From contig DITQ01000006.1 in NCBI GenBank assembly GCA_002422165.1, positions 25,384 to 89,383 of the forward strand: a stretch of DNA of 64,000 bases. Reading direction: 5' to 3'. Positions within the stretch are counted from its first letter, which is position 1, and the number at the start of each line of letters is the position of its first letter. Made by a program: the position numbers and the translations under genes. Below are positions 1-64,000 of this stretch, piece after piece. Source of the DNA: Candidatus Pacebacteria bacterium UBA6180 (GTDB taxonomy: Bacteria > Patescibacteriota > Microgenomatia > UBA1400 > PJMF01). The notes below the pieces were generated by a model. That model made no database searches and had not been told where the DNA came from. It saw only the letters and a program-made list of their open reading frames with translations.

Positions 1-392
1 TAGTTCAGTACCAAGAAGCCTGGTCTGTTTTTTTGCACAGCCCAATTTTTGGGATTGGCGACGGGATGTTTATTCCTACCTCTTTCCAGCTTTTTCCAAA
101 GGGCGTGATGACTTATTTCCCAGAAAACGTGCACAACGGCTTTTTCCTGCTGCTTGTGGAGCGCGGAACAGTTGGTCTAATCTTTAGTTTGAGTTTCATT
201 TATTTGCTACTTAGGACAGCCGCTAAAAGTCAATTATCAAGAGCTAATCAAACAATGATATACTCTGGATTAGCCGCTTCTCTCTGCATGATGATTTTTC
301 ATCCGGAGAGAAATTTTATGAGTTTGCTTGTGATCATCAGCATAGTCTTGCTTCATTATGAAAAATACCATTCAGTCAAAAATAATATCTAG
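1..392 (+). CDS. C-terminal fragment of an O-antigen ligase / Wzy_C-domain membrane protein; frame is open to the window start
   Basis: Frame 3 is open from position 3. Motif NVHNGFFLLLVERG followed by a hydrophobic helix resembles the conserved loop of O-antigen ligase/polymerase (Wzy_C) proteins. The listed ORF starts at a TTG, so the true start is upstream of the window. Confidence 0.4.
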   Translation, partial: VQYQEAWSVFLHSPIFGIGDGMFIPTSFQLFPKGVMTYFPENVHNGFFLLLVERGTVGLIFSLSFIYLLLRTAAKSQLSRANQTMIYSGLAASLCMMIFHPERNFMSLLVIISIVLLHYEKYHSVKNNI

Positions 393-1227
393 AATTAAGA
401 AACTCTCCTCTCTTGATATTTTGGGTGTGTTTGCCATTTTTTTCGTGACTGTCAGCGTCTATTTTTTCCTAGGACGACGAACGGAATATCTAGATATTAC
501 TATTCGTTTGTTCAATCATGACGCGCCCGAATACGTATTGGACAGTAATCAGCCAAAACACTGGTACATAGAGCATATCGTGCCTGGCAAAGTTCAAAAA
601 AGTGGCCTGGGCGAAAAGTTGGTAGAGATCATTGATGTTTACAGCTATCCTAACGGTTATGTTTACAACGATGTCTACGTGACCTTGCGACTCAAAACTG
701 CTCAAAACAAAATCACCAAACAGTACATCTATGAAGGTAGTCCGTTATTGATTCACGACGTGCGCTCTTTTCGCATTGCTGATGTTATCCTGCATGGAGA
801 GATTATCGACATCGATCGTGAGAAGGTGGAACTGCAGAAACTAAAGGTAATTTTTGAATTAATTCCTAAAAACTCTAATTTTTCTAACAACAGTCAAGCG
901 ATTTTCAAAGGCATTGAAAACAATTTAGCTGACTTGATTGAAAAAGACCTGACAATCAATGACAGCAAAGGAACAACACTTGTCAAAGTGGTTAAAGTTG
1001 ATAAAAAAATGGGTGAAGTTATTTTAGCCAATCAAAACGGTTTACAAAAAATTCCAAATCCAGATATGACTCAAGTTTTCCTTGAAACAGAAATAGCTGC
1101 AGAAAAAATCAACAATTTTTATTTTTATCGCAAAGAAGAATCTTTAATTGTCGATCAAAGCATTTACTTAACTTTTGACATGTTCACGGTGGTTGGTAAA
1201 ATCATTAAAATTGAAGAACAATTCTGA
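358..1227 (+). CDS. hypothetical membrane-anchored protein (N-terminal TM helix), glycan-locus associated
   Basis: 289-aa ORF with a hydrophobic segment ILGVFAIFFVTVSVYFFL near the N-terminus. No catalytic motif recognised. Confidence 0.35.
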   Translation: MKNTIQSKIISRIKKLSSLDILGVFAIFFVTVSVYFFLGRRTEYLDITIRLFNHDAPEYVLDSNQPKHWYIEHIVPGKVQKSGLGEKLVEIIDVYSYPNGYVYNDVYVTLRLKTAQNKITKQYIYEGSPLLIHDVRSFRIADVILHGEIIDIDREKVELQKLKVIFELIPKNSNFSNNSQAIFKGIENNLADLIEKDLTINDSKGTTLVKVVKVDKKMGEVILANQNGLQKIPNPDMTQVFLETEIAAEKINNFYFYRKEESLIVDQSIYLTFDMFTVVGKIIKIEEQF

Positions 1228-1237
1228 TAAAACAGAG

Positions 1238-2098
1238 ATGAAAATTCCCAAGATCTCCATCGTCACTCCCTCTTATAATCAGGGCAAATTCATTGAACAA
1301 ACCATCCAATCGGTTCTATCGCAAAATTACACTAATCTTGAATGCGTAATTATCGACGGCGGTTCTAGTGATCAGAGTCTCAAAATCATTGGTAAATATC
1401 AAAAAAAACTCAAACACTTTGAAAGCAAAAAGGACCGCGGCCAGTCGCACGCTATCAACAAGGGTTTTGCCAAAACAAATGGTGAAATCATGGCTTGGAT
1501 TAACAGTGATGACATACTTAAACCAGGAACTTTGCGACTTGTCGCTAGCATTTTCGCCAATTTTCCAGAAATCGAGTGGATTAGCAGCCTGCCATCCACT
1601 ATTACTGCTGATGGACAACAAGTTTATCTGGCCCAACCACCACTCTACTCGCGATCTATGATTCGCCGTGGCCTCTACACTCGCAAAATGCTTGGTTTTA
1701 TCATGCAAGAAGGCACTTTTTGGCGACGATCGCTATGGGAAAAAGCAGGCGGTAAGCTAGAAGAAGTACCCTACACTATGGACATGAAACTCTGGCAAAA
1801 GTTTGCTAAACATACATCGCTTTACTTAGTCGAGTCATGTCTGGCTAGTTACCGCCTCAACCCAGAACGTAAAAATAATGACAGTCACCAAAACTACTAT
1901 CTTGAGATGGGCGATACTTGGCCGCCGATAATTTCTCATCTGCTTAAGTTTACTTGGAGACAAGTTGCTAAACTCGCGCATCACCTGCGCCTAGTCCCCA
2001 AAATTTATTTCGATCAAAACACTTTGAAGTGGAAATTTCGCCGCAACTTATTTGAGGTAGAATCGTTCGAGCTGCTTGGCGACACTCAACCAGGATAA
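1238..2098 (+). CDS. glycosyltransferase family 2
   Basis: N-terminus KISIVTPSYNQGKFIEQTIQSVLSQNYTNLECVIIDGGSSD plus the DxD region WINSDD is the typical GT2 (GT-A) signature. Start placed at the ATG at 1238 (MKIPKISIV) rather than the ORF-track start. Confidence 0.8.
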   Translation: MKIPKISIVTPSYNQGKFIEQTIQSVLSQNYTNLECVIIDGGSSDQSLKIIGKYQKKLKHFESKKDRGQSHAINKGFAKTNGEIMAWINSDDILKPGTLRLVASIFANFPEIEWISSLPSTITADGQQVYLAQPPLYSRSMIRRGLYTRKMLGFIMQEGTFWRRSLWEKAGGKLEEVPYTMDMKLWQKFAKHTSLYLVESCLASYRLNPERKNNDSHQNYYLEMGDTWPPIISHLLKFTWRQVAKLAHHLRLVPKIYFDQNTLKWKFRRNLFEVESFELLGDTQPG

Positions 2099-3214
2099 TT
2101 TTTCCGCTAGTTGGCGAGCGTTTTTGCCCAACTCATCAATTTTCTTTTGATCATTAAGCAGTTCAGAAATACCAGCAGCAAATTCTTCTGGATTCTCAGA
2201 AAATAATTGACCAACTTTTTCTTTTTTTAGAATTTTGGCCACTTCGCCAGTTGGGTTAGAAACAATTGGTCGACCAGCTGCCAAATAGTCTCCTAGCTTG
2301 TTAGGAAATTTGCCCAAGTTAATCTCCTTGTTGGCGAAGGGTAAAAACATTAGGTCACAAGCGGCTAAATATTGACTTAAAGCTTCTCTCTTCACTACGC
2401 CAAAGCGCAAAACTGCCTGACTAGCCAATTTATTTTGGCGAATTATTTCTTCAAAAACAGGCAAAGTCGGCCCAAGCAGCATTAGATTTACATCTGCCCT
2501 AAGTTTACGAAGCTCCATAAATGTCTTGGCCAGCAATTCCTCATCGTAAGTGCCCACATATAGGTAAGCCAAAATTTTGCTTTTGATCGGCAAGTTTAAC
2601 TTTTTTCTGGCCTGCGTTAGAGAGTCAGGCTTGATGTCGTCAATGTTGGCGCCAACTCCCAGAAACAAAGTCTGCTTGCTTTTACCCCTAATTATTTTGG
2701 CTTTGCGGAGCAAGTCGTCGCTGATAGGTGTCACCACATCAGGCAATTTGATAAATAATTTTTCCATGTAATGGTCGAGGTTTTTGGTCAAAAAACTAAA
2801 ATAGCCGTAACGCCGATCGGCAATGCCGCCCTTGCCCCACAGATCAGCCCAGTCAAGAAACCACTTGGTATATGGAAAACATATTTTTCGAACCATAGCG
2901 GGAATGGTAGCGCTTGGACGATGGTTGAAACTGTGAATTACTTGGCATTTGGAGAAAAGAATTACCAGGCAGCGAAAAAAAATGTCAAAAGGATCATAAC
3001 CACCTTTGCGAAAACGGTAAGGCAAAAGCCCAATTGATTCCACCACCACCACGCCATTTTCAACCGAAAAACGCGGCCAAATTGACAGTTTTCTGGCGCT
3101 CGTCCACAAGGTGACGCGGTGACCTAGCTTGACCAAACCTTCAGCCAGAGAAAGCGAGCGCAAATAGCTGCCGCCAATTTCCTTGGCTTCGTAAGTGGAA
3201 AAAATTATGTTCAT
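2048..3214 (-). CDS. glycosyltransferase family 4 (GT-B, group 1)
   Basis: C-terminal EX7E-like region ending FPNKLGDYLAAGRPIVSNPTGEV, typical of GT4 retaining transferases. 388 aa. Confidence 0.75.
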   Translation of the reverse strand: MNIIFSTYEAKEIGGSYLRSLSLAEGLVKLGHRVTLWTSARKLSIWPRFSVENGVVVVESIGLLPYRFRKGGYDPFDIFFRCLVILFSKCQVIHSFNHRPSATIPAMVRKICFPYTKWFLDWADLWGKGGIADRRYGYFSFLTKNLDHYMEKLFIKLPDVVTPISDDLLRKAKIIRGKSKQTLFLGVGANIDDIKPDSLTQARKKLNLPIKSKILAYLYVGTYDEELLAKTFMELRKLRADVNLMLLGPTLPVFEEIIRQNKLASQAVLRFGVVKREALSQYLAACDLMFLPFANKEINLGKFPNKLGDYLAAGRPIVSNPTGEVAKILKKEKVGQLFSENPEEFAAGISELLNDQKKIDELGKNARQLAEKLSWLSVAKQLERFYLK

Positions 3215-3966
3215 AGTTTAATTTTTTTTATGAAAGTCAATAGTTTAGTCCCTAGCATTTTAACCAAATATTTTGGAATAATGATTAGGTAGCGCCGCCA
3301 CAGGCGGCGCGGCTCCACAAGTAAACGCCACAACCATTCTAAGCCAATTCTCTGCATCAAAATTGGAGCTTGCTTTACTTTTCCAGTCATAAAAGAAAAT
3401 GCTGCTCCTACACAAAAAATTTTAGTTTCTGTCGAATTTTCTTTGAGCCAGGCAGCTAGCTCTAGTTGCTTGGGAGAACCAATGCCAAGCCAAATAAACT
3501 TTGACTTAGCTTGGATCACGGCCCGCAAACATTTTTTCTCTAGAACCGCAATTTTAGGCAAACAAAAATATTTTGCGTGCAATTTTGGATATTTATGAGC
3601 TACAACTCTTTGCATTTTTTCAAAAGTTTCTTGGTCTGCGCAAACAAAACAGTGGGACTGTTTACTTTTAGTTTTGTTAAAAATACTTAAAACAGACAAC
3701 ATTAAATCTGGACCATAAACACGATCGAAGCTTTTCAAATATCTAAGGTTAAAGAAACGGGTTAACCACATGCTATCGCTGGTACAAAAGTCAACAGAAT
3801 CATAAAAATCATTGTTCTGTAACAATGCCAAATCATTTAAAGAACAAGGTAAAATAATTTGCGAAGATTTGTTTTTTTCAATTGGTTTGCAAAAAAAATC
3901 AACCAACTCGCTTTTTTTACCTAAAATAAACAGTTTTTTTTCTAGATTTACTTGCATATTTCTCAT
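3211..3966 (-). CDS. WecB/TagA/CpsF family glycosyltransferase (GT26)
   Basis: Motifs FIWLGIGSPKQLELAAWL and GAAFSFMTGKVKQAPILMQRIGLEWLWRLLVEPRRLWRRY match the GT26 (TagA/WecG) C-terminal signature. Confidence 0.75.
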   Translation of the reverse strand: MRNMQVNLEKKLFILGKKSELVDFFCKPIEKNKSSQIILPCSLNDLALLQNNDFYDSVDFCTSDSMWLTRFFNLRYLKSFDRVYGPDLMLSVLSIFNKTKSKQSHCFVCADQETFEKMQRVVAHKYPKLHAKYFCLPKIAVLEKKCLRAVIQAKSKFIWLGIGSPKQLELAAWLKENSTETKIFCVGAAFSFMTGKVKQAPILMQRIGLEWLWRLLVEPRRLWRRYLIIIPKYLVKMLGTKLLTFIKKIKL

Positions 3967-3999
3967 GCTATTATGTCATTAATTCTAGAAATTAATTTG

Positions 4000-6597
4000 A
4001 TGAAAAAACTTATAGCCTCAATCATTCTAGCAACCGTCCTTATCCTTATTGTAGTAAGTGCAACTGTCTGGAAAAACAATGCCACGAATCAAAAAAACTG
4101 GCAATTTTTAATCAAAGATCAAATTGGAGCACAGTCAATTCTTAACGTCGGGCGCAACTTAACTTTCGATAAAAATTCAATTTTTTTTAGCGATGGTAAA
4201 GGTCTGATTCATTCGCTAAATAAACACAGTGGACAAATAAATTGGTTGCGACAAATAGAAGACCACTCTCCATTTTCAATAACTCAAGATGACAATTTTA
4301 TTTATGTTTCCAGTTTTGACAGTTCAATATATAAAATTGACAAAGAAAATGGTTATATAAAATGGAAGTTCAATATTCCAGATTTTTTTTGGCCAGATAC
4401 CGAAGTCATTTTTGATGAGAACGATGAAAGTATCTTTTTCGCTGATAGGGGTGGCAATCTTTACGCCATAAACAAAGAGAGTGGGAAAGAAGCGTGGAAA
4501 AAAGAATTCGAAAAAATAGACAATACAAAAGTTTTTGTAGAAGACTCCATTCATTTTGGGTTCTTGAGCCAAAACGAAGACCATTTAATAGCAGATCACT
4601 TTCCAAGTAAAACAATTTATACCATAAATAAAAAAACTGGCGACATAAATTCTCAAAAACAATCTGATTTAAAAATAAATTTCGAGCCAAAGAAAAATTT
4701 TCTCATATTTGACAATTACGAGTTAAAAATAAAAAATAACGTCATCAGTCAACCACTGCTAGAATTAATTGATAAAAACCAAAATTTAGTTTGGAGTTAT
4801 CAAACAGAACACAGGGTAAATACAGGTGAAATATATCAAGACGAAAATAGAATTTATTATCTGAGTGCACACAACACCATCTTGGAATCAGTTAATATTA
4901 GTCGCAAAAATCCAAACGCAAAAGCATTTTCAAAAATAAATTTCAAATTAAATGAAAATTTTGCCGCTCACTACCCGTATCAAAACTCTAACCCTCAAGT
5001 AGATGCTGCTTTTAAACCAAAAAGCTGGATGTTGAAAGTTGGAGAGAAAATTAATTATTTTAAATTTGTATCTAAAAACTTTTTCAGTCTTTTTTCATTC
5101 GCATATAGCTTCGAAGAAAAAAATGACTTTTTAGAAATAGCCATTCACCATCAAGATAATTTTTATAAAAATAAGTTTACAGAAGTTAAAGTAGCAGCCG
5201 AGTTTGAGAATAAAGAAAATGGAAAAAAAATTAAAGTAAATGGATTTTATGAAGACAAAAATACCTGGAAAATCAGAGCTAAATTAGGAAAAGGGACCTG
5301 GAAATATCAGGTAAAAATTCAAACCCCCTTTTGGAAAAAAAAGGTTAAAGGATTTGTAACTCCAAACAAAACCGAACAGACAAGTATTCAAATCAAAGAA
5401 AATGGATTCGCTCTTGGAGATTCATTATTTTTTCCAATTGGAATACAAGATGTTATTAAAGACTCAAATAAAGATGGAAGTCCTTTTAACGACATGGGCT
5501 ATGCAAAACAAACCACTCCATCAAGCAAAGCGGAAGAATACGAATATACCGATCTTGACAAATATTTAGAGATATACAGAAATGAGGCGAACATGAATAT
5601 TTTTCGATATGGACCAGACAACTGGGCTCCGTACATCTGGAGAGATTTGTCAAACCATAAAAACTTCGCCATGGAAACAAAGGGAAGCTTAAAAGGAGAT
5701 TTTATTTTAGAATCTGCTAGAGAGAAAAATTACAAAATAATGATGAGTATTTTTGCTTTTTATCCCCCGTACACCTCCAAAGAAGCTATTTCTAAAAAAG
5801 AAAATCAAAAAGTTTTAACTCAATACTTAGATTATGTAATCGCTCGCTACAGCGCCCAGGTTGACATTTGGGAGCTCACAAACGAAGCTTTACCTAGCTT
5901 GGAATGGCAAAATTTTATCAGCAACTATCTATTTAAAAATGACCCATACCAACATCCAATAACCACCAATTTAGAAGAAACTAGACTTGAAAACTCGGAT
6001 CTCCTCTCAATTCACCATTATCCAAAAACTCCAGAAAACAACCGGGAATTAGTTGAGCAAATTGAGAAAATAAATTTAGAACATAATTGGTCTAAAGCAA
6101 AAATTATCAGTGAGTTTGGTTTTGCCAATGAAAACTATTTTGCTGGCTCAGCAGACCTGCTAAGAAAAACAGCTTGGATTTTGACAATGCAAAAAATTGG
6201 TCTAGTAACTTGGAACACCGGCCATGGCTATTTCGAAAGCGAAACAAATGGAAACATCTATGTTGGGCCAGAAGAGCGAACATACTTAAAAAACCTAACC
6301 GATTTTCTTCCAAAGTTATCAGCAACAGCAGTAAGTGAACAAAAAATTGATGAGGAAAACAATGTAATGATGTATGGGTTGAAAGATGACTCTTATGAAA
6401 TTTTTTATCTAATCAAACTAGATGTTCTAAATGAACCAAAAGAGTTCCTGCTGAATGCAAAATTTGATGGAAAAATTCAATTTGTAGATCCAAGAAGTGG
6501 AAAAGTTTTAGAAGACGATCTAATTTATAAAGATCAAAAAGCAATTTCTTTGCCTACTTTCGCAGATGATATTGCCATAAAAGTTGTTTTTAATTAA
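4000..6597 (+). CDS. large exported/membrane-anchored protein: N-terminal TM, PQQ-like beta-propeller repeats, C-terminal glycoside-hydrolase-like (GH5-type TIM barrel) domain
   Basis: N-terminal helix KLIASIILATVLILIVVSATVW. Repeats of the type GNLYAINKESGKEAWKK and IYKIDKENGYIKWKF (BamB/PQQ-like). The C-terminal half has WELTNEA (NEP-like acid/base motif) and ISEFGFA (candidate nucleophile Glu). Start moved to the ATG at 4000. Confidence 0.45.
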   Translation: MKKLIASIILATVLILIVVSATVWKNNATNQKNWQFLIKDQIGAQSILNVGRNLTFDKNSIFFSDGKGLIHSLNKHSGQINWLRQIEDHSPFSITQDDNFIYVSSFDSSIYKIDKENGYIKWKFNIPDFFWPDTEVIFDENDESIFFADRGGNLYAINKESGKEAWKKEFEKIDNTKVFVEDSIHFGFLSQNEDHLIADHFPSKTIYTINKKTGDINSQKQSDLKINFEPKKNFLIFDNYELKIKNNVISQPLLELIDKNQNLVWSYQTEHRVNTGEIYQDENRIYYLSAHNTILESVNISRKNPNAKAFSKINFKLNENFAAHYPYQNSNPQVDAAFKPKSWMLKVGEKINYFKFVSKNFFSLFSFAYSFEEKNDFLEIAIHHQDNFYKNKFTEVKVAAEFENKENGKKIKVNGFYEDKNTWKIRAKLGKGTWKYQVKIQTPFWKKKVKGFVTPNKTEQTSIQIKENGFALGDSLFFPIGIQDVIKDSNKDGSPFNDMGYAKQTTPSSKAEEYEYTDLDKYLEIYRNEANMNIFRYGPDNWAPYIWRDLSNHKNFAMETKGSLKGDFILESAREKNYKIMMSIFAFYPPYTSKEAISKKENQKVLTQYLDYVIARYSAQVDIWELTNEALPSLEWQNFISNYLFKNDPYQHPITTNLEETRLENSDLLSIHHYPKTPENNRELVEQIEKINLEHNWSKAKIISEFGFANENYFAGSADLLRKTAWILTMQKIGLVTWNTGHGYFESETNGNIYVGPEERTYLKNLTDFLPKLSATAVSEQKIDEENNVMMYGLKDDSYEIFYLIKLDVLNEPKEFLLNAKFDGKIQFVDPRSGKVLEDDLIYKDQKAISLPTFADDIAIKVVFN

Positions 6598-6602
6598 AAC
6601 CT

Positions 6603-7292
6603 ATGTTTGGCATCAAAACTGCTATTCTTAACCACCTGCGCTATAAAAAGCCTAATAAAATCAGTAACGACTGGCAAATTTGGCAGCTCATGAAACACTT
6701 CCAAGCTGACGAACTCGGTCATCAAGCCAGCACCGAACAAGCTGACTTGGGTTATGGCTGGCTTCATTATGGTTTGATTCGCCAACAAAAACCCCAAAAA
6801 CTACTCTGCATTGGCTCACGCTACGGTTTCATTCCAGCAGTGATGGCGCAAGCTTGCAAAGATGGCGGTAAAGGGCAGGTTGACTTTGTCGACGCTGGCT
6901 ATGGCGATGGAGATGAAAATCACTGGACTGGAAAAGCCTATTGGAAAACTAAGCGAGGTCAAAATTGTTTTAAAAAGTTTGGCCTAGGTCAACATATCCA
7001 AATTTTTGTTAATACTACCGCTGCATTTGCTAAAAAACATAAAAGTAACAAGTATGATTATATTTATGTTGATGGAAACCATTCTTATGAAGGAGTCAAG
7101 TTTGACTTCAAAACTTTCTGGCCTAAACTAAAAAAAGGTGGGCTGCTGCTTTTCCACGATGTTTCAGTCAAAGGCAAGTTGCCAGAAGGTGAGTATGGGG
7201 TGCACCAATTGTTTAATGAAGTTAGTCAAAAAATGCCTCACTTAATAATTAACCACACACATTCAGGGCTTGGCATTCTGCAGAAAAAATAA
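6603..7292 (+). CDS. class I SAM-dependent methyltransferase (TylF/MycF or CmcI-like O-methyltransferase fold)
   Basis: LLCIGSRYGFIPAVMAQAC (glycine-rich SAM loop) and YDYIYVDGNHSYEGVKFDFKTFWPKLKKGGLLLFHDV, typical of Methyltransf_24/TylF-like enzymes in sugar-modification clusters. Confidence 0.55.
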   Translation: MFGIKTAILNHLRYKKPNKISNDWQIWQLMKHFQADELGHQASTEQADLGYGWLHYGLIRQQKPQKLLCIGSRYGFIPAVMAQACKDGGKGQVDFVDAGYGDGDENHWTGKAYWKTKRGQNCFKKFGLGQHIQIFVNTTAAFAKKHKSNKYDYIYVDGNHSYEGVKFDFKTFWPKLKKGGLLLFHDVSVKGKLPEGEYGVHQLFNEVSQKMPHLIINHTHSGLGILQKK

Positions 7293-8540
7293 ATGCTTGG
7301 AATTAAAACAAAAATTATTGGCAAACTGCAAAAAACTCTGGCCATTCAGGAGTGGTCTGTAAAAAAAATAAACTATTGGCAAAAAATACTACTGTTAGAA
7401 ACAGTTAAATGGCAACTCAAAAACGAAGCCAAGCAAATTGGTCTTCAAAACCCAATCGCATCCAAAACAAACTCTATTGTAAAAATAGTACGACAAAAAA
7501 CTGCAGCGTACATGCCCAATAATCTGGGGAACTGGTCAATTAAACAGCCATATTCTCTAACTACTAAAGTAGAATCCAAACTTATTAACTATTTCATTCA
7601 AAAATTCCAAGCAAATACAAAACAAATAGCGGGTCATTTTGGATCTGGTTCCACAGAAGGGAATATTTACGCCACCTGGATTGGGCGCAAATATTTACAA
7701 AAAAAACTTAAAACAAATGACTGCTCGCATATAGTCCTGCTCAAAAATAACTTGTCTCATTACTCTCTGGCAAAAGCAGCTGACGTAGTAGGCGTTGACG
7801 TCGCTGAAACAAACATCAGTATTCCTGAATTGAAAACTGATACAAATTTGTTAATGAAGCAATTGACAATCCTCTATCAGCAGGGAAAAAGAGGGTTTTT
7901 GATTCCACTAACCTTGGGTTACACCACAAGCGGCACAGACGACGATTTTATGCTCATATCTAAATTGATGAAAAAGTTCGAGCAAGAAATGAAAGGTGCT
8001 TTTACTTTTATATGGCTAGACGCTGCTTTTTCTGGGATTAGCAAAATATATACCGAGAAAAATTTCGAGCCTTTCAAGCAAAAAAATATTCAGCTCATTA
8101 CAAGCGATTTTCATAAATTGTTGGCTGTGCCTTATCCTGCAAGCCTTATTTTGTATCGCAAAGAGCTTCTCCAGCTTATTGCAAAAGATATACCTTATAT
8201 AGATCAAATGGACACTACTCTATTGGGGTCAAGACCTGGAAATAGCGTTTTGGAAACTTTTTTTGGTCTTATGTTAATTGGGGAGAAAAATATAACAGCA
8301 AACATTAAGAAGTCAATAAATTTAAAGAACGATTTTTTGAGTAAATTTAAAACTTCAAATAATTTTCAAGTCATAAACAATCACAACAGTCTTCAGGCTT
8401 GTTTGATATCAAACAACACTAAAATGGCTGAAAAAATAGCAAAAGAAAATAATTTGAACTACATCAATTACAAGCTAAAAATCAAGAACAAATATAAAAC
8501 AATTCACTTATTTAAACTCTATTTTTTACCTAAATTTTAG
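7293..8540 (+). CDS. PLP-dependent decarboxylase-like enzyme (group II, fold-type I)
   Basis: GSGSTEGNIYATWIG (compare SGGTE(A/S)N of group II decarboxylases), SHYSLAKAA, and ITSDFHKLLAVPYPASLILYR (S-x-HK with candidate PLP lysine). 415 aa. Confidence 0.45.
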   Translation: MLGIKTKIIGKLQKTLAIQEWSVKKINYWQKILLLETVKWQLKNEAKQIGLQNPIASKTNSIVKIVRQKTAAYMPNNLGNWSIKQPYSLTTKVESKLINYFIQKFQANTKQIAGHFGSGSTEGNIYATWIGRKYLQKKLKTNDCSHIVLLKNNLSHYSLAKAADVVGVDVAETNISIPELKTDTNLLMKQLTILYQQGKRGFLIPLTLGYTTSGTDDDFMLISKLMKKFEQEMKGAFTFIWLDAAFSGISKIYTEKNFEPFKQKNIQLITSDFHKLLAVPYPASLILYRKELLQLIAKDIPYIDQMDTTLLGSRPGNSVLETFFGLMLIGEKNITANIKKSINLKNDFLSKFKTSNNFQVINNHNSLQACLISNNTKMAEKIAKENNLNYINYKLKIKNKYKTIHLFKLYFLPKF

Positions 8541-8640
8541 AAGTACAATCTGAGACTATGGTTCATCCAAAAACAGATCGTTATAAAACAGCCAATAATC
8601 ACTCCTTTTGCAGGCGAGGATCGTGTTATAATTTCGGATC

Positions 8641-9894
8641 ATGAGCGGAGGAAAAAAAATCAAAAAAGCGGCTGTTTTAGTTGATGTCAAAACAAAACGC
8701 TACCTGGAGGAAAGCCAATCATTCACAACGATCCATAAATTAGCAAAACAACTTCACGGCAAGAGAATAGCACATATCAGTGTGTCAAGTCGCAGAGGCG
8801 GTGTGGCGCAAATTATTAAAAACTTAATTAAATTTCTCAAGGTAGTTGGTGTCAAAGTTGATTGGTACACTCTCCCAGAATCGAGACATTTTTTTAATGT
8901 TTCAAGAAATTTCAGAGATGTTTTGCAAGGAAAAAGAAAAAAAGTTTTTAAAGACGATGTGGATTTCTATCAGAAGTATCAGGAAAAACTAGCTAGCCAA
9001 ATTAAAATAAAAAACTATTCGCTCATTATCTTGCACGATTATCAAACACTATTTATGACCAATAAATTAGGTGAAAACTCCAAGCTTATTTGGCAATTTC
9101 ATCTAGACGCAGACTGGGACAACATTGATCAAACAATAAAGGAAAAAATAAAATTACAACTAAGACACTGCGATCGCTACATTTTTTCGGCAAAGGACTA
9201 CATTCCTAATTTTATAAACAGCGATCACTGCAAAATAATTCCGCCAGCTATTAATCCAGTTGAGAAAAAGAACATCTCACTTAGCCAAAGCGTAATTAAC
9301 AAAAAATTAAAGCGTCTTGGGATTGATCCAAAGAAACCAATTTTAGTGCAGGTAGATCGCTTCAATCCTTACAAAGACCAGTTGGGATTTTTGAAAGCAT
9401 ATCATATTGCCAAAATAAAACATCCTGATCTCCAAATTGTTTTTGTCTCACACAAAACAAATACTGTTGATGTTGAATTTGAAAATATTTATCAAAAACT
9501 TAAAAAGCTGTCACGAGGCGACAGCAATGTTTTCTTTTTTATTTCAAAAGAGAATAACGACGATATGGTGCGGTTATTTCAATCATGTGCCACTGTAGTA
9601 GTACAGAAAGCAACCAAGCAGGGTTTCGGCCTAGCAGTAACAGAAGCCATGTGGAAATCAAAGGCAGTCATTATTGCCCCAACTGTCGGAGCGCTGCTGC
9701 AAGTCAAAAATGGAAAATCTGGATTTGTAGCTAATAATTCTAAAGAATGTGCTGAGTTTATTTGCCAATTAGTAGAAAATCAACAGCTTAGATCAGCTAT
9801 TGAACACACATCCAAAGAAGTAGTGCAAAAAAAGTTTTTATTTCCAAGACTGGTAAAAGACTACTTGCTAATAATGAATGAAGCGCTACATTGA
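8641..9894 (+). CDS. glycosyltransferase family 4 (GT-B)
   Basis: C-terminal GFGLAVTEAMWKSKAVIIAPTVGALLQVKNGKSGFV is an EX7E-type nucleotide-sugar binding region. The N-terminal Rossmann half is HISVSSRRGGVAQIIKNL. Confidence 0.6.
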   Translation: MSGGKKIKKAAVLVDVKTKRYLEESQSFTTIHKLAKQLHGKRIAHISVSSRRGGVAQIIKNLIKFLKVVGVKVDWYTLPESRHFFNVSRNFRDVLQGKRKKVFKDDVDFYQKYQEKLASQIKIKNYSLIILHDYQTLFMTNKLGENSKLIWQFHLDADWDNIDQTIKEKIKLQLRHCDRYIFSAKDYIPNFINSDHCKIIPPAINPVEKKNISLSQSVINKKLKRLGIDPKKPILVQVDRFNPYKDQLGFLKAYHIAKIKHPDLQIVFVSHKTNTVDVEFENIYQKLKKLSRGDSNVFFFISKENNDDMVRLFQSCATVVVQKATKQGFGLAVTEAMWKSKAVIIAPTVGALLQVKNGKSGFVANNSKECAEFICQLVENQQLRSAIEHTSKEVVQKKFLFPRLVKDYLLIMNEALH

Positions 9895-9900
9895 AGAGAC

Positions 9901-10368
9901 ATGAAAATACATTATGTTTGCAATGGCAATGTGTTTCGCAGTAGACTCGCGGAGGCATATTCGCTTTCGCTTAATAATGGACATATTTATTCTTCAAGTG
10001 GTCTACGTGCAGCAACAAACGAGAATGGACCGATTGGATGGTATGCTGCTCGCATAGCGAAAAAGCGAAATTTATCTAGACTGCTCTCTCCTAGTTGGAC
10101 TACAACAACCTTGGATTTAATGAAACAACAAGATATTGTTGTTTTTTTATCAAAAAATGTTTTCAGTGATGCAGCTAATGTTTTCATTTTGGATCAACTT
10201 ACTTATGAGGTGTGGGACATACCAGACCTACCTGATTTTGGTTTTACCGATGATAATATTAGCGAGACGGAAGAAATGCGCAGCATTCTCACGTCGGAAA
10301 AAATATTCAATAAACTTACGAAACAAATTGATAGTTTTGTGTTAAATTTAAATGATGAAAATACTTAG
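9901..10368 (+). CDS. low-molecular-weight phosphatase family protein (LMW-PTP / ArsC-like, Wzb-like)
   Basis: N-terminal P-loop IHYVCNGNVFRSRLAEAY gives the CX5R(S) motif at residues 7-14. Size 155 aa. Confidence 0.6.
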   Translation: MKIHYVCNGNVFRSRLAEAYSLSLNNGHIYSSSGLRAATNENGPIGWYAARIAKKRNLSRLLSPSWTTTTLDLMKQQDIVVFLSKNVFSDAANVFILDQLTYEVWDIPDLPDFGFTDDNISETEEMRSILTSEKIFNKLTKQIDSFVLNLNDENT

Positions 10369-11830
10369 CATCGTTGCTGAGGTCATGCCTTTTTCAAGTG
10401 TTGGGGGTATGGCCAGAGGAACAAAATATTTAGCAGACGAATTGGTTGGTTTGAAAAATGAAGTAACAATATTCACTCCACTTCATAAGGATTCTGTTGA
10501 TTACTGTTCTAGGAACAACCATCGGCTTACAACCATATTTTCAAGCAGCTTGCCAAATAACTTTCGCTCATTCCAGGAATATGGGGACAAGCATTTCTCC
10601 ATACTGAAAATTAACAAAAAAGATCTAATCAGCAATTTTACTTTTTTCGATTACCCAGAGTTTTTTCGCCAACGAGCTAACGTTTATAATTACCATGATG
10701 ACGGACTACGTTTCTGGACATTCTCGGTTGGTTGTCTTGAATGGTTACTGGCACAAAAAAAAAGCAAGCAGTGGTTACCTGAATTAATTCATTGTCATGA
10801 TTGGCACACTTGTTTTTTGATAGAACAAATTAAAAAAAATTCTCGATATAAAGAATTAGCAAACATTCCAGTTTTACTGACCATACACAACTTTCGTTAT
10901 CAGGATAGCTCTGGGACAGCATTTCTTCGCCAGCTAACACCATTAGATTTACCGCTTGAAAAACTAAACCGTGCGGAGATCGAAAAACAAAATGCGCTTA
11001 GCATTGGCATTAAATATGCGGATTGCATCAATACGGTAAGTAAAACACATGCTCTAGAAGTCCAAGAGCCAGAATTTGGTTACAATTTAGCAAAAGAACT
11101 TAAAAATAAAAATGTTGTTGGCATTTTAAATGGACTAAACTATGAAGATTTTGACCCTAAAAAAGATTCTAAAATCTTTTTTAACTATGATGAAAAAAAT
11201 CTAATTGAAGGAAAAAAGAAAAATAAGCATTATTTACAAAAGCTTTTTGGATTGCCACAAAAGGGAGCTATGCTTTTTTGTTTTGTGGGAAGAGTCTCTG
11301 CTCAAAAAGGCATTGACTCGCTAACTGCCAGCTTGAAAAGGCTACTAAATAAACACAGGAATGTTCAATTCATATCTCTAGGCATTGGTGATGATTACTT
11401 TTGCGAGATGCTTTGGAAATTAGAAAAAGCATATCCAAAACAAGTTAAGGTTTTACTAAAACACGACGTTGATCTGCCAAGACAAATTTTTGCTGGAAGC
11501 GATTTGTGTCTTATACCCAGCAACTGGGAGCCTGGAGGAATTGTTGCCGTTGAGTCACAGCGATATGGATGCATTCCCCTAGTAAGGCGTGTCGGTGGGC
11601 TCAAAGACATAGTCAGCCAGTTCAGTGATAGCAATAGTACTGGCAACGGATTTGTATATCAAAAACAAACCATATCATCGCTACAGAGCAAAATAAAGCA
11701 AGCAATCACAATGTTTAATTCATCACCAATAAAATGGCTCTCTATCACCAGCAATGCCTTTAATTATAAAAGAGAATGGAGTGAAGTTGCTCACGACTAC
11801 AACCAGCTTTTTTTAAAAATGACAAGATGA
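10352..11830 (+). CDS. glycogen/starch-synthase-like glycosyltransferase (GT5-like, GT-B)
   Basis: N-terminus MKILSIVAEVMPFSSVGGMARGTKYLADEL parallels the GlgA start (MKIL..SE..PF.KTGGLADV). C-terminal GGIVAVESQRYGCIPLVRRVGGLKDIV parallels GlgA G.TQ..ALRYGT.P.VR.TGGL.DTV. Confidence 0.65.
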   Translation: MMKILSIVAEVMPFSSVGGMARGTKYLADELVGLKNEVTIFTPLHKDSVDYCSRNNHRLTTIFSSSLPNNFRSFQEYGDKHFSILKINKKDLISNFTFFDYPEFFRQRANVYNYHDDGLRFWTFSVGCLEWLLAQKKSKQWLPELIHCHDWHTCFLIEQIKKNSRYKELANIPVLLTIHNFRYQDSSGTAFLRQLTPLDLPLEKLNRAEIEKQNALSIGIKYADCINTVSKTHALEVQEPEFGYNLAKELKNKNVVGILNGLNYEDFDPKKDSKIFFNYDEKNLIEGKKKNKHYLQKLFGLPQKGAMLFCFVGRVSAQKGIDSLTASLKRLLNKHRNVQFISLGIGDDYFCEMLWKLEKAYPKQVKVLLKHDVDLPRQIFAGSDLCLIPSNWEPGGIVAVESQRYGCIPLVRRVGGLKDIVSQFSDSNSTGNGFVYQKQTISSLQSKIKQAITMFNSSPIKWLSITSNAFNYKREWSEVAHDYNQLFLKMTR

Positions 11831-12774
11831 TGCAAGAAAAAAATAGCAAGCAAAAGAAATTACTTCCTTTTCTCAAAGATAAATCCACTATCGAGAGAGA
11901 GTTATTTAAAAACCGACTCAATGAAAAGAAATTATTATCTTCTATCGAAAGCGCCTTAAGCCAAAAAAAGGGATCGCCATTTGTCATTCCAAAGCGCGGT
12001 CAGCCAGTCATTGCCCTAATGTCTGGAGGCATCGATACAACTGTGGTGATTGGCATGCTGATTGAGTTTTTTGGCTTGAGAGTTTACCCATTAATCATAG
12101 ACAGACAGCTACCGCATTCAAGAAAAATAAAAGCTGTTTGCAAAGACTTGAGCGACTATTTCAAAAATAAATACCCGACACACTTTCACCAACCTTTTAC
12201 CATTTCTCAAAAAATGCCTCACCAAAAATTTTCTTTACTTTATAGATTTGAAAATACTATTCTTTTTGACCAACAACGCGAAGGAATACCCCTACAACCA
12301 GCACTATATGCTTACCTCGCAGTTCAGTATGGCAAATACCTGCGTGCCACTCAAAATGTATATCCCCAGACTATTTTTGGAGGCTGGTTGCCAGAAAACT
12401 CAGAGTGGTATCGATATGAATCACTTTCCTCGCTTCGGTCTACGATGTTGCAAATAGCCACCATGGAACATGACTTTTCATGGCAATTCACCTCACTAGC
12501 AATTGAAAAAGAGCTGGGTTTATATTTATCAAAAGCACAGCTTGTTGCCATCGGGCATACACTTGGGATCCCACTAGAAAAAACGTGGACCTGCTACAAG
12601 GGAAAGCGTCACCAGTGCGGAACCTGTCCTCCATGCTGGACGCGGCAGCAAGCCTTCAAATTAGCGGGAGTAGTTGATGAGACAATTTATAAAGAAGGCT
12701 TTAATTTGAAAAATAAATTTAATGATGGCAGAGAATTTTTAAGAGATGTCAAAAGAAATTTCATTAAAAAATAA
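11827..12774 (+). CDS. QueC/ExsB-like PP-loop ATP pyrophosphatase with C-terminal Cys cluster
   Basis: PP-loop VIALMSGGIDTTVVIGML (SGGxDS/T) and C-terminal CYKGKRHQCGTCPPCWTRQQAF, a Zn-ribbon-like CxxC...CxxC as in QueC. Confidence 0.55.
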   Translation: MMQEKNSKQKKLLPFLKDKSTIERELFKNRLNEKKLLSSIESALSQKKGSPFVIPKRGQPVIALMSGGIDTTVVIGMLIEFFGLRVYPLIIDRQLPHSRKIKAVCKDLSDYFKNKYPTHFHQPFTISQKMPHQKFSLLYRFENTILFDQQREGIPLQPALYAYLAVQYGKYLRATQNVYPQTIFGGWLPENSEWYRYESLSSLRSTMLQIATMEHDFSWQFTSLAIEKELGLYLSKAQLVAIGHTLGIPLEKTWTCYKGKRHQCGTCPPCWTRQQAFKLAGVVDETIYKEGFNLKNKFNDGREFLRDVKRNFIKK

Positions 12775-13606
12775 AGCCGTTAAGTTTTATGACAATATTA
12801 AACTTAATTTAGGCATTAAGAAGTTTTTTAAGTACATTGCAAAATTGTTACTCAAAATACACTATTTTTTACTCGCACTATTGTATTATTACCCAAAATA
12901 TAAGGTTGAAAATTATGTTGGTAGAAAAATATCTCCTAAACTTAAAGTTCTAGAAGGACCCTTTAAGAAGTTGGCTTATCCATATTTTCCACTACCAGAG
13001 CAGCACTTTTCCACTATTTTACCTAAAATTAGTGGCGCATACGAAAAAGAGCTTTTTCCAGTCATCAAACAAATAAATAAACAAAAATATAGTGTTTTTA
13101 TAAATATTGGTTCTGATGAGGGCTATTATGCAGTCGGACTTGGCAAGCTAAATCCACAGGCAAAAGTCTACGCTATTGATATAAATAAAAAAGCTCTTTC
13201 TTTTTCAGTAGAGATGGCAAAAAATAATGATGTTAAAAATTACTTTAGCGTCGAATCTTCATCTCCATTTGCCATAGACAGGCTAATTGAAAATAAAACA
13301 TGCATCATTTGTGATTGCGAAGGATATGAAAAAACACTCCTAAACCCCAAAAAAATAGGTGGCCTAATCAATTCAGACATATTGGTGGAAGTTCATGGCA
13401 AAGCTATTGGCGATATACTACAAAAAAGATTTAGCCCAACGCATAATATCAAAAAAATTACACAAACCAACAAAATGATTGCCAAAGTCCCAATAAAATT
13501 TCTGTTTTTAAATTATTTTCACACCATAGATGAGATGAGATCTGAAGAATGCTTCTGGTTTTTTTTGAAAAGCCACTCCCACAACCCTAAAGGATCGGGT
13601 GCTTGA
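12746..13606 (+). CDS. FkbM-family methyltransferase-like protein
   Basis: SVFINIGSDEGYYAVGLG (compare DIGANIGYYS) and ICDCEGYEKTLL (compare IKIDVEGAEYEVL) match the FkbM family. Confidence 0.45.
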   Translation: MSKEISLKNKAVKFYDNIKLNLGIKKFFKYIAKLLLKIHYFLLALLYYYPKYKVENYVGRKISPKLKVLEGPFKKLAYPYFPLPEQHFSTILPKISGAYEKELFPVIKQINKQKYSVFINIGSDEGYYAVGLGKLNPQAKVYAIDINKKALSFSVEMAKNNDVKNYFSVESSSPFAIDRLIENKTCIICDCEGYEKTLLNPKKIGGLINSDILVEVHGKAIGDILQKRFSPTHNIKKITQTNKMIAKVPIKFLFLNYFHTIDEMRSEECFWFFLKSHSHNPKGSGA

Positions 13607-13613
13607 GATTAGG

Positions 13614-14342
13614 TTAAGTATTATTGCTACTTAAATTTTCTAGCTCAATTAGCTTGTTGCAATTCTTTTTGAGAAAATCTCTCCACTGACTCACCATTAA
13701 TACAGTCGTTTCATTCTCAATCATGTCTTGAATGGTTTTTTCAGATTTTTTCCTAAATTTTTCATCTCCCATGTTCATTACTTCATCTAATAACAAAATA
13801 TCTGGCTCAGCATGAACAGCCACACTAAAACCTAATCTTAACTTCATTCCACTAGAGTATGTATACAATGGCGCAGTAATAAAATCGCCAATACCAGCAA
13901 AATCTACAATTTGAGCAAATTTGGCCTTTGTCTCCTCTCTAGACATGCCAATCACCAAGCCATTGAGAAAAATATTTTCCTGACCGGTCAAGTCTGGATG
14001 GAAACCAGCCTCAAGATCTATTAGAGAAATAATCCTGCCCTTTGTCTTGACTTTACCAGTGGTCGGTGCACTAATGCCGGCAATGATTTTGAGCAAAGTG
14101 GTCTTACCAGCACCATTTGGTCCATGAAAACCCACCTTTTCACCTTTTCGAATCTGTAAATTGACGTCTTGCAGTGCCCAGTATTCCTCCCTCGGCTGAA
14201 AACGCAAGACACGACCAACGTCCTCTGCCAAAGTCGGCTTCTCATGGTGGACGATGTACTTTTTGCCCACACCCTTGAGGTTGATTACCACCTCACCAAG
14301 GTTTTTACTTTTGCGTATAATTTCTTCTTTTAAAGTTGTCAT
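13614..14342 (-). CDS. ABC transporter ATP-binding protein, polysaccharide/teichoic-acid export type (Wzt/TagH-like)
   Basis: Walker A GFHGPNGAGKTTLLKII, ABC signature YSSGMKLRLGF, Walker B ILLLDEV. 242 aa with no C-terminal carbohydrate-binding extension. Confidence 0.85.
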   Translation of the reverse strand: MTTLKEEIIRKSKNLGEVVINLKGVGKKYIVHHEKPTLAEDVGRVLRFQPREEYWALQDVNLQIRKGEKVGFHGPNGAGKTTLLKIIAGISAPTTGKVKTKGRIISLIDLEAGFHPDLTGQENIFLNGLVIGMSREETKAKFAQIVDFAGIGDFITAPLYTYSSGMKLRLGFSVAVHAEPDILLLDEVMNMGDEKFRKKSEKTIQDMIENETTVLMVSQWRDFLKKNCNKLIELENLSSNNT

Positions 14343-14380
14343 TTTTTATAATTTACCTTTTTATTTAACCCTGATGAAAA

Positions 14381-14536
14381 ACATTACAATTAATGTTCTG
14401 ACCATTGGAGGTGCTGGGCAAAGAACTAGAAAAATAAATAAAGCAAATCGACAGCACCTCCATTGAGAGAAACAAAGATTGCCTCATTAATAAGCATTTG
14501 TTTTTAGTTGAACGTGTCAGAACACTAATTGTAATG
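14381..14536. repeat. nested inverted-repeat element (about 156 bp) in the wzm-wzt intergenic spacer; MITE-like or structured RNA
   Basis: Outer 22-bp arms acattacaattaatgttctgac (14381-14402) and gtcagaacactaattgtaatgt (14515-14536) with 1 mismatch. Inner perfect 11-bp arms tggaggtgctg (14406-14416) and cagcacctcca (14452-14462). Confidence 0.5.
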
Positions 14537-14540
14537 TTTC

Positions 14541-15383
14541 TCATAACCAATCATCAAAATTTTTACTTTCCCTTCCAAAAACCCACCAACCCAGATAAAA
14601 CAGATAAAAGATCACTAGTAAGCCGACCCAACTAAATTCAAGCAAAGTAATCGGCAGTCCCATCAGCGCATAATGAAACAACTCAACAATAAAAGTCATC
14701 GGATTGAGATAAAAAACTGGCCAAAGCAAATCAGGCAAGAGATTGAGTGCATAAATCACTGGTGTGGCATAAAACCACAGCATCACTGCTAACTGCACTA
14801 TAAAGTTAACATCTCTAAAACGAACGTTGAGTGAAGAAGTGAAAAGTGATAGGCCAACTGTAAAAATCAAAAGAAGTAAAATCGCCGGCAAAAGCCACAA
14901 CATCCTTCCCAAATAGCTAAAAAGCGCCAGCATTCCGTACCCTTCCACGAATAGCTTGTCCGCCACCAGCGCCCCCACTAACAAAACCAAAGCGATTAAA
15001 AAATGAAATAAATTAGACAAAATAATCGACAAAACAATTGCCTCACGAGGAAATTTGGCTTTTTTAACCAAGTTGCGCTCATAAAAAAAGGCTGGTGTGC
15101 ATTTGGTCAAACTTTGGGCAAAAAAATTCCAGGGTAGAAGCCCTGCGAACAAAAATAGAAAATAATTATCTACTCGCACCGGCACAAAAAACTGAAAAAC
15201 AAAACCCATCACCATCATCTGTAATAAAGGGTTGATGACAATCCACAAAAACCCCAAGGTCGCATGTTTATACCGCGCCTTAATCTCCTTCTTCGTCATC
15301 ACCAGCAAAAAATCTAGCCAATGACTCTGCTTCTTAGTCAAGTGTAAAAGATTCTTCATCAGGTCACCAACATACCACACCAA
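14541..15383 (-). CDS. ABC-2 type transporter permease (Wzm/TagG-like)
   Basis: 280-aa polytopic membrane protein with about 6 hydrophobic helices, immediately upstream on the same strand of the Wzt-like ATPase. Confidence 0.7.
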   Translation of the reverse strand: MVWYVGDLMKNLLHLTKKQSHWLDFLLVMTKKEIKARYKHATLGFLWIVINPLLQMMVMGFVFQFFVPVRVDNYFLFLFAGLLPWNFFAQSLTKCTPAFFYERNLVKKAKFPREAIVLSIILSNLFHFLIALVLLVGALVADKLFVEGYGMLALFSYLGRMLWLLPAILLLLIFTVGLSLFTSSLNVRFRDVNFIVQLAVMLWFYATPVIYALNLLPDLLWPVFYLNPMTFIVELFHYALMGLPITLLEFSWVGLLVIFYLFYLGWWVFGRESKNFDDWL

Positions 15384-15451
15384 TTACCTATTGCAAAGAC
15401 ATGCAGAATTAAGTTATTCTTAAAAAGCGCGTTAATTATTGTATACGTCCA

Positions 15452-16837
15452 ATGACAAGCCCTCGAGATTTTTTACCATCTAAATATAAAAGTCAAATGG
15501 GCGACTTGCCAAAATCTGGCAAGCCTCCTGTAGACCCAAATGGATCCACTTCTCCCACTCTTGATGCTTCGGCTACTCTTGACGCTTCCACATCCCTTTC
15601 CCCAGACACAACCTCTGTTAAAGAACCAGAAAACTCGCCTTGGGCTGATTTGACAAAGGTTGACAGCTCACCTAGCTATCCAAGCCTAACCAATCCAGAC
15701 TTAAAATCAAATTCGGTTGATGAAGTCAAACCAAACGCTACGGCTGAAACAATGGCAAAGGATGAAACAAGCAACGACCAACCAAAAAATAAACCGCGCT
15801 TGAACAATCTGGCTGGAGTTTTGATCATTTTCTTTTTGGCTACTGGTTTAGTTGCCAGCTATTTCTTAATGCAAGAAAGTCAAGACACGAGACAGCAAGC
15901 AAGCTCAGGAGTTGGAGCGAGCTGTTATGTTGGCTCACAACCTAGTCCCCCATTCGATAAAAAGAGCTGTAACTGTAATGGCACCAATGTCTGGTTTGAT
16001 AACACAGGCTACTGTGGAGATAAAGCAGCATCTGGAGAAACCACAAGCACTCCAGGAACCGCCCATGATGCCACCTATGGACTTTGTGCTGTTTATTACA
16101 AGTATGGTTGCACCAACACCGGATCGCCCAACGATCCTCCTGGCAGCACTAATTACGCTGGTTGCTGGACTTGTACTAGCTCTGGCTGCTCTATAAAATC
16201 TGGCCCAGGTTACGAGCATTGCGCCGCTAACTGTCAAGTTTGGAAATGGAAGTGCGATCGCATCGATAATCTTTCCGGAGGTTGTCAGGATGGAACTCCC
16301 AGCGTTAGCTCTTCCCAATCCTTTAGTGCAAATTGTGGTGCTGAACAAATAGATGTGACTTGCGGTGGACAATCAAGAGATTTTCGAAGCAGGATCAATG
16401 ATCAGCCCTGCACCACTACCACCACGCCTCCTCCAACTACCACCACGCCTCCTCCAACTACCACCACGCCTCCTCCAACTGTTACACCAACTCCAACTCC
16501 CACTCCTACGCCTCCGCCTGTTTTGGTTTGTGCTGACATCGAGATGCTTGATGCAACTGGCAACACCATGACTGAAGATGATGACAAAGACTTAAGAGAT
16601 GGAGATCAGGTTCGCTTCCGAGCCAACCACTCAGGAAGTGCCACTGGCAAGATTACTTATGAATTTAGAATCTTAGCGCCAAATACTTCTACTTGGACAA
16701 ATCTGACCAATGCTGATGCTAGTGTATCTGCGCCAAATGTATCTGCCATATATACCATCGTAAGCTCTGGAGAGCATGTCGCTCAAGCCAGGGTTTGTCT
16801 AGACGGTCAATGTCAATCCTGGGAAACAATTAACTAA
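15452..16837 (+). CDS. Cys-rich surface protein: N-terminal membrane anchor and (TTTTPPP)3 plus (TP)n linker
   Basis: S/T/D-rich N-terminal region, helix LAGVLIIFFLATGLVASYFLM, a Cys-rich module, TTTTPPPTTTTPPPTTTTPPPTVTPTPTPTPTPPP, then another Cys-containing domain. Confidence 0.5.
   Translation: MTSPRDFLPSKYKSQMGDLPKSGKPPVDPNGSTSPTLDASATLDASTSLSPDTTSVKEPENSPWADLTKVDSSPSYPSLTNPDLKSNSVDEVKPNATAETMAKDETSNDQPKNKPRLNNLAGVLIIFFLATGLVASYFLMQESQDTRQQASSGVGASCYVGSQPSPPFDKKSCNCNGTNVWFDNTGYCGDKAASGETTSTPGTAHDATYGLCAVYYKYGCTNTGSPNDPPGSTNYAGCWTCTSSGCSIKSGPGYEHCAANCQVWKWKCDRIDNLSGGCQDGTPSVSSSQSFSANCGAEQIDVTCGGQSRDFRSRINDQPCTTTTTPPPTTTTPPPTTTTPPPTVTPTPTPTPTPPPVLVCADIEMLDATGNTMTEDDDKDLRDGDQVRFRANHSGSATGKITYEFRILAPNTSTWTNLTNADASVSAPNVSAIYTIVSSGEHVAQARVCLDGQCQSWETIN
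16405..16467. repeat. perfect 21-bp tandem repeat x3 (actaccaccacgcctcctcca) encoding TTTTPPP
   Basis: Three identical consecutive 21-bp units inside the CDS 15452..16837, followed by a degenerate (acn ccn) TP stretch. Confidence 0.8.
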
Positions 16838-16839
16838 TC

Positions 16840-17841
16840 ATGCTAACTAACCAAGAACCTAAACCAACCAGTTACCTCAAAGCCAGTCAAGGCGATGAGG
16901 TTAAGGTGACCAAGAAGCAAAACTTCAAGGCTGTGGCCATGCTGCTTGGATTCCTAGTCTTCATCATTGGAGCAATTGGCGTCTTCATGATCAGCCAGAA
17001 TCAAGACACTACTCCTGTAGCCCCAACTGCGCCTCAATCACAACCAGCAGCCTTTATCGAGAAAGCTCAAACCTGTACTTTAGTCTTTGACGTCACCGAG
17101 CCAGACAAACTTGCCTGTGGCGAAGTTGGCTGTGAAAGCGACAGTGACTGTGGCGACGAGCTAATTTGCACCACCGCCGATGATGACAAGAAATACTGCT
17201 CCAAAACTGACCACCGAATAGTTGACAGTTGCAAAAAAGATCCTAATGCAGTGAACTGCTGCAGCATCCCTGTAGAAGAACCTCTCGTCTGTGGCGAAGT
17301 TGGCTGTGTTTCCACCGACGATTGTAGTGAAGGATTAGTTTGTATTACCGCCGATGACGACAAGAAATACTGCGCTGATCAAAGATATTTGAGCGCTTGT
17401 ATTGCTGAACCCAATGAGGACAGTTGTTGTAGTGCTCCTCCCACCACTATTACTCCAACTGACGAACCTACAGTAACTCCAACTGATGAGCCCACGGTCA
17501 CTCCAACTGGTACGGTAACTGTTACTAAAACTGTTACTCCTACCACAACTGTGACTAACACTGTAACTCCAAGTGTCACCACTGTTATCACCACCGTTGG
17601 TTGTAACGATGTCTGTCAGGCCAATGCTGACTGCGCCAACATCAGTCACATTTGTTATCAGGGTCAGTGTCGTCTTGACGTCAATCCCACCGATGCTCAA
17701 TGCAGACTGCCAAGCGGTGAGACAACCATTGTTCGTCCAGTCCATGTGCCTACTCAAAGTGGCCCAGCAGACTGGCTCAACTACCTCAAAGCTGGACTAG
17801 GTGTCCTAGGCATTGGCGCCCTACTCCTCCTGCTTTTGTAA
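16840..17841 (+). CDS. paralogous Cys-rich surface protein: N-terminal anchor, two ~35-aa Cys-rich repeats, T/P linker, C-terminal hydrophobic tail
   Basis: Helix AVAMLLGFLVFIIGAIGVFMI. Repeats LACGEVGCESDSDCGDELICTTADDDKKYCS and LVCGEVGCVSTDDCSEGLVCITADDDKKYCA (nt 17112-17198 and 17289-17373). PTDEPTVTPTDEPTVTPTGTVTVT linker. Ends GLGVLGIGALLLLLL. Confidence 0.5.
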   Translation: MLTNQEPKPTSYLKASQGDEVKVTKKQNFKAVAMLLGFLVFIIGAIGVFMISQNQDTTPVAPTAPQSQPAAFIEKAQTCTLVFDVTEPDKLACGEVGCESDSDCGDELICTTADDDKKYCSKTDHRIVDSCKKDPNAVNCCSIPVEEPLVCGEVGCVSTDDCSEGLVCITADDDKKYCADQRYLSACIAEPNEDSCCSAPPTTITPTDEPTVTPTDEPTVTPTGTVTVTKTVTPTTTVTNTVTPSVTTVITTVGCNDVCQANADCANISHICYQGQCRLDVNPTDAQCRLPSGETTIVRPVHVPTQSGPADWLNYLKAGLGVLGIGALLLLLL

Positions 17842-17889
17842 AGAATTTCAGAGAAAAGTCTGCTAAAATTGCGACGGCAAGATGAAAAC

Positions 17890-17963
17890 GCGTGTGTAGC
17901 TCAATTGGTTAGAGCTCCAAGCTTATACCTTGGCGGTTCTAGGTTCGAGTCCTAGCACACGCA
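17890..17963 (+). tRNA. tRNA, anticodon UAU (tRNA-Ile reading AUA) by manual folding
   Basis: 7-bp acceptor stem gcgtgtg/cacacgc, D-arm tagctcaattggttagagc, anticodon stem ccaag/cttgg with loop cttatac (U33, anticodon tat at 17924-17926, A37), T-arm ctagg-ttcgagt-cctag, discriminator A. No encoded CCA. Confidence 0.7.
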
Positions 17964-18007
17964 CGTGGCTAGTCCCCGGAGAGGACAGGTGCTAAAATAA
18001 TAAAGTT

Positions 18008-18406
18008 ATGCTTGTTCGTCTCCTCAAAATTATTGCCATTCTCATCCTGCTTTTTTTCTCTTATCAATTTGCTCGTGCACAGGGTGTTCTTAAAGGGGTC
18101 TGGTTTGAGCAGATAGATGGACAAATCGAAGAATTCAGACACAAAATTACCGGACAAGAATCCTCAAGTATAGACAGAGATCTCGAAAAATTAGGCGAAG
18201 ACGGTCTCAGGCAAGTCAATGTCTTGGCTGACAAGGCCAAAGAGGCCGGCAGTGTCGCCCAAGAATTCGTCCAGGAAGTGGTCAAAATCGACGAAAACAA
18301 GGATCAAAACCTCTCTGAAAAAGCCTTTGAGTATGGCCGCTACATCTACTGCCAGGAAGTGGTTAAACAATACGAAACTTCTTCGAAGGAAAGTGGCACT
18401 TTCTAG
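18008..18406 (+). CDS. small secreted hypothetical protein
   Basis: Signal-peptide-like start MLVRLLKIIAILILLFFSYQFARAQG, then a charged 100-aa region. Confidence 0.35.
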   Translation: MLVRLLKIIAILILLFFSYQFARAQGVLKGVWFEQIDGQIEEFRHKITGQESSSIDRDLEKLGEDGLRQVNVLADKAKEAGSVAQEFVQEVVKIDENKDQNLSEKAFEYGRYIYCQEVVKQYETSSKESGTF

Positions 18407-18422
18407 TTGTCGATTAACTCCC

Positions 18423-19421
18423 TTAAAACAAGTGCTCCTCCAAATAGGCTGGCTGCTCACCAACCCCAGAGGAAATGATTTTCTTCACACTGGATAAAAC
18501 TTCCAAAACTTCCCTGACCTGCATTTCATACTGCGGCAGGGTCAACACGTGAACATTGAATCCCGTGTTAATGGTGAAATAAGCCGGTACGCCCTCGCGC
18601 CGCAACTGGCGCACTGCTTGCATCACCTCGACTGTGCCTGGGTAAAAAAGCAAAATGGTCGGCGAACTAGTAAGCAAAATGCTGTGAAATTCGAGTGCTT
18701 CTGCTTCAGCAAGTTCACCTAAGGCTACAAAGTCTTTGCTTAATATGCTGTTTTTCGCCTGCACTAGCTTGGTCTTCATTCGCTCCTGGCGAGCTGCAAA
18801 AAACGGACTGCTCTGCGCTAAATCGTGCCCCTCTGTCGAACTCATGATTTTTTTGTCCTCGCTGACAATCGCCACCAAATCTCTGATGGGCAGTTGATCG
18901 ACATCCGCAAAACTCTCTGAGTAAGAACTCTCAGAAGAGTCGCCATCCAACCACTCGACGAAGCCACCACAAACACACCTACAAGCTGTACCAGAACCTT
19001 GGCGAGCCAAGATTGATAGTTCTTTTTGACTTAGTTCTAGGCCCAAAGCCTTGGTAGCGGCTATTGTTAAGGCTGCAAAGCCCGAGCCAGAGCTGGATAG
19101 ACCAGTACTTTTGGGAAAATTGTTTTGAGAAACCACGCGAGCAAAGAGGTTTTTTGCAGACAAACCCTGCTCTCTGGCCAGAGCGCGCACGCGATCGAGC
19201 TGCTTGACCACCCGACCAGCTTCACCTTCTTCCACCATTCCGTCGATCGTTATCTGATCTTTATCCAGAGTCTCTAAAAATTCAACCGTGGTAGTGCTGT
19301 GTAGCGAATCCAAAACCATGGACAGACTGCCGTTGGCGGGCAAGCGCAAAACCTTGTCTTTTTTGCCCCAGTATTTGACGAGGGCGATATCGCTGTTGGC
19401 TCGAACGGTTGTTTTAGTCAT
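18423..19421 (-). CDS. mvaD: diphosphomevalonate decarboxylase (MVD)
   Basis: N-terminal IALVKYWGKKD and the GHMP-like P-loop GLSSSGSGFAALTIA are hallmarks of mevalonate diphosphate decarboxylase. Confidence 0.85.
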   Translation of the reverse strand: MTKTTVRANSDIALVKYWGKKDKVLRLPANGSLSMVLDSLHSTTTVEFLETLDKDQITIDGMVEEGEAGRVVKQLDRVRALAREQGLSAKNLFARVVSQNNFPKSTGLSSSGSGFAALTIAATKALGLELSQKELSILARQGSGTACRCVCGGFVEWLDGDSSESSYSESFADVDQLPIRDLVAIVSEDKKIMSSTEGHDLAQSSPFFAARQERMKTKLVQAKNSILSKDFVALGELAEAEALEFHSILLTSSPTILLFYPGTVEVMQAVRQLRREGVPAYFTINTGFNVHVLTLPQYEMQVREVLEVLSSVKKIISSGVGEQPAYLEEHLF

Positions 19422-19423
19422 AT

Positions 19424-20410
19424 TTAATTTTCCAACCTCACTCCTTCAGCATTAGTTTTTACCTCAATAATTTTACCACTAACTGAAGCGATCGCCTGCG
19501 CTACAGCAGCGCTCTGAGCTGGTTTAGCCACAGCCAGCATACAATCTCCCCCTCCTGCGCCAGACAGCTTGGCACCTAGAGCTCCGGCCGCCAAACTGGC
19601 CACAATTAAATTCTCTAATTCGCTGCTACTAACCTGCAGCTGACGCAGTAAATTTTGGTTTGCTGTCATTAACTCGCCCACTTTCGCAAAATCGCTTGCC
19701 GTCAAAGCCGACCTGGCCTGCTCAACCAAATTGCTAATTTGCTCAAAAATGCTGGCGATTTGCTGCTGATTTTCAGAGTAGGCCGCTTGCACCTTACGAA
19801 TTAAAGTGGCTGTATCAGCCTTAATGCCAGTATAGCCAACAACTAACGGCAGCTCATCGATTGCCAAAGGCAACACCGAGGGCTGCTTTGCTGGAGCCTT
19901 TGGAGTGACGTAATACAATGTCCCGCCCCAAATTGCCGCAGCGATGTCGAATCCGGAAGCCACGCCTTGAACGCTCAAAACTACCTGATAACAAAGATCA
20001 AACAATTCTTCGTTGTCTAGTCGTACCCCGTAAAACTCGCCCAACGCTTTGGCCAAAGCCACCGTGCTAGCGCTGCTGGAACCCAAGCCGTAAGAGCTGG
20101 TAAACTCGTTTTTGCTCAAAACTTTGACTCCATGCTCTTGGGGATGGCGCTGCAAGAAAAAACTCAAGCAAGTTTCCAAAAAACTAGCTGCTTTGAGCAA
20201 GTTGCCTTGTCCAAGCTCTTGTCGACTTTTGTGATAATCAAACAAAGCTAAATCCGGCGCTTCGAGACTAAAAAAGTGTTCATCGTTTTCCTCCACCGTC
20301 ACGCTCAGGCGCAGATCCACTGCCGTCACGAGACAAGGATGACCAAAAACCACACTGTGTTCGCCAAAAAGCATTAGTTTTCCCGGGGCAGAGGCTTTGA
20401 CTTTATGCAT
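19424..20410 (-). CDS. mvaK2: phosphomevalonate kinase (GHMP kinase, ERG8-type)
   Basis: APGKLMLFGEHSVVFG, GHMP motif GLGSSSASTVALAKAL, C-terminal GAKLSGAGGGDCMLAV (compare SGAGGGDC of bacterial PMK). Start trimmed to MHKVK to give an 8-nt overlap with the upstream gene. Confidence 0.65.
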   Translation of the reverse strand: MHKVKASAPGKLMLFGEHSVVFGHPCLVTAVDLRLSVTVEENDEHFFSLEAPDLALFDYHKSRQELGQGNLLKAASFLETCLSFFLQRHPQEHGVKVLSKNEFTSSYGLGSSSASTVALAKALGEFYGVRLDNEELFDLCYQVVLSVQGVASGFDIAAAIWGGTLYYVTPKAPAKQPSVLPLAIDELPLVVGYTGIKADTATLIRKVQAAYSENQQQIASIFEQISNLVEQARSALTASDFAKVGELMTANQNLLRQLQVSSSELENLIVASLAAGALGAKLSGAGGGDCMLAVAKPAQSAAVAQAIASVSGKIIEVKTNAEGVRLEN

Positions 20411-21296
20411 TTTGTCCTCCTTTTGACTCACCGAGGCTTGCTCCAAAAAAATCTAAACCCTGCACCTGCAATTGATTCGATAAAAAATGTGAATCGCTGT
20501 GCGTGGCCAGAATATAGCCCGAGCCGGCCGCGACACCGCCAGCACCAGTAATTTTGCAGTGGGCACCTATTGCCTGCAACTTGACAATGATTTTTTTGGC
20601 TGCCTCACCAACCACGCCCAACTCCTCCAGCAAAGCTTGATTTTGGTCAAACAACTGCGGCTGCCAGCGACCTTTTTGCAAATCCTCATGCATCTTGAGG
20701 CTAAGCTCAGCAATTTTGGCAATAGTTGCTGGAGCTTTAGGATTATTTTTGACCAAAGTGACCATTTCTCCAGTTGATTCGCTAGCTGCTCCAGAATTAA
20801 TTAGGAAAAACTTTTGCTCGGTCAAAATTGCTGCTTGCAAAGGAGTGCTCTCTCCACCCTGAAAAGCCAAGAGTCCGCCATAAACCACGATCGCGGGGTC
20901 AGCGCCGCTTGAGCTACCATGGATGAAATTTTCGGCTTCAAGCACCAGCTGATAAAGCTCTGCTTTGGTCAGTTCTCGACCAAAAAAGTTCATTACTGCC
21001 TGGAGCAAGGCAGCCGCCAAAGCCGCCGAAGAGCCTAGTCCCGATTTGACGGGCAGAGTTGAATCAATTTTGATAGCTACAGCCAGATCTTTTCGGCCCA
21101 GCACTCGCGCTGCCAACTGCAAAAGGTGCTGCAAATAAGCGTCGCTTCGCTGCTCCAGCGATAATTCACCTGCGCTCACGCTAGCGCGCACCCCTAAGTC
21201 CAAACTCGCTAATAAAGCCAAGTGACCAAAAACCACGCTGTGTTCACCAGTCAGGATAACTTTGCCTGAAAAAAAGGCCGTGCTCGTCTTAGACAT
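20403..21296 (-). CDS. mvaK1: mevalonate kinase (GHMP kinase)
   Basis: FSGKVILTGEHSVVFG and SGLGSSAALAAALLQAV. 297 aa. The MK versus PMK assignment of the two GHMP genes is by length and C-terminal motif only. Confidence 0.6.
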   Translation of the reverse strand: MSKTSTAFFSGKVILTGEHSVVFGHLALLASLDLGVRASVSAGELSLEQRSDAYLQHLLQLAARVLGRKDLAVAIKIDSTLPVKSGLGSSAALAAALLQAVMNFFGRELTKAELYQLVLEAENFIHGSSSGADPAIVVYGGLLAFQGGESTPLQAAILTEQKFFLINSGAASESTGEMVTLVKNNPKAPATIAKIAELSLKMHEDLQKGRWQPQLFDQNQALLEELGVVGEAAKKIIVKLQAIGAHCKITGAGGVAAGSGYILATHSDSHFLSNQLQVQGLDFFGASLGESKGGQNA

Positions 21297-21576
21297 GGGC
21301 TGCTTTCAGCCCATAAGCAATCACTTCTTCTGGCGCTTCTTTTTTAATCTTGCGCAAGACCAATTTAACTTGGTCGCCAATCTCAAAACTTTCACCGGCC
21401 ACGCCCATCAGGGAAATTTTTTCTTCTCCAAGATCAACAAGTAAATAAGCGTAAGGCAAAAAAGCAACCTGATCGCTGGCCGCCACTTCCATCAATGAGG
21501 CCGAGATAACTGTGCCCTCTTTGCCGAGATATTTTGACCAATTTTTGTTGTTGCGCCAACTTTCAGTTGTCTTCAT
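21289..21576 (-). CDS. DUF35-like OB-fold protein (putative scaffold of the thiolase/HMG-CoA synthase complex)
   Basis: 95-aa ORF between thiolase and MK. YLGKEGTVISASLMEVA...YAYLLVDLGEEKISLMGVAGESFEIGDQVKLV resembles the OB-fold half of DUF35 proteins. No Zn-ribbon cysteines are present. Confidence 0.45.
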   Translation of the reverse strand: MKTTESWRNNKNWSKYLGKEGTVISASLMEVAASDQVAFLPYAYLLVDLGEEKISLMGVAGESFEIGDQVKLVLRKIKKEAPEEVIAYGLKAAHV

Positions 21577-21594
21577 ATTCTTTTTTGTTTATTA

Positions 21595-22710
21595 TTAAAT
21601 TCCAAGCACATTGACTACCGCCGTCGCTCCGCTGCCGCCGACGTTGTGGGTTAGGCCGCGCTCGATTTGGCCGGCTTCAATCATCGCGCTTAAAAAAGAG
21701 ACTTGCTTGACGCCAGTGGCGCCGACCGGGTGTCCGCAAGCTTTGAGACCACCGGAAGGATTGATGATCACTTGCCCGCCGTAAGTTGCCTGGCCAGCGG
21801 CGATGGCACTTGCTGCCTCGCCTTTGGCAAAAAAGCCCAAATCCTCAGTCGCTAAAATCTCGGCAATGCTAAAACAATCGTGCACTTCGGCCGCTTGAAT
21901 ATCTTTTTGTCTCAATTTGGCCATTTTTAGCGCCTTAGAAGCTGCAATTCTTGTGGCAGCTAACTCGCCTAGGTCCTGACGGTCTTGGAGAGCTAAGGTA
22001 TCCTGAGCGTGACCAAAACCAAGCAATTTGGTTTTTCTCGAGGAGGGCTTACTGCTGAGAATCACCGCCGCCACCCCATCAGTGATGGGCGAGCAATCAA
22101 GCAAGCGCAGAGGGTCAGCTACCATGACGGAGCTGCCAACCTGATCGAGAGTAAATTCTTTGTGAAACTGAGCAGCAGGGTTAGTCATGGCGTGATGGTG
22201 GTTTTTGACTACCACGCTAGAAAGCTGCTCGCGAGTCGTCCCATAGCGCTTGATGTGATAATTAGCCAAAACCGCGTACAGGGCTGGAAAAGTTGAGCCA
22301 TATTCTTTGTCGCGACTAGCCGCAGTAGCCAAAATGGTGCTGGTTTCGCTGCTGCTGACGTCAGTCATTTTTTCCACACCCAGAACCAAAACTGTCTGGT
22401 AAAGTCCACTACGGATGGCCTGTTCTGCTGCGATTACTGCCAGGCCGCCAGAGGCACAGGCTCCCTCCACCCGCATCGCTGGTGGAAAATGTGCAAACTG
22501 CTCGCTGACTAGAGCTCCGAGATGACGTTGTTCGTTGAAGCTCCCACCGGCTTTATTGGCCACAAAAATGGCGTCTATCTCGGCAGGATCAAGTTCGCTG
22601 TCAGCAAGCACGCCAGCCACACCTTCTTTGACCAGATCGGTCAAACTTTGAGTCCATAATTCGCCAAATTTACCTATATATCTACCAATTATTTTTGTCT
22701 CAGTGTGCAT
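21595..22710 (-). CDS. thiolase (acetyl-CoA C-acetyltransferase), short archaeal-type
   Basis: Active-site region VEGACASGGLAVIAAEQAIRSG, C-terminal GHPVGATG and NVGGSGATAVV. 371 aa. Overlaps the HMGCS gene by 11 nt. Confidence 0.85.
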   Translation of the reverse strand: MHTETKIIGRYIGKFGELWTQSLTDLVKEGVAGVLADSELDPAEIDAIFVANKAGGSFNEQRHLGALVSEQFAHFPPAMRVEGACASGGLAVIAAEQAIRSGLYQTVLVLGVEKMTDVSSSETSTILATAASRDKEYGSTFPALYAVLANYHIKRYGTTREQLSSVVVKNHHHAMTNPAAQFHKEFTLDQVGSSVMVADPLRLLDCSPITDGVAAVILSSKPSSRKTKLLGFGHAQDTLALQDRQDLGELAATRIAASKALKMAKLRQKDIQAAEVHDCFSIAEILATEDLGFFAKGEAASAIAAGQATYGGQVIINPSGGLKACGHPVGATGVKQVSFLSAMIEAGQIERGLTHNVGGSGATAVVNVLGI

Positions 22711-23764
22711 TTTGCTCCCTCATTTTGTGGTAAGTCGCTAGATCAATTTCCTGCAGAGCAGCAATTTGCTCGGCCAGGGTGTGAGTGAATTTTTGGCGAA
22801 ACTTAGGCAAAGCAGCTGTCGTTTCAAACAAAAAGGCATCAGCACCAGCACCTGAACCATAGGAGCAAAGCAAAATTTTGGCACCAGCTGGAGCCACATC
22901 AAGCACAGCAGTCAAAGCCAGTAGAGAGGCGGCGGCATAGGTGTTACCAATTTTTTTGACGACTAGACTGGGAGCGAGCTGCTCACGACTAAAACCAAGT
23001 TGTTTGGCGATGGCTTGAGGAAATTTGCCGTTAGGAGTGTGAAAAATGCAGAAATCTAACTCGCTGGGCGCAAGCTTGGTCTGCTCGAGCAAGCGGCGAG
23101 TCGCCATAGTGACGTGCTTGAAATAGGCTGGCTCACCAGTGAAGCGACCGAAGTGTTCTGGATAGGATTGCCCGGGCTTGCGCCAAAAATCTGGCGTGTC
23201 GGTCGCCACCGAGGTGGTAGCGAGCAAATTAGCTAAAGTTGGCTGCGAAGCGCTGTCCGCAGCGAGGATGAAGGCGGCGGCGCCAGCCGCCGCAGTGTAT
23301 TCCAGAGCGTCTCCAGGACGGGCTTGGGCGGTATCCGCGCCGATCGCCAGCGTAGCGTGAGCCATCTCTGAATTGACGTAAGCCGCAGAAATCTGCAAAG
23401 CCTGCGAGCCAGCTTTGCAAGCGAACTGCAAATCAGCCATGCTTAGGAAGTCACTCAATCCCAAGGCTTCCTTGACCACTGCCCCAGAAGGTTTGACTGC
23501 GTAAGGGTGGCTTTCGCTGCCGATGAAAAGTGTTTCGATCTCTGTTGTTTGACCACCTGCGCTTCGAAAGCGTTCTAATGCTTGATAAGCAGCAGCAGTG
23601 GACAGGGTAACTGTGTCCTCGTCAATTGCGGGGATAGTTTTGGAAGAAACACCTAAAGCTTTGGCCATGCTTCCGTCTTTACCCTGGCTAACCGCGATTG
23701 TCGAAGTGCTGACTTTTTTATCTGGAATAGCGGCGCCATAGGCAACGATGCCAACTTGTTTCAT
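22700..23764 (-). CDS. hydroxymethylglutaryl-CoA synthase (short, archaeal-type)
   Basis: MKQVGIVAYGAAIP start, GSESHPYAVKP, FACKAGSQAL (catalytic Cys context). 354 aa, the size of the archaeal-type HMGCS that pairs with thiolase and DUF35. Confidence 0.8.
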   Translation of the reverse strand: MKQVGIVAYGAAIPDKKVSTSTIAVSQGKDGSMAKALGVSSKTIPAIDEDTVTLSTAAAYQALERFRSAGGQTTEIETLFIGSESHPYAVKPSGAVVKEALGLSDFLSMADLQFACKAGSQALQISAAYVNSEMAHATLAIGADTAQARPGDALEYTAAAGAAAFILAADSASQPTLANLLATTSVATDTPDFWRKPGQSYPEHFGRFTGEPAYFKHVTMATRRLLEQTKLAPSELDFCIFHTPNGKFPQAIAKQLGFSREQLAPSLVVKKIGNTYAAASLLALTAVLDVAPAGAKILLCSYGSGAGADAFLFETTAALPKFRQKFTHTLAEQIAALQEIDLATYHKMREQNAH

Positions 23765-23766
23765 AA

Positions 23767-25026
23767 TTATTTTCTTTTTCTCGCTAACTTTTGGTGAGCT
23801 GCTGCCAGAGAGTGACTGCTAAGCGCTGCCAAGCCAGAGATTTCTGCTGCCAGGACTCCGGTAGCCAAAATTGCTGCCAGTTTACTCGGGTTTGGATCAT
23901 CGTCATTTTGTAAAATTAAACTGCGCACTTCTTTTTGAGCAGGCAAAGCCGTCCCTCCGCCCACACTGCCCAGAGGCAAATCGGATAAATGCACTGCGAA
24001 ATATAAGCCGGTACTGCCATCTGCCATTAAAGCTTCTTCGACGATGGTGTTACCTTGACTAGCTTCGACGATGTGAGCGCTGTCCTGGCCAGTAGCCAGA
24101 TAAAAAGCAGCTGTCACGTTAGCAAATTGCATGTTGTGATCACTCGAACCAGCTAGCGTCGAGCCTAGTTGATTTTTACTGTGGTGAGTGGCAAGCAGTT
24201 TTTTGGAGCTGGTTTTGAGAACTTCCTCCAAAATTTCTTCGCTAAGCAAGACTTCCGCCTGAGCGCTGTAGCCGCGACCAAGTATTTGATTGATGTGAGA
24301 AGCTTTTTTGTCTGTGCAGACGTTGCTACTGAGACTCAGCATCTGGATGCCTGGGTAGGTGTTCAAAAAATCCTCCCACAACTTCTGCAAAGCGATGGTG
24401 ACCATGTTCATCCCCATCGCCAAATCGGTGTCAAAACTTAAACGAACAAACACTTGTCGCCCACGCACGAAGCTCTGTAAAGCTAGAAATTTGAGATGAG
24501 AACTTCCATCTTCAGTGACTTGACGAATTTTTGTCCTTGTTTCAGCCAGATCTAGGAATTCTGCAAAGGCAAAGGCCTGCTTGCCATCAGCAAAAGCAAA
24601 GCTGGGCGCGCGAGTCATGCCGGCATTTTTGACGAAAAGTTGCGCCCCACCAGCTTGATTAATAGCCTTGAGACCGCGACTAACACTAGCCACGAGTGCT
24701 CCCTCGCTGGTAGCGAGCGGCACGAAAGAATTCTCTCTCTGGCCGTATTGCTCGAATTCCACAGGCCCAGCTAAGCCGAGCGGCAAACTGATGGCCCCAA
24801 CCATGTTTTCACAGTTGTGCGCATTGGCCGCTGCTAAATCAGCATCGACCGCAAAAAGATGCGGAGTTGGTGCAGCTTTCCAGCTTGAAGCCAATTGTTT
24901 TTGGCGATCCCTGATCAGCTGCAGATCATCTGCGTTAGTATTGTTGTTTTTGAAAAACGACATTGCATGATAATTAGTCGCAAAAAGGAACAAAATCATG
25001 CAAAAGAAAGTTTTAGGCTCTTTCAA
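23767..25026 (-). CDS. HMG-CoA reductase, class I
   Basis: DLAMGMNMVT (class I DAMGMNM motif), SLSSNVCTDKKAS, GSVGGGT. The N-terminal 40 aa are hydrophobic, so the true start may be a later Met. Confidence 0.85.
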   Translation of the reverse strand: MKEPKTFFCMILFLFATNYHAMSFFKNNNTNADDLQLIRDRQKQLASSWKAAPTPHLFAVDADLAAANAHNCENMVGAISLPLGLAGPVEFEQYGQRENSFVPLATSEGALVASVSRGLKAINQAGGAQLFVKNAGMTRAPSFAFADGKQAFAFAEFLDLAETRTKIRQVTEDGSSHLKFLALQSFVRGRQVFVRLSFDTDLAMGMNMVTIALQKLWEDFLNTYPGIQMLSLSSNVCTDKKASHINQILGRGYSAQAEVLLSEEILEEVLKTSSKKLLATHHSKNQLGSTLAGSSDHNMQFANVTAAFYLATGQDSAHIVEASQGNTIVEEALMADGSTGLYFAVHLSDLPLGSVGGGTALPAQKEVRSLILQNDDDPNPSKLAAILATGVLAAEISGLAALSSHSLAAAHQKLARKRK

Positions 25027-25049
25027 AATAACTTTTTTTAGAGGAAAAT

Positions 25050-25913
25050 GTGAATTATATGGATAATTTAAATAATGAAATCACACAAAATAATAATTTG
25101 CCAGAAAAAAAAGCAGTTAAGCCAAAAGTCGTACTTCTTATTGTTTCACTTATAATTTTAGAATTGTGCTCGTTAATTCTAGCTGCAACCTATGGCTATA
25201 GGCAGGGGCTAAGAAGTGAGGTAGGGAAAAATCCAGCATCAGATACTACTCAAATAAACATGAAAGCTGATTTAATCAAGCCAACTTCTGTGCCAGGACT
25301 AGTTTATCCGCTATCAACAAAGCCAGAAGACACAACTTACGATTACAGTGAAAATTTAAAAATAAATCTAAGCAGCATAGAAGAATTAAAAACTGGCTAT
25401 CCAAGCTCCAAAGAGAACTTGGGCTACGAGGTTTTTCTTTTTGCTGATCTGACCGAAGATTCTTTTAGTGGCCAAATGCTAACACAAAATGTAAATTTTT
25501 TATTCAAAAATTATCCTCAAATGAGAGTTTGGTATTTACACACTGTCCTTCCCTACAGAGAGAATCCCAACCTAAAAGGAGCAATCGGAGTCTTAAAATG
25601 CCTCAATGATCAAGACTCAGTTTGGAAAAACATGGACGATTTGGTAAAAGAAAAAGGTCGGCATAATTATATTTATCAACTTGAAAATCAAGAAACGTAC
25701 ACCAGGTGCATTACAGAAATTAACCAAAATGATCAATATTTTCAAGAAAAAATTATAAACAGCCAAGAACTAATGGCTAAATACGGGATATCTGGCATAC
25801 CATCTATCATTGTCGTATCAGAAAATAATCCATCTATAGGAAATAGAATTATTGGTGCTTTACCAAGAGATGAATTTGTTCAGCGAATTGAAGAGATCAT
25901 CAGGGAAAATTAA
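25050..25913 (+). CDS. membrane-anchored thioredoxin-fold (DsbA-like) protein lacking the CxxC motif
   Basis: Helix LLIVSLIILELCSLILAA. C-terminal YGISGIPSIIVVSEN resembles the DsbA cis-Pro loop region, but the CxxC position is occupied by FADLTEDSFSG. Confidence 0.3.
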   Translation: MNYMDNLNNEITQNNNLPEKKAVKPKVVLLIVSLIILELCSLILAATYGYRQGLRSEVGKNPASDTTQINMKADLIKPTSVPGLVYPLSTKPEDTTYDYSENLKINLSSIEELKTGYPSSKENLGYEVFLFADLTEDSFSGQMLTQNVNFLFKNYPQMRVWYLHTVLPYRENPNLKGAIGVLKCLNDQDSVWKNMDDLVKEKGRHNYIYQLENQETYTRCITEINQNDQYFQEKIINSQELMAKYGISGIPSIIVVSENNPSIGNRIIGALPRDEFVQRIEEIIREN

Positions 25914-26987
25914 ATGTTTGAAATGCTAAAAAAACTCCAAGCAACCAAAAACATCACCGATCCTTTCTTGCTAGAGCTTCTAGATGAGGAATCCCAAAAG
26001 TTTCAAGGTCAAACCCTTAGTCAAGCCGCCTTCGCCAAGCTCAAAAACTTCATCATCAGCGGCAAAAGTGTCCGTTCTGGCCTGTTTTTACTAGTTGCAG
26101 AGAGTTTCAAACGAGAAAACTACCTCAAGAAACGCAGTGATTTGATCCTCGTGGCCGCCGCCCTAGAACTCATTCACTCTGGACTCTTGATTCACGATGA
26201 CATCATCGACCAAGATGAGTTGCGCCGCGGTCAAGATTCGATCTGGCACCAGTACGCCAAGGAGGCTAGGGAGGGAAAAATCAACAATCCTCAAAATTAT
26301 GGCGAGAGCTTGGCTATCTGCCTTGGCAGCCTGACTCAATATTTGGCCCAGCTAGCTCTAGAAAGACTTTCTCTCCTGCCTGCCACGACGCAAAAAGTCA
26401 TCAAGCGAACAATTAACCAAGAAATTATCAAAACTTATTTCGCTGAAATGCTAGATTCCAAAATCACCTTGCAAACAAACGCGCCAACTCCTAGCGAAGT
26501 CGAGGAAATGTACCTATTCAAAACTGCTCGCTACACTTTTTCCCTTCCTTTGCAACTAGCCAGTATCATCAATCAACAATCCACAAAACAAGTAGAAAAA
26601 ATAGTCAAAATTGGCGAAAAACTAGGCTTGATTTTTCAAATCAAAGATGACGAAATCAGCTTGTTTGCCAGCGCTGAAAAATCTGGCAAGAGCTTTGCTT
26701 CAGACATCAGAGAAGGCAAAAAAACCCTTCACTATCTCTATGTACTAGAGTCAGCAAACAGTTTAGAAAAAGAGTTTCTGCAAGAATTTTATGGCCAAAA
26801 AGAAATCGACCAGCAAAAAATCGAGCAAATTCAAAAACTTTTCAAGAAGCATGCCAATGCAAAAATAGAAGCTTTGAGCGAAAAATTAGCCGCAGAGGCT
26901 GCCAGCTTAATTGCTGAAATCAGTTCAGAAAAAACCAGAGAGCTGTTGACGACAACCCTAAACTTCAATCTAACAAGAGAATCTTGA
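25914..26987 (+). CDS. trans-polyprenyl diphosphate synthase (polyprenyl synthetase family)
   Basis: First DDxxD LIHDDIIDQDELRRGQ, second DDxxD FQIKDDEISLF, K/R-rich substrate-binding region. Confidence 0.8.
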   Translation: MFEMLKKLQATKNITDPFLLELLDEESQKFQGQTLSQAAFAKLKNFIISGKSVRSGLFLLVAESFKRENYLKKRSDLILVAAALELIHSGLLIHDDIIDQDELRRGQDSIWHQYAKEAREGKINNPQNYGESLAICLGSLTQYLAQLALERLSLLPATTQKVIKRTINQEIIKTYFAEMLDSKITLQTNAPTPSEVEEMYLFKTARYTFSLPLQLASIINQQSTKQVEKIVKIGEKLGLIFQIKDDEISLFASAEKSGKSFASDIREGKKTLHYLYVLESANSLEKEFLQEFYGQKEIDQQKIEQIQKLFKKHANAKIEALSEKLAAEAASLIAEISSEKTRELLTTTLNFNLTRES

Positions 26988-26997
26988 TCGTAATTTT

Positions 26998-28200
26998 TTA
27001 TGACTGCTCCGATTTATGCTCCTTGATGAGCAGGGTCAATAACACTCCAATCGCCGCTGCGACAAACAAGCTCTTCCAAGCCGCAATGAAGAAATAGAAG
27101 ATTACAGCCACAAACAACCAAAAAACAATCGCTGCTAAGGAATAAATCATCTCGCGATAGACGAAATAGGATAATGCTTCTCGACCTTTACCGCGCATGA
27201 TCCAACTACGGTCAAAAAAGAGCCAGTGATAACTGGCCGTCAACTTATCAAAGGCGTTGACAATGGTAATTGTCCAGATATTGAGCATAAAACCACGCAA
27301 CACCCAAAAAAATGATAAAAAGCCGCCAGACATGAAAAACTGCTTGCGCCCCTTGTCGCGATCGATGTAAGAACCAGCGAAATAACTAATCAAAAGAGCC
27401 AAAAATAAAGATAGACTGTAGAAGTAACCAACGCTGTCGTGACTGCCAAGCAAAATAAACATATAAAGCGTCCACAAATTAATGCTGGCATCATTGAAAT
27501 AGCGCCCTGTAAAACTCACGGCGAGGCGACGAAAAGTTGGCTCAGCCAACCAAGCAGAGAACTCTTTGAAAGAAATATGATCTCTGACTTTGACATTGTC
27601 CAGTTGAAGAGAAAACACTACCCCAAACAAAATAATGAACAAGCCAAGTAAAAACAAAGTTTGATAGCCCAAGGTCACAATAATGATGCCTCCCAGAGCC
27701 GGAGCAATCATCGCTAGCAAAGTCAACAAGAAGTTGATGATGCCCAGATTAGAGCCAATTTTATTTTCACTGCTGTGTTTGCTCAGTGAATAATGATAGG
27801 TGTTCCAAAACAAATTGATTTGCAAGCCGTTGATGACCGCTGCTGTCAACACTAGATAGGGATTTTCTATCGAAAAAAATAAAGCTAGAGCGTACAAACA
27901 ATAAAACAAATGGCCAAGCAGAAAACCGTAGCGCACACCGTGTTTGGTGAGAATGCGACTGGTAGGAATAGCCAAGAAGAAACAAACCACATAAGTTAAC
28001 AGATAAACCATGGCAACATTGAAGATGCCTTCCTGCAAACCAGAAAGTTCGAAGCGACTCATAAATGGAAAGCGCAAGTTGAAAAAATATAGTGGCAAGA
28101 AAAAAATCATCAACTGGTTAGCCAGATCACGCACCAAACGAATCGCATATAAATATTTGAGATTTTTGGTACGCTGAAAAGTAAAGCTAAAAATCGACAT
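26998..28200 (-). CDS. polytopic membrane transporter (MFS-like)
   Basis: 400 aa with about 11-12 hydrophobic helices. No ATPase motifs. Confidence 0.4.
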   Translation of the reverse strand: MSIFSFTFQRTKNLKYLYAIRLVRDLANQLMIFFLPLYFFNLRFPFMSRFELSGLQEGIFNVAMVYLLTYVVCFFLAIPTSRILTKHGVRYGFLLGHLFYCLYALALFFSIENPYLVLTAAVINGLQINLFWNTYHYSLSKHSSENKIGSNLGIINFLLTLLAMIAPALGGIIIVTLGYQTLFLLGLFIILFGVVFSLQLDNVKVRDHISFKEFSAWLAEPTFRRLAVSFTGRYFNDASINLWTLYMFILLGSHDSVGYFYSLSLFLALLISYFAGSYIDRDKGRKQFFMSGGFLSFFWVLRGFMLNIWTITIVNAFDKLTASYHWLFFDRSWIMRGKGREALSYFVYREMIYSLAAIVFWLFVAVIFYFFIAAWKSLFVAAAIGVLLTLLIKEHKSEQS

Positions 28201-28220
28201 AAAATTAAAAAAATCTCTCG

Positions 28221-28775
28221 CTAATCAAACAATGAAGCGGCCACTTCTTCGATTGCTTGCTTGAGCAATTGCTGTTCATCTGACTGCAATTTCATCAAAA
28301 CGTAGTCGCTGGCCGGCACCTTACGCTCCCCACCCCGACTATCTACACCCAAGCGCAAATGCCAAAAGTTTTTGTGGCCCAACTGCTCATAAATCGAAGT
28401 TAGGCCATTGTGTTGTTTGGGGCCTTTGCCTTTGTGCAGAGCATATTTGCCTAAGCTTAAATCCAAATCATCGTGAGCCACAATTAGGTGATTGCCCTCA
28501 TCTTCCTCGAAAAACTGGCTGTAATAGTAAGCAAGAAACTTCTGCAAGCTCTCGCCCGAGCGATTCATGAAGGCCATCGGCTTGAACAGGCAGATATCCT
28601 CGGCTAAACCTTTCTGGACAATTTCGCCTTTGACGAAGTCTGCTTGGAACTTCTTGTCAAACCGAAGCTCCATGGAAAACTTTTCTGCCAAATGGTCAAT
28701 GAAGCTGAAGCCAGCATTGTGTCTAGTGTGCTGATATTCTGCGCCAGGATTGCCAAGACCAACGATAATTTTCAT
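28221..28775 (-). CDS. pth: peptidyl-tRNA hydrolase
   Basis: MKIIVGLGNPGAEYQHTRHNAGF is the canonical Pth N-terminus. 184 aa. Confidence 0.9.
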   Translation of the reverse strand: MKIIVGLGNPGAEYQHTRHNAGFSFIDHLAEKFSMELRFDKKFQADFVKGEIVQKGLAEDICLFKPMAFMNRSGESLQKFLAYYYSQFFEEDEGNHLIVAHDDLDLSLGKYALHKGKGPKQHNGLTSIYEQLGHKNFWHLRLGVDSRGGERKVPASDYVLMKLQSDEQQLLKQAIEEVAASLFD

Positions 28776-28799
28776 ATTTTGCTTCCTTCAGTTTATAAT

Positions 28800-29927
28800 A
28801 TGCTCACCATGAAAACCATCGGTATCTTCACTAGCGGCTACGGCCATGAAAGTATTGCAGAGGCGATTGCGGAAGACATCAGGCACTTCGCAAAAAATAA
28901 ATACAAGATAAAAACCTTTAAGCAAGAGCTCATTTTAGATTTTGCTTATAGTTCGCTTTATCGCCTCAACCCCAGCGCCCTGGGACCACCTTTTCGAGTG
29001 GTCTCAAATTTATTGAAAACCGATAAAAAACTTAAAAAGATAGTAGAATCTCTGTTTTTGGCCAACAACGAACGTCAGATCAAGACTTTTGTCAAAAAAC
29101 ACAAAATCAATTTAGCCACCAGCACTTACTTTGTTTACAACCCCGCTCTAGAGAAAATCCAAGCCAAATTTAAAATTCCCTTGATCAATGTTTTTACTGA
29201 TCCAAAAACTATTCACCCGCTCGCTGTTCCTGAATTGGCTCAGAGCAATCTGGTTTTTGATGACAAGTCTGAGGTCAATTCTTCGGCTCATCCTCTCAAG
29301 CCAGCTGGCTGGTTCGTCCGCGAACGCTTCGAGGAAGATTACGACCAGCAGGATGTCCGCCGGCAGCTACAAATCGCCAATCGCCTAACCATCCTGATCG
29401 TCTCCGGCTCGGAAGGCGCCAACGCCGTCCTCAAAATCCTGCCTAGCATCATCAATTGCACCAAACCAGTCAACTTCATCATCGCTTGCGGCAACAATAA
29501 ATTCCTGTACAACAACATCCTCGGCATCAAGCAAAGTCTCGAGAAACTCAGCTCTTCGCAAGCAGTCTTGCAGCCGCTTGGTTTCACCAAAGAATTGCAC
29601 CGCTACATGCAGGCCGCTGACTTGGTGATCGGTAAAGCTGGCCCCAACACTCTCTTCGAGAGCGTGGCGACTCTCACCCCATTTTTTGCTATTACTCACA
29701 TTCACGGTCAAGAAGACGGCAACCTCGAGATTATCAAAGATTATCAGCTTGGCTTCGTCGAAGAAAATGCGAGCAAAGCCAATCGGAAACTCACTGCGAT
29801 CCTCAAGAAGCCAGAACAACTCGCCAAATTTCAACCGCACTTGCTGAAGCTGAAAAAATACAATCAGGGCGCAGGTAAAATTTTACTTGAGGAAATTGAG
29901 CGCTTGCTGGCACCTTCCGCAAAATAA
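28800..29927 (+). CDS. GT28-type glycosyltransferase (MGDG synthase / MurG / UgtP-like diacylglycerol glycosyltransferase)
   Basis: N-terminus MKTIGIFTSGYGHESIAEAIAEDI (the G-rich loop of MGDG-synthase N-domain proteins). C-terminal half has the GT-B fold. The ORF-track start at 28644 overlaps pth on the other strand, so the start is moved to 28800. Confidence 0.5.
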   Translation: MLTMKTIGIFTSGYGHESIAEAIAEDIRHFAKNKYKIKTFKQELILDFAYSSLYRLNPSALGPPFRVVSNLLKTDKKLKKIVESLFLANNERQIKTFVKKHKINLATSTYFVYNPALEKIQAKFKIPLINVFTDPKTIHPLAVPELAQSNLVFDDKSEVNSSAHPLKPAGWFVRERFEEDYDQQDVRRQLQIANRLTILIVSGSEGANAVLKILPSIINCTKPVNFIIACGNNKFLYNNILGIKQSLEKLSSSQAVLQPLGFTKELHRYMQAADLVIGKAGPNTLFESVATLTPFFAITHIHGQEDGNLEIIKDYQLGFVEENASKANRKLTAILKKPEQLAKFQPHLLKLKKYNQGAGKILLEEIERLLAPSAK

Positions 29928-29935
29928 GTAAGCAA

Positions 29936-31789
29936 CTAAGCAGCGATGTGAATTGCCGCCAACTCCTCCATCGTCGTGGCGTTATCGAGTTTTTTGTCAG
30001 TGCGAATTTTGACTAGGCGCGGGAAGCGCAAAGCCACTCCGGCGGTGTGAATAGGCGATTTGCTAATTTCGTCCGCGGCCACCTCGAGAATAATTTCGGG
30101 CGTGAGCCACACATCGGGGAATAAATTTTTGTGGACTTCGTAGAGCAGGGGTTTGCTGCCCTGGGGCGCACCGCACTGGTCGGCCAAGGTTTTGATCTGG
30201 CGAAACTGCTCGTCGGTGAAGCCGGTGCCAATTTTGGACAGGCTTTTGACTGTCAAATTGCCCTCACCGTCGCGATCAACCACTCCGACCAACAGCGCGC
30301 CGATGCCAAAAGCCTGGCGCTTGCCTTTGCCGAAGTAATAACCCATCATCACGCAGTCGATGGTATCGGTCAGCTTGCCTTGACTGCCCTCCTCTTCCTT
30401 GATTTTGACCCAGCGCCAAGATTTGCGACCAGCGACATACGCTGAGTCTGGCTGCTTCATCACTGCCCCCTCCAGCCCCATCGCCAGCTGCTCTTCGTGA
30501 AATTTCTTGAGTTTGCCTGGCTCATCAATCAATAAGTATTCGGTGTCGCGCAGAAAATCAGCCGGCTTAATAACTTCCGTCAGTTTAGTTTTGCGCTCTG
30601 ACAGCGGCTCATTCAGTAAAACTTGACCGTCCAGCCATAAGAGATCAAAGGCAAAAAAGCAAATCGGCACTTCCGCAGCCTTGGCCGAGACGTCGTGCTT
30701 GCGCTTGCGCTTGATGGTGGTCTGGAAAGGCAAAAACCCGCCCGTCTGGCGATCGATGCCCACCGCCTCAGTGTCGAGAATACAATCCTTGGCTTGCAGC
30801 TGCTTGGCGAGGCCCGCTAGCTCGGGAAACATGTGAGTGACGTCGTCCAAATTTCTGGTAAAAGCCTTGTAGGTCAAGCCGTTGTCGGCGAACCCATCGC
30901 GCTTGAAGTGCAGCTGTACCCGCAGACCGTCGTACTTGGGTTCAGCGATGACCGGACCCATTTTGTCGATAATTTCAGCCGCGCTGTTGAGGCGTTGACA
31001 GAGGACCGGCAAGATCGGCACGCCCAACTCGGCGTGGTAAGTTTCCAGCAGTTCTTGGCTACTCTTTTGGCGATGAGTGACGAGGTAGGCCAGGGCCAGC
31101 TTGCCCAAGTCAGCTTTCTTGAAAAAAGCTCTCTCCAGATTGGTGCTGTCGACTTTACTCTGGTTTTTGACAAAAGACAAAGCGTCGAGAATGGTCATGG
31201 TCGAAAAGCCAAGACGCATCTTGGACAAAACGATGCGGCTGATGTACTTGGCCGACAAGGGATCGAGCTGCTGCAATAAATCTGCTAACAAAGCGACTTT
31301 TTGCTCCTGCGAACCCGCGCCCGAGGAGGTGGCAAGTGCGTGCAAGCTGTCATAAACTTGCTGGATCGATAGTTCGGCGGTGGGACGCGGTAGGTTCAAC
31401 ACAGTCAGCTTGCTCTCAAACAGCTGGCCAATGTCGCCCAATTGCTTGTAGGCTAGCTGCAAATCCGTCAACACCCGAGCGTCATCACTAAAACTCTCGT
31501 CAACGCTAGCAAAAAGGTTTTGGTCTACGCTGGCGGGCTGCTTGGCCTGGCCCTGCGCCACTCTGGCTAGGGTGCGCAGCAGCATTTTCTCTGACATCTG
31601 AAACTCTAGCGACTGGTAGGACGGCACCAGACTGCCCTGCATCAAGTAAGTCGCTAGGACCAACTCTTGCTCGACACTTGGACTCTGCAGCAAATCAACA
31701 TACAAATCAGCCAACAAGGCCATCATCTCCAGGCGCGCACTGGCTCCCTCGATTTTTTGTAGGTGGAGAGAAAAGTCACGGAAAAGCAT
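29936..31789 (-). CDS. lig: ATP-dependent DNA ligase (archaeal/eukaryotic Lig-like with N-terminal DNA-binding domain)
   Basis: Adenylation motif I AEPKYDGLRVQLH (KxDG), motif IV-like EGAVMK, motif VI WVKIK. 617 aa. Confidence 0.85.
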   Translation of the reverse strand: MLFRDFSLHLQKIEGASARLEMMALLADLYVDLLQSPSVEQELVLATYLMQGSLVPSYQSLEFQMSEKMLLRTLARVAQGQAKQPASVDQNLFASVDESFSDDARVLTDLQLAYKQLGDIGQLFESKLTVLNLPRPTAELSIQQVYDSLHALATSSGAGSQEQKVALLADLLQQLDPLSAKYISRIVLSKMRLGFSTMTILDALSFVKNQSKVDSTNLERAFFKKADLGKLALAYLVTHRQKSSQELLETYHAELGVPILPVLCQRLNSAAEIIDKMGPVIAEPKYDGLRVQLHFKRDGFADNGLTYKAFTRNLDDVTHMFPELAGLAKQLQAKDCILDTEAVGIDRQTGGFLPFQTTIKRKRKHDVSAKAAEVPICFFAFDLLWLDGQVLLNEPLSERKTKLTEVIKPADFLRDTEYLLIDEPGKLKKFHEEQLAMGLEGAVMKQPDSAYVAGRKSWRWVKIKEEEGSQGKLTDTIDCVMMGYYFGKGKRQAFGIGALLVGVVDRDGEGNLTVKSLSKIGTGFTDEQFRQIKTLADQCGAPQGSKPLLYEVHKNLFPDVWLTPEIILEVAADEISKSPIHTAGVALRFPRLVKIRTDKKLDNATTMEELAAIHIAA

Positions 31790-31928
31790 GGTGTTGTTAT
31801 TCTAGCAGCTAATTAACTTCTTGGGGAAGTTTGCTAAAAATTTGCTTTACAATTATAAAGTGCTATTATGAATATTGAATGAATTTATCAATTACATTTT
31901 GCCAATTTTCTCATCTTTGAGATTTTCA

Positions 31929-31952
31929 GTCCCGCTTCAGGCGGGATTTTTT
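31929..31952 (+). terminator. stem-loop plus T-tract in the 5' leader of the downstream secreted-protein gene (intrinsic terminator/attenuator-like)
   Basis: gtcccgc-ttcag-gcgggat followed by tttttt. No CDS lies upstream on this strand. Confidence 0.4.
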
Positions 31953-31985
31953 ATAAGCAAAACACAAAAAAAAGGAGTTGAAAGA

Positions 31986-33227
31986 ATGAAAAAGATAATA
32001 AATTTACTATTTAGTGCCATTGCACTTTTGGTATTTGCAACACCTGCGTTTGCAGAGTTCAATTCGGTTACTCCTAGTACCAATGACATCAATAAAACAA
32101 AAGGGTGGGCTCATGTAAATCAAGTCAGCCAAGGGGTTGGAACTACCGATCTTAAGTTTGTCAACACAAGAGCTTTTTTTAGCTGCTTTGAATACAGGGT
32201 CGACAACGAATCAAATACTGTTGATGGGGCAAATCCAAACACATTAGTAACTGATGGGCGATGGACTCAGGTTTGTCTTAATAATTCCGCACAAACTAAA
32301 ACCATACCAGCAAATGAATATGTTGACGTGCGCATGGTTTATGGAGCCGAATCAGATGAACGTTTTGACTGGACGAGGTTTGATGTATTACCTGCTCCGT
32401 TTGTAAGAAGTGCAGAAATAACCTCTCCCACAATAAACCAAGTCGTCCAAGGACTCGTCAATTTCAATGCAACTCTTAATGACAAAGATGGAGACGATTC
32501 CGTTCAGTGGGCTGTTCGCAAAGGAACTTGTGCTGCCGGAACTAACACGGTACTTGGCAATGTTGACGGCTTCAATAGCCCATCCACCTGGGATCATTTC
32601 AGTTTCCATGCATCGGCCGACACTTCATCCTGGGTTCCTGGAGGTTATTGCTTTATCTTTAACCCTTCAGAAAGTGCAGGCGACACTGCAATTAGAGAAA
32701 CAAGAGAATTCGTGGTAGCTGATACTAAAGCTCCATTGGTAACGATTAACACTCCCAGCGAAGGTGAAACCTTATCAGGTGTTGTCCATATATTTGGAAC
32801 AATTGTTGAAGATCTAGCGATGGGTAATTACAATATTGCTATTTATCCTGGAGGTGCTGATTTTATGGATTTTAGTAAAAGGATAGAGCAATCAAATGTA
32901 AATCCCGCCACTATATTTAACAACCAAAAAATATTCGAGTGGGACACAGCCTCGGGTTTATATCCTGATGGTGAATATTTGATTAGATTTGCAGCTAGAG
33001 ATGCAGCTGGGAACAGAGATCTGACATTAGATCCATATCTTGGCGGCGATGATTCTCAGCATGTAATTAAAGTCATGGTAAAGAATAATCCAGATGTAGT
33101 TGCCTTGCCTACAGATAAAAATCAATGCAAAGATGGTGGCTGGAAGTCCTTTAGCAGCCTCGGTTTTAAAAACCAAGGTGCTTGTGTCAGCTACGTCCAA
33201 AGCAACGATAAAGCAGGTAAAAGATAA
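31986..33227 (+). CDS. secreted hypothetical protein (signal peptide; beta-rich, possibly Ig-like domains)
   Basis: RBS aaggag 8 nt upstream of the ATG at 31986. Signal peptide MKKIINLLFSAIALLVFATPAFA. 413 aa. Confidence 0.4.
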   Translation: MKKIINLLFSAIALLVFATPAFAEFNSVTPSTNDINKTKGWAHVNQVSQGVGTTDLKFVNTRAFFSCFEYRVDNESNTVDGANPNTLVTDGRWTQVCLNNSAQTKTIPANEYVDVRMVYGAESDERFDWTRFDVLPAPFVRSAEITSPTINQVVQGLVNFNATLNDKDGDDSVQWAVRKGTCAAGTNTVLGNVDGFNSPSTWDHFSFHASADTSSWVPGGYCFIFNPSESAGDTAIRETREFVVADTKAPLVTINTPSEGETLSGVVHIFGTIVEDLAMGNYNIAIYPGGADFMDFSKRIEQSNVNPATIFNNQKIFEWDTASGLYPDGEYLIRFAARDAAGNRDLTLDPYLGGDDSQHVIKVMVKNNPDVVALPTDKNQCKDGGWKSFSSLGFKNQGACVSYVQSNDKAGKR

Positions 33228-33256
33228 AAATAACTTAAGTAAAGTTTAAATTTTAC

Positions 33257-33296
33257 AACCCGTTGAGAAATCAGCGGGTTGTTTTTATTCTTTTTC
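33257..33296. terminator. rho-independent terminator (probably bidirectional) between convergent genes
   Basis: aacccgttgagaaatcagcgggtt hairpin followed by gtttttattcttttt. Confidence 0.5.
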
Positions 33297-33304
33297 TTTA
33301 ATCA

Positions 33305-33784
33305 TCAGGCACTCTTGGGCAAATATCTAAGCAACAGTTCTAAATAATCATCTTGCGTTTTTTGTGAAATTAAATCAGTGTCTAGAAGAGCGAGTTTATC
33401 AGCTGTTTTGGCAATTTGTTCGCATGGACTGAAATAAAATCCTTCCCTACTTGCCACAAAATACCAAGCATCGCTCCAGCGTTCATAAGTTGCCTGAGCC
33501 ATGTTCTGTAGCAGAGCAAAATCAAGTTTGGACTGCAGTTTAACTTCGACAAAATTGATGCGGTTGGCTGAATCAGTAATTATAAAATCAGGTGAATGTC
33601 TAATATTCTCAAGCACAGCCTGATTCTCTTTTACCTCCCTAATCTCCTCGCGCGTAAATTCACTGGCAATATATTCATAACCAAAGTGAGTCACCTTGTA
33701 ACCTTCACTGCGAAACATCATTTCGAAGATAATTTCTGCAATTCTGCCCTTGATTAACTTCTCGGTAAAAACTAAATTTGACAT
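33305..33784 (-). CDS. small hypothetical protein with PD-(D/E)xK-like nuclease motif
   Basis: SPDFIITDSANRINFVEVKLQ gives D...(D)...E-V-K spacing as in restriction-endonuclease-fold proteins. 159 aa. Confidence 0.3.
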   Translation of the reverse strand: MSNLVFTEKLIKGRIAEIIFEMMFRSEGYKVTHFGYEYIASEFTREEIREVKENQAVLENIRHSPDFIITDSANRINFVEVKLQSKLDFALLQNMAQATYERWSDAWYFVASREGFYFSPCEQIAKTADKLALLDTDLISQKTQDDYLELLLRYLPKSA

Positions 33785-33864
33785 AGAAAAAGTATAGCAC
33801 TAACAAAAAACTCAAGTTTAATTATTTTTTGCGGGAAAACAACTTGCTAGAAATAGAAAAATAA

Positions 33865-34956
33865 CTACTTCACCAAACTGTAACTCACGCCCTTGGTCAC
33901 GCCGTGCTTGGTCACTACGCCTTTGCCGATCAAGTCTTTCAAATCGCGCAGAATGGTGTCGACGGAGACGTTGGGCAGCGCCGACTGAGCGTCGTCGGAG
34001 GTGATTTGGCCTTGGTTTTGCAAGATTTCGAGCAAGATGATCTGCCGCTCGGAGAGAGCCACTTGCTGGCCGAGCTCGCGCTGAATCTTGAGGTCTTGGG
34101 AGAGTTTGAGGACTTTTTGTTTGACTTTGTCGATTTCCAGAGCCAAGCCGTAGGCGAAATACTCCAGCCAATAGGTGAGGTCTTTCTGGTCATTTTGCTG
34201 CACCGAGAGCAGCGCTTGGTAATAAGCCTCCACGTCGCTGTCGAAGTATTCTTCCAGCGAGAAAAAGCGCTTGAAATCATAATCGGCTTCGTACAGCACC
34301 AAAGTCGCCAAAGCCCGCGCTACCCGACCATTGCCCTCGACGAAGGGGTGGATGAAAACCAACTGGTAGTGGGTGATGGCGGCCCGAAAAACCGGGTGCA
34401 GCTCGGCGGCGGCTGGGCTAGCTAACCAGGCAAAAAAATCTTCGAGCAGGAAGGGAATTTCGACCGAAACTGGTGGGCGAAAAACCACTTGCCCATCGGC
34501 GGCACCACGCACCATCACTTGTTTGTTGCGAAAAGCGCCGATTTCTTCTTCGTCTAGCAACTTCTGCATGGTCAAGCGATGTAGAGTCAGCAAAGTATCA
34601 AGAGTGAGCTTGGAGCGATCCTTGCGCAAAGGCGACTGATCAATCCAAGCAATGACATTGCGGTAGTTGATCACTTCCTGGATGTCGCGATCGCGAGCGA
34701 CGATGCCGGTTTGGTCGACGACCAGCTGAGGACTATGCGCCTCGCGCAACTGAATAACTTTACCGGCCTGCTCGGCGCTCAGCTCGTTACCCTCGATGTG
34801 AGTGCCGAAATGGACGCTGCGAGTCATGGCTTCGTCGCGAAATTTAGCTTCCCAGGAAGGGACTAGGGCGGCGTGATCGATTAGAGCTTTGGCGGATTCA
34901 ACGGAAGAAATGTAGGTGAGCAAGTGATTGGTGATCGCAAACTTGGGCTGATACAT
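33865..34956 (-). CDS. Fic family protein (AMPylase-type) with N-terminal inhibitory IEGN motif and C-terminal winged-helix
   Basis: Canonical Fic motif HPFVEGNGRVARALATLVL (HPFx[DE]GNGRxxR). N-terminal THIEGN resembles the intramolecular inhibitory [ST]xxxE[GN] helix of class II Fic. Confidence 0.85.
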   Translation of the reverse strand: MYQPKFAITNHLLTYISSVESAKALIDHAALVPSWEAKFRDEAMTRSVHFGTHIEGNELSAEQAGKVIQLREAHSPQLVVDQTGIVARDRDIQEVINYRNVIAWIDQSPLRKDRSKLTLDTLLTLHRLTMQKLLDEEEIGAFRNKQVMVRGAADGQVVFRPPVSVEIPFLLEDFFAWLASPAAAELHPVFRAAITHYQLVFIHPFVEGNGRVARALATLVLYEADYDFKRFFSLEEYFDSDVEAYYQALLSVQQNDQKDLTYWLEYFAYGLALEIDKVKQKVLKLSQDLKIQRELGQQVALSERQIILLEILQNQGQITSDDAQSALPNVSVDTILRDLKDLIGKGVVTKHGVTKGVSYSLVK

Positions 34957-35073
34957 TTAGATTGATTTTAAACTAGTTTCATGAGTTTGGGAAGAGATTC
35001 CTTGCAAAATTTACAGGAATTGGCGAAATAGTGTCAATTAATTTTTTCAAATGAGTTAAAATCAAATCTAGCC

Positions 35074-35904
35074 ATGACTAAAGCCCCAAATAAACAGCTC
35101 CAACTAGCCCTCCAGCAACTCTATGTCCCAGAGCCCACCTCGCACAAAGGTCAAAATGGCAAGCTGCTGATCATCGGCGGCAGCGAACTTTTTCACGCCG
35201 CCAGCAAGTGGAGTCTCGACGTAGCCAGCAAAATAGTCGACATGGTTTTTTATTCGTCTGTGCCAAGCAACAATCGCTTGTTGGCAGAAGCCAAAGGCAA
35301 TTTTTGGAACGGCATCGTCGTCAAGCGTCCTGATTTGGACAGCTACATCAGAGAAGCCGACGTCGTGCTCATCGGCCCCGGCATGGACCGCTCTCTCTAC
35401 ACCAGGCTGCTGGTCAATCGCCTGTTGCGGCGCTATCAGGCGAAAAAATGGGTGATCGACGCAGGTGCTCTGCAAATGATCAACCCTAAATTACTTGGGT
35501 CAGCACACATCATCACTCCTCATCATCAAGAAATGGCGCTTTTGCAAGGTAAAAATTCAAGCTTTAACGAAAACAATTATCAGGCAAAGTGTTATTGCTT
35601 GCTCAAGGGGCCAGTCGACAAGATTTTTTCACCTAAGCAAGCCGAATCTATCGAAGTCGCTGGTGGCAACGCTGGCATGACCAAGGGGGGCACGGGCGAT
35701 GTCCTGGCTGGCTTGCTGGCTGCTCTCTACTGCAAAAACGACGCGCTCCAGAGCTGCCTAATTGCCAGCCACATCAACAAAAAAGCGGGCGAAGAACTCT
35801 ACAAACGACAAGGTCATTATTTCAACAGCTCCGACCTGGTCGAAACAATACCACTAGTCCTCTGGGAAGAGTTGGACAAAGCTAAGCGTCAAACTAAAGC
35901 TTAA
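35074..35904 (+). CDS. nnrD: ADP-dependent NAD(P)H-hydrate dehydratase (YjeF C-terminal domain)
   Basis: HKGQNGKLLIIGGS, GPGMDRS, GGNAGMTKGGTGDVLAGLLAAL are the carbohydrate-kinase-fold motifs of Nnr/YjeF-C. Confidence 0.8.
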   Translation: MTKAPNKQLQLALQQLYVPEPTSHKGQNGKLLIIGGSELFHAASKWSLDVASKIVDMVFYSSVPSNNRLLAEAKGNFWNGIVVKRPDLDSYIREADVVLIGPGMDRSLYTRLLVNRLLRRYQAKKWVIDAGALQMINPKLLGSAHIITPHHQEMALLQGKNSSFNENNYQAKCYCLLKGPVDKIFSPKQAESIEVAGGNAGMTKGGTGDVLAGLLAALYCKNDALQSCLIASHINKKAGEELYKRQGHYFNSSDLVETIPLVLWEELDKAKRQTKA

Positions 35905-36976
35905 TAACCTTGAGCATGGGAATTTTCGTTTGCAAACTCCGCAACACGTCAACGTCGGCGGTGCTTAAAATACTCTGGTAATTTTCAAGCAAGCTAAGCA
36001 CCATCGCCTGACTGTGTTCATCTAGCTCAGACAGCACGTCATCAAGCAGCAAAACTGGCTGATAGCCAATCTTGTCAGTCAAAAACTGCAGCTCTGCCAT
36101 CTTCAGCCACAAAACCCCGAGGCGCTGCTGACCTCTGGAGCCATAAGCTAGCAAGCTGAGGTCGTGAATGCCTTTTGCCTCCTCTAAGAAATTGAGGGAG
36201 AAATCATCCTTGTGCGGACCAATCAGGCTGTGACCAAGCATAATTTCTTTGGCCAGGTACTCCTGCTGACGAGCGGCGGAAATGACCGATGGCTCGTAGG
36301 CGATGTTGAGTTCGAAAGGAAAAACCACTTCGCGAATGAAGTCGATGAAATTGGCTCGCTGCTGTTGCAAGATTTCGCCGTTTTTGAGCAAATTAGTGTT
36401 CCAAAAACTTAAGACCTCTACTGTCTCCTGACCCTCACTCACCTTTTGCAGCAAGCGGTTGCGGCGCTTGAGAGTTTGCTGATAACGGCTAAGGGCCAGA
36501 TCATAATCGCTTGACACCATGCAGAGAGCACTATCGAGAAAATCGCGCCGTCGCCCCGGGGAGCCTTCGACCAAGCGCAAATCTTCCGGCCGAAAAACCA
36601 CCGCCTTGAAAAAAGCCAAAAAATCCTTCTTGCGCCGCCTGACGTCGTTCATGGCAAACAAGCGATATTGGGTACGCTTGCCAGCCACCTCGCCTCGAGT
36701 CAACATCACCTCCAGTTTCAGCTCTTCTTCACTAGAATCACCCACTCCCTCCAGATCGATTAGACCTTGCACTCGTCCTAGATCGGTTTCCAAGCGCAAC
36801 ATTTCTTCAATTTTGCCGGCCCGGAAACTAGTCGCACTGGCCAGCAGATAAATCGCCTCGATGATCGAGGTTTTGCCAACACCATTGTCGCCAAAAATCA
36901 AGTTAGTTTGCGCAAAAGTGAAGCTTTGCAAGCTAAAGTTGCGAAAATTTTGCAAAGCGAGAGATTTGATTTTCAT
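35894..36976 (-). CDS. recF: DNA replication and repair protein RecF
   Basis: MKIKSLALQNFRNFSLQSFTFAQTNLIFGDNGVGKTSIIEAIYLLA (Walker A), C-terminal signature LLLDDVLSELD. Confidence 0.9.
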   Translation of the reverse strand: MKIKSLALQNFRNFSLQSFTFAQTNLIFGDNGVGKTSIIEAIYLLASATSFRAGKIEEMLRLETDLGRVQGLIDLEGVGDSSEEELKLEVMLTRGEVAGKRTQYRLFAMNDVRRRKKDFLAFFKAVVFRPEDLRLVEGSPGRRRDFLDSALCMVSSDYDLALSRYQQTLKRRNRLLQKVSEGQETVEVLSFWNTNLLKNGEILQQQRANFIDFIREVVFPFELNIAYEPSVISAARQQEYLAKEIMLGHSLIGPHKDDFSLNFLEEAKGIHDLSLLAYGSRGQQRLGVLWLKMAELQFLTDKIGYQPVLLLDDVLSELDEHSQAMVLSLLENYQSILSTADVDVLRSLQTKIPMLKVIKL

Positions 36977-36982
36977 GAGAGT

Positions 36983-37303
36983 CTATTTAAACACACGGTA
37001 GAAGCGCAACCACAAATAGCAGAGCGCCAGCTGCCAATATAGACAGAAAAAAAGGCAAAACTGGTAAAGAAAGGCAAAAAAAATACTGCTCACATAGTAG
37101 TTGGCCAGCAAATTAATTTTTAAAGAGGTTAGCAAAAGCAGGCCAAAAAGACTGGGATAAAAAACAAAGGGCAATAAAATTTTGTTTTTGACCAAAAGCT
37201 GCATGCTGCGATAAGGATGAAGCAACAACCCCAAGAACATCTGTCCGCTCGAATAAAAAAAGGACTCAAGAAAGACGAGGGTTTGATTTTGACGATAAGA
37301 CAT
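36983..37303 (-). CDS. small hydrophobic membrane protein, hypothetical
   Basis: 106 aa, 3 predicted helices, packed between recF and the sigma/anti-sigma pair. Confidence 0.3.
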   Translation of the reverse strand: MSYRQNQTLVFLESFFYSSGQMFLGLLLHPYRSMQLLVKNKILLPFVFYPSLFGLLLLTSLKINLLANYYVSSIFFAFLYQFCLFFCLYWQLALCYLWLRFYRVFK

Positions 37304-37498
37304 CTAATTGAGGCTAAATTTTAATAAATTCCAAGCAACTGTCGAAGCGAGAGCAAGCGTTGCGATTGTCTGCCACAGATAAGTGGCCACAAAACTGGCC
37401 AAGCCGCTCAATTTCTCAGGCACCAAGCGTTCTTGACCGAGAACACTTTGTTCTTTGGCCACGCCTTTGAGCAAAGTGAGGAAATTATCTTCTCGCAT
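37304..37498 (-). CDS. putative anti-sigma factor / small membrane protein downstream of ECF sigma
   Basis: 64-aa product MREDNFLTLLKG...LSGLASFVATYLWQTIATLALASTVAW with one TM. Overlaps the 3' end of the sigma-factor gene by 14 nt. Assignment by position only. Confidence 0.25.
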   Translation of the reverse strand: MREDNFLTLLKGVAKEQSVLGQERLVPEKLSGLASFVATYLWQTIATLALASTVAWNLLKFSLN

Positions 37499-38057
37499 CG
37501 TTTTGTTCCAGTTGCAACCATAAAGTTTTAAATTCCTGGCGAGCACGAAACAAATCCGACTCAACAGCCTTAACGCTGTTGCCTAGTTCTAAAGCGATTT
37601 CTTTGACTTTTTTGCAATCAACATATTTTTTGAGCAGCAGCTCGCGATTTTTAGCCACCATTCTCTTCAACACCAGGCTAACCGCTTCTGCACTAGACGC
37701 CGCATCCTTGTAGTTCTGTTCGAGAAAAAGATCGCTAAGAGGGATGGTCTGAATAAATTTTTTGGCGTAACGCTTGCGGTAATAATCAGCGATTTCGTGA
37801 CGCATGACGCTTTGCATCCAGGTCAAAAGTGAAGACTTACCCTGAAAAAGATTGAGGGTTTGTAGGCAACTAACAAAAGTTTCCTGCACAATCTCGCCAG
37901 CAACCTGCGCCGAAGGCACCTTTAGAGCAGCTAACTGCCTAAGCTTGCTGCGATATTTCTTAAACCAGTATTCGACAGCCAGAGCATCGCCCTTCTTCAA
38001 AGCGGCTACCAGGATAGCTTCATTATCAAAACCAACAAAACGATTAAGCCTGTGCAT
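37485..38057 (-). CDS. RNA polymerase sigma factor, ECF (sigma-70 region 2 and 4) family
   Basis: Region 2 AALKKGDALAVEYWFKKYRSKLRQLA...IVQETFVSCL. Region 4 LLLKKYVDCKKVKEIALELGNSVKAVESDLFRARQEFK. Start trimmed to MHRLNRF. Confidence 0.75.
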   Translation of the reverse strand: MHRLNRFVGFDNEAILVAALKKGDALAVEYWFKKYRSKLRQLAALKVPSAQVAGEIVQETFVSCLQTLNLFQGKSSLLTWMQSVMRHEIADYYRKRYAKKFIQTIPLSDLFLEQNYKDAASSAEAVSLVLKRMVAKNRELLLKKYVDCKKVKEIALELGNSVKAVESDLFRARQEFKTLWLQLEQNDARR

Positions 38058-38181
38058 TTCAATCTCTATTCTACACCATTTGCACCAACTACTTTTGACC
38101 GAGCTTCGCGAGGGAATGTCCGAAGTGGAGACGAAGGACGTGCCTTGCAAAAAAATGTGGTCCGAAATACAATCAAGCTGC

Positions 38182-38592
38182 ATGTTGAAAAATCAACTTT
38201 TTTTCTTGTTTGCTCTCATCTGGTTTGGACTCTCGCTACTTGCTCCTCATCAAGCACTAGCACAAAGCGTGCAGTTTCAAGACACCCAGGATGTGGTTGT
38301 CACTCTTGATGACAAGCTCGTGCTTAAGGATGGCTCGCTGGTCAAAGATGTCTTCAACAGCACCGATGATATCGTCAACCTCTTGGTTGGAGTTTTGTTT
38401 ATCGGCGCAGGTTTTGTGCTCTTCATCATGATGATTGGCGCTGGTTTTGCCATGATCAGTGGTGGTGGCAGCGACAAAGAAAAAGCCAAAACCACTCTCA
38501 CTTCTGCTCTAATTGGCTTCGTCATTATGTTTGCCGCCTACTGGATTATGCAAATTATCCAACTCCTGACGGGAGTAGACATGTTCTTTTAA
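38182..38592 (+). CDS. T4SS-pilin-like small protein, paralog 1 (signal peptide + two-helix hairpin)
   Basis: Signal peptide MLKNQLFFLFALIWFGLSLLAPHQALA-QS. Core LVGVLFIGAGFVLFIMMIGAGFAMISGGGSDKEKAKTTLTSALIGFVIMFAAYWIM. Shares the W.T.GGD..K.E.A+N motif with the next five genes. Confidence 0.6.
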   Translation: MLKNQLFFLFALIWFGLSLLAPHQALAQSVQFQDTQDVVVTLDDKLVLKDGSLVKDVFNSTDDIVNLLVGVLFIGAGFVLFIMMIGAGFAMISGGGSDKEKAKTTLTSALIGFVIMFAAYWIMQIIQLLTGVDMFF

Positions 38593-38614
38593 AATAGTCT
38601 ATAATACACAAGTC

Positions 38615-39034
38615 ATGAAAAAGATCATCTTTAGCACCTTGTTAAGCCTGACACTGATCTTTTTTGCCAGTCAAAGCGTCTTGGCGCAGTCAGTCTTTGG
38701 CCCCATCGAAGCACCTCAGGGCGTATCACAGTTAAATGATGACGCTGGAGGCATCGGCCTACTGCTATTCATCTCCAACATGATCAAAATGCTTTCAATC
38801 GTAGCCGGCATCTGGGTAATGTTCAACTTCGTTATTGCCGGCTTTACCTACATTACTTCAGCAGGCGACAGCGGCGCTTACAGCAAGATTGGAGAGAAGC
38901 TCTCTTTCAGTGTTACCGGTTTATTGCTAATCGTAGCGGCCTACACCATCACTGGCGTAATTAGTCTGCTCATTTTTGGCGACGCCACCTACATTCTCAA
39001 TCCAGACATACCAACTGCAATCCCAGTACCCTAA
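38615..39034 (+). CDS. T4SS-pilin-like small protein, paralog 2
   Basis: Signal peptide MKKIIFSTLLSLTLIFFASQSVLA-QS. Core IVAGIWVMFNFVIAGFTYITSAGDSGAYSKIGEKLSFSVTGLLLIVAAY. Confidence 0.6.
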   Translation: MKKIIFSTLLSLTLIFFASQSVLAQSVFGPIEAPQGVSQLNDDAGGIGLLLFISNMIKMLSIVAGIWVMFNFVIAGFTYITSAGDSGAYSKIGEKLSFSVTGLLLIVAAYTITGVISLLIFGDATYILNPDIPTAIPVP

Positions 39035-39035
39035 T

Positions 39036-39398
39036 ATGGCAAACATCGGCTCCATCGAACCCATCAGCGAAGCAAGAGCTCCAGAGATCGTTAACTCTAC
39101 TGGCGAAGGCTTTCTTGCTTCCCTGGAACTCTACATCGGCGACATTATTGGCGCCTTAACCGCCCTAGCAGCCTTGTTTTTTATCGTGTACTCCTTCTTA
39201 GCCGCTTTCGAGTGGGCTACGGCTGGTGGTGACAGCGGTAAAGTCGAAAAAGCTAAAAACAGATTTATCTGGGGCACACTAGGCCTGGTCTTGATCGTTG
39301 CCAGCTACTCGATCGTTGGTCTAATTGGCAGTTTAGTTGGCATTAGCATTCTAGATCCTGCAGAACTAATTAATAACATTGTTCCTGGAGGACCATAA
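39036..39398 (+). CDS. T4SS-pilin-like small protein, paralog 3 (no N-terminal signal peptide)
   Basis: MANIGSIEP... core LAALFFIVYSFLAAFEWATAGGDSGKVEKAKNRFIWGTLGLVLIVASY. Confidence 0.55.
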   Translation: MANIGSIEPISEARAPEIVNSTGEGFLASLELYIGDIIGALTALAALFFIVYSFLAAFEWATAGGDSGKVEKAKNRFIWGTLGLVLIVASYSIVGLIGSLVGISILDPAELINNIVPGGP

Positions 39399-39890
39399 AT
39401 GACGCTTAAAAACCTCAAAACCCTATTGCTGATCAGCCTTTTCAGTTTGGGTTTGTTTTTGTTAATTGCTCCAGAATCTCAGGCAGCAATTGTCAATCCA
39501 GTGATTGGCGAGCTCGGCACCAACGAAGGCGCTGCTGACGGCAGCAAATTCATCAACTACACCGTTTACCTATGGCGCACCAGCATCAATCTGGGTGCTC
39601 TGGCGGTCATCGCTTTCTTTATCTGGGGAGCCTTCGAATGGCTGACGGCGGGCGGAGACAGCAAAAAAACCGAAACTGCTCGCAGCCGTATTACCAATGC
39701 CATTGTCGGCCTGGTAATTATGGTTGCTTCTTTCACCATCTTGAGTTTTGTCAGCAAGGTTTTCTTTGGCGAAAACTTCGATCTGTTGCGTTTAACTTTC
39801 CCGACTAGAACCGAGGTTCCAGCAGCGGCTCCAGCAGCTCCAAGATGGCAAGATATTCCAGAAGGTTGGAACCCTCTTCAAAATCCATAA
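39399..39890 (+). CDS. T4SS-pilin-like small protein, paralog 4
   Basis: Signal peptide MTLKNLKTLLLISLFSLGLFLLIAPESQA-AI. Core LAVIAFFIWGAFEWLTAGGDSKKTETARSRITNAIVGLVIMVASF. Pro/Ala-rich C-terminus. Confidence 0.6.
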   Translation: MTLKNLKTLLLISLFSLGLFLLIAPESQAAIVNPVIGELGTNEGAADGSKFINYTVYLWRTSINLGALAVIAFFIWGAFEWLTAGGDSKKTETARSRITNAIVGLVIMVASFTILSFVSKVFFGENFDLLRLTFPTRTEVPAAAPAAPRWQDIPEGWNPLQNP

Positions 39891-39895
39891 TTATT

Positions 39896-40237
39896 ATGAC
39901 CAAACAACTCGCTCAACTCACCCTAGACATCGCCAGCGAAGCTCAAAACGTGGGCCTGCAAGGCGCAGAATTTCACGAGAGCAGCGACGGCGGTTTTGGC
40001 GTCTTATTTGGAAGCTTGATGCGCGCGGCAATGGTAATTGCCGCCATCCTCGTTTTAGTCTTTTTGATCTGGGGAGCGATCGAGTGGATCACTTCAGCTG
40101 GCGACAAAGGCAAGGTGGAAAGCGCCCGCAATAAAATCAGCAACGCCGTGGTCGGCATGGTTATATTGGCCGCCGTCACAGCAATTTTTCTAGTCATACA
40201 AGGATGGCTGGGGCTAAACGTTTTGACATTTGGGTAA
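39896..40237 (+). CDS. T4SS-pilin-like small protein, paralog 5 (no signal peptide)
   Basis: MTKQLAQLTLD... core VIAAILVLVFLIWGAIEWITSAGDKGKVESARNKISNAVVGMVILAAV. Confidence 0.55.
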   Translation: MTKQLAQLTLDIASEAQNVGLQGAEFHESSDGGFGVLFGSLMRAAMVIAAILVLVFLIWGAIEWITSAGDKGKVESARNKISNAVVGMVILAAVTAIFLVIQGWLGLNVLTFG

Positions 40238-40284
40238 AAGTTAACTAAAATTATTAGACAGTTAAAAATTATAAGGAGTTAATT

Positions 40285-40689
40285 ATGAAATCAATCAAAA
40301 AGATCGCTCTTGCTAGTTCAAGTGCTGTTGCTGGCTTATTAGCCTACGCCCCAATGGCCATGGCACAACCAGTCATCAATACCATCGAAGCAGGCACCGG
40401 CTATGCCAATAATTTCGGCACCATGTTTAATAGCCTTCTTAACGTAGTTATGCTGGTTGCAGCTCTGCTAGTTTTCGCCTACATGATCTGGGGAGGCGTT
40501 GAATGGATCACCTCTGGAGGCGATAAAGGCAAGGCTGAAAGTGCTCGCAATAAATTAACCGCCGCCATCATTGGCCTGGTCATTGTGGCCGCCTCTTACG
40601 CAATCGTCACGCTGGTCGTCCAATTCCTGGGCTTTAGCAGTTTCGATAACGTTTTCCAAGACATTGGCACCATCAACGACCCTCGATAA
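40285..40689 (+). CDS. T4SS-pilin-like small protein, paralog 6
   Basis: RBS aaggag. Signal peptide MKSIKKIALASSSAVAGLLAYAPMAMA-QP. Core LVAALLVFAYMIWGGVEWITSGGDKGKAESARNKLTAAIIGLVIVAASY. Confidence 0.6.
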   Translation: MKSIKKIALASSSAVAGLLAYAPMAMAQPVINTIEAGTGYANNFGTMFNSLLNVVMLVAALLVFAYMIWGGVEWITSGGDKGKAESARNKLTAAIIGLVIVAASYAIVTLVVQFLGFSSFDNVFQDIGTINDPR

Positions 40690-40714
40690 AGCCAATCATT
40701 TTATACGAATTATC

Positions 40715-40742
40715 AAAGCCCGCTTAAAAAAGCGGGCTTTTT
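40715..40742 (+). terminator. rho-independent terminator after pilin paralog 6
   Basis: aaagcccgctt-aaaaa-aagcgggcttt followed by tttt. Confidence 0.7.
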
Positions 40743-40839
40743 GCGACAAAAAGTCTGGACAGACTTCTTTTGAAATGTGCTAAAATTTATACTTAATTAA
40801 TCAATTATTTATTTCAGAAGAAGTCTTATTTAAAAACCA

Positions 40840-41208
40840 ATGCAACTCGTCCAACAAGCCTACGCTCAAACCCAAAGCTGGGAAGCGATTAATGAGAACT
40901 GCGTCAATTCTGGAGTAGCCACCATTCAAGGCTTGGGCTGCGCTCTAGCCAATGTACTTTCCGTCGCTTTAACCATGCTCGGCATTGCCGCCTTCATCAT
41001 GATTATCATCGCCGCCTTCAACATGATGATTATGGGTGGCAACAGCCAAGCAACAGAAAAATCAAGAAACACCATCACCTATGCTGTGGTGGCCATTGTT
41101 CTCGCTCTCTCGGCCTTCATTATCATCAATTTAATCTCAGATTTCACCGGCATCGAAGCGATTAAAAATTTCTTCATTCCAGGGTCAGGCAAAGATTGGG
41201 GAGGATAA
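40840..41208 (+). CDS. divergent T4SS-pilin-like small protein, paralog 7
   Basis: Two long hydrophobic helices separated by MMIMGGNSQATEKSRNTIT (a degenerate version of the GGD..K.E.ARN loop). Has its own promoter region after the terminator. Confidence 0.45.
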   Translation: MQLVQQAYAQTQSWEAINENCVNSGVATIQGLGCALANVLSVALTMLGIAAFIMIIIAAFNMMIMGGNSQATEKSRNTITYAVVAIVLALSAFIIINLISDFTGIEAIKNFFIPGSGKDWGG

Positions 41209-41265
41209 GCCATTCCAGAAAGCATGACTCAGGTTGATCGTTTTAGAGGCGCCAATTAATCAATT

Positions 41266-41943
41266 TTATTTACCAAACCTTCGCTGTCTCAAAACATACT
41301 CAGCCAGCGCTTTTTCGAACTCAGCTTCATCAAAATCTGGCATCAAGACATCAGTAAAATATAGTTCGGTATAAACAGTCTGCCAGGTCAAGAAGCCAGA
41401 GAGGCGCTGCTCTCCGCCAGGACGGATTAGCAGGTCTGGATCTGGCAAATCAATTTTCTGCTTGGTGTCCATAAATTGCTCGAAGTTTTCCTCGCCTTGT
41501 TGCACTGCCCTCCTGATCTCGTCTCGACCGCCGTAGTTGAGAGCGAAGGTCACTGTCAATTTTTGGTTGTTCACTGTTTCTTTGATCCAAAAATCCACCC
41601 CGTCCTGGATATCTTTTGGAAAACGACTCATGTCGCCAATAACAGCCACTCGCACTTGCTTTTCGTGCAGTCTTTTGGCGCTGGTCTGAAAAGTTTCGCG
41701 AAAAAGATCCATTATTCCAGAAATTTCTTCTGGAGGACGCTGCCAATTTTCAGTACTGAAGGCCCACAAGGTCAAATATTTAATATTCTTGGCAATGGCA
41801 AAATCTGCCAAGCGCTCGATCATTTCCTCAGCAACCTTGCGGTGGCCTCTAATGATGGCCAACCCGTTTTTTCTAGCCCAACGACGATTGCCGTCCATGA
41901 TAATAGCAACGTGAGCAGGAACTAATGAATTTATTTTTTGCAT
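41266..41943 (-). CDS. uppS: undecaprenyl diphosphate synthase (cis-prenyltransferase)
   Basis: HVAIIMDGNRRWARKNGL...GH N-terminal signature and C-terminal RFGK. Confidence 0.9.
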   Translation of the reverse strand: MQKINSLVPAHVAIIMDGNRRWARKNGLAIIRGHRKVAEEMIERLADFAIAKNIKYLTLWAFSTENWQRPPEEISGIMDLFRETFQTSAKRLHEKQVRVAVIGDMSRFPKDIQDGVDFWIKETVNNQKLTVTFALNYGGRDEIRRAVQQGEENFEQFMDTKQKIDLPDPDLLIRPGGEQRLSGFLTWQTVYTELYFTDVLMPDFDEAEFEKALAEYVLRQRRFGK

Positions 41944-42509
41944 ACTTGTTCGATCTTTCTAATTAAGTCTGACTCATCTAAAAACAAATTTAACCAAGGA
42001 GTTATTTGTCTGTCCCCCAGTTGCTTGGCTTTGACATCTGTCCAACTTAGCCAAACATAATTCTCTACTTCGTCTGGGTTTAGATCAATTTTTAATTTAA
42101 CAAAGGCTTTGTCGTCCAAAACAGTCACAAAAAAATGATCGAACTCGTTTTCGGCAAAACCATTTTCGCATGCCACCTGATAATCCAAAACAGCCACCTC
42201 TTCAAGCAGCCAGTTTTCTTGCCAATCGACGCCCAGCTCTTCCTTCGCTCGACGCTTTACGCAAGCGACGTGAGTTTCTTCGGGGATTAAATTGGCGCAA
42301 AGAGTGTTGGCCCATTGCCCAGCACCAACAATCTTTTTACCACTTCGCTGCTGAAGCAAGAGCTTGAGAGAACCATCACTTGAGCGATGAAACAAAAACC
42401 AAGACACAGCCTGGTGTTTTTGACCTGAGCCGCGATGTGCAGAGATGAGATCGACGTGTCCAATCACCTCGTCTCTTTCGTTAACTAAATTTACTTGACG
42501 CATAAGCAA
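41931..42509 (-). CDS. idi: isopentenyl-diphosphate delta-isomerase, type 1 (Nudix fold)
   Basis: HQAVSWFLFHRSSDGSLKLLLQQRSGKKIVGAGQWANTLCANL parallels E. coli Idi [37 protein letters not shown]. Includes the catalytic Cys context. Confidence 0.75.
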   Translation of the reverse strand: MLMRQVNLVNERDEVIGHVDLISAHRGSGQKHQAVSWFLFHRSSDGSLKLLLQQRSGKKIVGAGQWANTLCANLIPEETHVACVKRRAKEELGVDWQENWLLEEVAVLDYQVACENGFAENEFDHFFVTVLDDKAFVKLKIDLNPDEVENYVWLSWTDVKAKQLGDRQITPWLNLFLDESDLIRKIEQVCKK

Positions 42510-42628
42510 ACGCTATTATACTATGATTTTTCTGCAATGTTCGCCCTGCATCTTTCACGACCAAAGGGTCCGAAATTCGCGTTGCATCTTTCGTACCAGC
42601 TGTTTTTTTACAACGCAATTAACATGCA

Positions 42629-42657
42629 TTGTAAAAAAACAGGGTCCGAAATATAAT
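42629..42657 (+). promoter_or_regulatory. sigma-70-like promoter candidate for valS (TTGTAA-17-TATAAT)
   Basis: ttgtaa at 42629-42634, 17-nt spacer, tataat at 42652-42657. This would give a very short leader before the ATG at 42674. The region also carries the direct repeat agggtccgaaat twice (42566/42642) and a 14-bp inverted repeat ctgtttttttacaa/ttgtaaaaaaacag. Confidence 0.3.
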
Positions 42658-42673
42658 CACCAGAGACCAAAGC

Positions 42674-44923
42674 ATGCTAGACAAACAATATCAAGCCAAC
42701 CTCCATGAAGAACGGATTTATGAACTGTGGTTAAAAAACGACTGCTTCAACCCAGACAGCCAGATCAATCAACAGCTGCACCCAAAAAAAAGCGGTAAAG
42801 CCGAGAGCTTTGCTGTCATTATGCCCCCGCCCAATGCCAACGATCCGCTTCATGTCGGCCACGCCATGTTTGTCACTCTCGAGGACGTCATGGTGCGCTT
42901 CGCTCGCATGCAAGGCAAAGACACTGTTTGGATTCCTGGCACCGATCATGCCGGCATCGAGACGCAGTTCGTCTTCGAGAAAAAACTCAAAAAAGAAGGT
43001 CAAAGTCGCTTCAATTTCGATCGCGAGGCTCTTTTCCAGATGATCTGGGACTACGTAGCTGAGAATTCCGCCACAGCCATCGAGCAAATCAAAAAACTCG
43101 GCGCCAGCGCTGATTGGAGTCGGTTCAAGTTTACTCTCGACCCCGACATCGTCGATGCTGTTCTTGATACTTTTATCCAGATGAATCAAGACAAGCTGGT
43201 TTATCGCGCCAATCGCCTGGTTAATTTTTGTCCCAAGTGTGGCACTGCTTTTAGCAACCTAGAGGTGAGTCATAAAGAACAGGCTAGCCCACTCTACTAC
43301 ATCAAGTACGGCCCCTTCGTCTTGGCGACCACTCGTCCAGAGACCAAGTTTGGTGACACCGGCCTAGCCGTCCACCCAGGTGATCAGCGCTACCAGCAGT
43401 ATGTCGGTCAGGAAATTGAGGTTGAGGGTCTAAGTGGCAAATTCAAGCTCAAAGTGATTGCCGACGACTTCGTCGATCCAGAGTTTGGGACCGGTGTGGT
43501 TAAAATCACCCCCTATCATGATTTCAATGACTTCGCTGCCTGGCAAAGACATCAAGACGAGCTCCCACCTCCCATTCAGGTGGTGGATTTTACGGGTCGT
43601 CTAACTGAGGCCGCTGGCAAATACGCTGGCCTCAAGGTTGCTGCTGCTCGTGAGCAAGTCGTCGCCGATCTGGAAAAACAAGGCCTGCTGGTTAAAACCG
43701 ACCTCAACTACGAAAACAACCTTAGCGTTTGTTACCGCTGCAGCAGCCCTATTGAGCCCTTGCCTCTCCCCCAATTTTATATCAAGGTTAAAAACCTAAC
43801 CGAAGCGGTGCTTAAAAAACTAGACGCTGGCGAAATCAAAGTTCACGGCGCAGGGCACGATAAAATCCTTAGACACTGGCTAGAGAAGCTAGAAGACTGG
43901 AACATTAGTCGCCAAATTACCTGGGGCATTCGCTTGCCCATTTGGTATTCGGCTGCCGAAAATCCAGATGCACAGATTACTTTTATCGACCAAGACAAAC
44001 AGCAGCTTTCTGGCCAGCTTAGTGAACTACTCAAAAATCACTCTCTGACAGAAATCAAACGGGGCTTACAAAACATTAGTCCCAGCATCACTGCCAAATA
44101 CGCCGTGAGCAAAACCAGTCCTGGCGAAAACTACCTGCAAGACACCGACACCTTTGACACTTGGTTTTCCTCGAGCCAGTGGCCTTTTGTCACATTGCTT
44201 AAAAACAAGCCAGGCGACTTTGAGCGCTTCTACCCCACTCAAGTAATGGAAACCGCTTATGACATCCTGATGTTTTGGGTGATGCGAATGCTGATGATGG
44301 GTGTTTATAAAACTGGCCAAACGCCCTTCAAAACTGTTTACCTGCACGGGCTCATTAGAGACGCCAAAGGCCAGAAGATGAGCAAAAGCAAGGGAAATGT
44401 AGTCAATCCGATGGAAATCAGTCAAAAACACGGTGCTGACGCGCTCAGGATGGCCCTGGTGATTCGCTCCAGCGCAGGTTTGGACAAATCCTTAAGCGAG
44501 GGCGACTTCAAAGCTGCTCGAAACCTCAGCAATAAACTCTGGAACGCCAGCCGCTTCATTTTGCTTTCCAGAGAGGAAAACGACAACAGATCAAACAAAG
44601 TCGGTCAAAACGACCGCGAGTTCGAAAAAAGAATCAAGAGCGTGGTGGCAGAAATCACCAAAAATATAGAAGCTCTACAACTGGGCGTCGCCAGCGACCG
44701 CCTCTACGACGAGTTTTGGCACTGGTTTTGTGATGAATGTATAGAAGAAAACAAGAAAGGCCTGATCGGTCAAGATTTATTACTAGAAGGCCTCAAGGTT
44801 TTTCTTAAGCTTTTCCACCCCTTCATGCCTTTTGTGACCGAAGCCATCTGGCAAGAGCTCGTTAAAGAGGGTCTAAGCGACGAAAAAATCCTTGCCAGCA
44901 GCCCCTGGCCGGTGTTAGACTAG
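42674..44923 (+). CDS. valS: valine--tRNA ligase (short form lacking the C-terminal coiled-coil)
   Basis: HIGH region PPPNANDPLHVGHA, LWIPGTDHAGIETQ, KMSKSKGN. 749 aa. Confidence 0.8.
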   Translation: MLDKQYQANLHEERIYELWLKNDCFNPDSQINQQLHPKKSGKAESFAVIMPPPNANDPLHVGHAMFVTLEDVMVRFARMQGKDTVWIPGTDHAGIETQFVFEKKLKKEGQSRFNFDREALFQMIWDYVAENSATAIEQIKKLGASADWSRFKFTLDPDIVDAVLDTFIQMNQDKLVYRANRLVNFCPKCGTAFSNLEVSHKEQASPLYYIKYGPFVLATTRPETKFGDTGLAVHPGDQRYQQYVGQEIEVEGLSGKFKLKVIADDFVDPEFGTGVVKITPYHDFNDFAAWQRHQDELPPPIQVVDFTGRLTEAAGKYAGLKVAAAREQVVADLEKQGLLVKTDLNYENNLSVCYRCSSPIEPLPLPQFYIKVKNLTEAVLKKLDAGEIKVHGAGHDKILRHWLEKLEDWNISRQITWGIRLPIWYSAAENPDAQITFIDQDKQQLSGQLSELLKNHSLTEIKRGLQNISPSITAKYAVSKTSPGENYLQDTDTFDTWFSSSQWPFVTLLKNKPGDFERFYPTQVMETAYDILMFWVMRMLMMGVYKTGQTPFKTVYLHGLIRDAKGQKMSKSKGNVVNPMEISQKHGADALRMALVIRSSAGLDKSLSEGDFKAARNLSNKLWNASRFILLSREENDNRSNKVGQNDREFEKRIKSVVAEITKNIEALQLGVASDRLYDEFWHWFCDECIEENKKGLIGQDLLLEGLKVFLKLFHPFMPFVTEAIWQELVKEGLSDEKILASSPWPVLD

Positions 44924-44927
44924 CTCG

Positions 44928-45353
44928 GTGTCAAAATTGCTTTTTTACCCCAGACTCGCCTGGTTGTGCTTCAAACTAACCTTAAACCTGCTGTTTCTAA
45001 GCGTCGAACTCATTCTCGCCGATGTAAACAAAAAATCTTTACAAGGCATAGTTCTCTTCGCTTTGCTTGCGGCCAGCCTTGTCAGCAACCTCTATCTGTG
45101 GCGGCTCAAAAACACTCCAATTGAAACCGCTGCTGAAACCCCAAGCATTTTTTCAACCGAAAACAACGCTGGGCCAACTAAAAAATGGACTCTAAGTCCA
45201 GAACAAGTTGGTGAACAGATGGCGTTTTATCAAAGCTTAGAAGCAAAAGGGGTGCAGAACAAAGCTGTTTTTCTCAACTTGAGCAACATAAGCCTCGCTC
45301 TTGGCGAGAGTGAACAAAGCGAAACATATTTAATGAAAGCATTAAGACTTTAG
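44928..45353 (+). CDS. hypothetical membrane protein
   Basis: 141 aa, two N-terminal hydrophobic helices. Confidence 0.3.
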   Translation: MSKLLFYPRLAWLCFKLTLNLLFLSVELILADVNKKSLQGIVLFALLAASLVSNLYLWRLKNTPIETAAETPSIFSTENNAGPTKKWTLSPEQVGEQMAFYQSLEAKGVQNKAVFLNLSNISLALGESEQSETYLMKALRL

Positions 45354-46015
45354 GCCTCTGACTTCTCTTCTGCCTCAGGCTCTTCTTTCTTGTCTCCTGC
45401 CAATTCTGGCTCCACCAGCTCTCCGGCCACCTCTTCTTCAACCTCCTCCTCGGCTTTTTCTTGGGCCAAAGCTATAACAACCTGCTCGGCAACTTCGTCT
45501 TCAGCCAACACCAAAGCAACCCTGTCACGATCAAAAGCCAAAGAATCCAGGGTGATTTGGTCGCCAATGGCAGCCAATTTGCCCTGATCAACTTCAAATT
45601 TCTCTGGCAAATCTGTTGGCAGCGCCTCAACTTCAATGCTGTCTTTGACCAAAACCAAAACAGCGTTGTCAACGTCAAATTCTCCCACCAACTCAATTGA
45701 AATGTGCGCGCGAATTTTTTCGCTTAGGTTAACTTTTCTAAAAACCACGTGAAGGATATTCTTGCCAAAAACGTCATATTGGACGTCGTCAATTAGGACT
45801 GGAAATTCTCCCTTCTCACCCTCAATTTCTAGGTAAATGATGGCGTTTTCTCCTAGTTTTTTGTAAAGCTTGGCAAAAGCTGAGGCCTCAAACTGCAGGG
45901 CAATTGAATTTTTGCCTGCTTGATACATGTTGGCCAACAACATTCCGGCACGACGCAGCATGGCCGGCTTTCGATCGTCTTGTCTCTTACTAGCACTGAA
46001 TTTTATTTTTTCCAT
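45350..46015 (-). CDS. rplY: 50S ribosomal protein L25 / general stress protein Ctc form (acidic C-terminal extension)
   Basis: MEKIKFSASKRQ...RKPAMLRRAGMLLANMY...LQFEASAF matches the L25 N-domain. Glu-rich tail. Start trimmed to MEKIKF. Confidence 0.75.
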   Translation of the reverse strand: MEKIKFSASKRQDDRKPAMLRRAGMLLANMYQAGKNSIALQFEASAFAKLYKKLGENAIIYLEIEGEKGEFPVLIDDVQYDVFGKNILHVVFRKVNLSEKIRAHISIELVGEFDVDNAVLVLVKDSIEVEALPTDLPEKFEVDQGKLAAIGDQITLDSLAFDRDRVALVLAEDEVAEQVVIALAQEKAEEEVEEEVAGELVEPELAGDKKEEPEAEEKSEA

Positions 46016-46149
46016 AGGCGGCATATTTTAACACAGGATAAATGCGTTGAATAGCGGCTCCAAGATAAAGATAACAAAAGGGATCAAAATAAAAATCAAA
46101 AGTTTACAAACTTGCAGCCAAAAAGGCCGGTCAAGGCAAATAAAACGCC

Positions 46150-49101
46150 TTACTTGTCTTTAATGTCACGTGAAAAATCAATAGCAAAAAGGAAATGGTC
46201 TAAATTGTCATTATTAAAAATTAAAGTTTTGTTTTGATAGGTGCCGCTAGGAGCAACTAGCTGAGGGTGCAGATCTTCATCAAAAACAATTCGATAAACT
46301 GTTTTTTTATCAAGAATGCCCGCCTGTTTCTGATCAAAGAAAACATAGGAAAAATCAGCCTGAGCAGAGTTGGGCACCGTGTAAACAATAAGCAAGTCAG
46401 CGCTCTGCTGGTTTGGAACGTTAATTGTTAAGCTTAGCTGAGAGCGATCATCTCTTCTGTTTAGAACCATGTTTTCTTCTCCAAGCCTTTGACCATTTAG
46501 CTCAACCTTTTCTAAATCGGCGTCCGGGTGGAAATAAAACCGCAAAAAGCCCCGGTACTCTCCAAGAGGCCAAAGATTGCTTGTACTTGAGTTCTCAAAA
46601 ACTATTTTGCGTCGATGACGAATAAAATCAGCGGTAATCCCGATGTCGTGGCTGATTTCTCTGCTAATCATCGCGCTTACTTTGTTCGTTGAAACATTAG
46701 CTTCTAGTTGAAAAAATGAATCTGTTAGACAGCTTTCTTGTTTAAATTCCACAGGACAAGCCGCTTCAATTTTCTGGCCGCCCCAGGAGTTAATTTCTAT
46801 ACTTTGAGCAAGAGCTTGATTTGTGGAATAAAACAACAACTCTCGCTGATTTAAAGAATTTCGCAAAACATTCATTGTGTCAAAAAACTGCCCTTCACTT
46901 AGGCTCACTATTTTCTCCAGCACTTTTCTAGCAAGTTGCCAACTAGTGCGCAGTTCGCCTCGAATTTCATGGTCAGACAAAGCTTTATTGCGCAAGATTT
47001 CTAAATAATTGCCCTGGTTAATTTTTAATTCCTCTTGTACGTCTACTCCACCCCATGAGGCCAAGAGTTCTGACATTGTCTTAGAGTTAAGAGCCACAAA
47101 AAAGCCAATTCTTTGACCCAGGGATTGCTCAAAAAACCAAGCTATGTCTAAGCTGGCCAGAGCGAAATCTCCCTCCCAGTTGGCGTCGTGCAAATAAAAA
47201 ACCTCCTCCGACAAAACTCTCTTGATTTCTTCTGGTGCCGCCCTACTTCCATAAACTCGATCTCCTAGCTCGTCAATTGAATAAACTTGCTTGTCGATCA
47301 GAAAACCCTTTTCAAAACTCAGGATAATCGCTTCTGTTAAAAAACCACCAGAAGCACGAAGCTCGTTGCTGTCTTGCACCAGAATCAGAACGTTCGTTCT
47401 CCCCTGCTCCAGCAAAGCGACGGAAAAAGCCTCTAAAAACCTTTTTGCCTGCAAAGAATCTTTCAACTCGGCCTTATTCTCCTCCAGCTTAAAATTCCAA
47501 AACTGCTGCTCTTCCCCTTCATACAAATCTAGGTTTAAATCTGCCAGGTAAGCTCCAAGCTCTCTCTGAGCTGCAATTTTATTGTCCAGTGATGACAGCG
47601 CATCTTCCCAGGCTGCAGACAGATCGAATCCTCCTTCTAGAGTTTTTTTATAAAGCTGATAGCTGTTGAGGCGATAATTTCTGGAGGCCGGCACTAAATT
47701 TGAAAGAGCTGTCTTTAGCTGTACGAGGTCGGCAGCGCCGGTCAAGCTCTCTTCCAATAAATACTTCCTGTATTGCTGGTGTTGAAAATAAAAAACAGAA
47801 TAAAGAATTGATTCATCAATCTTTTCAATTGATTCTCCGTTGTTTTTAACCGCCAAGAAAAGCTGTTTTTGCAAGAGCTTTTGGCTATAAGAAAACAACA
47901 GTGCCAAGAAAAGGACAGTAAAGCCAAGAATAGAAACTGTTAGGCCAATGCCAAACAACCACCTCCTTTTTTTAGTTTTTTTAATAATCTTCTCGCCCTG
48001 TTCAATATTTTTTTCTTGACGAACTTGTTTCTCTAGGTTGCGATGAGAAGAAAACAATTCTTCAATTTTTCCGGTCAACTCCTCGCCTCCAAACTCTTCC
48101 TGAGGCTCGCTGAGGGGCTTCTTTCGGGGATTTTTAAACAAACTAAACAAGTTGTAGCTGAAAGGTTTTTTAAAGTCCTTTTGAGCCTCTTTTTGCAGTT
48201 TTTTTTGGTTTTCTTTCACGCTTTCTACAGTAGCAGCCCTTATAGCTTCGAGGGATGCTTTTGAGCCCTGCGCGGATCTCTGGAGATGGGGAATAAGCCT
48301 GATTTTTTGATCAACCAACGCTTCAATTTTTGATCCGCTGTTTTTAACTAGAGTAAACTCATTTAAAAAATCAGCCTTTTTTACTTCACTAAAAATTTGA
48401 AAGGTTTTTAGTTTTTTCTGGAAATATTGTTCGTAGAGACCAGCGGTCTTCTTTAGCAAAGCAGTCGACAAAACAGCCCTGCCTCTTAATAAAAACCTAT
48501 CTGGAATATGAGGCTTTATTAAACGCAGCTTAATCGTCCCGAAGAAACTAGCCTCATCCTGAAAATAAAACTTTTTTTGTGGGTCAATTAAGCCGTTTTG
48601 TTGAAGCGCTGAAAAAAAGAATAGAAGGGGATAGGTGATTTTTTCTTGAGTTAAAAGCAAATCTTGCGCCAAAAAAACCTGAGACTGAGGAAATTTCTTC
48701 AAAAAACCAGCCAAAAAATTGGTTTGTTTGGATAAGAAATCATTGTATTCTCGATCTAATTCTTCAACCGTCTCGATGAAGCTACAGACTTCTGAAAGCA
48801 AAATCGTAGGAACAACTTGACTTTGTTTCTCGTTAATTTTATCAACCAAAGAAAAAACTTCCAGATAAAAGTCTGGCAAAATCCGACCAAAACCGCACAA
48901 CAAGACAATCTTGTAAATCTGCCTGTTTTGTTTCAAAAAGTCCCGAGCCTGATCAAAAAAAGACTCGTCGAGGAATATGGTTCTGGTTTCCAGAGAGCTT
49001 GTCTGCAAAAAATCCTCAATCAGCCTGCTCAGCTGAAGCCTTGGCTCGCTTAAAATTAAAACCAGTGGTTGATCTGCTTCCAACCGAGAAAGAGTTTTCA
49101 T
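46150..49101 (-). CDS. large hypothetical membrane protein (983 aa; central TM, big C-terminal extracytoplasmic domain)
   Basis: Lys/Glu-rich coiled-coil-like N-terminal third, TM RRWLFGIGLTVSILGFTVLFLALLF, C-terminal 550-aa domain containing RASGGFLTEAIILSF. Family not recognised. Confidence 0.4.
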   Translation of the reverse strand: MKTLSRLEADQPLVLILSEPRLQLSRLIEDFLQTSSLETRTIFLDESFFDQARDFLKQNRQIYKIVLLCGFGRILPDFYLEVFSLVDKINEKQSQVVPTILLSEVCSFIETVEELDREYNDFLSKQTNFLAGFLKKFPQSQVFLAQDLLLTQEKITYPLLFFFSALQQNGLIDPQKKFYFQDEASFFGTIKLRLIKPHIPDRFLLRGRAVLSTALLKKTAGLYEQYFQKKLKTFQIFSEVKKADFLNEFTLVKNSGSKIEALVDQKIRLIPHLQRSAQGSKASLEAIRAATVESVKENQKKLQKEAQKDFKKPFSYNLFSLFKNPRKKPLSEPQEEFGGEELTGKIEELFSSHRNLEKQVRQEKNIEQGEKIIKKTKKRRWLFGIGLTVSILGFTVLFLALLFSYSQKLLQKQLFLAVKNNGESIEKIDESILYSVFYFQHQQYRKYLLEESLTGAADLVQLKTALSNLVPASRNYRLNSYQLYKKTLEGGFDLSAAWEDALSSLDNKIAAQRELGAYLADLNLDLYEGEEQQFWNFKLEENKAELKDSLQAKRFLEAFSVALLEQGRTNVLILVQDSNELRASGGFLTEAIILSFEKGFLIDKQVYSIDELGDRVYGSRAAPEEIKRVLSEEVFYLHDANWEGDFALASLDIAWFFEQSLGQRIGFFVALNSKTMSELLASWGGVDVQEELKINQGNYLEILRNKALSDHEIRGELRTSWQLARKVLEKIVSLSEGQFFDTMNVLRNSLNQRELLFYSTNQALAQSIEINSWGGQKIEAACPVEFKQESCLTDSFFQLEANVSTNKVSAMISREISHDIGITADFIRHRRKIVFENSSTSNLWPLGEYRGFLRFYFHPDADLEKVELNGQRLGEENMVLNRRDDRSQLSLTINVPNQQSADLLIVYTVPNSAQADFSYVFFDQKQAGILDKKTVYRIVFDEDLHPQLVAPSGTYQNKTLIFNNDNLDHFLFAIDFSRDIKDK

Positions 49102-49113
49102 CTAGGAAACATT

Positions 49114-49545
49114 TTAAACTAAAGCGTCATCCATTGCTTGATTGGCTAAAGCATCCGCCCGTTTGTTTTCTTCTCTGGGAACATACTTAATCTGCCAAGA
49201 GCAGTGGGGGAGAGCGTCCAACGCTTGCCAGTTTTGTTTGGCTAGATCCAACAGGCGAGCTTCCTTAATCTTCCAGCGCTTATTCATTTGTTCTACAACC
49301 AGCTTAGAGTCGAGGAGAAAAATTAAATCAAATTCCCGACCTTGCTTGGGCAAATAATTCTTCAAAAACTCAAGAGATGCTTGCAGTGCCAAGTATTCAG
49401 CTTCATTATTGGTCTTATGACCCAAAAAGTGAGATGTTTTGGAAATTTCCCGACCTTGCTCATCGCAGACATAAATCCCTGCTCCAGCTGGTCCGGGGTT
49501 GCCTCTCGCCCCACCGTCAGTATAAATCGATATTTTTTTCCGCAT
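49114..49545 (-). CDS. rnhA: ribonuclease HI
   Basis: ISIYTDGGARGNPGPAGAGIYV and TNNEAEYLALQASLEF carry the catalytic D/E residues of RNase H. Confidence 0.85.
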   Translation of the reverse strand: MRKKISIYTDGGARGNPGPAGAGIYVCDEQGREISKTSHFLGHKTNNEAEYLALQASLEFLKNYLPKQGREFDLIFLLDSKLVVEQMNKRWKIKEARLLDLAKQNWQALDALPHCSWQIKYVPREENKRADALANQAMDDALV

Positions 49546-49580
49546 ATTTACCGCTTTATTAACGCAAGCTCAAGAGGGGG

Positions 49581-50036
49581 TTATTTTTTTAACCGGATTA
49601 ATAAAACCCGCTCATCATCGCGATCCTCAGAAACACTCTCCACTTCATTTAAGTCGTCTTGCTCGATAAGCATACTGTGCACCAGATATCGCTCATAGGA
49701 ATTAAGACCTCTCAACTCTTCCGTCTCTCCGGTTTCGACAACGCGACGAGCTAAATCTAAAGCCTCTTCCTTAAGCTTATTCTCGGTTGCTCCTCTATAA
49801 TCATTAATGTCCAACATAATTCGTTTGTCTTTATAATCCTCCTTAAAAGACAGCTTTGTTAAAAGCTCAATTGCCTCTAGTGTTTCACCATAATTACCTA
49901 TCAAAAGTGCTGCGTCGTCAGATGGGACTGAAATCATTACCCTGAGGCGTTCATTGGTTTCCTGCAAAACAATCTCAAATTCATCATCAACTCCGAGATG
50001 TTTGATTAGTTTTTCCAAATATTCTTGAATTTTCAT
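49581..50036 (-). CDS. jag: Jag/KhpB-like RNA-binding protein (KH + R3H domains)
   Basis: R3H region LNSYERYLVHSMLIEQDDL. Position immediately downstream of yidC, as in the conserved rnpA-yidD-yidC-jag cluster. Confidence 0.7.
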   Translation of the reverse strand: MKIQEYLEKLIKHLGVDDEFEIVLQETNERLRVMISVPSDDAALLIGNYGETLEAIELLTKLSFKEDYKDKRIMLDINDYRGATENKLKEEALDLARRVVETGETEELRGLNSYERYLVHSMLIEQDDLNEVESVSEDRDDERVLLIRLKK

Positions 50037-50038
50037 GT

Positions 50039-50995
50039 TTACCTCCTGTTCTTGTTTTTTCTTTTTGACTTGGTGGCTCGCTTATTTTTAGGCTTTATGG
50101 GACTCGTGTTCCCTCCCAACCCTTGTAGTGCTCCAGCTAAAGACTCGCTTTCGCTTTGTTTTGTAAAAAAAGATTTCTTTTTAAGATGAATTTTTTTAGG
50201 AATAAGAGTTAACGTTTTATTGGTATTTTCAGTCAAGAACTTCCCCTTTAGAGGGCCGTAGGCGGCAACATATCTGTTCCAATAAGTTGTTAGTCCGCCC
50301 CAACCAGAAGCAAAATACTGAGTAATCATAGTAACAATTGTTCCAACCACCCAGTACAGAGCAAGCCCTGAGGGAAGTTTCATGGCTATTACGGCAGTCA
50401 TGATGGGCATCAGAAAAACCATCTGCTGCTGCATGGTGACAGCCATCTCAGCAATATCTTCCTCTTTACGATTGGCCTCTTGGACAGATTTAGACTTAGA
50501 GTCATTAGGAACGATGTCTCTGGTTTGAGTAGCAGGCAAAATCATTAAAGACAGTAAAAACTGAGTGATTCCTGCAATTATTGGCAAAACGTAAGTTTGA
50601 TCAAACTGACTTAAGTTAACCCAGAGGAAATGAAGGTTGAGCGTACCTCCATCTTCGTTAAAAAGAGCGATAATGCTCTGATAGAGAACAATTAAAATAA
50701 AAAGCTGCAGAAGTTGAGGTAGACAGCCGGCTAAAGGATTTATGTTATAACTCTTATAGAGAGCCGCTTGAGCCAACGCTAGTGCCTGTTTGTCTTTACC
50801 ATGTTTAAGTTTTAATTTTTTAATCTCTGGCTGGAGCTCTTGAATTTTTTTACTTGACTTAATGCTGGGCAGTGTTAATGGTAAAAGCACCAGGCGGATT
50901 AGAATTGTAAAAACAATAATTGTAACCCCCAGGTTGCCAAAGATGGAGTAAAGAAAAATTAAAATCGCTTGAAAGAAATTGGTGAATAAGTCCAT
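50039..50995 (-). CDS. yidC: membrane protein insertase YidC (short Gram-positive-type)
   Basis: MDLFTNFFQAILIFLYSIFGNLGVTIIVFTILIRL and GCLPQLLQLFILIVLYQ (compare GCLPMLIQMPIF). Start trimmed from the ORF track to avoid a 125-nt overlap with yidD. Confidence 0.85.
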   Translation of the reverse strand: MDLFTNFFQAILIFLYSIFGNLGVTIIVFTILIRLVLLPLTLPSIKSSKKIQELQPEIKKLKLKHGKDKQALALAQAALYKSYNINPLAGCLPQLLQLFILIVLYQSIIALFNEDGGTLNLHFLWVNLSQFDQTYVLPIIAGITQFLLSLMILPATQTRDIVPNDSKSKSVQEANRKEEDIAEMAVTMQQQMVFLMPIMTAVIAMKLPSGLALYWVVGTIVTMITQYFASGWGGLTTYWNRYVAAYGPLKGKFLTENTNKTLTLIPKKIHLKKKSFFTKQSESESLAGALQGLGGNTSPIKPKNKRATKSKRKNKNRR

Positions 50996-51002
50996 AGTGT
51001 GT

Positions 51003-51200
51003 TTATTTGCAATGCAAGACCCTCCATAAACCTCGCAACAACCCGACAATTGTACCATTTTTTTTGATTTGCAAGGCGGTATATTCGCTGCAACTAGGAT
51101 TTTGATGACAGGCCGGACTATAACCAAACAAAGAAAACAACAAGTGGTGCTTAAAGCTATTTAAAAACTGATAAAAATTACCTGGAGATTTCATTTTCAA
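51003..51200 (-). CDS. yidD: membrane protein insertion efficiency factor YidD
   Basis: LFGYSPACHQNPSCSEYTALQIKKNGTIVGLLRGLWRVLHC matches the YidD C...C.Y...G...G......R..RC pattern. Confidence 0.7.
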   Translation of the reverse strand: MKMKSPGNFYQFLNSFKHHLLFSLFGYSPACHQNPSCSEYTALQIKKNGTIVGLLRGLWRVLHCK

Positions 51201-51546
51201 TTTTTTGCAACAAACGATTAAAGTCTTTTTCCAAATTAATAACCTCAGTGCCTGTATTAAAATCTCTCTTTAAAACAATCACTAAATCAATTTTTTTCTC
51301 AAGCGAAAATGCTTTACTTAAGATTGCTTTCTCCAAAAAAGAGTAGAGAAGACGACGATAAAAATTTCTTTTACTGGCTTTTTTAAAAATAGTTTTCGGA
51401 ACCAAGCAGCTGGCGAGCAATTGTTGATCGTTGGGACGAAAATAGGCTAACAAAGAGTTAGAACTAGCAAATTTCGAACTCTCTCTACTAAAAATTGCTG
51501 AATTTTTCTCCAGAGCGAGATTAAGGCGGTTTTTTTTGGCTATCAT
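51178..51546 (-). CDS. rnpA: ribonuclease P protein component
   Basis: Basic 122-aa protein with KKNRLNL...FSRE...KRNFYRRLL, located between rpmH and yidD. Confidence 0.75.
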   Translation of the reverse strand: MIAKKNRLNLALEKNSAIFSRESSKFASSNSLLAYFRPNDQQLLASCLVPKTIFKKASKRNFYRRLLYSFLEKAILSKAFSLEKKIDLVIVLKRDFNTGTEVINLEKDFNRLLQKIENEISR

Positions 51547-51563
51547 TTAAATTATGACGAGTT

Positions 51564-51710
51564 TTACCAGTGCTTGGCCACCGCTAGCTTCTTGCGGTTT
51601 TTAGCACGACGTCTTTTGATAACAACTTGACCGGTAATGGTTTTCATTCTCTGTAAAAAACCGTGCATTCTCATGCGTTTTTTCTTCTTAGGATTCCATG
51701 TTCTTTTCAT
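51564..51710 (-). CDS. rpmH: 50S ribosomal protein L34 (below the ORF-track length cutoff)
   Basis: Manual translation of the reverse strand gives [48 protein letters not shown] (48 aa). Canonical position upstream of rnpA. Confidence 0.9.
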
Positions 51711-51737
51711 AGACTAGGGATTATAACACGCCAAACC

Positions 51738-52847
51738 TCAACTGTTAACTCTAAAAGGCATAGCTATATGGAAGTAGTCCTTGGTTTTTTTATCTCTAAA
51801 CATGGCTGGTTTCAGACTCTCGTTCATCGAAAACTCCAAAAGCTCTGGTTTGGTGGCGACGATAAAATCGACCAAATAATTAACATTAAAAGCAATCTCT
51901 CCGGTTTCCTTGGTTTTATTATCAATATCTATTTCACTAGAGTACTCTCCAAGAGAAGCAGACTGAGAATTAATCAACATTTTATCCTGCTCAACCCTAA
52001 ACTTAACAATATTTGAAGCATCTCTAGAAAAAATGGATGCTCTTTTAAGCTCGGTTAAAAATTCTTCACTATCAAATTCGATTTTAACCGTGAAACTTGG
52101 TGGGATAATTTTTTCATAAGGAGGAAAATCACCCTCAATCAAACGAACATACATCTCCACGTGAGCAAATTTAAAAAGAAGTTGCTTTAATTCATCCGAA
52201 ACAAAAATATCAATCAGCTCTGCCTCAGCTTGCTTAGCTATTCTATTTAGCTCCCCAAGAGCCTTGGCAGGAATCAAAACCGTTCTTTCTTGCTCTAAAA
52301 CAATATCTTTAAACAAAAGACTGCTGAGACGAAAGCCGTCTGTAGAAACAACCTCCAGACCATCTTTCTTAAAATTAAATAAAATCGAAGTTAAAACCGG
52401 TCTCGTCTGATCGGAGCTAGCACAAAAAGATACCAGGCTCTGAATTTTCTCCAAACTAGAAAGACTGATTGTCAAAGAATCTTCTTTTAGTACTGGAAAT
52501 TCTGGAAACTCATCGCTCCTCTGACAAGTCAGCTTACTAAGCGTTTTGCCCTGACTGACAACTAGAGAGTTTTCTTGTAGCTCTATATCTATTTTGCCAG
52601 CCATCAGCGAATTAATAAGGTTTCTAAACAATTCTCCATTTATAATCAGCTCTCCTTCTACTTCAACCTCTGCCATTAATTCTGTTTTGACACCCAAATA
52701 AAGATCTGTGGCTGACAGAACGACCTTGTTGTCTTTAGCTTTAATAAGTATAGAAGACAAAACAGCTATTTGAGGTTTGCTGGGAATAACCTTTTGCAAA
52801 TGATTGAGTGAGTTTTTTAAGTTTTCCGATAGAATTCTGAGTTTCAT
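51738..52847 (-). CDS. dnaN: DNA polymerase III subunit beta
   Basis: MKLRILSENLKNSLNHLQKVIPSK...LSSILIKAKDNKVVLSATDLYLGV. 369 aa. Immediately downstream of dnaA. Confidence 0.9.
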   Translation of the reverse strand: MKLRILSENLKNSLNHLQKVIPSKPQIAVLSSILIKAKDNKVVLSATDLYLGVKTELMAEVEVEGELIINGELFRNLINSLMAGKIDIELQENSLVVSQGKTLSKLTCQRSDEFPEFPVLKEDSLTISLSSLEKIQSLVSFCASSDQTRPVLTSILFNFKKDGLEVVSTDGFRLSSLLFKDIVLEQERTVLIPAKALGELNRIAKQAEAELIDIFVSDELKQLLFKFAHVEMYVRLIEGDFPPYEKIIPPSFTVKIEFDSEEFLTELKRASIFSRDASNIVKFRVEQDKMLINSQSASLGEYSSEIDIDNKTKETGEIAFNVNYLVDFIVATKPELLEFSMNESLKPAMFRDKKTKDYFHIAMPFRVNS

Positions 52848-53154
52848 ATATTTCTTTAATTAATTATATCTTTTTAGTAGTTGTAGTAGTAGGGGTTGTG
52901 TAAAAGTTGACATTTTGTTTATTCTAATCTTAAACGTAGTCAGTGTTTGTTGTTTATAAAAGGCGGTTTTTTGTTGATTATTTTGTTAATTATTGTTAAT
53001 TGTCGTTCATAAAATTAAAACCTTTTGAACAGTCCTATAATGTTTTTACGCTATTGTTAACAAGGTTTTAACTCTTTATTCACAGGTTTTTCCACATTTG
53101 TGAAAAAACACCCCGCTGAAGGACTACAATGGGCAAAAATAACCCAAGCATCAA
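52848..53154. promoter_or_regulatory. dnaA-dnaN intergenic oriC candidate: AT-rich unwinding region plus DnaA-box cluster
   Basis: DnaA-box-like 9-mers ttattcaca (53076-84), ttttccaca (53088-96) and inverted tgtgaaaaa (53099-107). Upstream AT-rich stretch with repeated ttgttaattattgttaattgt (about 52900-53030). Confidence 0.55.
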
Positions 53155-54648
53155 TTAATTTGAAATAGCCATTAAAGACATTTTCATCGCTGAAACATCT
53201 TGTTGGATATTATAGTCTAAAATAATTTCCTGCTCTATTTTTTTAACAGCATGAATAACGCTACTATGGTCTCTTCCGGAGAACCACTGACCAATTTCCT
53301 CGAGAGGGATTTGCAACTCATTGCGCAATAAAAACATAGCTACATGGCGAGCTCTAACAAGATCCTTGCTTCTTCTTTTACCGCGAACGGCGCTCTGCTT
53401 GATTCGATAATGGTTAGCTACTGTTTTGATAATGTCTTGAGGTTTGGCGCGGATAATCTTCTGTTGGTTTTGGCGCATTTCGCCCTGGAGAATTTTATCA
53501 ATCAGTGTCGAATCTAGACTTAAGCCCTGAAGTTCGACTCCAGACCTGATTTTTTTAATGATACCCTCGATTCTCCTGGCACTGTCAACTTGAGAAGCAA
53601 TTTTCTGTGCCAACTCGATAGGAATGTTTAGCTTACTTGCCTGAGCTTTGAGTAGGAAAATGGCGGTGCGCAGTTCGAAGGTGGGCTGCTGAATATCAAT
53701 CATTAGGCCGGCTTCAAAACGAGAGCGAAGACGGTCTTCTAGGAGGCTAATTTCTTGAGGGGGGCGATCAGAAGTGAGGATAATTTGAGAATTGATAGAG
53801 GTTAGAGCATTGAAGGTGTGAAAAAATTCTTCTTGAACCGAAGTTTTGCCAGCAATAAACTGAATGTCGTCGAGCAGTAGGAGTTTGGTTTTGCGGTATT
53901 TGTTTTTGAGCTGTAGGGTGTTGTGGCTTTTAATAGCCCTAACTATTTCATTTGTAAATTGTTCTCCAGAGGCATAGATTATTTCTGTTTCTGGGTTGCT
54001 GCTTAGGATGTGGTTGGCGACGGCGTGAATTAAGTGAGTCTTGCCAACCCCAACCCCACCATAGAGAAAAAGGGGGTTGTAGCTGGTGCCAGGATTGTTG
54101 GCAACGGCTGTTGCTGCTGCATGAGCCATTTCGTTGCTCGAGGACACGGCAAAACTTTTAAAGGTGTAGTCTTCACGCAAGCCAATTTGCTGAATCCTGG
54201 TTTTGAGGCGATCTACAGTATTACTATTAATGTTAGCTTTAGAAAACAACTCTTCTACAGTAGGAGAGCTGGAGGTTCCAGATTCTGGAAAGCTTTTATT
54301 GTCAGAAAGAGCTCTCTTGAGCTCGCCATAATTTTGATGATTACTGCGAATACTTCCTTGATTTAAGTCGGAGACGACAAACTCTATTTCTAAAGGCTTG
54401 TTGATGTATTTTTCAAGAGAAGTTTTAATTTGTCCATACAAATTAACCTTGAGGTTGGTGACGTGAAAGGCGGTCATGCAGTTGATGGTGGCAACAGCTT
54501 TTTGATCGTCGACAACTCTAATGGCACTAAGCGGACTAGGGGCGATCCAGGTATTAAAAAAAGCAGGGCTCAAGCTAGATTCTAAGTCAGACTTGGCCAT
54601 TTGCCAGATCTGTTTAATGGTTTCAGAGTCGTAGACTTGTTCCGACAT
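53155..54648 (-). CDS. dnaA: chromosomal replication initiator protein DnaA
   Basis: Walker A LFLYGGVGVGKTHLIHAV, sensor motifs, C-terminal DnaA-box-binding helix-turn-helix RARHVAMFLLRNEL...SGRDHSSVIHAVKKIE. Confidence 0.95.
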   Translation of the reverse strand: MSEQVYDSETIKQIWQMAKSDLESSLSPAFFNTWIAPSPLSAIRVVDDQKAVATINCMTAFHVTNLKVNLYGQIKTSLEKYINKPLEIEFVVSDLNQGSIRSNHQNYGELKRALSDNKSFPESGTSSSPTVEELFSKANINSNTVDRLKTRIQQIGLREDYTFKSFAVSSSNEMAHAAATAVANNPGTSYNPLFLYGGVGVGKTHLIHAVANHILSSNPETEIIYASGEQFTNEIVRAIKSHNTLQLKNKYRKTKLLLLDDIQFIAGKTSVQEEFFHTFNALTSINSQIILTSDRPPQEISLLEDRLRSRFEAGLMIDIQQPTFELRTAIFLLKAQASKLNIPIELAQKIASQVDSARRIEGIIKKIRSGVELQGLSLDSTLIDKILQGEMRQNQQKIIRAKPQDIIKTVANHYRIKQSAVRGKRRSKDLVRARHVAMFLLRNELQIPLEEIGQWFSGRDHSSVIHAVKKIEQEIILDYNIQQDVSAMKMSLMAISN

Positions 54649-54747
54649 ACGTTTGTTCCAATCTCTAGGGCAGTAAAAATAAAAAAATCAAAAGAATAGA
54701 ATTAGCACTCTTATACACAAAGTTTTCCACAATTGGCAAGGGGCAAT
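54649..54747. promoter_or_regulatory. dnaA upstream region with two DnaA boxes
   Basis: ttatacaca (54711-19) and ttttccaca (54723-31), both within 1 mismatch of TTATCCACA. Confidence 0.45.
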
Positions 54748-56919
54748 TTACTTTGGAGGCTTATAGTCGTTAATGCTGTAAACCCCATGCTTATCTGGTG
54801 TAAGTTTTTCGTTTTCAGTCTCGTCTCCAAAAACTGTTTTTACCTTTTGAGCTAAAAAGCCATCCTTTTTAATGGCTTCTTCAGCCTTCTGATCGGCGTC
54901 TTTGAGAGGGTCTTGCTCAACCTTTATGTCGGGGGCTTTCCAGGCGAGGTTGTTTTCTGAATCAGCGTTGACACTCGCGGTATTTTTAAACTCTTGATTG
55001 TTGTCAAGTCGTTGTTTTCGAAGTTGGCGTGCTTTTTTGTAGTTTTCAAAGCTGTCGCCGCGAGGACTCGAGGCGGCGCTAAGCGATTTTTTGATTTCCT
55101 TATCGTCTTTTTTGCGCAACATTTCTTCCGGGTTGGTGGTGATAACTTGATGTTCTTCGTCTGAAGCAATCACTCTCAGTGCCACGTGGTTTTGTCCAGC
55201 AAAAAAGATGCCTTCTCCCACATCAGAAGAAACAAGCAACTGTCGCTCACCCTCGGACAAATAGAAGGTTTGGGTTAAAATGGGGATGGAAGCGGTAGAC
55301 TGCTTCATCAGGAATTGAATAGAGGCGTTGGAAACAATGGCTTTGCCGTAATCGTTATGTAAGAAATCTTCCACGTCCTGAGTGATAGTGGTAATTCCAA
55401 GATAGTATTTGCGCGACCGTTTAACCATGGAGTAGACAAAAGCAGCGCTGTCTGGATGCATCATAAAATACCAAGCCTCATCAATAATGAGAATACGGCG
55501 CCTAAGGTTCTTTTTAACTCTTGTCCAGATAAAATCAAGGATAACATACATGGCGATAGGTCGCAGCGACTCCTCCATTTCTTTGACCGAAAAAACCGTG
55601 AACGGAGACTTGATGTCTATGTTGGATGCCTGGTCAAAAATTCCACGATAAGAACCAGTGATAAATTTTTCTAAACGTGCAGCGATGTCGTCGGCATATT
55701 CTTGCTCCATACCAATGAGCGCCTTATAGAGGTCTTCCATGAGTGGGGGAGTGTTTTTTTGAGTGGCTGGGTCGGGAGTGATGCCTTTGGCTTTGTAGGC
55801 GGCAATAATGGAACGATCGAGCAAAGCCTCTTGTTGTGGGGTCATTTCGCCCAGCATGACCTTAAGCAGGCCGTGAACGGAGAGAATTTTTTGACCCAAC
55901 TCATTTTCACCCTCTTCGTAAAGGTTGGACAGATCGAAAGGGTTTATTTTCGCTTTGGAGCCAAAAGTAAAATTGATGTATTCTCCGCCAACCATTTTGC
56001 ACAGTTCCTCATACTCATGTTCTGGGTCGAGAACGATCACCTCAGCATCAAACATTAGTTGACGCAAAATTTCGAGCTTAACGGTGTAGGATTTACCAGC
56101 ACCAGACTTGGCGAATATAACCATGTTGGCGTTTTCCATTTTGAAGCGATCGAAAATAACCAGCGAATCGTTGTGTTCGTTGATCCCATAAACTATGCCT
56201 GTTTCCATGGTTAGCTCAGAAGATGTGAACGGAAAGGTGGTGGCCAAAGAAGTGGTATCCATGTTTCTGGTGACAGAAAGCTTGTCGACGCCCATGGGGA
56301 GAGTGGTTTTAAAGCCTTCGTCCATTTGTAGGGCGGATTTTTTGGAAACGATCATTAGGGCGCCGAGAGTGCTTTGAATGCTTTTAGTGATTTTGTCGAG
56401 CATTTCTTTGCTGTCGGCACGAACGGTAACATAAAGACCGAATTGGAAAAAGCGCTCTGAGCCAGCGGCCAATTGTTCGCGCATGGCTCTGGCATCACTC
56501 AGTTTGATTTCAGTATTAATGTTGCTGATTTTTCCTGAGCGAATGTCTGAAGTAATTTCTGCCTCCATCTCAGTGATTTTGCGCTTAAGGTTGTCAAGAA
56601 TATCTCCGGTGTCAGAGGGAAAAATAAACATTGAAATATTGGCTTGATGAGGGTAATTGATTAGTGGTGATAGCCAGTTGGCGGGAACGGCGCGAGGGTA
56701 GCCAGCAATAAACAGCGTTCTGGTGTAGGTGGAGTTGATTTTTTGGTAAGTGAAATCCACCTCTATTGCCTCTGGAGCAATAATGTCTTGGATGGTTACT
56801 AGGCCGCGCGAAAACTCGCTTAATTTTTCCTGAGTGTATTGATCGGCGTCAATTTTTTGTTGAGTTGCCGGATCGCTAGTGGTCTTTTTACCAAATAGAT
56901 TAAACATCTTTTGCATCAT
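54748..56919 (-). CDS. virB4: VirB4/TraE-family type IV secretion ATPase (Gram-positive-type architecture)
   Basis: N-region TRTLFIAGYPRAVPANWLSPLINYP...ISMFIFP, Walker A VIFAKSGAGKSYTVK, Walker B/DEAW motif ILIIDEAWYFM, C-terminal acidic extension. Confidence 0.8.
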   Translation of the reverse strand: MMQKMFNLFGKKTTSDPATQQKIDADQYTQEKLSEFSRGLVTIQDIIAPEAIEVDFTYQKINSTYTRTLFIAGYPRAVPANWLSPLINYPHQANISMFIFPSDTGDILDNLKRKITEMEAEITSDIRSGKISNINTEIKLSDARAMREQLAAGSERFFQFGLYVTVRADSKEMLDKITKSIQSTLGALMIVSKKSALQMDEGFKTTLPMGVDKLSVTRNMDTTSLATTFPFTSSELTMETGIVYGINEHNDSLVIFDRFKMENANMVIFAKSGAGKSYTVKLEILRQLMFDAEVIVLDPEHEYEELCKMVGGEYINFTFGSKAKINPFDLSNLYEEGENELGQKILSVHGLLKVMLGEMTPQQEALLDRSIIAAYKAKGITPDPATQKNTPPLMEDLYKALIGMEQEYADDIAARLEKFITGSYRGIFDQASNIDIKSPFTVFSVKEMEESLRPIAMYVILDFIWTRVKKNLRRRILIIDEAWYFMMHPDSAAFVYSMVKRSRKYYLGITTITQDVEDFLHNDYGKAIVSNASIQFLMKQSTASIPILTQTFYLSEGERQLLVSSDVGEGIFFAGQNHVALRVIASDEEHQVITTNPEEMLRKKDDKEIKKSLSAASSPRGDSFENYKKARQLRKQRLDNNQEFKNTASVNADSENNLAWKAPDIKVEQDPLKDADQKAEEAIKKDGFLAQKVKTVFGDETENEKLTPDKHGVYSINDYKPPK

Positions 56920-58348
56920 CCTGAATTTTTAATGGGGCCGCTTCCTCAGCAAAATTTACAGAAGGTTCTTGTGGGCTGCTGGGGGCGGCCTGACCTGCTC
57001 CAGCAGCTAAAAAAGAATTGTCTATGATTGGTGCAGTTTCAACAGTGGGAGTGTTAGGATTCACAGGAGCTTCTTGAGGAGCTGACGCAGCAGCAGCAGG
57101 TTGACTGGAAAGGGGAGTGTCTGGTTCGCTTGGGGCGCTGTCTGGTTGTAAGACTGGGCCGCCTATGAAGCTGTCCTTTTCAGCAAAAGACTGATTGGCG
57201 GGATTGGCTCCAGCGAGCAAGGTCGGATCGAGACTGAGGTTTAGATCGGGATTTGGGTCGGCTGTCACCGGCTCTGCAGGCGTGTTCTCTGCCGCGACTT
57301 CTGTCACGGGAGATTCTGCGCCTGGAAATCCTGCTGGTGGTGGAAACATCTGTGTTGGCGCCGATTCAAGCGTGGGCGACTGCGAAGACTCGGTGGCCTG
57401 AGGCTGTTCTTGAACAAACTGAACGTCTGTGAGCGTGGGCTGCTCTTGAATCGTGGGCTCGACGGGAGAACCGACGGGGCTGGTGGGGTCTTCTGCAGTG
57501 CTAAGTGTGTCGACAGGAGCGGCGGCTTGAGAAGTCTCGGAAGGAGCCATCTGACTCTGATTATCAACGAGCTGGCCTGGTTCGTCAGCAACCTGAGTCT
57601 GTCCTCCAGATGCTTGGTTTGCCGCTGCTTGATTTTGCATAATGTTGTTTAGTTGCATAAATTTTCCTCCAAAACTTGCCCGCACAAGTGGGGTAGTGTA
57701 GTTTTCGCTGCTACTAATTTCTTGTCCCTCAGCAGCCTCAGGGTTGTAATTGATATAGAAGTTTTGAATAATTTCTTGGGTAGTGAGCTGTCTGGCAAAA
57801 AGCCCAAGTCGATTAAATTGTGAGACCAGGTGGTCGCGACGAGGCTCGAGAACGTTAATGGCTTTTTCGAGCAAAATACTTTTTTCAATAAGTTCGACAT
57901 TAAAAGCTCCTTGGCCGGGTAAAACACTCGATGGAGTGATGAGCCCCATTTCGCTTGGGCTGGCAGAAGCGATGATAAAAAAGCGCTTTTGTAGGACGTT
58001 TCTTTCTTTGATCAGCCCCTCTACAAAGCTGCGGTATTTTTTAATCAGGGTTGCCCTGCGCTCTGAGCTTGCTTTGGCGATTTGTTCGTCAAGAAGCCTT
58101 AAATATTTGGTGGCGTCTTTAGTTTGTGATTGAATATTAATCTGAATGGGGTAGTTGAGAGAGTTGAGCACGCTGCCGTAGGTAAAAATAACCGCATCCT
58201 GTTCTTGTTCGGCCAGCAAGCTAAAATTCATGGTTCCTACCTGAAGAATGATGGCAGCAGAACCATCTTTAAGCAGGACCATGTCGTTGACAATGTCATA
58301 AACATCAAGAAATTCTTGAGTGGTAGAACTAATCACTTTGTCGCTCAT
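56900..58348 (-). CDS. VirB4 N-terminal (CagE/TrbE/VirB-type) domain-like protein with ~280-aa Pro/Ala/Ser/Gln-rich disordered tail
   Basis: First about 200 aa FLDVYDIVNDMVLLKDGSAAIILQVGTMNFSLL...IFTYGSVLNSLNYPIQINIQ resemble the VirB4 N-domain (compare DHIVLLEDGSIMSIARIDGVAFELEE in Agrobacterium VirB4). Overlaps the virB4 ATPase ORF by 20 nt in a different frame. Confidence 0.4.
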   Translation of the reverse strand: MSDKVISSTTQEFLDVYDIVNDMVLLKDGSAAIILQVGTMNFSLLAEQEQDAVIFTYGSVLNSLNYPIQINIQSQTKDATKYLRLLDEQIAKASSERRATLIKKYRSFVEGLIKERNVLQKRFFIIASASPSEMGLITPSSVLPGQGAFNVELIEKSILLEKAINVLEPRRDHLVSQFNRLGLFARQLTTQEIIQNFYINYNPEAAEGQEISSSENYTTPLVRASFGGKFMQLNNIMQNQAAANQASGGQTQVADEPGQLVDNQSQMAPSETSQAAAPVDTLSTAEDPTSPVGSPVEPTIQEQPTLTDVQFVQEQPQATESSQSPTLESAPTQMFPPPAGFPGAESPVTEVAAENTPAEPVTADPNPDLNLSLDPTLLAGANPANQSFAEKDSFIGGPVLQPDSAPSEPDTPLSSQPAAAASAPQEAPVNPNTPTVETAPIIDNSFLAAGAGQAAPSSPQEPSVNFAEEAAPLKIQDDAKDV

Positions 58349-58380
58349 TTTTTTTGATCCAAGCTACAGTTTACTAAAAA

Positions 58381-59232
58381 TCAGAGGTTGATTACAAGGG
58401 GCTGGAGGATTTGCCCGCTTAGCTCAAGCTCGGAGGCGGGAAAGATGACTCCGTCCTTTTCCGCAACAATCTGGTAAAAACCATCCTCCAGAGGATTGCC
58501 AAGCACGAAGTTGCCATTAGCATCACTTTTGCCAACTCGCAAGCTTTGTCCACCACGGTCTTTAGCCTCAACTAGAACATTGGCAACAGCAATGCCGTTT
58601 TGATCGACGGTTGTTCCAAAAATTTGGTTTGGCAAGTGCTCCTCAGTGATAGTTTCTCGCGGAGCCTGGAGACTGCGCACCCTGGTTTTAAGATCCGGCT
58701 TGGTTGGTTTTTGAGCTTCAATCTTAATATCTGTGTCGACAACATTTACTTCGTCGAAAGTTTCCAAAAGAGCATTGATTTTCTGATTTTCCTCTAGATC
58801 AAAATCGTCAGTCGCTTCTGCGGAAGGAATGCTTTTTAAGTATTCAAAAATGCGCTGCTTTCGCGCGGGATTAAGATTGACGTTGGGGGCAAAGTAATCG
58901 CTTTGGTTGCTGGTTACCCGATAATTGAAAAAGTCAGGAATGCGACTGCTTTTTTTCCAAAAAAACTTTGTGGGCTTGTATATTTTATTGAAAAAAGTCT
59001 TAATCCAGTGGTCGAGAGGACGCTCCTCAATAGGGACGAAGGCAACCATTGCTCCAAGTCCCACGGTGAAAAAAATTAGAGGCCACTTGACGATGCCGAT
59101 GAGATTGGTTTTAAAAATTACAAAACCAAGCACCACTGCCACTGCCATTTCAGCAAACTGCTTGAGCGTCATCTGGCCAATGAGATGAAACTTGTAGTTG
59201 GTAATATCCTGTGGAATTGGGTGTTGTTTCAT
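58381..59232 (-). CDS. PrgI/VirB3-like two-TM protein with extended C-terminal beta-sandwich (carboxypeptidase-regulatory-like) domain
   Basis: N-terminus PIPQDITNYKFHLIGQMTLKQFAEMAVAVVLGFVIF...WPLIFFTVGLGAMVAFVP fits the PrgI-family pattern (P.D.T.Y.EK.FFGLT.RQ). C-terminus GTTVDQNGIAVANVLVEAKD...GNFVLG. Confidence 0.45.
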   Translation of the reverse strand: MKQHPIPQDITNYKFHLIGQMTLKQFAEMAVAVVLGFVIFKTNLIGIVKWPLIFFTVGLGAMVAFVPIEERPLDHWIKTFFNKIYKPTKFFWKKSSRIPDFFNYRVTSNQSDYFAPNVNLNPARKQRIFEYLKSIPSAEATDDFDLEENQKINALLETFDEVNVVDTDIKIEAQKPTKPDLKTRVRSLQAPRETITEEHLPNQIFGTTVDQNGIAVANVLVEAKDRGGQSLRVGKSDANGNFVLGNPLEDGFYQIVAEKDGVIFPASELELSGQILQPLVINL

Positions 59233-59321
59233 GCTGTAAGTTTATTTTAGCAGATTTTCAACTCACATTCCCTGCGGCTGTAGCGCTGATAGAAACAGCA
59301 AGAAAAATTTTAGAGGGCAAT

Positions 59322-60344
59322 TTATTTTTCTTTAGAGACTGCCACGGCTGGAGTAATAAGTGAAGCCTGAATATTAAGGCCAGCAGAATTGGTTAGTTTG
59401 CCGCTAAAGCGATAAAAGGGGTAAGCAAGCTTCAGCTTGTCGTCGTACCTGTATTCAATCTCTGCTGAGTAAAGATTGGCTTCGTTAATCCAGTTTAAAT
59501 CGATTATTTCAACAATCTGGCTTTCTGCGCTTATGACGGAAACAATGCCATTTTTAATATTGTTTATTGCTTGATTGATGTTGAGCGGGGGAAGTTTTAA
59601 AGAAGGCTCAAATTTGTGAAAAAAGTTTTTAAAAACCACTCTTTCCAAGTCATATTTATTGTTTATTTTGCAAATAAACGGGTACTCTGATTCGTTGGTA
59701 TAGAAAACTGGAAATCCATCTAATTCATAAGTAAGAGGTATTTGTAAAATGTGAGCTTCGTTTTCAACAGTAATTTCTTGTTCTTCCTCGTTGTTTAGAA
59801 ATTCTATAGATTTCTCCTGAGGAATTAACGCCAGACCTGCGCTGTATTTTGTGTAAAAATTTAAACATGTTTGTATGGCCTCTGGCTTGAGAATGAATAG
59901 GTCGTTTTTTTCAAGATCTGACACTTCGACATAGGTGTAGTTGTTTTCGTAAGTGCTTTTGGCCAGCTGAGCGTTGTTTCCAAGCCAATAATTGAGAACG
60001 CTTTGATGAGGAATCATGTCTTTTTCATTAATGATTTGATTGGCGATTATCTCAGCAGTTGTCGATTTGTCGCTTGCAGCATAAATCTTAAAAAATTCTG
60101 GCAAAACAGGGCTTACTCCAGAAAAACTTATTTTTTTAAAAGTGCTTTGAGTTTGGTCGTAGTTGGCCGTGAAAGAATCATTTTGGAAAACAATCTTTTC
60201 CTCTTCAGGCGTAATGAGGGTTAAAATTGAAGAAATAATTAGAGCTAAGCTGGTAAAAATGAGCAGGTATTGCCAAAAGCTCAGTCTAAGCCTGAATGTT
60301 CTTTGGGTTTTGATGGTTTTTGTTTGCATATTTATTCGTAACAA
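59322..60344 (-). CDS. bitopic membrane protein in T4SS module (possible VirB8-like component)
   Basis: Single N-terminal TM WQYLLIFTSLALIISSILTLI followed by a 290-aa extracytoplasmic domain. Assignment by topology and position only. Confidence 0.3.
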   Translation of the reverse strand: MLRINMQTKTIKTQRTFRLRLSFWQYLLIFTSLALIISSILTLITPEEEKIVFQNDSFTANYDQTQSTFKKISFSGVSPVLPEFFKIYAASDKSTTAEIIANQIINEKDMIPHQSVLNYWLGNNAQLAKSTYENNYTYVEVSDLEKNDLFILKPEAIQTCLNFYTKYSAGLALIPQEKSIEFLNNEEEQEITVENEAHILQIPLTYELDGFPVFYTNESEYPFICKINNKYDLERVVFKNFFHKFEPSLKLPPLNINQAINNIKNGIVSVISAESQIVEIIDLNWINEANLYSAEIEYRYDDKLKLAYPFYRFSGKLTNSAGLNIQASLITPAVAVSKEK

Positions 60345-63300
60345 GTGGTGACACCGCTACCCTCAACGGGAGGATGTCTCCCATTATTGTCCTCTGGCAC
60401 CACGGTTTCAATAATGGATGGGCCTGGGTGGTTGAGTAGGGAAAACACTCCGCCGTGAGCCGCTCCATAATGTAGGTGGTTTCCAGAAGAAAACCCCCTG
60501 TTTCCGCTCAGGCCAATTAAATAGCCAGCTTCAACCTGAATACAGCTGCCAGGACTACTTATGCTTGGATTTGGGTCCTGAAAGTGGGCAAAGATTAGTT
60601 TCTGTTGGCCTCCATCACCATTAAAAGTCAGCGTGAAATAGCAGCCAAAACCGCTGTTAGAACAATTGACATGACAAAGCTGCCCATCATAGGGGGTAAA
60701 AACTGGGTTGCCATATAGTGCTGGTCCAAGACTTGTGCCTATATCATAGGCATCGTGGTAATAGGGGTTCTTCGGGTTTGGTCCATGGGAAAAATTGCCA
60801 TCGTATGGCAGTTGTGAGACGGTGCCTGTCATCGGCCAACAACCAGCATCCCCGCTACACTCCCCCAAACACACTCTGGCTGTAGTAATAACGTTGTCCG
60901 CGCCTTGCTGAAAAGCATTCTGGTAATAGAAATTAACTTCAATGGCATTGCTGATGGCGGTGTGGTTGTAATCGCTGCTTAAGCCATCCAGAGTATAGGT
61001 AAAGGTTAAGCTGTTGCCAGCCAAAATGACGATTTCTCCTCCGGTTGCTGCTGGAGACACTTGGGCTGATGGGAGATCACCTTCTGTTGGCAGCGGAGTG
61101 GGAGAGGCGCTAAGAGGCGGACTACTGGCTCCGCCCTGCTCATCAATAATCTTGCGAAAATATTCAAACTCTAGGTTTCTCTGACTTGGAATGATGGGCG
61201 GAGCGCGGCCTGCTTTTTCCCAGCCAGACCTGCTTTGTTTAAAAGTGGTCTCGTCACTAATGTTGATGATTTGCAAATCGAAATCTTCTTTTGGAGCGAT
61301 GGTGATCGTGTACTCAATTGACAGTGGAAAGCTTGGCTTGTCGCATTTTGACCCATCGTTTTCTGCAAGCAAGCAGCCTTTTGTGATTTTGGCGGTTTTT
61401 TTGACCTCTGCGTATTTGGAGGTTTTTTCAACCGTGTTGATAATTTCAGATTCGCTGAGGGGAAAATTGGTCAGAAAAGCTGAGTTGAGATTGGCACGAT
61501 AAAAATAACCAAGAAGGAAGATGGTTCCTGAAGCAATAACGACCGTCTGTCCCGCAATAACCATGGCAGGCGTAGCAATTTGGCTAACCAAGCTTTGAGC
61601 GGGAGGGATAGTTTGGGCTGCAGGAATGGCTGTGCTGTTGGGCGCAAATTGGTTAAAAGCTTCGTGACCGCTAAGGCTGAGGTTTTCAGCAGCACCCCCT
61701 CGACTAGAAAGTTCTTTGTTGAGGGAGGAGATTTCTCTCGCTCCGCCCAAGCCCTTGTAGATCATTGCTCCGGCAGCAAGTGCCGCCATAAGCGCTGCAA
61801 TTAGCGGTCCAAGAGTGGCCATTAGAAGAGCGAAAAGAATATAGGGCCAGTATTTTTTGATAAATTCAATGATTTGGCTGAGAACTTCATTTTCAAGAAA
61901 ACGCAGTGTGCCCGTAGCGTCAGCAGCCTTGGCCGCTTCCCAAGAAGCAAAAGCTGCTTCTGAGGCCCCGGCTGTGGCGGCGCCAGCGGTGGCGCGAATA
62001 CCCCACTTCAAGGCTTCTCTGGTAAAGCGGTTGTCAACCAAATCATCTCCACTCATTCCGCCAGGAATCTGAGTGAAAGCCTGCTGAAGCAAGCCGTCTC
62101 CCTGAGTGGCGTATGTTGGGTCGAGATAACGATTTTGACTAGGCGCAAAGGCCCTTTCGCCCAGAACTTGATTTCCCCAGATCAAAAATTCGTCAAGAGG
62201 ACTGATTTGGGGGACGATTTGTTGAGAGAAAACTTCAATGCTGTATTCAGCAGTCACGTAGCCAGGCATGTAAAACTCGAAGTAAGTTTTGAGGACAGCC
62301 TGTTGTTCTGGAGCTTCCATTTTGGCCAGTTCTGTTTCCAGCTGTTTTCCAATTAGGTCTTGTTCTTGTTTGAGAAAGCCAGCCAATTCGGGATTGTTTT
62401 TGACAGCGTCTGAGGTGGGATCGGCCAAGGCCTGTGCGACAGTTTTGCTACCAAAGTTTTTGTTTAGCTGGCGCATGTAAAGCTGTTTTGAGGTAAGAGG
62501 CTTGCCGTGCTTTGCTGCCAGATTAATTGCCTCTTCTGGCGTGAGTTTTTCTTGAGCGAATTCGGCACGAATCTCTTTGGCCCAGATGGCGCGTTTGCGC
62601 TTCCAGTAGAAGACAATGATGTTGGCCAAAGCCTCTCTGTTGTCTTTAATTTGCTTGGGAGTTAAATCAGTGCCAAAAAAGTTTTTAAGCCTTTGCCAAT
62701 CAATTTTTTGTGGGTCAGCGATTAAATATTCTGGAGGCAAGCCTTGCTGGATGTAGACGTCCGTCAAAGATTTGACGTTTTGTAGAATGCGCTCTCTAAT
62801 TTCTGGGTGTAGGTTCTGGATTGTTTCATCGAGGTGCTGGCTTAGCATCTTGTCCAGCTGCTCTTCGCTGCCGGCGACGCCCAGCTGGCTTTCGACAAGC
62901 CTGGCGAAATCAGCGTCATTTCTGCCTCGCTCGAAGACCTCCTCAGCACTCCTGGTGTCGACGACGTTGATTTGATTTTTTGTGCGCCCACCGAGCTGTT
63001 CGCCCTTGAGTTCTTGCCGCTGGTTTTTATCCAGCTCTTGCTTGAAGGCGACCGCGTCCTTGTCCTCGACCAGTTGACTGACGGCTCTATTGAGCAGTCC
63101 CATGCCGCGAATGTCGATCAGTAGGCCAAGGGCGCTTTTGTTGGCGAAGTTGACCCGCGCTGAAGTGTCCTGAACAAATCGGTCTAGACTGAATTCACCA
63201 CTTAGTATCAGAGTCTCGACTTGCGCGAAGGCGCGGTCCATGAGTTGTTGGCGGATGTCAAGCGGCAACTGATCAAAGGTCACTCGCGTGCCTGGCGACA

Positions 63301-64000
63301 AGCCCATTTGGGTTAGTGAGGCGTCGTTGAAGTAGCGACTCAAGGCCTGATTGATGGTGATGATCGAGAGCGACTGCAGGTAAAGCTTGGCTTGCGGGTC
63401 AAGCTCGGAGAGTTTGAGGGGTTGTCCGGCGGCTTGAGGTTGTTGGGGCGGCTGCTGCTGATCTGGCCGCCGCCGACTTTCGTCAGGCTGCTGCTGGGGA
63501 GGAGGGGTGTCTCCATCGCGACCAGCACTTGTGTCTTGGGCGGTTCTATCTGCTCCGAACGGAAAAGGCAAGATTCCTCCTCCTCTTCCGCCGGAAGTAG
63601 GCTGAGAGGTTTTTTCTGTTTCTTCGACCTCTGCTTCGGCAAATTCTTCTTCCAGCTCAAGAATATCAACCACCTCATCAATGCGCCTAATAATGTGCTG
63701 GCGCATGTTGAAGTCCTCCATCCGCAGAAGATCTTTTATTTCAATCTCATCTTTGCTGCTTGGGGTGACTTGAAAAATTTCAAACAAACTTTTGAGGCGA
63801 TTAAGCTGATTGATTTGTTCGAGAGTTAAGCCGAACTGGTTTGGCACTGGTCGGTAAGTTTGCTCGACAAAGTGCACAAGATCACACATGAACAAATATG
63901 GCTCAGAGTTAAAATCTGGAATTTTACCATTTTGATCTGGAACAGAGGCAGCAATGTCTGCAGAAGTGCTGAGATCAAACTCTTCAGCTGCAAAGCCAGC
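60332..64000 (-). CDS. giant T4SS-associated membrane protein with C-terminal M23 (LytM-type) peptidase domain; 5' end beyond window
   Basis: C-terminal YYHDAYDIGTSLGPALYGNPVFTPYDG (HxxxD) and GLSGNRGFSSGNHLHYG (HxH) give M23 metallopeptidase motifs. Central helices YWPYILFALLMATLGPLIAALMAALAAGAMIY and AMVIAGQTVVIASGTIFLLGYFY. P/Q-rich segment PPPQQQPDESRRRPDQQQPPQQPQ. The ORF-track start at 63895 is a TTG, and the frame stays open to position 64000. Confidence 0.6.
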   Translation of the reverse strand, partial: AGFAAEEFDLSTSADIAASVPDQNGKIPDFNSEPYLFMCDLVHFVEQTYRPVPNQFGLTLEQINQLNRLKSLFEIFQVTPSSKDEIEIKDLLRMEDFNMRQHIIRRIDEVVDILELEEEFAEAEVEETEKTSQPTSGGRGGGILPFPFGADRTAQDTSAGRDGDTPPPQQQPDESRRRPDQQQPPQQPQAAGQPLKLSELDPQAKLYLQSLSIITINQALSRYFNDASLTQMGLSPGTRVTFDQLPLDIRQQLMDRAFAQVETLILSGEFSLDRFVQDTSARVNFANKSALGLLIDIRGMGLLNRAVSQLVEDKDAVAFKQELDKNQRQELKGEQLGGRTKNQINVVDTRSAEEVFERGRNDADFARLVESQLGVAGSEEQLDKMLSQHLDETIQNLHPEIRERILQNVKSLTDVYIQQGLPPEYLIADPQKIDWQRLKNFFGTDLTPKQIKDNREALANIIVFYWKRKRAIWAKEIRAEFAQEKLTPEEAINLAAKHGKPLTSKQLYMRQLNKNFGSKTVAQALADPTSDAVKNNPELAGFLKQEQDLIGKQLETELAKMEAPEQQAVLKTYFEFYMPGYVTAEYSIEVFSQQIVPQISPLDEFLIWGNQVLGERAFAPSQNRYLDPTYATQGDGLLQQAFTQIPGGMSGDDLVDNRFTREALKWGIRATAGAATAGASEAAFASWEAAKAADATGTLRFLENEVLSQIIEFIKKYWPYILFALLMATLGPLIAALMAALAAGAMIYKGLGGAREISSLNKELSSRGGAAENLSLSGHEAFNQFAPNSTAIPAAQTIPPAQSLVSQIATPAMVIAGQTVVIASGTIFLLGYFYRANLNSAFLTNFPLSESEIINTVEKTSKYAEVKKTAKITKGCLLAENDGSKCDKPSFPLSIEYTITIAPKEDFDLQIINISDETTFKQSRSGWEKAGRAPPIIPSQRNLEFEYFRKIIDEQGGASSPPLSASPTPLPTEGDLPSAQVSPAATGGEIVILAGNSLTFTYTLDGLSSDYNHTAISNAIEVNFYYQNAFQQGADNVITTARVCLGECSGDAGCWPMTGTVSQLPYDGNFSHGPNPKNPYYHDAYDIGTSLGPALYGNPVFTPYDGQLCHVNCSNSGFGCYFTLTFNGDGGQQKLIFAHFQDPNPSISSPGSCIQVEAGYLIGLSGNRGFSSGNHLHYGAAHGGVFSLLNHPGPSIIETVVPEDNNGRHPPVEGSGVTTCYE

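What the first reader, a model, noticed from the sequence alone, without database searches (positions are those of the whole stretch)
18423..25026. Complete mevalonate operon with archaeal-type thiolase/HMG-CoA synthase/DUF35 triad in a bacterial, GC-rich block
Seven co-directional, overlapping genes encode class I HMGR, a short (354 aa) HMGCS, a short (371 aa) thiolase, a 95-aa OB-fold protein resembling DUF35 (the scaffold that channels thiolase/HMGCS in archaea), MK, PMK and MVD. Together with idi (type 1), uppS and a polyprenyl synthetase elsewhere in the window, this gives a complete MVA-based isoprenoid route. The block is markedly more GC-rich (sampled about 53%) than the dnaA/dnaN/yidC region (about 33-38%) or the glycan locus (about 32%). 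That suggests acquisition from a higher-GC, possibly archaeal, donor. The DUF35 homolog appears truncated, with no Zn-ribbon cysteines.
Basis: partly seen in the sequence, partly recalled or inferred. Interest (0 to 1): 0.6.

Follow-up and report, generated by a model that had tools for sequence, protein, structure and literature searches.

The report
CPR-type mevalonate operon, streamlined variant
This is the mevalonate (isoprenoid-precursor) operon already known from Candidate Phyla Radiation bacteria, inherited vertically and not recently acquired; it has two apparently undescribed quirks, a scaffold protein lacking its zinc ribbon and a decarboxylase lacking the family's "invariant" catalytic aspartate.

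Summary
The seven co-directional minus-strand genes are real and lie exactly at 18423-25026. They encode class-I HMGR, archaeal-type HMGCS, archaeal-type thiolase, a 95-aa DUF35 OB-fold protein, two GHMP kinases and an MVD-family decarboxylase. The gene set, its archaeal affinity and its presence in most Microgenomates were published by Hoshino & Gaucher in 2018 (PMC6107057).

The horizontal-transfer reading is not supported:
- GC3 of the operon (0.45-0.53) sits mid-range for the window (0.28-0.67).
- Operon GC tracks host GC in 17 relatives.
- The operon and its flanking orphan genes are collinear in about 10 CPR species.

Three points go beyond that paper and the other literature I could search:
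- The DUF35 partner lacks the Cys4 zinc ribbon in every CPR homolog examined. Archaeal and Gemmatimonadales loci keep it. The protein is still most similar, by profile and by predicted fold, to the DUF35 chain of the archaeal complex 6ESQ.
- The decarboxylase has Asn in place of the catalytic Asp (TINTGFN instead of TxDAGPN) in the window and all 120 nearest clusters. Its closest solved relative is a Chloroflexi phosphomevalonate decarboxylase.
- Neither kinase is a canonical PMVK; both are mevalonate-kinase paralogs.

The order of the last two pathway steps therefore remains open.

The parts
23767..25026 (-). HMG-CoA reductase, class I (419 aa from a TTG start). The start is uncertain: an ATG at residue 22 would leave a more plausible intergenic gap.
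   Evidence: PF00368 318 bits. TIGR00533 (NADPH, class I) 305 bits against TIGR00532 (class II) 23 bits. Orthologs at 64-67% identity sit in the same position in relatives.
22700..23764 (-). Archaeal-type HMG-CoA synthase (354 aa).
   Evidence: TIGR00748 364.5 > 353.35 and NF003274 411 > 244, against 120 bits for the bacterial model. It aligns end to end with 6ESQ chain I, E=1.2e-92, with the GSESHPY, FACKAG, FHxPNGKF and GNTY motifs conserved.
21595..22710 (-). Archaeal-type acetoacetyl-CoA thiolase (371 aa). It overlaps the end of HMGCS by 11 nt.
   Evidence: NF004720 419.6/420 and NF053570 383 bits. Best PDB hit is 6ESQ chain A, E=5.2e-79. The ACASG, EVHDCF and CGHP motifs are kept. CPR-specific loop deletions relative to archaeal and Gemmatimonadales enzymes.
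21289..21576 (-). Minimal DUF35 protein (95 aa): an N-terminal helical (S/Y)WR segment plus an OB fold, with no zinc ribbon. Presumed scaffold of the thiolase/HMGCS complex.
   Evidence: PF01796 26.8 bits against a gathering score of 27.1. A CPR-only profile hits 6ESQ_E at E=1.6e-9. The AF2 model has pLDDT 80 and its top Foldseek hits are 6ESQ_F/G/E, probability 1.00, TM 0.65. A clean deletion of about 34 columns removes CxxC...CxxC. None of 65 homologs has a CxxC.
20403..21296 (-). K297: a divergent MVK-family GHMP kinase (297 aa). Candidate second kinase (PMVK or isopentenyl-phosphate kinase function), assigned by elimination only.
   Evidence: TIGR00549 152 bits, below the 163 cut-off; the PMVK model gives 48 bits. 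The family profile scores 110-148 bits to 11 solved MVKs against 73 and 34 to PMVKs. Public names for orthologs are 'hypothetical protein' or 'GHMP kinase N-terminal domain-containing protein'. 27% identical to K328.
19424..20410 (-). K328: mevalonate kinase (328 aa from the ATG at 20410; the mechanical ORF extends to a TTG at 20446).
   Evidence: TIGR00549 202.5 > 163. Best PDB hit is the 'Mevalonate kinase' entry 6MDE, E=2.7e-40. The family profile scores 184-190 bits to its three best MVK entries and 91-157 bits to the other solved MVKs, against 114 and 49 to PMVKs. Orthologs are named mevalonate kinase by NCBI. The public gene call starts at the ATG.
18423..19421 (-). MVD/PMD-family decarboxylase (332 aa) with Asn285 in place of the catalytic Asp. 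Substrate (mevalonate diphosphate or mevalonate phosphate) unresolved.
   Evidence: TIGR01240 245 > 171. Best PDB hit is the Anaerolinea PMD 6N0X, E=2e-70, ahead of E. faecalis MDD at 2.6e-56 (identity of 6N0X from PMC9254496). The motif reads TINTGFN where others read TxDAGPN. All 120 nearest clusters have it. 12 of 151 representatives at 50% identity have Asn. Specificity positions read K21/R27/T193/H196.
25914..26987 (+). trans-Polyprenyl diphosphate synthase. It is the divergent neighbour of the operon in relatives, where it abuts HMGR directly or is separated by unrelated inserts.
   Evidence: PF00348 161 bits. Its best NCBIfam hits after an encapsulin-cargo polyprenyl transferase model are short-chain FPP/GGPP-type synthases, all below cut-off. 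Synteny in L001-L004, L006, L008, L009, L018 and L032.
41266..42509 (-). IDI-1-like NUDIX gene (41931-42509) overlapping uppS (41266-41943). These are the downstream users of IPP.
   Evidence: uppS: TIGR00055 221 > 110. NUDIX gene: best hit is IPP isomerase NF002995 at 108 bits, below the 127 cut-off.

Best explanation
The locus is the lineage-typical mevalonate operon of a Microgenomates/Pacebacteria-like CPR bacterium. It was inherited vertically within that radiation.

Upper pathway (inferred function, strong homology). The thiolase condenses two acetyl-CoA. Archaeal-type HMGCS adds a third. Class-I HMGR reduces HMG-CoA to mevalonate. By analogy with the solved Methanothermococcus complex, the thiolase and HMGCS are probably held together by the small DUF35 protein, so that the unfavourable thiolase step is pulled by HMGCS. 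In CPR this scaffold has been pared down to an N-terminal helical segment plus the OB fold, with the zinc ribbon deleted.

Lower pathway (partly inferred). K328 is mevalonate kinase. The MVK paralog K297 supplies a second phosphorylation. The MVD-family enzyme decarboxylates, using Asn where all characterised relatives use Asp. Whether the order is kinase then decarboxylase (MVAPP route) or decarboxylase then kinase (MVAP route) is not settled by sequence.

The IPP feeds the adjacent trans-prenyl synthase and the idi-uppS pair 16 kb away. From general knowledge, this probably supplies undecaprenyl phosphate for envelope glycan synthesis.

The operon's somewhat higher GC reflects Ala/Gly-rich, conserved enzymes in a compositionally patchy genome, not foreign origin.
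For: - Gene identities.
- CPR affiliation and conserved synteny including flanking orphan genes.
- Published description of the same gene set as ancestral to CPR, with phylogenies congruent with the species tree: PMC6107057.
- GC3 mid-range. Operon GC tracks host GC. Low-GC insert at the PPS/HMGR junction.
- DUF35 homology to the scaffold chain of 6ESQ by profile and by predicted fold.
- Ribbon deletion throughout CPR, with conserved residues: R8, Y42, Y88 and K91 are invariant in 50 sequences that are 28-75% identical to the window protein.
- Catalytic motifs of thiolase and HMGCS retained.
- Tight overlaps between genes are consistent with co-translation of complex subunits.
- The Asn-type decarboxylase motif YFTINTGFNVHVLTLP is strongly conserved over 120 clusters down to 60% identity, which argues for selection on a working enzyme.
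- The D281N mutant of S. solfataricus DMD keeps decarboxylase activity (PMC9254496).
Against: - No biochemical data exist for any CPR enzyme of this operon.
- The zinc ribbon is present in every solved DUF35-containing thiolase complex (PMC12960953 and PMC6392133), so complex formation without it is an extrapolation.
- The equivalent Asp-to-Asn change killed the MBD homolog (PMC9254496).
- The Asp has been proposed to stabilise a carbocation by its charge and lies near a metal site (PMC7414129).
- No canonical PMVK and no IPK were found in the window.
- The IDI assignment is below the model cut-off.
- Absence of the MEP pathway could not be checked genome-wide.
Confidence: 0.8

Rival explanations
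1. Recent horizontal acquisition of the whole block from a higher-GC, possibly archaeal, donor.
For: The block is 7 GC points above the rest of the window. HMGCS, thiolase and DUF35 are of the archaeal type.
Against: GC3 is mid-range and other housekeeping genes are much higher. The same operon with the same flanking orphan genes occurs in about 10 CPR species. Operon GC follows host GC from 0.34 to 0.58. The closest archaeal HMGCS is only 42-45% identical, against 70-75% for CPR. Archaeal DUF35 has the ribbon and CPR DUF35 never does. Published trees show CPR monophyly (PMC6107057).
Confidence: 0.04
2. The lower pathway is not the textbook MVK-PMVK-DMD route. The Asn-type enzyme acts on mevalonate 5-phosphate, like its closest solved relative (the Chloroflexi PMD). 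An MVK paralog, or an IPK encoded elsewhere, then phosphorylates isopentenyl phosphate.
For: The best structural relative is the Anaerolinea PMD. Three of four discriminating positions (R27, T193, H196) match the PMD. The engineered PMD variant 6N0Z differs from wild-type 6N0X in the aligned region only by N-to-K and H-to-M, and CPR has just one of these two changes. No canonical PMVK is present. IPK homologs are reported in Microgenomates (PMC6107057). CPR has more recently been placed as sister to Chloroflexota (PMC11052028).
Against: Lys21, a diphosphate-binding residue of MDDs and one of the two switch positions, is present in all 120 nearest homologs. Two kinases are conserved in the operon, as the MVAPP route requires. 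No IPK is in the 64-kb window. The signature positions form a continuum among the 151 nearest representatives, so they are weak predictors.
Confidence: 0.25
3. The Asn-type 'decarboxylase' has lost decarboxylation and works as a 3-kinase, as in the Thermoplasma-type pathway. The last step would then be spontaneous or done by another enzyme.
For: The catalytic Asp is missing. Loss of this Asp is what distinguishes the non-decarboxylating homolog M3K, and D281T/V convert a DMD into a kinase (PMC9254496).
Against: The specific D281N substitution retained DMD activity. M3K scores are poor (NF040848 36 bits against a cut-off of 440). There is no second DMD/MBD homolog in the operon or window. More distant CPR operons with the same architecture keep Asp (L019, L020, L030).
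Confidence: 0.07
4. The 95-aa ORF is a decaying remnant, or the triad has been repurposed for non-mevalonate acyl-transfer chemistry, as in PhlABC and MucABC.
For: The ORF falls just below the Pfam threshold and lacks a whole domain. Bacterial HMGS/ACAT/DUF35 complexes are known to have been repurposed (PMC12960953).
Against: A short, ribbon-less ORF follows the thiolase in every CPR locus whose sequence extends past the thiolase, with invariant residues and a confident fold. The repurposed complexes lack the HMGCS E-C-H-N tetrad and the thiolase HDxF motif, and both are intact here. The genes sit in an operon with HMGR, kinases and a decarboxylase.
Confidence: 0.05

Closest known systems
CPR mevalonate gene cluster described by Hoshino & Gaucher 2018 (PMC6107057)
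   Same: Same gene set: archaeal-type AACT, HMGS, HMGR-I, two GHMP kinases, a DPMD-family enzyme, and an IDI-1-like gene nearby. Same lineage (Microgenomates-type CPR). Linked to prenyl synthase genes.
   Different: That paper does not mention DUF35. It labels the late enzymes MVK, PMVK and DPMD without comment on the missing catalytic Asp. It reports typical synteny with cis-IPPS; here the adjacent gene is a trans-IPPS, and cis-IPPS (uppS) with idi lies 16 kb away.
Archaeal thiolase/HMGCS/DUF35 channelling complex, Methanothermococcus thermolithotrophicus (PDB 6ESQ/6ET9; Voegeli et al. 2018, as summarised in PMC12960953 and PMC6392133)
   Same: All three subunits have this complex as their best solved match (E=5e-79, 1e-92, and 1.6e-9 by profile). 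Gene order is HMGCS-thiolase-DUF35. Catalytic motifs, including the thiolase HDxF, are conserved.
   Different: The DUF35 subunit is 95 aa instead of about 130 and lacks the Cys4 zinc ribbon. The thiolase has several CPR-specific loop deletions. Assembly and channelling are untested.
Phosphomevalonate decarboxylase of Anaerolinea thermophila (PDB 6N0X; Thomas et al. 2019, cited in PMC9254496) and classical MDDs (for example E. faecalis 5V2L)
   Same: Full-length homology (241 bits to the PMD, 194 bits to the MDD). The Ser/Arg catalytic loop GSGxACR is conserved. R27, T193 and H196 match the PMD. K21 matches MDDs.
   Different: [quoted passage not shown]
Repurposed bacterial HMGS/ACAT/DUF35 acyltransferases (PhlABC of Pseudomonas, MucABC of Streptococcus)
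   Same: Three-subunit architecture of the same families in a bacterium. The DUF35 chains are among the top fold matches.
   Different: Those complexes have lost the HMGCS catalytic tetrad and the thiolase HDxF motif and have kept the zinc ribbon. The window proteins show the reverse pattern.

Membership tests
Archaeal-type thiolase/HMGCS/DUF35 complex (6ESQ type) | HMGCS of the archaeal subfamily with the catalytic Glu/Cys/His/Asn residues | tested here: met
   TIGR00748 364.5 > 353.35. Alignment to 6ESQ_I shows GSESHPY, FACKAG, FHTPNGKF and GNTY conserved.
Archaeal-type thiolase/HMGCS/DUF35 complex (6ESQ type) | Archaeal-type thiolase with the CxS, HDxF and GHx motifs | tested here: met
   6ESQ_A E=5.2e-79. 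ACASG, EVHDCF and CGHP are conserved in all CPR sequences aligned. Motif definitions from PMC12960953.
Archaeal-type thiolase/HMGCS/DUF35 complex (6ESQ type) | DUF35 subunit: C-terminal OB fold (PF01796) | tested here: met
   The single sequence is borderline (26.8 vs 27.1 bits). The CPR profile gives E=1.6e-9 to 6ESQ_E. The AF2 model's top hits are the 6ESQ DUF35 chains, TM 0.65.
Archaeal-type thiolase/HMGCS/DUF35 complex (6ESQ type) | DUF35 subunit: N-terminal rubredoxin-like Cys4 zinc ribbon | tested here: not met
   A deletion of about 34 columns removes CxxC...CxxC in all 15 CPR sequences, while four archaeal sequences keep it. 0 of 65 homologs have a CxxC. Gemmatimonadales keep it.
Archaeal-type thiolase/HMGCS/DUF35 complex (6ESQ type) | Three adjacent, co-oriented genes | tested here: met
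   22700-23764, 21595-22710 and 21289-21576 overlap or are separated by 18 nt. The order HMGCS-thiolase-DUF35 holds in every related locus that extends past the thiolase.
Archaeal-type thiolase/HMGCS/DUF35 complex (6ESQ type) | Physical heteromeric complex with a shared CoA site and intermediate channelling | not testable with these tools
   Needs co-purification, a structure, or at least multimer modelling.
Diphosphomevalonate decarboxylase (MDD/DMD) | Family HMM above the curated cut-off | tested here: met
   TIGR01240 245.4 > 171.35.
Diphosphomevalonate decarboxylase (MDD/DMD) | Catalytic Asp (S. epidermidis D283, E. faecalis D282, S. solfataricus D281) | tested here: not met
   Asn285 in TINTGFN. 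The same in 120 of 120 nearest clusters. 135 Asp against 12 Asn among 151 representatives at 50% identity.
Diphosphomevalonate decarboxylase (MDD/DMD) | Diphosphate-side residues Lys21, Arg193 and Met196 (S. epidermidis numbering) | tested here: inconclusive
   Lys21 is present. Thr and His replace Arg193 and Met196. These positions vary widely among near relatives.
Phosphomevalonate decarboxylase (Chloroflexi type) with IPK | PMD-like phosphate-pocket residues and a partner isopentenyl phosphate kinase | tested here: inconclusive
   R27, T193 and H196 match 6N0X, but position 21 is Lys, not Asn or Leu (Table 4 of PMC3857490). No AA-kinase/IPK gene among the window ORFs scanned. The rest of the genome was not available.
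Phosphomevalonate kinase (TIGR01220 Gram-positive type; NF040957 archaeal type; TIGR01219 ERG8 type) | Family HMM above cut-off for either kinase | tested here: not met
   K328: 116 < 166, 102 < 500, 27 < 377. K297: 48 < 166, 25 < 500, and no ERG8-model match listed. Both family profiles score higher to MVK than to PMVK structures.
Mevalonate kinase (TIGR00549) | Family HMM above cut-off, and GHMP motifs I-III with the catalytic Asp | tested here: met
   K328 scores 202.5 > 163.05. K297 narrowly fails at 152.1. Both carry GKxxLxGEH, GLGSS, SGxD and GAGG motifs.
CPR-type MVA cluster (Hoshino & Gaucher 2018) | CPR host, monophyly with other CPR, and vertical inheritance | tested here: met
   Nearest loci by HMGCS are CPR MAGs (70-75% identity to the window) and most carry the collinear operon. 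Collinear flanks. No formal tree was built here; that rests on PMC6107057.

The most novel reading that the evidence does not exclude
A large CPR clade may run a lower mevalonate pathway that is not any of the described routes.
- The decarboxylase works without the catalytic aspartate. It may be a natural intermediate between phosphomevalonate and diphosphomevalonate decarboxylases, or a promiscuous enzyme.
- It is paired with a second kinase that arose independently by duplication of mevalonate kinase, not from a canonical PMVK or IPK.
- The upper pathway uses a minimal, zinc-free DUF35 scaffold.

Together this would be a living snapshot of the PMD-to-DMD and MVK-to-PMK transition proposed in PMC9254496.
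Probability: 0.2. Interest if true: 0.7.

Novelty: new variant of a known kind. Interest (0 to 1): 0.42.

Why it matters
The operon as such is textbook for CPR since 2018, and the horizontal-transfer story should be dropped. The details still bear on open questions.
- A natural DUF35 lacking the zinc ribbon shows which part of the scaffold is dispensable for the thiolase/HMGCS complex, if the complex forms.
- A large, conserved clade with Asn at the 'invariant' catalytic Asp is a natural experiment on the disputed role of that residue: hydrogen-bond orientation of the 3'-OH, or charge stabilisation and metal binding.
- With no canonical PMVK and a PMD-like/MDD-like hybrid pocket, the route CPR bacteria use to make IPP is unassigned. 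That affects evolutionary scenarios built on 'CPR has the eukaryote-type pathway'.
- Automated annotation currently hides all three points. It labels these proteins 'hypothetical protein', 'mevalonate kinase' and 'diphosphomevalonate decarboxylase'.

Tried and rejected
- Exact look-up of the window HMGCS in the contig collection found nothing.
- Voegeli et al. 2018 (PMC5879682), Thomas et al. 2019 (PubMed 31268677) and Krepkiy & Miziorko 2004 (PMC2279928) are not held. The roles of the zinc ribbon and of the switch residues were therefore taken from secondary sources and from the 6N0X/6N0Z sequence difference.
- No supplementary tables are held for Hoshino & Gaucher, so I could not learn which CPR gene they called PMVK.
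- Promoter and terminator scans were at chance level (10 found vs 7.6 expected; 7 vs 11.8) and are uninformative.
- The signature-residue approach to MVAPP versus MVAP specificity proved non-discriminating, because the positions form a continuum among near relatives.
- My first read of the catalytic column was one position off and was corrected.
- Motif-from-memory arguments for calling K328 a PMVK (GAGGGDC, SGFDIAAA) conflict with the HMM and profile evidence and with the GEY variant in one K297 ortholog (L012). I therefore do not rely on them.
- The repurposed acyltransferase reading and the pseudogene reading of the 95-aa ORF were considered and rejected (see rival explanations).

Full report
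**1. Observation**

Seven minus-strand ORFs occupy 18423-25026 exactly as described.
- They are tightly packed. HMGCS and the thiolase overlap by 11 nt, and the 95-aa ORF and K297 by 8 nt.
- K297 and K328 overlap by 8 nt if K328 starts at the ATG at 20410. Public gene calls for the identical sequence use that start.

Pfam and NCBIfam assign them as follows.

| ORF | Assignment | Key scores |
|---|---|---|
| 23767-25026 | class-I HMGR | PF00368 318 bits; class I 305 vs class II 23 bits |
| 22700-23764 | archaeal-type HMGCS | TIGR00748 364.5 > 353.35; bacterial model 120 bits |
| 21595-22710 | archaeal-type thiolase | NF004720 419.6/420; archaeal acetyl-CoA acetyltransferase model (NF053570) 383 bits |
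| 21289-21576 | DUF35 OB-fold protein | PF01796 26.8 vs 27.1 |
| 20403-21296 | GHMP kinase (K297) | MVK model 152 < 163 |
| 19424-20410 | GHMP kinase (K328) | MVK model 202.5 > 163 |
| 18423-19421 | MVD-family decarboxylase | TIGR01240 245 > 171 |

The 'short' lengths of HMGCS and thiolase are simply the archaeal-type lengths. Both align end to end with chains I and A of the Methanothermococcus complex 6ESQ (E=1.2e-92 and 5.2e-79).

The window also holds:
- a trans-prenyl synthase divergent from HMGR (25914-26987)
- uppS (41266-41943), overlapping an IDI-1-like NUDIX gene (41931-42509)
- dnaA, dnaN and yidC
- no MEP gene and no IPK among the ORFs scanned

**2. Whose genome, and is the block foreign?**

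A scan of one genome per species found 33 related loci.
- The closest, at 70-75% HMGCS identity, are CPR MAGs and the complete 853-kb genome CP011212.1. Their proteins are labelled Pacebacteria.
- Gemmatimonadales are at 47-48% and archaea at 42-45%.

In about 10 of these genomes the whole neighbourhood is collinear at 50-80% amino-acid identity. The order is prenyl synthase (-), then HMGR-HMGCS-thiolase-DUF35-K297-K328-decarboxylase, then three orphan genes that match no Pfam family.

Compositionally the block is 49.5% GC against 42.3% for the rest of the window.
- GC3 of the seven genes (0.45-0.53) lies in the middle of the window's range of 0.28-0.67.
- The ATP-dependent ligase, a Fic protein, valS and recF are all higher.
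- The MVA enzymes are 20-25% Ala+Gly, which raises GC at codon positions 1 and 2.
- Across 17 relatives the operon GC follows the flank GC from 0.34 to 0.58, with an offset of -0.02 to +0.06, positive in 16 of the 17.

The real compositional outliers are low-GC genes. The 33.8%-GC ORF at 25050-25913 sits in a slot that is empty (15-44 bp) in six relatives and holds unrelated genes in three others.

Hoshino & Gaucher (PMC6107057) found the following:
- The CPR enzymes are monophyletic.
- The early-step trees are congruent with the CPR species tree.
- The pathway is present in most Microgenomates.

Taken together with that finding, recent acquisition from a higher-GC or archaeal donor is not supported. 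An ancient relationship with archaeal enzymes is real, and already published.

**3. The DUF35 partner**

In every CPR locus that extends past the thiolase, the ORF after it is about 95-105 aa from its likely start. It has no CxxC motif. The four archaeal loci have the canonical 131-136 aa protein with CxxC...CxxC.

The alignment shows one clean deletion of about 34 columns. It removes the ribbon and keeps the N-terminal (Y/F/N)WR segment and the OB fold.

A database-wide profile search found 65 clusters of this short form.
- None has a CxxC.
- Most have no source name, or are called hypothetical protein.
- Four residues are invariant among 50 sequences that are 28-75% identical to the window protein.

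Homology to the scaffold is solid.
- A CPR-only profile hits 6ESQ chain E at E=1.6e-9.
- An AlphaFold model has pLDDT 80.
- Its three best Foldseek matches are the DUF35 chains of 6ESQ (probability 1.00, TM 0.65). The next matches are the DUF35 subunits of MucABC and benzoylsuccinyl-CoA thiolase, and then Sso Trf.
- The literature describes a zinc ribbon in the DUF35 proteins of MucABC and PhlABC and in the S. solfataricus DUF35 family member 3IRB.

The Gemmatimonadales loci, which are non-CPR bacteria with the same triad, also keep the ribbon. Among the carriers sampled, ribbon loss is therefore specific to CPR.

The CPR thiolases keep the ACASG, EVHDCF and CGHP motifs. They share several loop deletions relative to the thiolases of ribbon-bearing lineages. 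Whether those loops contact the ribbon could not be tested.

The repurposed bacterial complexes PhlABC and MucABC lost the HMGCS tetrad and the HDxF motif. The window proteins keep both, so a mevalonate function is the natural reading.

No held paper combines DUF35 with CPR. The broader five-term search could not exclude such papers, because its ranking hides two-term matches.

**4. The late enzymes are not simply 'MK, PMK, MVD'**

*Kinases*
- K328 passes the MVK equivalog and best matches solved MVK entries such as 6MDE. NCBI names its orthologs mevalonate kinase.
- K297 is a 27%-identical paralog. It narrowly fails the MVK model, and its orthologs are 'hypothetical protein' or 'GHMP kinase N-terminal domain-containing protein'.
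- Neither reaches a PMVK model cut-off.

Family profiles built from the loci score as follows.

| Family profile | Solved MVKs | Solved PMVKs |
|---|---|---|
| K297 | 110-148 bits | 73 and 34 bits |
| K328 | 91-190 bits (best three 184-190) | 114 and 49 bits |

The operon therefore contains two MVK-family paralogs and no canonical PMVK. Assigning K297 as the second kinase is an inference by elimination.

*Decarboxylase*

Its best solved relative is 6N0X (E=2e-70), ahead of E. faecalis MDD (2.6e-56). PMC9254496 identifies 6N0X as the Anaerolinea thermophila phosphomevalonate decarboxylase.

In the printed alignments the engineered variant 6N0Z differs from 6N0X at only two positions, YWGN to YWGK and GH to GM. 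I read these as specificity-switch positions.

The window enzyme and 14 CPR homologs were compared at the discriminating positions.

| Position (S. epidermidis numbering) | MDDs (E. faecalis, S. aureus) | Anaerolinea PMD | Window enzyme |
|---|---|---|---|
| 21 | Lys | Asn | Lys |
| 27 | Ile | Arg | Arg |
| 193 | Arg | Thr | Thr |
| 196 | Met | His | His |

Ten of the 14 CPR homologs share the window's pattern. The other four differ at one or two of these positions.

More strikingly, the catalytic motif T-x-D-A-G-P-N reads T-I-N-T-G-F-N (Asn285).
- This holds in the window and in ten related loci.
- It holds in all 120 nearest 90%-identity clusters, down to 60% identity.
- More distant CPR operons (L019, L020, L022, L030) keep Asp.
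- Among the 151 nearest 50%-identity representatives of the family, 135 have Asp. Twelve have Asn, and Thr follows it in eleven of them.

The literature is divided on what this implies.
- In S. solfataricus DMD, D281T and D281V yield a kinase, but D281N retains DMD activity.
- D309N inactivates the MBD homolog.
- PMC7414129 proposes that the Asp orients the 3'-OH by hydrogen bonding and may stabilise a carbocation. It also places metal ions near the Asp.

The strong conservation of YFTINTGFNVHVLTLP argues for a working enzyme. The most likely reading is an active decarboxylase with an Asn-based site.

The signature positions vary continuously among near relatives. They therefore cannot decide between MVAPP and MVAP as substrate.

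**5. Mechanism, with status of each step**

- Strong homology, function inferred: acetyl-CoA to acetoacetyl-CoA (thiolase), to HMG-CoA (HMGCS), to mevalonate (HMGR-I).
- By analogy only: thiolase and HMGCS are bridged by the minimal DUF35, so that the endergonic thiolase step is coupled to HMGCS.
- HMM-supported: K328 phosphorylates mevalonate.
- Inferred: K297 and the Asn-type decarboxylase complete the route to IPP in one of two orders.
- Established family functions: IPP/DMAPP feed the adjacent trans-prenyl synthase and uppS.

**6. Comparison and novelty**

The locus is a member of the CPR-type MVA cluster described in 2018. Against the 6ESQ-type complex it meets every sequence-level criterion except the zinc ribbon.

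As an MDD it passes the family model but fails the catalytic-Asp criterion. As a PMD it is inconclusive. No canonical PMVK is present.

Three points were not found described in the accessible literature, which lacks several key subscription papers:
- the clade-wide ribbon-less scaffold
- the Asn-type decarboxylase
- the double-MVK arrangement

They are variants of known kinds. Their interest is moderate, mainly for specialists in mevalonate-pathway enzymology and evolution.

**7. Limits**

- All functional statements are computational.
- No formal phylogeny was built here; I rely on identity hierarchies, synteny and the published trees.
- Identification of the 6N0Z differences as engineered switch positions is my reading of the two deposited sequences. 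It rests on the statement in PMC9254496 that Thomas et al. changed PMD specificity by mutagenesis.

Noticed in passing
window 17890-17964 (+): A tRNA-Ile with anticodon UAU (ARAGORN and Rfam, 71.7 bits) lies between the orphan genes flanking the operon. From memory, most bacteria instead decode AUA with a lysidine-modified CAU tRNA.
   Followed up: no
window 25050-25913 (+); L001, L006 and L009 at the same junction: The junction between the prenyl synthase and HMGR is a variable slot. The two genes are adjacent (15-44 bp) in six relatives. Elsewhere the slot holds unrelated low-GC genes: racemase-like in L001 and L009, hydrolase-like in L006. In the window it holds a thioredoxin-like 287-aa ORF (GC 33.8%, GC3 0.28) with no homolog in any fetched locus.
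   Followed up: partly
window 38615-41208 (+), 54748-56919 (-), 58381-59232 (-), 60332-63895 (-): Six tandem small paralogous genes lie at 38615-41208. The three that were scanned match PF18895 (T4SS pilin), one of them only weakly. All six share a GGD/AGD-x-GK/KK-x-E motif. Nearby are a TraG/VirB4-like ATPase, a PrgI-like protein and a 1187-aa protein with a weak M23 peptidase match. Together they look like the Patescibacteria type IV secretion locus, wrapped around the dnaA-dnaN-yidC region.
   Followed up: no
window 29936-31789 (-) and 33865-34956 (-): An ATP-dependent (archaeal/eukaryotic-type) DNA ligase and a Fic/DOC protein have the highest GC3 in the window (0.67), well above the mevalonate operon. 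By contrast the glycosyltransferase-rich region at 3-13 kb has GC3 of 0.28-0.38. The genome is compositionally very patchy.
   Followed up: partly
window 15452-18406 (+); same positions in L001, L007, L008, L009 and L018: Three ORFs of 461, 333 and 132 aa next to the operon have no Pfam match. They are nevertheless conserved in sequence (30-59% identity to the window ORFs) and in position across CPR relatives. They form a syntenic unit with the mevalonate genes, and their function is unknown.
   Followed up: no
window 24963-25026 (-): The HMGR ORF begins at a TTG only 23 bp from the divergent neighbour. It encodes a hydrophobic N-terminal stretch (FFCMILFLFATNY). An ATG at residue 22 is an alternative start. 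Public gene calls use the long form, and relatives align from about residue 7.
   Followed up: partly
L012:10474-11358 (+): The K297 ortholog of a Magasanikbacteria MAG has GEY instead of GEH in GHMP motif I. From memory, Tyr at this position is typical of phosphomevalonate kinases. This hints that the K297 family may be the one drifting toward a PMVK-like function.
   Followed up: no
P0217, P0230, P0276, P0356: Several of the nearest family representatives are 608-646 aa, with the decarboxylase domain in the C-terminal half. This suggests fusions with another protein, perhaps a kinase, in some lineages.
   Followed up: no

What the first reader, a model, noticed from the sequence alone, without database searches (positions are those of the whole stretch)
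38182..41208. Tandem array of seven paralogous T4SS-pilin-like genes next to an ECF sigma/anti-sigma pair
Seven consecutive same-strand small genes (113-163 aa) encode diverged copies of one architecture: an optional signal peptide, a long hydrophobic helix, a short polar loop with the shared motif (W/F)(I/A)T(S/A)GGD.GK.E.A(R/K)N(K/R)(I/L), and a second hydrophobic helix. This is the two-helix hairpin of TrbC/VirB2-type conjugative pilins, in the Gram-positive/CPR 'T4SS_pilin' flavour. Paralogs 3 and 5 lack a cleavable signal peptide. Paralog 7 is much more diverged and sits behind its own terminator (40715-40742). The array is divergently transcribed from an ECF sigma factor with a small membrane protein downstream, the classic anti-sigma position. 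It lies about 13 kb from the VirB4 module. A seven-member pilin repertoire under possible envelope-stress-type sigma control suggests surface variation or host interaction rather than plasmid conjugation.
Basis: partly seen in the sequence, partly recalled or inferred. Interest (0 to 1): 0.8.

Follow-up and report, generated by a model that had tools for sequence, protein, structure and literature searches.

The report
Conserved seven-pilin operon in Woesebacteria
Seven adjacent small genes encode seven different versions of a secretion-system "pilin"; such arrays in ultra-small (CPR) bacteria were described in 2023-2025, and this one turns out to be an ancient, fixed-order seven-part set rather than a variable surface repertoire.

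Summary
Seven same-strand genes (136, 139, 120, 163, 113, 134 and 122 aa; 38182-41208) all match Pfam PF18895 T4SS_pilin, five above the curated cut-off. They sit divergent to a 190-aa ECF-type sigma factor followed by two small membrane proteins, 13.5 kb from a VirB4/PrgI/M23 type IV secretion module beside dnaA.

The genome belongs to the Woesebacteria/Microgenomates group. Arrays of 2-11 VirB2-like pilins in Patescibacteria are already published (PMC12102498; essential in Southlakia epibionticum, PMC10633639), so this is a member of a known kind.

What I add:
- **Fixed set:** the seven paralogs are seven positional orthogroups, kept in the same order in about 80 species-level genomes, with no sign of gene-wide positive selection. 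They are not a variable repertoire.
- **Sigma link:** the sigma module is adjacent in 53 of 65 arrays, more often than other flanking genes.
- **Promoters:** the promoters of the array and of the sigma gene itself are housekeeping-type extended -10 boxes (consensus TGnTATAAT at OG7 and OG2), often leaderless. They are not ECF-type.

The best reading is a heteromeric set of pilin subunits for the chromosomal, relaxase-less secretion system. Control of the array by the ECF sigma, and surface variation, are not supported.

The parts
38182..38592 (+). P1 = orthogroup OG1 pilin-like gene (136 aa, signal peptide MLKNQ...ALA|QS)
   Evidence: PF18895 E=6.6e-7. Positional orthologs are 35-57% identical, against 30% for the best in-window paralog.
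38145..38173 (+). P1 promoter-like site TTGCAA-17-TACAAT, ending 8 nt before the ATG (leaderless arrangement)
   Evidence: A -10 box 4-10 nt before the OG1 start is found in 57/74 loci, with exact TATAAT in 37.
38576..38605 (+). P2 promoter-like site TAGACA-18-TATAAT, ending 9 nt before the ATG at 38615
   Evidence: OG2 shows the same arrangement in 33/97 genes.
38615..39034 (+). P2 = OG2 (139 aa, signal peptide, conserved C-tail FGDATYILNP)
   Evidence: PF18895 E=2.5e-4, below the cut-off. The OG2 clade contains one member per genome.
39036..39398 (+). P3 = OG3 (120 aa, no signal peptide), starts 1 bp after the P2 stop
   Evidence: PF18895 E=3.7e-9; TrbC E=0.045.
39399..39890 (+). P4 = OG4 (163 aa, signal peptide, long Pro/Ala-rich C-tail), abuts the P3 stop
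   Evidence: PF18895 E=2.9e-8.
39896..40237 (+). P5 = OG5 (113 aa, no signal peptide)
   Evidence: PF18895 E=1e-7.
40223..40251 (+). P6 promoter-like site TTGACA-17-TAAAAT, followed by an AAGGAG ribosome-binding site
   Evidence: A Shine-Dalgarno motif precedes OG6 in 84/117 genes.
40285..40689 (+). P6 = OG6 (134 aa), the most conserved paralog and the candidate major subunit
   Evidence: PF18895 E=2.1e-9. Mean pairwise identity among orthologs is 56%, against 44-51% for the others. AF2 hairpin pLDDT is about 90.
40715..40742 (+). Intrinsic terminator after P6 (11-bp stem plus U run)
   Evidence: -19.5 kcal/mol, z = -4.35. Terminator-like hairpins follow OG6 at 49/82 OG6>OG7 junctions, against 7-12 of about 75 at other junctions.
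40778..40786 (+). Extended -10 (TGcTAAAAT) upstream of P7, 53 nt before the ATG
   Evidence: Sequence. The OG7 consensus TGnTATAAT comes from 51 loci.
40840..41208 (+). P7 = OG7 (122 aa; two conserved Cys in the N-terminal part; signal peptide reduced to MQLVQQAYA|QTQSW)
   Evidence: PF18895 E=2.1e-5, 25.0 bits; OG7 clade; N-termini compared.
37485..38057 (-). ECF-type (group 4) sigma factor, 190 aa from Met43 of the long ORF
   Evidence: Sigma70_r2, r4_2 and Sigma70_ECF. TIGR02937 scores 64.5 bits, above the cut-off. Homologs are 185-190 aa. The closest solved relatives are sigma-E, SigC, SigH and CnrH.
38068..38073 (-). -10-like box TAGAAT, 10 nt before the sigma ATG
   Evidence: A similar box 4-10 nt before the sigma start is found in 28/59 loci.
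37304..37498 (-). 64-aa single-pass membrane protein (AS64), overlapping the sigma stop by 14 nt; candidate minimal anti-sigma
   Evidence: No Pfam or NCBIfam hit. A conserved N-terminal segment of about 35 aa plus a TM helix is seen in 41 distinct sequences. It was detected next to the sigma gene in 40/52 loci.
36983..37303 (-). 106-aa multi-pass membrane protein (MP106) with the motif GLLLHPY(R/Q)(S/T)MQ
   Evidence: Next to the sigma gene in 51/52 loci; alignment; no family hit.
54748..63895 (-). Chromosomal T4SS module: VirB4 (54748-56919), 482-aa protein, PrgI/VirB3-like (58381-59232), 340-aa protein, 1187-aa membrane protein with a C-terminal M23 peptidase; next to dnaA (53155-54648)
   Evidence: P-loop_TraG 8e-25, CagE_TrbE_VirB, PrgI 1.5e-6, Peptidase_M23; sequences.

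Best explanation
**What it is.** The seven genes encode seven distinct, anciently diverged VirB2-like (PF18895) two-helix membrane pilin subunits. They belong to the chromosomal, relaxase-less type IV secretion system of a Woesebacteria/Microgenomates (Patescibacteria) genome.

**How it probably works.**
- *Shown:* each protein is a hairpin of two hydrophobic helices joined by a conserved, net-positive loop (GGD.GK.E.ARNK in P3-P6). Four carry Sec-type signal peptides.
- *Inferred, from the positive-inside rule and by analogy with VirB2/TraA:* the proteins insert N-out/C-out with the loop in the cytoplasm. The VirB4 machine then extracts them and assembles them into a surface filament or conduit used in the epibiotic interaction with a host cell.

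**Why a multi-subunit set.**
- *Shown:* the seven positions are one-to-one orthologs in a fixed order in about 80 species, with no sign of gene-wide positive selection.
- *Inferred:* the set is therefore best read as a non-redundant, multi-subunit kit, comparable to major plus minor pilins, and not as interchangeable variants.
- OG6 is the likely major subunit. It is the most conserved, has its own promoter, a Shine-Dalgarno site and a terminator, and is the paralog most often duplicated.

**Transcription.** The array is read from housekeeping-type extended -10 promoters. These are leaderless at P1 and P2. P2-P5 are translationally coupled, and P6 and P7 are separate units.

**Role of the sigma module.** The neighbouring ECF sigma / 64-aa / 106-aa module is a conserved partner. 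It more probably senses or responds to envelope or pilin status, or competes for the shared divergent promoter region, than drives the array.
For: **Family**
- PF18895 hits on all seven paralogs.
- Six of seven also hit the Mycoplasma ICE 'pilin-like conjugal transfer protein' NF045849, below its cut-off.
- Hairpin topology.

**T4SS link**
- VirB4/PrgI/M23 module in the same window.
- The array lies directly beside T4SS genes in L004 and L083.
- Homologous PF18895 arrays sit inside the essential T4SS cluster of S. epibionticum. Of the six pilin genes there (SEML1_0014-0019), the four whose Tn-seq rows I read (0014, 0017, 0018, 0019) are each scored essential, and 0018/0019 also match PF04956 (PMC10633639 supplements; PMC12857230).

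**Fixed set**
- The neighbour-joining tree gives seven positional clades.
- Gene order is colinear 1->7 in all 80 loci from the genome scan: '1234567' in 29, with duplications essentially confined to OG2 and OG6 and OG4 lost in a few.
- dN is 0.10-0.24, like neighbouring genes, and dN/dS is 0.056-0.089.

**OG6**.

**Promoters**; background 4.4%; same architecture at L25, DNA ligase, TreT, Fic and PrgI.

**Sigma link**
- Five of six sigma homologs at 49-78% identity sit next to an array.
- Sigma is adjacent in 53/65 arrays, against RecF in 28/52 and UppS in 31/75.
Against: - No pilus has been seen in any Patescibacterium.
- PF04956 (TrbC/VirB2) is not met.
- Fold searches are uninformative, because helical hairpins match everything.
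- In this clade T4SS genes lie within 10 kb of the array in only 2 of 86 loci. The physical link to the T4SS is therefore weak here and rests partly on other classes.
- Heteromeric assembly and the major-subunit role of OG6 are inferences from conservation and expression signals only.
- Essentiality in S. epibionticum could partly reflect polar transposon effects.
- dS is saturated (above 1.7), so site-specific positive selection in the ectodomain tails cannot be excluded.
Confidence: 0.6

Rival explanations
1. Variable repertoire. The paralogs are interchangeable pilin variants used for antigenic or host-range variation, as proposed for Bartonella and Anaplasma VirB2 paralogs, suggested for Patescibacteria in PMC12102498, and proposed by the first reader.
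For: - Low identity between paralogs, 20-41%.
- Lineage-specific duplications of OG2 and OG6 give 8-10 genes in some species.
- The N-terminal and C-terminal extracellular tails are the least conserved parts.
Against: - Each paralog has a one-to-one ortholog at the same position in about 80 species, and is closer to it (35-78%) than to any in-window paralog.
- No copy-number turnover apart from OG2 and OG6.
- dN is like that of housekeeping neighbours, and dN/dS is at or below 0.09.
- No repeats, recombination cassettes or silent copies were seen.
- In S. epibionticum, the four pilin genes whose Tn-seq rows I read are each scored essential.
Confidence: 0.08
2. ECF regulon. The adjacent ECF sigma factor, released from its membrane anti-sigma by an envelope or host-contact signal, directly transcribes the pilin array.
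For: - The divergent adjacency is conserved in 53/65 arrays, and more strongly than other flanks.
- A co-transcribed single-pass membrane protein in the anti-sigma position is conserved alongside it.
Against: - The conserved promoter elements at OG1, OG2, OG7 and the sigma gene carry consensus -10 boxes, with the upstream TG giving TGnTATAAT at OG7 and OG2. From established knowledge, ECF sigmas lack region 3.0 and do not use this element.
- Housekeeping genes of the genome use the same architecture.
- No shared GGAAC/CGT-like motif is visible in the intergenic regions.
- 12 of 65 arrays have no sigma gene nearby.
Confidence: 0.15
3. Not a T4SS component. The heptad forms a separate membrane complex of small two-helix proteins, unrelated in function to the VirB4 machine. 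On this view PF18895 is a naming convention, not evidence of function.
For: - T4SS genes lie within 10 kb of the array in only 2 of 86 loci of this clade.
- The constant neighbours are the sigma module, RecF and UppS (undecaprenyl-PP synthase).
- Fold searches match generic hairpins, including ATP synthase subunit c.
- No hit in solved pilins by sequence.
Against: - Two independent models built on T4SS/ICE-linked proteins hit the paralogs (PF18895, NF045849).
- The array abuts the T4SS in L004 and L083.
- Homologous arrays are embedded in the T4SS cluster of Saccharibacteria, and some members there also match TrbC/VirB2.
- The pilin gene lies near virB4 in 1135 of 1948 assemblies (PMC12102498).
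Confidence: 0.15

Closest known systems
VirB2-like pilin arrays of Patescibacteria (Quinonero-Coronel et al. 2025, PMC12102498; S. epibionticum SEML1_0014-0019, Wang et al. 2023, PMC10633639)
   Same: - Tandem PF18895 genes of about 110-165 aa with about 25% identity between copies.
- The genome carries a monoderm-type VirB4/PrgI/VirB6 system near dnaA without a relaxase.
- Such arrays are reported as especially common in Microgenomatia.
   Different: - Here the array is 13.5 kb from the T4SS genes and not inside the cluster.
- It is paired with an ECF sigma / 64-aa / 106-aa module; a full-text search for 'ECF sigma', Patescibacteria and pilin together found no paper.
- I show a fixed seven-orthogroup order across species, whereas the paper discusses the copies as possible variation.
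VirB2 / TrbC / TraA conjugative pilins of diderm T4SS (Pfam PF04956)
   Same: - Small proteins with a leader peptide, two hydrophobic helices and a short basic loop.
- Encoded in genomes with VirB4.
   Different: - The PF04956 model is not met (best E=0.045).
- No significant sequence or fold match to solved pilins.
- The host is a monoderm.
- There are seven different subunits where those systems have one major pilin.
Mycoplasma ICE Mbov_0395 pilin-like conjugal transfer protein (NCBIfam NF045849)
   Same: Six of seven paralogs match it over the whole 80-residue hairpin (E 1.7e-4 to 4.4e-7). It is also a wall-less or monoderm MPF-FATA-type context.
   Different: All scores (21-30 bits) are below the 40-bit cut-off. 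The Mycoplasma protein is a single gene on a mobile element.
VirB2 paralog clusters of Bartonella / Anaplasma
   Same: Several diverged VirB2-type genes in tandem.
   Different: Those are thought to serve antigenic or host-range variation (as cited in PMC12102498). Here the copies are stable orthogroups with no sign of positive selection.
Major plus minor pilin sets of type IV pili / T2SS pseudopili (functional analogy only)
   Same: A conserved, ordered operon of several related small subunits with non-redundant roles.
   Different: Unrelated fold and processing: no prepilin-peptidase G|F motif, and a hairpin where those have a single N-terminal helix plus a globular head.
ECF sigma / membrane anti-sigma pairs (sigma-E/RseA, CnrH/CnrY)
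   Same: - A 190-aa protein with only the sigma-2 and sigma-4 domains.
- The downstream overlapping gene encodes a single-pass membrane protein with a short conserved cytoplasmic N-terminus, a length comparable to the short CnrY-type anti-sigma domain (comparison from my own knowledge).
   Different: - The 64-aa protein matches no anti-sigma family.
- No ECF-type promoter was found.
- There is an extra conserved 106-aa multi-pass partner.

Membership tests
Pfam PF18895 T4SS_pilin | Profile score at or above the gathering threshold (26.6 bits) | tested here: met
   P1 29.8, P3 37.0, P4 34.1, P5 32.3 and P6 37.8 bits. P2 (21.5) and P7 (25.0) are just below, but they belong to the same conserved operon and align with the others.
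Pfam PF18895 T4SS_pilin | Two hydrophobic helices joined by a short polar loop | tested here: met
   Hydropathy analysis. AF2 model of P6: helices 40-76 and 81-114, pLDDT about 90.
Pfam PF18895 T4SS_pilin | Encoded in a genome or locus with T4SS genes (VirB4 and others) | tested here: met
   VirB4/PrgI/M23 lie 13.5 kb away in the window and directly adjacent in L004 and L083. They are within 10 kb in only 2 of 86 loci of this clade, so the link is genomic co-presence, not clustering.
TrbC/VirB2 pilin (Pfam PF04956) | Profile score at or above the gathering threshold (27.9 bits) | tested here: not met
   The best hit is P3 at 14.4 bits, E=0.045. The other six have no hit.
TrbC/VirB2 pilin (Pfam PF04956) | Fold similarity to solved conjugative pilins | tested here: inconclusive
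TrbC/VirB2 pilin (Pfam PF04956) | Leader cleavage and polymerisation into an extracellular pilus by a VirB4-containing machine | not testable with these tools
   Only heuristic signal-peptide calls are available: P1, P2, P4 and P6 yes; P3, P5 and P7 no.
Patescibacterial VirB2 array (as defined in PMC12102498) | Two or more PF18895/PF04956 genes in tandem (or separated by one gene) in an assembly that has VirB4 | tested here: met
   Seven tandem genes; VirB4 in the window.
Patescibacterial VirB2 array (as defined in PMC12102498) | Low identity among members (reported mean 25%, maximum 54%) | tested here: met
   20-28% identity to P1. The best in-window pair is 41%.
ECF (group 4) sigma factor | Only sigma-2 and sigma-4 domains, about 170-200 aa, matching ECF models | tested here: met
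   PF04542, PF08281 and PF07638. TIGR02937 scores 64.5 bits against a 42.9-bit cut-off. The nearest solved proteins are sigma-E, SigC, SigH and CnrH.
ECF (group 4) sigma factor | Cognate anti-sigma factor encoded immediately downstream | tested here: inconclusive
   The 64-aa single-pass protein overlaps the sigma stop and is conserved with it. It matches no anti-sigma family and has no zinc-binding HxxxCxxC motif.
ECF (group 4) sigma factor | ECF-type promoter in front of its own operon and its targets | tested here: not met
   The sigma gene and the array carry -10 boxes of TAGAAT/TATAAT type, with the upstream TG giving TGnTATAAT at OG7 and OG2, close to the start codons. Housekeeping genes do the same. 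A weak second promoter cannot be excluded.

The most novel reading that the evidence does not exclude
The heptad builds a heteropolymeric conjugative-type pilus or conduit made of seven obligatory, non-interchangeable VirB2-like subunits in a monoderm. That would be the first multi-subunit T4SS pilus. The conserved ECF sigma / 64-aa / 106-aa membrane module would act as a dedicated checkpoint that reads the membrane pilin pool or pilus and host-contact status, and reprograms transcription elsewhere in the genome. In many species this would be reinforced by back-to-back overlapping -10 boxes that make transcription of the sigma gene and of OG1 compete.
Probability: 0.2. Interest if true: 0.75.

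Novelty: new member of a known kind. Interest (0 to 1): 0.42.

Why it matters
Patescibacteria depend on host cells. In the one genetically tractable species, the T4SS and its pilin array are essential, yet nobody knows what structure they build.

Showing that the Microgenomates array is a fixed, ordered set of seven orthologous subunits changes the working hypothesis from variable adhesins to a multi-subunit machine part. It also tells experimenters that each paralog should be studied as a distinct component, with OG6 first as the likely major subunit.

The conserved ECF sigma module next to the array is a concrete candidate for the still unknown regulation of the epibiotic life cycle. The leaderless housekeeping promoters give usable expression signals for genetic work in this group.

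Tried and rejected
- **Profile search against PDB sequences**: only chance-level hits.
- **tblastn of P6 against 72,556 plasmids**: no match. I could therefore not show the family on bona fide conjugative plasmids.
- **dN/dS against the closest available relative L087**: dS is saturated (above 1.7, or undefined for 8 of 19 genes).
- **Search for an ECF-type promoter.** I aligned 50-60 intergenic regions on their -10 boxes. No conserved -35 or GGAAC-like element appeared.
- **Rfam scan of the window**: only one tRNA, and no RNA element in the array.
- **Long 232-aa reading of the sigma ORF.** I considered it and rejected it. It would overlap the P1 start, whereas homologs are 185-190 aa.
- **P1 start at 38157.** Rejected, because relatives start at the MLK-type Met directly after a -10 box.
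- **Large pilin-domain genes.** I looked in the window for the two large genes seen in relatives; there are none.

Full report
**1. What is there**

The ORF list and the sequence show seven consecutive + strand genes between 38182 and 41208. They are P1 38182-38592 (136 aa), P2 38615-39034 (139 aa), P3 39036-39398 (120 aa), P4 39399-39890 (163 aa), P5 39896-40237 (113 aa), P6 40285-40689 (134 aa) and P7 40840-41208 (122 aa). The spacing is 22, 1, 0, 5, 47 and 150 bp. P2-P5 are therefore tightly coupled, and P6 and P7 stand apart.

All seven match Pfam PF18895 T4SS_pilin, five above the curated cut-off. P2 (21.5 bits) and P7 (25.0 bits) fall just under it. TrbC/VirB2 (PF04956) is not met; the best hit is P3 at E = 0.045. 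Six of the seven also hit NCBIfam NF045849, the 'Mbov_0395 family pilin-like conjugal transfer protein' of Mycoplasma ICEs, below its cut-off.

The seven align over a common core: hydrophobic helix, short loop, hydrophobic helix. They share only 20-41% identity. Hydropathy analysis and a simple signal-peptide heuristic give Sec-type leaders for P1, P2, P4 and, more weakly, P6. P3, P5 and P7 have none. The loop is net positive in six of the seven. An AF2 model of P6 with a 48-sequence alignment gives two long helices (40-76 and 81-114) at pLDDT of about 90.

The hairpin at 40715-40742 is a strong intrinsic terminator (-19.5 kcal/mol, z = -4.35).

**2. Surroundings**

The divergent gene has Sigma70_r2, r4_2 and Sigma70_ECF domains and matches TIGR02937. 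Its nearest solved relatives are sigma-E, SigC, SigH and CnrH. Its homologs are 185-190 aa long, so the real start is Met43 at 38057. That leaves 124 bp between the two divergent start codons.

A 64-aa single-pass membrane ORF (37304-37498) overlaps the sigma stop by 14 nt. A 106-aa multi-pass ORF (36983-37303) follows directly, and then recF. Neither small protein matches any family. After P7 come uppS, a Nudix gene and a class I aminoacyl-tRNA synthetase.

A T4SS module lies next to dnaA and dnaN, 13.5 kb from P7. It contains VirB4, a PrgI/VirB3-like protein, and a 1187-aa membrane protein with a C-terminal M23 peptidase. No relaxase or VirD4 domain was found in any window ORF scanned against Pfam.

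Sigma and pilin homologs are named Woesebacteria or Pacebacteria by their sources, that is, the Microgenomates group. P6 is 100% identical to a protein on a public 124-kb contig.

**3. Already known**

PMC12102498 (2025) searched 3,035 Patescibacteria genomes with PF18895 and PF04956. It reports 441 'VirB2 arrays' of 2-11 pilin genes, especially in Microgenomatia and Saccharimonadia. The mean identity within an array is 25%. T4SS genes often lie near dnaA, and relaxases are mostly absent.

Wang et al. 2023 (PMC10633639) found the pilin series of S. epibionticum to be essential. A 2025 review (PMC12857230) calls it a cluster of six sequence-divergent VirB2-like pilins. The array in the window is therefore a member of a described kind.

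PMC12102498 does not mention sigma factors. No paper in the library combines 'ECF sigma', Patescibacteria and pilin.

**4. The seven copies are seven orthogroups, not a repertoire**

I looked up the contigs carrying six sigma homologs at 49-78% identity. Five sit divergent to a run of seven or eight small genes. One does not.

A tree of the 44 proteins from the window and five such loci falls into seven clades, one per position, each with one member per genome. Each window paralog is 35-78% identical to its positional orthologs, but only 26-41% identical to its best in-window paralog.

A scan of species-representative genomes with an OG6 alignment gave 245 confirmed hits, of which the best 80 loci were kept. 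I ran orthogroup-specific HMMs over all ORFs of these loci and tallied the order. It is always colinear 1->7:

| Order | Loci |
|---|---|
| 1234567 | 29 |
| 122345667 | 14 |
| 12345667 | 7 |
| 12234567 | 6 |
| 1223456667 | 3 |
| 123567 | 4 |
| 123345667 | 1 |
| Incomplete or cut by a contig end | remainder |

Duplication is essentially confined to OG2 and OG6.

Against the closest relative with DNA (L087, sigma 88% identical), dN of the pilins is 0.10-0.24. That is within the range of the neighbouring housekeeping genes (0.04-0.26). dN/dS is 0.056-0.089 where it could be computed, although dS is saturated.

In S. epibionticum the four pilin genes whose Tn-seq rows I read (SEML1_0014, 0017, 0018, 0019) are each scored essential, and two of them also match PF04956.

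Together this argues for seven non-redundant subunits and against antigenic or host-range variation.

OG6 stands out in several ways. It has the highest conservation (56% mean pairwise identity against 44-51%). A Shine-Dalgarno site precedes it in 84/117 genes. A terminator-like hairpin follows it at 49/82 OG6>OG7 junctions and 25/32 OG6>OG6 junctions, against 7-12 of about 75 at other junctions. I take it as the likely major subunit; this is an inference.

**5. The sigma link is real but is not promoter control**

Of 65 arrays with at least 1.5 kb of sequence upstream of OG1, 53 have the sigma gene divergent and adjacent. The 106-aa protein accompanies sigma in 51/52 loci and the 64-aa protein in at least 40/52. 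By contrast, recF is next in only 28/52 loci and uppS follows OG7 in only 31/75. The sigma-array pairing therefore outlasts ordinary synteny.

The promoters tell a different story. A TATAAT-like box lies 4-10 nt before the OG1 start in 57/74 loci, and it is exact in 37. For OG7 the figure is 52/83, with consensus TGnTATAAT; for OG2 it is 33/97. For OG4 and OG5, which serve as internal controls, it is only 6/73 and 5/78. The background over all ATGs is 4.4%, or 0.53% for exact TATAAT.

The sigma gene itself has TAGAAT/TAAAAT 4-10 nt before its ATG in 28/59 loci. In the window:
- P1 has TTGCAA-17-TACAAT, then 8 nt, then the ATG.
- P2 has TAGACA-18-TATAAT, then 9 nt, then the ATG.
- P6 has TTGACA-17-TAAAAT plus AAGGAG.
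- P7 has TGcTAAAAT.
- Sigma has TAGAAT, then 10 nt, then the ATG.

The same leaderless or short-leader box stands in front of the L25, DNA ligase, TreT, Fic, DUF4012 and PrgI genes in the window, and Shine-Dalgarno sites are rare. From established knowledge, extended -10 recognition needs sigma region 3.0, which ECF sigmas lack. On the sequence evidence, the array is read by the primary sigma factor.

In many species the two start codons are only 20-50 bp apart, so the two -10 boxes lie back to back. That could make the two promoters compete; this is speculation.

**6. How it most likely works**

- *Shown:* family membership, hairpin topology, signal peptides on four of seven, fixed orthogroups, promoter and terminator signals, and co-presence with a VirB4 system.
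- *Inferred:* N-out/C-out membrane insertion with the basic loop inside; extraction and assembly by the VirB4 machine into a heteromeric surface filament or conduit used in host interaction; OG6 as the major subunit and the others as minor, base or tip subunits; and the sigma / 64-aa / 106-aa module as a sensor of envelope or pilin status that acts on other genes.

The main weakness is that in this clade T4SS genes lie within 10 kb of the array in only 2 of 86 loci (L004 and L083). The T4SS assignment therefore rests on profile matches, on genome co-presence, and on the clustered arrangement seen in other classes.

**7. What did not help**

Fold searches returned only generic hairpins. A profile search of PDB sequences and tblastn against plasmids found nothing. 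The afdb50 library was unavailable. Rfam found no RNA element in the array.

**8. Verdict**

The pilin, sigma and T4SS identifications are right. The proposed ECF control and surface variation are not supported.

The feature is a new member of a published kind. Two analysis-level additions are worth passing on: the fixed seven-orthogroup order, and the conserved sigma module combined with housekeeping leaderless promoters.

Noticed in passing
window 38145-38182, 38576-38615, 38058-38073; also genes at 8641, 31789, 34956, 46024, 49101, 59232: Many first-in-operon genes of this genome have a -10 box (TAnAAT, often with an upstream TG) only 5-11 nt before the start codon and no Shine-Dalgarno site. 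Only about 4 of 44 genes have one. Leaderless or near-leaderless mRNAs therefore seem to be the normal mode here.
   Followed up: partly
window 40840-40870 (P7 N-terminus); L004-L006 and most of L019-L086 for comparison: In the window's subclade (about 12 species) OG7 starts MQ(L/I)(V/I)xQAYA|QTQxW. The n- and h-regions of the signal peptide present in most other lineages (...AxA|QTxxW) are missing, but the former cleavage-site residues are kept. A 35-residue N-tail with two conserved Cys would then have to cross the membrane without a leader.
   Followed up: partly
L005 11816-13889; also upstream of the arrays in L024, L027, L030, L037, L039, L042, L047, L050, L055-L057, L061, L073, L074, L077, L079, L080: Many relatives carry two extra, larger pilin-domain genes: a signal peptide, a 170-340-aa ectodomain and a C-terminal pilin hairpin (about 240 aa and about 400-430 aa). 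They run in the same direction as the array, and in 9 of the 12 sigma-less loci they lie directly in front of OG1. None is present in the 64-kb window.
   Followed up: partly
window 38058-38181 versus L087 7819-7863: The sigma-P1 intergenic region is 124 bp in the window but 45 bp in the closest relative, and 20-50 bp in many species. The window seems to carry an insertion of about 80 bp between the two -10 boxes.
   Followed up: no
window 36983-37303: The 106-aa multi-pass membrane protein has a very conserved motif, GQ.xLGLLLHPY(R/Q)(S/T)MQxLV, and accompanies the sigma gene in 51/52 loci. It matches no Pfam or NCBIfam family.
   Followed up: partly
window 33865-34956: The Fic/DOC protein with a C-terminal DeoR-type HTH is by far the most conserved gene of the neighbourhood. 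It is 93.7% identical to L087, with dN/dS 0.013, where the aminoacyl-tRNA synthetase is 83% identical.
   Followed up: no
window 1175-13606: A low-GC stretch (32-37%, against about 47% elsewhere) is full of glycosyltransferases (GT2, GT1, WecG, TreT-like, GlgA-like), methyltransferases and a PQQ-propeller protein. It may be an acquired surface-glycan island.
   Followed up: no
window 17890-17964: There is a tRNA-Ile with anticodon UAU. From my own knowledge this is unusual in bacteria, which normally use a lysidine-modified CAU.
   Followed up: no
window 15452-17841: Two adjacent membrane-anchored proteins (461 and 333 aa) are rich in Cys and in Thr/Pro repeats and match no Pfam family. They are probably surface proteins.
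   Followed up: no
record titles of loci L008-L086: Many GenBank titles of these obviously Patescibacterial MAG contigs read 'uncultured Pseudomonadales bacterium', 'Vitreimonas sp.' or 'candidate division TM6'. Several JGI annotations call OG6 'cytochrome bd-type quinol oxidase subunit 2'. The public labels for this family and these genomes are unreliable.
   Followed up: no

Follow-up and report, generated by a model that had tools for sequence, protein, structure and literature searches.

In Southlakia epibionticum (Saccharimonadia), a T4SS that lacks a relaxase and a T4CP is essential, as is its array of pilin genes (Wang 2023, Cell, PMC10633639), essentiality having been documented in Saccharimonadia only. 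A survey of 3,035 genomes described TrsD, PrgI, pilin arrays, a missing relaxase and proximity to dnaA, dnaN, rnpA and rpmH (Quinonero-Coronel 2025, Microb Genom, PMC12102498), and a 2025 FEMS review likewise covers TrsD, pilin arrays, the absence of a relaxase and dnaA proximity (PMC12857230). The locus analyzed here lies in a 64-kb stretch of DNA (the window) and is very probably a chromosomal, non-conjugative patescibacterial T4SS without a relaxase, situated beside oriC. It represents the proximal half of a T4SS found as a core feature in nearly all of the ultrasmall Patescibacteria/CPR; the system probably originated from monoderm (MPF_FATA) conjugation machinery and is now chromosomally fixed by a bipartite oriC. 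The pattern is real and deeply conserved, but because Wang 2023, Quinonero-Coronel 2025 and the 2025 FEMS review already describe the system, the last two including its proximity to dnaA, our finding is correct rather than new. A preliminary description of this DNA had called such systems poorly characterized, which is fair with respect to function but not with respect to the genomic pattern, which was already published.

Comparison with the Patescibacteria-clade T4SS (PMC12102498; Southlakia SEML1_0006-0019, PMC10633639) revealed no categorical difference. In both, virB4 is accompanied by a distinct TrsD-like gene and by a PrgI/VirB3-like one, PF18895 pilins form divergent tandem arrays (mean pairwise identity here 30%, maximum 52%, versus 25% and 54% in the survey), there is a likely M23-type wall hydrolase, a relaxase and a nearby T4CP are lacking, and the location is near dnaA, dnaN, rnpA and rpmH. 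What we add for this lineage is the exact order giant protein-p335-PrgI-TrsD-VirB4-dnaA, the head-on orientation toward oriC, the prediction that a polytopic protein termed "hypothetical" folds like VirB6, in a group in which the survey found VirB6 scarce (PMC12102498), a bitopic protein that is YycH/YycI-like rather than VirB8-like, and two long Cys-rich pilin-domain proteins.

The MPF_FATA systems of Firmicutes (pGO1 Trs, pCF10 Prg, CTn2/CD1110 and pIP501 Tra) resemble this locus in their CD1110-type VirB4, PrgI and, probably, membrane-anchored multi-domain wall hydrolase, and in having neither a VirB7/9/10 outer-membrane core nor VirB11; TrsD, which is specific to the pGO1 subclass, probably has its counterpart here. 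Those systems, however, are plasmid- or ICE-borne, include a relaxase, T4CP and oriT and lack VirB2 pilins, whereas the one described here is chromosomal, fixed at oriC and equipped with pilin arrays, and neither a relaxase nor a T4CP was found within 80 kb. The VirB7/9/10, VirB5, VirB11 and VirD4 proteins of the R388/Agrobacterium VirB (MPF_T) systems were unmatched in general, rather than family-by-family, searches of the window and an adjoining 15.6 kb, and sequence similarity to these systems is very low (TrwK, 3.9e-6). In the case of the Mycoplasma ICE T4SS, the Mbov_0397 model matches both VirB4 (272.9 bits, below the cut-off of 590) and the TrsD-like protein (E 1.3e-5, likewise under the cut-off), and the pilins weakly match the pilin-like family Mbov_0395, with 29.5 bits against a cut-off of 40; Mycoplasma ICEs are mobile elements, unlike the chromosomal T4SS here.

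Gene content of the T4SS module

We examined the 64-kb window and a further 15.6 kb past its right end; family searches covered approximately 55 window ORFs of at least 100 aa. All five ORFs that had been placed directly upstream of dnaA are present on the minus strand in the order originally proposed (Table 1). The conserved block that they form part of continues for about 10 kb beyond the module as first delimited.

Table 1 Features of the T4SS locus and its surroundings (window coordinates).
Feature	Position	Strand	Basis
ECF-type sigma factor gene, divergent from first pilin gene	37485..38183	-	Sigma70_r2, Sigma70_r4_2, Sigma70_ECF matches
Seven tandem VirB2-like pilin genes, 113-163 aa each	38182..41208	+	PF18895
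Housekeeping run dnaN..jag	49581..52847	-	Family matches
jag/khpB	49581-50036	-	
yidC	50039-51127	-	
rnpA	51178-51546	-	
rpmH	51564-51710	-	
dnaN	51738-52847	-	
dnaA-dnaN spacer	52848..53154	.	DnaA-box pair 53076-53096, long AT-rich stretch
dnaA	53155..54648	-	TIGR00362, 435.8 bits (cut-off 343.9)
virB4-dnaA spacer, 99 nt	54649..54747	.	DnaA-box-like 9-mers 54711-54719 and 54723-54731
virB4 ATPase gene, product 719-723 aa, T4SS signature motor	54748..56919	-	NF045971, PDB 4ag5, Walker A
TrsD-like protein, 482 aa	56900..58348	-	Weak VirB4 N-domain/TrsD matches
PrgI/VirB3-like protein, 283 aa	58381..59232	-	PF12666, topology
Bitopic membrane protein p335, 335 aa	59322..60329	-	One N-terminal TM helix
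Giant membrane protein, right end cut by window	60332..64000	-	M23 profile match, topology, Logan contig

The gene adjacent to dnaA encodes a genuine VirB4. The curated VirB4 model NF045971, of the Firmicutes CD1110 family, is the best of its kind and matches it with 392.5 bits over 556 residues, above the cut-off of 325, and the top PDB match is 4ag5, a VirB4 C-terminal domain (6.4e-49). Matches were also found to PF19044 (E 8e-25), to the VirB4 N-domain family PF03135 (22.3 bits, above the cut-off of 21) and to the TraC and VirB4_CagE models (1e-34 to 6e-54). A pattern search confirmed AKSGAGKS as the Walker A motif, and a Walker B-like stretch, ILIIDEAW, can be read from the translation. 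Relatives share 66-88% identity with this VirB4. All of the close homologs, 66-91% identical, belong to MAGs that have Patescibacteria, Pacebacteria, Woesebacteria or Microgenomates in their titles. The source genome itself is a near relative of genomes bearing the titles Ca. Pacebacteria, Woesebacteria and Microgenomates.

Overlapping virB4 by 8-20 nt is the gene for the TrsD-like protein, whose first ~235 aa look like VirB4's extreme N-terminal domain and whose C-terminal ~245 aa form a P/Q/A/S/T-rich low-complexity tail. The ORF had been described as VirB4 N-domain-like, in keeping with matches to positions 102-297 of the NCBIfam VirB4_plasma model (E 1.3e-5) and to NF041427 TrsD/TraD (E 4.6e-5, 23.3 bits against a cut-off of 200), both weak and far under their cut-offs, and with a precomputed PF26593 TraC-like match on record. 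The gene was found in 74 of the 80 related loci compared below, with a median identity of 58%; this conservation, like its place beside virB4, is what a TrsD would show. Next in order, the PrgI/VirB3-like protein passes the PF12666 (PrgI) cut-off of 27 with 29.1 bits, has two TM helices near its N-terminus (aa 22-40 and 47-65) and ends in a C-terminal extension that resembles a CarboxypepD_reg beta-sandwich (PF13620, E 1.3e-6); its gene is present in 68/80 related loci.

The bitopic protein p335, which is second in the order and was correctly predicted to span the membrane, has a single TM helix, at its N-terminus, and then ~295 aa arranged as tandem alpha/beta domains with a YycH/YycI/PepSY-like fold. 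Within its 340-aa ORF (59322-60344), the most likely start is the ATG yielding 335 aa, a choice based in part on the gene call in a related locus (L002). The family search returned no match for p335. The protein stands where VirB8/PrgL would be, but the tentative VirB8 label it had been given is not borne out: the fold resembles YycH/YycI rather than VirB8, and a VirB8 equivalent could not be established.

The gene for the giant membrane protein runs past the end of the window; the full protein, read from an identical Logan contig, has 1283 aa and starts at a position equivalent to 64183. It consists of an N-terminal part of ~780 aa that is presumably cytoplasmic, TM helices at aa 782-800 and 873-891, and an outer part of ~390 aa that ends in the M23 domain. 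The Peptidase_M23 match (E 2.4e-5, 24.9 bits) does not reach the Pfam cut-off of 28.7; both HxxxD and HxH can be recognized, the M23 peptidase 9gy1 (PDB) matches at 2.6e-5, its catalytic motifs aligning with HDAYD and HLH, and an M23 match recurs in the orthologous giant protein of a related locus (L013). The protein, with its LytM-type metallopeptidase domain, is therefore likely, on these profile and motif matches, to be the cell-wall hydrolase (VirB1-role) component. PrgK also has a LytM/M23-like domain. The C-terminal M23 domain of the earlier account is likely, but the likeness to VirB6 does not hold, because the protein has only two TM helices; with its large N-terminal cytoplasmic part, this rules it out as a VirB6.

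Pilin genes and a predicted VirB6-like protein

The pilin array lies 13.5 kb from the T4SS operon among uppS, idi and valS, where the cognate pilin genes had been noted before, but it holds seven genes rather than six. The PF18895 matches range from E 2e-9 to 2.5e-4, and five of the seven genes exceed the 26.6 bits set by Pfam as cut-off. Each pilin has two TM helices that form a hairpin around a conserved G-G-D-x-x-K loop, and clear N-terminal signal peptides are seen in four. The pilins also weakly match the Mycoplasma ICE pilin-like family NF045849. The ECF-type sigma factor encoded divergently from the first pilin gene might, given its position, regulate the array.

Just past the window end are genes for the two long Cys-rich pilin-domain proteins, for proteins without assignment and, at about 4 kb, for a VirB6-like polytopic protein. 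A structure model of moderate confidence (pLDDT 68.5, pTM 0.48) predicts a VirB6-like fold for the latter, so that the system appears to include a VirB6-like polytopic channel component. The block also encodes large unannotated proteins, namely the product of a variable divergent gene (748-1203 aa) and a protein of ~950 aa.

Proposed mode of action and direction of transport

From these components we infer how the system may assemble, that it may form a pilus, and what it may transport and in which direction. The VirB4 ATPase, aided by the separate TrsD-like N-domain, would dock at the membrane via the PrgI/VirB3-like protein, with the VirB6-like polytopic protein supplying the membrane channel. 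The M23 peptidase of the giant protein would locally open peptidoglycan, either the cell's own or that of the host, and the motor would polymerize the VirB2-like pilins of the divergent seven-gene array, together with the two long pilin-domain proteins rich in Cys, into a tube extending to the host bacterium. Such a system would be a host-interaction conduit rather than a DNA-donor apparatus. The role of the system has been called "completely unknown" (PMC11665869), and tubular structures at the parasite-host interface and feeding on host RNA have been reported (bioRxiv 10.64898/2026.06.21.733656). We tentatively suggest that the conduit imports host-derived macromolecules as a nucleic acid or nucleotide supply, which we rate as somewhat likelier than effector export.

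Export, in which the T4SS would deliver effectors into or onto the host bacterium in a contact-dependent manner and import nothing, is plausible in principle but on balance rather unlikely. Most non-conjugative T4SSs export proteins, and Ptl and Brucella VirB do so without a T4CP (PMC12102498); the Southlakia study states that the system "may instead export proteins" (PMC10633639), a PNAS perspective mentions speculation on effector delivery, and the large unannotated proteins of the block may point the same way. However, no effector, chaperone or secretion signal has come to light, and sequence by itself cannot tell export from import. DNA uptake for transformation by a competence-type system is a quite improbable account of the locus. 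Helicobacter ComB and archaeal Ced are precedents for T4SS-mediated import, VirB4 gives weak matches to CedB and CedD, and the relaxase and T4CP are missing here as they are in ComB; in Southlakia, however, competence needs ComEC and type IV pili, and because cells survive deletion of comEC but still require the T4SS, the essential role of the T4SS there is not transformation.

Vertical inheritance of the locus beside dnaA

Neither the window nor the adjoining 15.6 kb contains an ORF that matched a relaxase, T4CP (VirD4/TcpA), integrase or VirB11 family, which extends the original observation that the 64 kb lack an integrase, a relaxase and a VirD4-like gene, and no protein combining TM helices with a P-loop was found among the unannotated neighbors. 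The lack of VirB11, which had been remarked on, carries no information because it is expected for Gram-positive-type systems. Because most Patescibacteria genomes carry VirD4-like T4CP homologs at a distance from virB4 (PMC12102498) and 64 + 15.6 kb are visible here, a T4CP may exist elsewhere in the genome. No att-like direct repeats flank the module, short repeats occurring at chance level only, and we saw no compositional break at it.

We compared the locus with 80 related Patescibacteria loci picked by VirB4 similarity. dnaA directly follows virB4 on the same strand in all 75 loci that reach that far, so the oriC-adjacent placement is conserved, and the order giant protein-p335-PrgI-TrsD-VirB4-dnaA-dnaN-yidC-jag is kept across 75 related genomes. 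VirB4 is more conserved than DnaA in 71/71 comparable loci (median identity 80% versus 54%), a contrast that the choice of loci by VirB4 similarity could inflate. The comparison also shows strong purifying selection. Taken together, the synteny with dnaA and the greater conservation of VirB4 indicate a vertically inherited core system and not a conjugative element.

That the module is instead an integrated conjugative element, or the remnant of one, lying beside dnaA by chance with its mobility genes just out of view is highly improbable. VirB4 does score best against the ICE and plasmid families CD1110, Mbov_0397 and TraC, and the window ends inside the module, but the genes beyond its end are those for pilin-domain, unassigned and VirB6-like proteins, followed further upstream in relatives by SpoIID, VanW and solute-binding protein genes. 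The same gene order at dnaA in 75 genomes whose DnaA proteins are only 45-85% identical, together with the missing mobility genes and repeats and the unbroken composition, largely refutes this reading. The preliminary identification of a domesticated, chromosomal Gram-positive (MPF_FATA)-type T4SS in a small-genome episymbiont is thus supported by the genuine VirB4, the mobility genes not found nearby and the synteny. The chance that the ATPase is an unrelated FtsK/HerA-type enzyme and the module no T4SS is negligible: DUF87/HerA and AAA_10 Pfam matches overlap its P-loop region and the matches to CedB and CedD, archaeal DNA-import ATPases, are weak, but the VirB4 profile and PDB matches refute such an identity, and PrgI/VirB3-like and TrsD-like neighbors and VirB2 pilins accompany it.

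The module abuts a bipartite oriC

Judged by its DnaA-box-like 9-mers, the virB4-dnaA spacer forms the upstream one of the two parts of oriC. The box pair recurs in the dnaA-dnaN spacer, which is probably the origin unwinding region because the GC skew changes sign within it, at 52-53 kb. DnaA-box motifs occur at 5.0/kb in 75 orthologous virB4-dnaA spacers and at 7.9/kb in 68 orthologous dnaA-dnaN spacers versus 0.33/kb locus-wide, a 15-24-fold enrichment across both.

Transcription of the T4SS operon runs head-on toward oriC, and the operon ends 97-500 nt from dnaA, on the same strand, in most loci. The operon runs into the upstream DnaA-box cluster, head-on against the fork, and on this basis we considered whether the invariant placement might be functional and not a convenience of gene dosage, with read-through or transcription-dependent origin activation coupling dnaA expression and replication initiation to expression of the T4SS. 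We regard such coupling as improbable; were it to operate, an obligate epibiont would replicate only when equipped to draw host nucleic-acid precursors via the T4SS pilus. On the far side of the origin, dnaN, rpmH, rnpA and yidC, which with dnaA had been listed as housekeeping neighbors, are confirmed on the T4SS strand, as is jag.

A T4SS gene set directly upstream of dnaA

From 54.7 kb rightward to the window end, every real gene is on the minus strand, and the five genes that the preliminary description placed in a row directly upstream of dnaA, on the same strand, are found there in that order, with the housekeeping neighbours dnaA, dnaN, rpmH, rnpA and yidC each confirmed by gene identification. 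The window end cuts the giant gene; a Logan contig that is 100% identical to window positions 48381-64000 and extends past the window end gives a full product of 1283 aa, with a start at window-equivalent position 64183.

Genes of the T4SS block and other features. Positions are those of the window unless a locus sequence is named (L083 positions lie outside the window, beyond its right end).
Feature	Position	Strand	Remark
Two long proteins, Cys-rich ectodomain and terminal PF18895 pilin hairpin	L083 3-731 and 728-1600		fifth and sixth beyond giant gene; about 14-16 kb beyond window's right end
968-aa protein			fourth beyond giant gene
Divergent 290-aa protein			third beyond giant gene
P0176, 556-aa polytopic protein			second beyond giant gene
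Divergent 1203-aa protein			first beyond giant gene; no matches
Variable divergent genes	L001 1319-4930; L015 1763-4009; L085 11726-15338; L086 12080-14686	-	between VirB6-like and giant genes
Giant protein	60332 to beyond 64000	-	first in transcription order
335-340-aa protein	59322-60344	-	second in transcription order
PrgI/VirB3-like protein, 283 aa	58381-59232	-	PrgI Pfam cut-off passed
TrsD-like protein, 482 aa	56900-58348	-	weak VirB4 N-part and TrsD/TraD matches
VirB4, 723 aa	54748-56919	-	NCBIfam CD1110-type equivalog
dnaA	53155-54648	-	after virB4
dnaN	51738-52847	-	after dnaA
rpmH	51564-51710	-	after dnaN
rnpA, yidC, jag/khpB, RNase H, DUF4012 protein			in this order beyond rpmH
Pilin cluster	38182-41208		seven PF18895 genes
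ECF-type sigma factor gene	37485-38183	-	abuts first pilin gene
Mevalonate cluster	18423-25026 and 41266-42509		complete-looking
tRNA-Ile, anticodon UAU	17890-17964	+	sole tRNA in 64 kb
ATP-dependent DNA ligase	29936-31789	-	archaeal/eukaryal-type
Fic/DOC protein	33865-34956	-	DeoR-like HTH domain

Judged by its family and structure matches, the ATPase is a genuine VirB4. It scores 392.5 bits against the curated NCBIfam equivalog for CD1110-type VirB4 (cut-off 325), also matches P-loop_TraG, AAA_10 and the VirB4 N-domain family PF03135, and has as its closest solved structure the C-terminal domain of Thermoanaerobacter VirB4 (4ag5, 6.4e-49). A Walker A motif was found by pattern search, and a Walker B-like stretch was read from the translation. 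An FtsK/HerA-type identity, raised earlier as an alternative, is ruled out by the curated VirB4 match and by 4ag5 being the best PDB match. Residues ~1-235 of the TrsD-like protein weakly match the N-terminal part of a VirB4 model and TrsD/TraD (E about 1e-5), and a precomputed match to the TraC-like family PF26593 is on record; the remainder is a P/Q/A/S-rich tail, and comparison with the PDB by sequence gave no meaningful match. The PrgI/VirB3-like call holds, the protein consisting of a two-TM hairpin with a C-terminal beta-sandwich extension.

The giant protein had been described as a membrane protein with a C-terminal M23 peptidase and assigned the role of VirB6. The former part is likely: the Peptidase_M23 match lies just under the cut-off, and a solved M23 peptidase can be aligned with the protein at its HxxxD and HxH metal-binding motifs. 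The VirB6 role is rejected: the protein has no VirB6, TrbL or PrgH match and only two TM helices, mid-protein (aa 782-800 and 873-891), flanked on one side by ~780 residues and on the other by ~390 that end in M23. With just these two helices it is a candidate membrane-anchored wall hydrolase, in the role of VirB1, and not a VirB6-like polytopic channel. The bitopic 335-aa protein, queried earlier as VirB8, has one TM helix, at the N-terminus, and no family or sequence match in Pfam, NCBIfam or the PDB. Fold comparison places it nearest to YycH/YycI/PepSY-type tandem domains, which leaves VirB8 unsupported and suggests a candidate YycH/YycI-like bitopic partner in its place.

Absence of mobility genes and conservation in relatives

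A Pfam scan of essentially every window ORF of at least 100 aa revealed no relaxase, coupling protein, VirB11, integrase or recombinase family, in agreement with the earlier statement that 64 kb contain no integrase, relaxase or VirD4-like gene. As such genes, with attachment-site repeats, just outside the window had been named as the sign of an integrated conjugative element, we also followed the same contig for 15.6 kb past the right end and found no relaxase, T4CP or integrase there; att-like direct repeats were likewise not found. Classical conjugation is unlikely to be the function of this system because neither the window nor the 15.6 kb beyond it holds a relaxase or T4CP.

A scan for VirB4 in one genome per GTDB species gave 262 relatives, of which the best 80 loci were retained and compared with the window proteins by tblastn. 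Their titles name Ca. Pacebacteria, Woesebacteria, Microgenomates and Patescibacteria, with many evidently mis-titled 'Pseudomonadales'. Among these best 80 of 262, each of the 75 loci that reach far enough has dnaA directly downstream of virB4 and on its strand, mostly with gaps of 97-500 nt. Of the 80 loci, 74 have the TrsD-like protein, 68 have PrgI, 68 have DnaN and 61 have YidC, while the giant protein is present in 44 and the 335-aa protein in 43. In 71 of 71 loci VirB4 shows higher similarity to the query than DnaA does, with median identities of 80% for VirB4, 54% for DnaA, 45% for DnaN and 53% for YidC in this set chosen by VirB4 similarity. Despite that choice, the within-genome contrast between VirB4 and DnaA is large, which argues for a strongly constrained core function passed on vertically and not for a mobile element. 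An integrated conjugative element is rejected by the lack of mobility genes and att-like repeats in the window and the 15.6 kb beyond it, together with the fixed synteny in relatives. The observation made in the preliminary description is confirmed and its reading, a domesticated chromosomal T4SS, supported, with details corrected.

Dozens of MAG contigs that carry the locus and are clearly patescibacterial have been deposited as 'uncultured Pseudomonadales bacterium', one record as 'Limisphaerales' and one complete genome as 'candidate division TM6' (CP011212.1); these titles are probably taxonomic mislabels in public records.

An extended T4SS block

Orthologues of the genes that follow beyond the giant gene occupy the same place in two other genomes, and also appear in five loci of the tblastn survey, indicating that the module described earlier makes up just the proximal half of a conserved T4SS block, which spans about 20 kb. 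The block begins with two pilin-domain genes, a ~930-970-aa protein, a divergent ~285-aa protein, the VirB6-like protein and the variable divergent gene or genes, and continues with the giant protein, a small or bitopic protein, PrgI, TrsD and VirB4. The 1203-aa, 968-aa and 290-aa proteins have no Pfam or NCBIfam match, and Walker-A-like strings in two of them are stray, without P-loop family support. A profile of P0176 likewise found no match in the PDB by sequence; fold comparison alone was informative, and points to a candidate VirB6-like channel protein missed by sequence profiles.

One or two divergent genes, of 748-1203 aa, always lie between the VirB6-like and giant genes; they have no family matches and show a low similarity of 23-33% between genomes. 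The block, conserved elsewhere, here contains a variable, cargo-like slot. In the pair of Cys-rich proteins the extracellular domain is N-terminal and the VirB2-like PF18895 hairpin C-terminal, and genes of this kind are also kept on the upstream side of the block in both L085 and L086. The proteins may serve as minor pilins, tip pilins or adhesins.

The pilin array

Pilin genes had been reported beside uppS, idi and valS; their location is correct, and a PF18895 search raises their number from six to seven. The array pilins have signal-peptide or two-TM-hairpin topology, and their pairwise identity averages 30%, with a maximum of 52%. They weakly match NF045849, the Mbov_0395 family pilin-like conjugal transfer protein (pilin 40285-40689; 29.5 bits; cut-off 40), a family that comes from Mycoplasma ICEs. 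Such resemblance is a hint that part of the MPF_FATA lineage may have native VirB2-like pilins, as opposed to ones borrowed from diderm systems. No pilin homologues were detected by tblastn within 10 kb of virB4 in relatives, a search whose sensitivity is limited for short divergent proteins. Divergent from the first pilin gene is that of the ECF-type sigma factor, a possible dedicated regulator of the array.

Origin and orientation of the operon

The same pair of DnaA-box-like 9-mers, 12 nt apart, occurs in both the virB4-dnaA spacer (99 nt) and the dnaA-dnaN spacer (307 nt), the latter additionally holding a long AT-rich tract. The GC skew changes sign (cumulative minimum) at 52-53 kb, in the dnaA-dnaN spacer, and across relatives TTWTNCACA occurs at 5.0 per kb in virB4-dnaA spacers and 7.9 per kb in dnaA-dnaN spacers, against 0.33 per kb in whole loci. 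The module thus does abut oriC, and the origin looks bipartite, like those of Firmicutes.

On the minus strand, to the right of the skew minimum, are the T4SS operon and dnaA (window 52848-64000), an arrangement noted for 75 related loci too. Their transcription therefore runs toward oriC and meets the rightward fork head-on. This conserved head-on operon spans ~9.4 kb, an unusual orientation for a strongly conserved gene set that is essential in the one species tested, and one discussed neither in the 2025 survey of Patescibacteria (PMC12102498) nor elsewhere in the literature consulted.

Relation to published systems and possible function

The whole genomic pattern has already been published, and the locus represents no new kind of system. 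In Southlakia epibionticum the T4SS (SEML1_0006-0019), including its pilin array, is essential for epibiotic growth, and neither a relaxase nor a coupling protein is recognisable in it (Wang et al. 2023, PMC10633639). VirB4 occurs in 2,417 of 3,035 Patescibacteria genomes as a monophyletic clade nested in MPF_FATA, with TrsD as its commonest associated component, PrgI/VirB3, M23-containing hydrolases and 441 VirB2 arrays, each of 2-11 divergent PF18895 pilins; relaxases are found in only 103 surveyed genomes, and most T4CP genes are distant from virB4 (Quinonero-Coronel et al. 2025, PMC12102498). The same survey found dnaA, dnaN, rnpA and rpmH enriched beside virB4, notably in Paceibacteria and Microgenomatia, which its authors read as a gene-dosage effect (PMC12102498). 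A 2025 FEMS review repeats this picture. Our additions are modest: the candidate VirB6-like assignment and YycH/YycI-like partner, the extended block, the conservation of VirB4 above DnaA and the head-on orientation.

A 2024 PNAS perspective calls the function of the T4SS 'completely unknown', mentioning effector delivery or nucleotide acquisition, and a 2026 preprint describes tubular structures, possibly T4SS pili, at the parasite-host interface of an organism that feeds on host RNA. We lean towards a host-interaction conduit for acquiring host material, and rank effector export by the T4SS below it, a choice that sequence data cannot decide. ComEC-type competence is unlikely because the T4SS is still essential where a comEC deletion mutant is viable. 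In the assembly that we propose, VirB4 and TrsD would dock on PrgI/VirB3, the VirB6-like protein would form the membrane channel, the M23 domain of the giant protein would open the peptidoglycan, and the pilins would build a tube touching the host.

A large part of bacterial diversity belongs to Patescibacteria, and essentiality for epibiotic growth in the single genetically tractable species makes this the first T4SS known as essential to its owner. For this Pacebacteria/Microgenomates-like lineage we add a rigid wiring beside oriC, with VirB4 conserved above DnaA, and the VirB6-like, YycH/YycI-like and Cys-rich pilin-domain candidates offer usable hypotheses for structural and genetic work.

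Other genes of the window

The remaining genes serve housekeeping and envelope biosynthesis, and include glycosyltransferases, a mevalonate cluster, recF, pth, ribosomal protein L25 and a few unannotated ORFs. The mevalonate cluster comprises HMG-CoA reductase and synthase, thiolase, two GHMP kinases and a decarboxylase, together with polyprenyl synthase, idi and uppS, and the GC content of its regions (0.48-0.51) exceeds that of the flanks. The UAU anticodon of the tRNA-Ile is uncommon in bacteria, and the window further encodes the ATP-dependent DNA ligase and Fic/DOC protein listed in the table.
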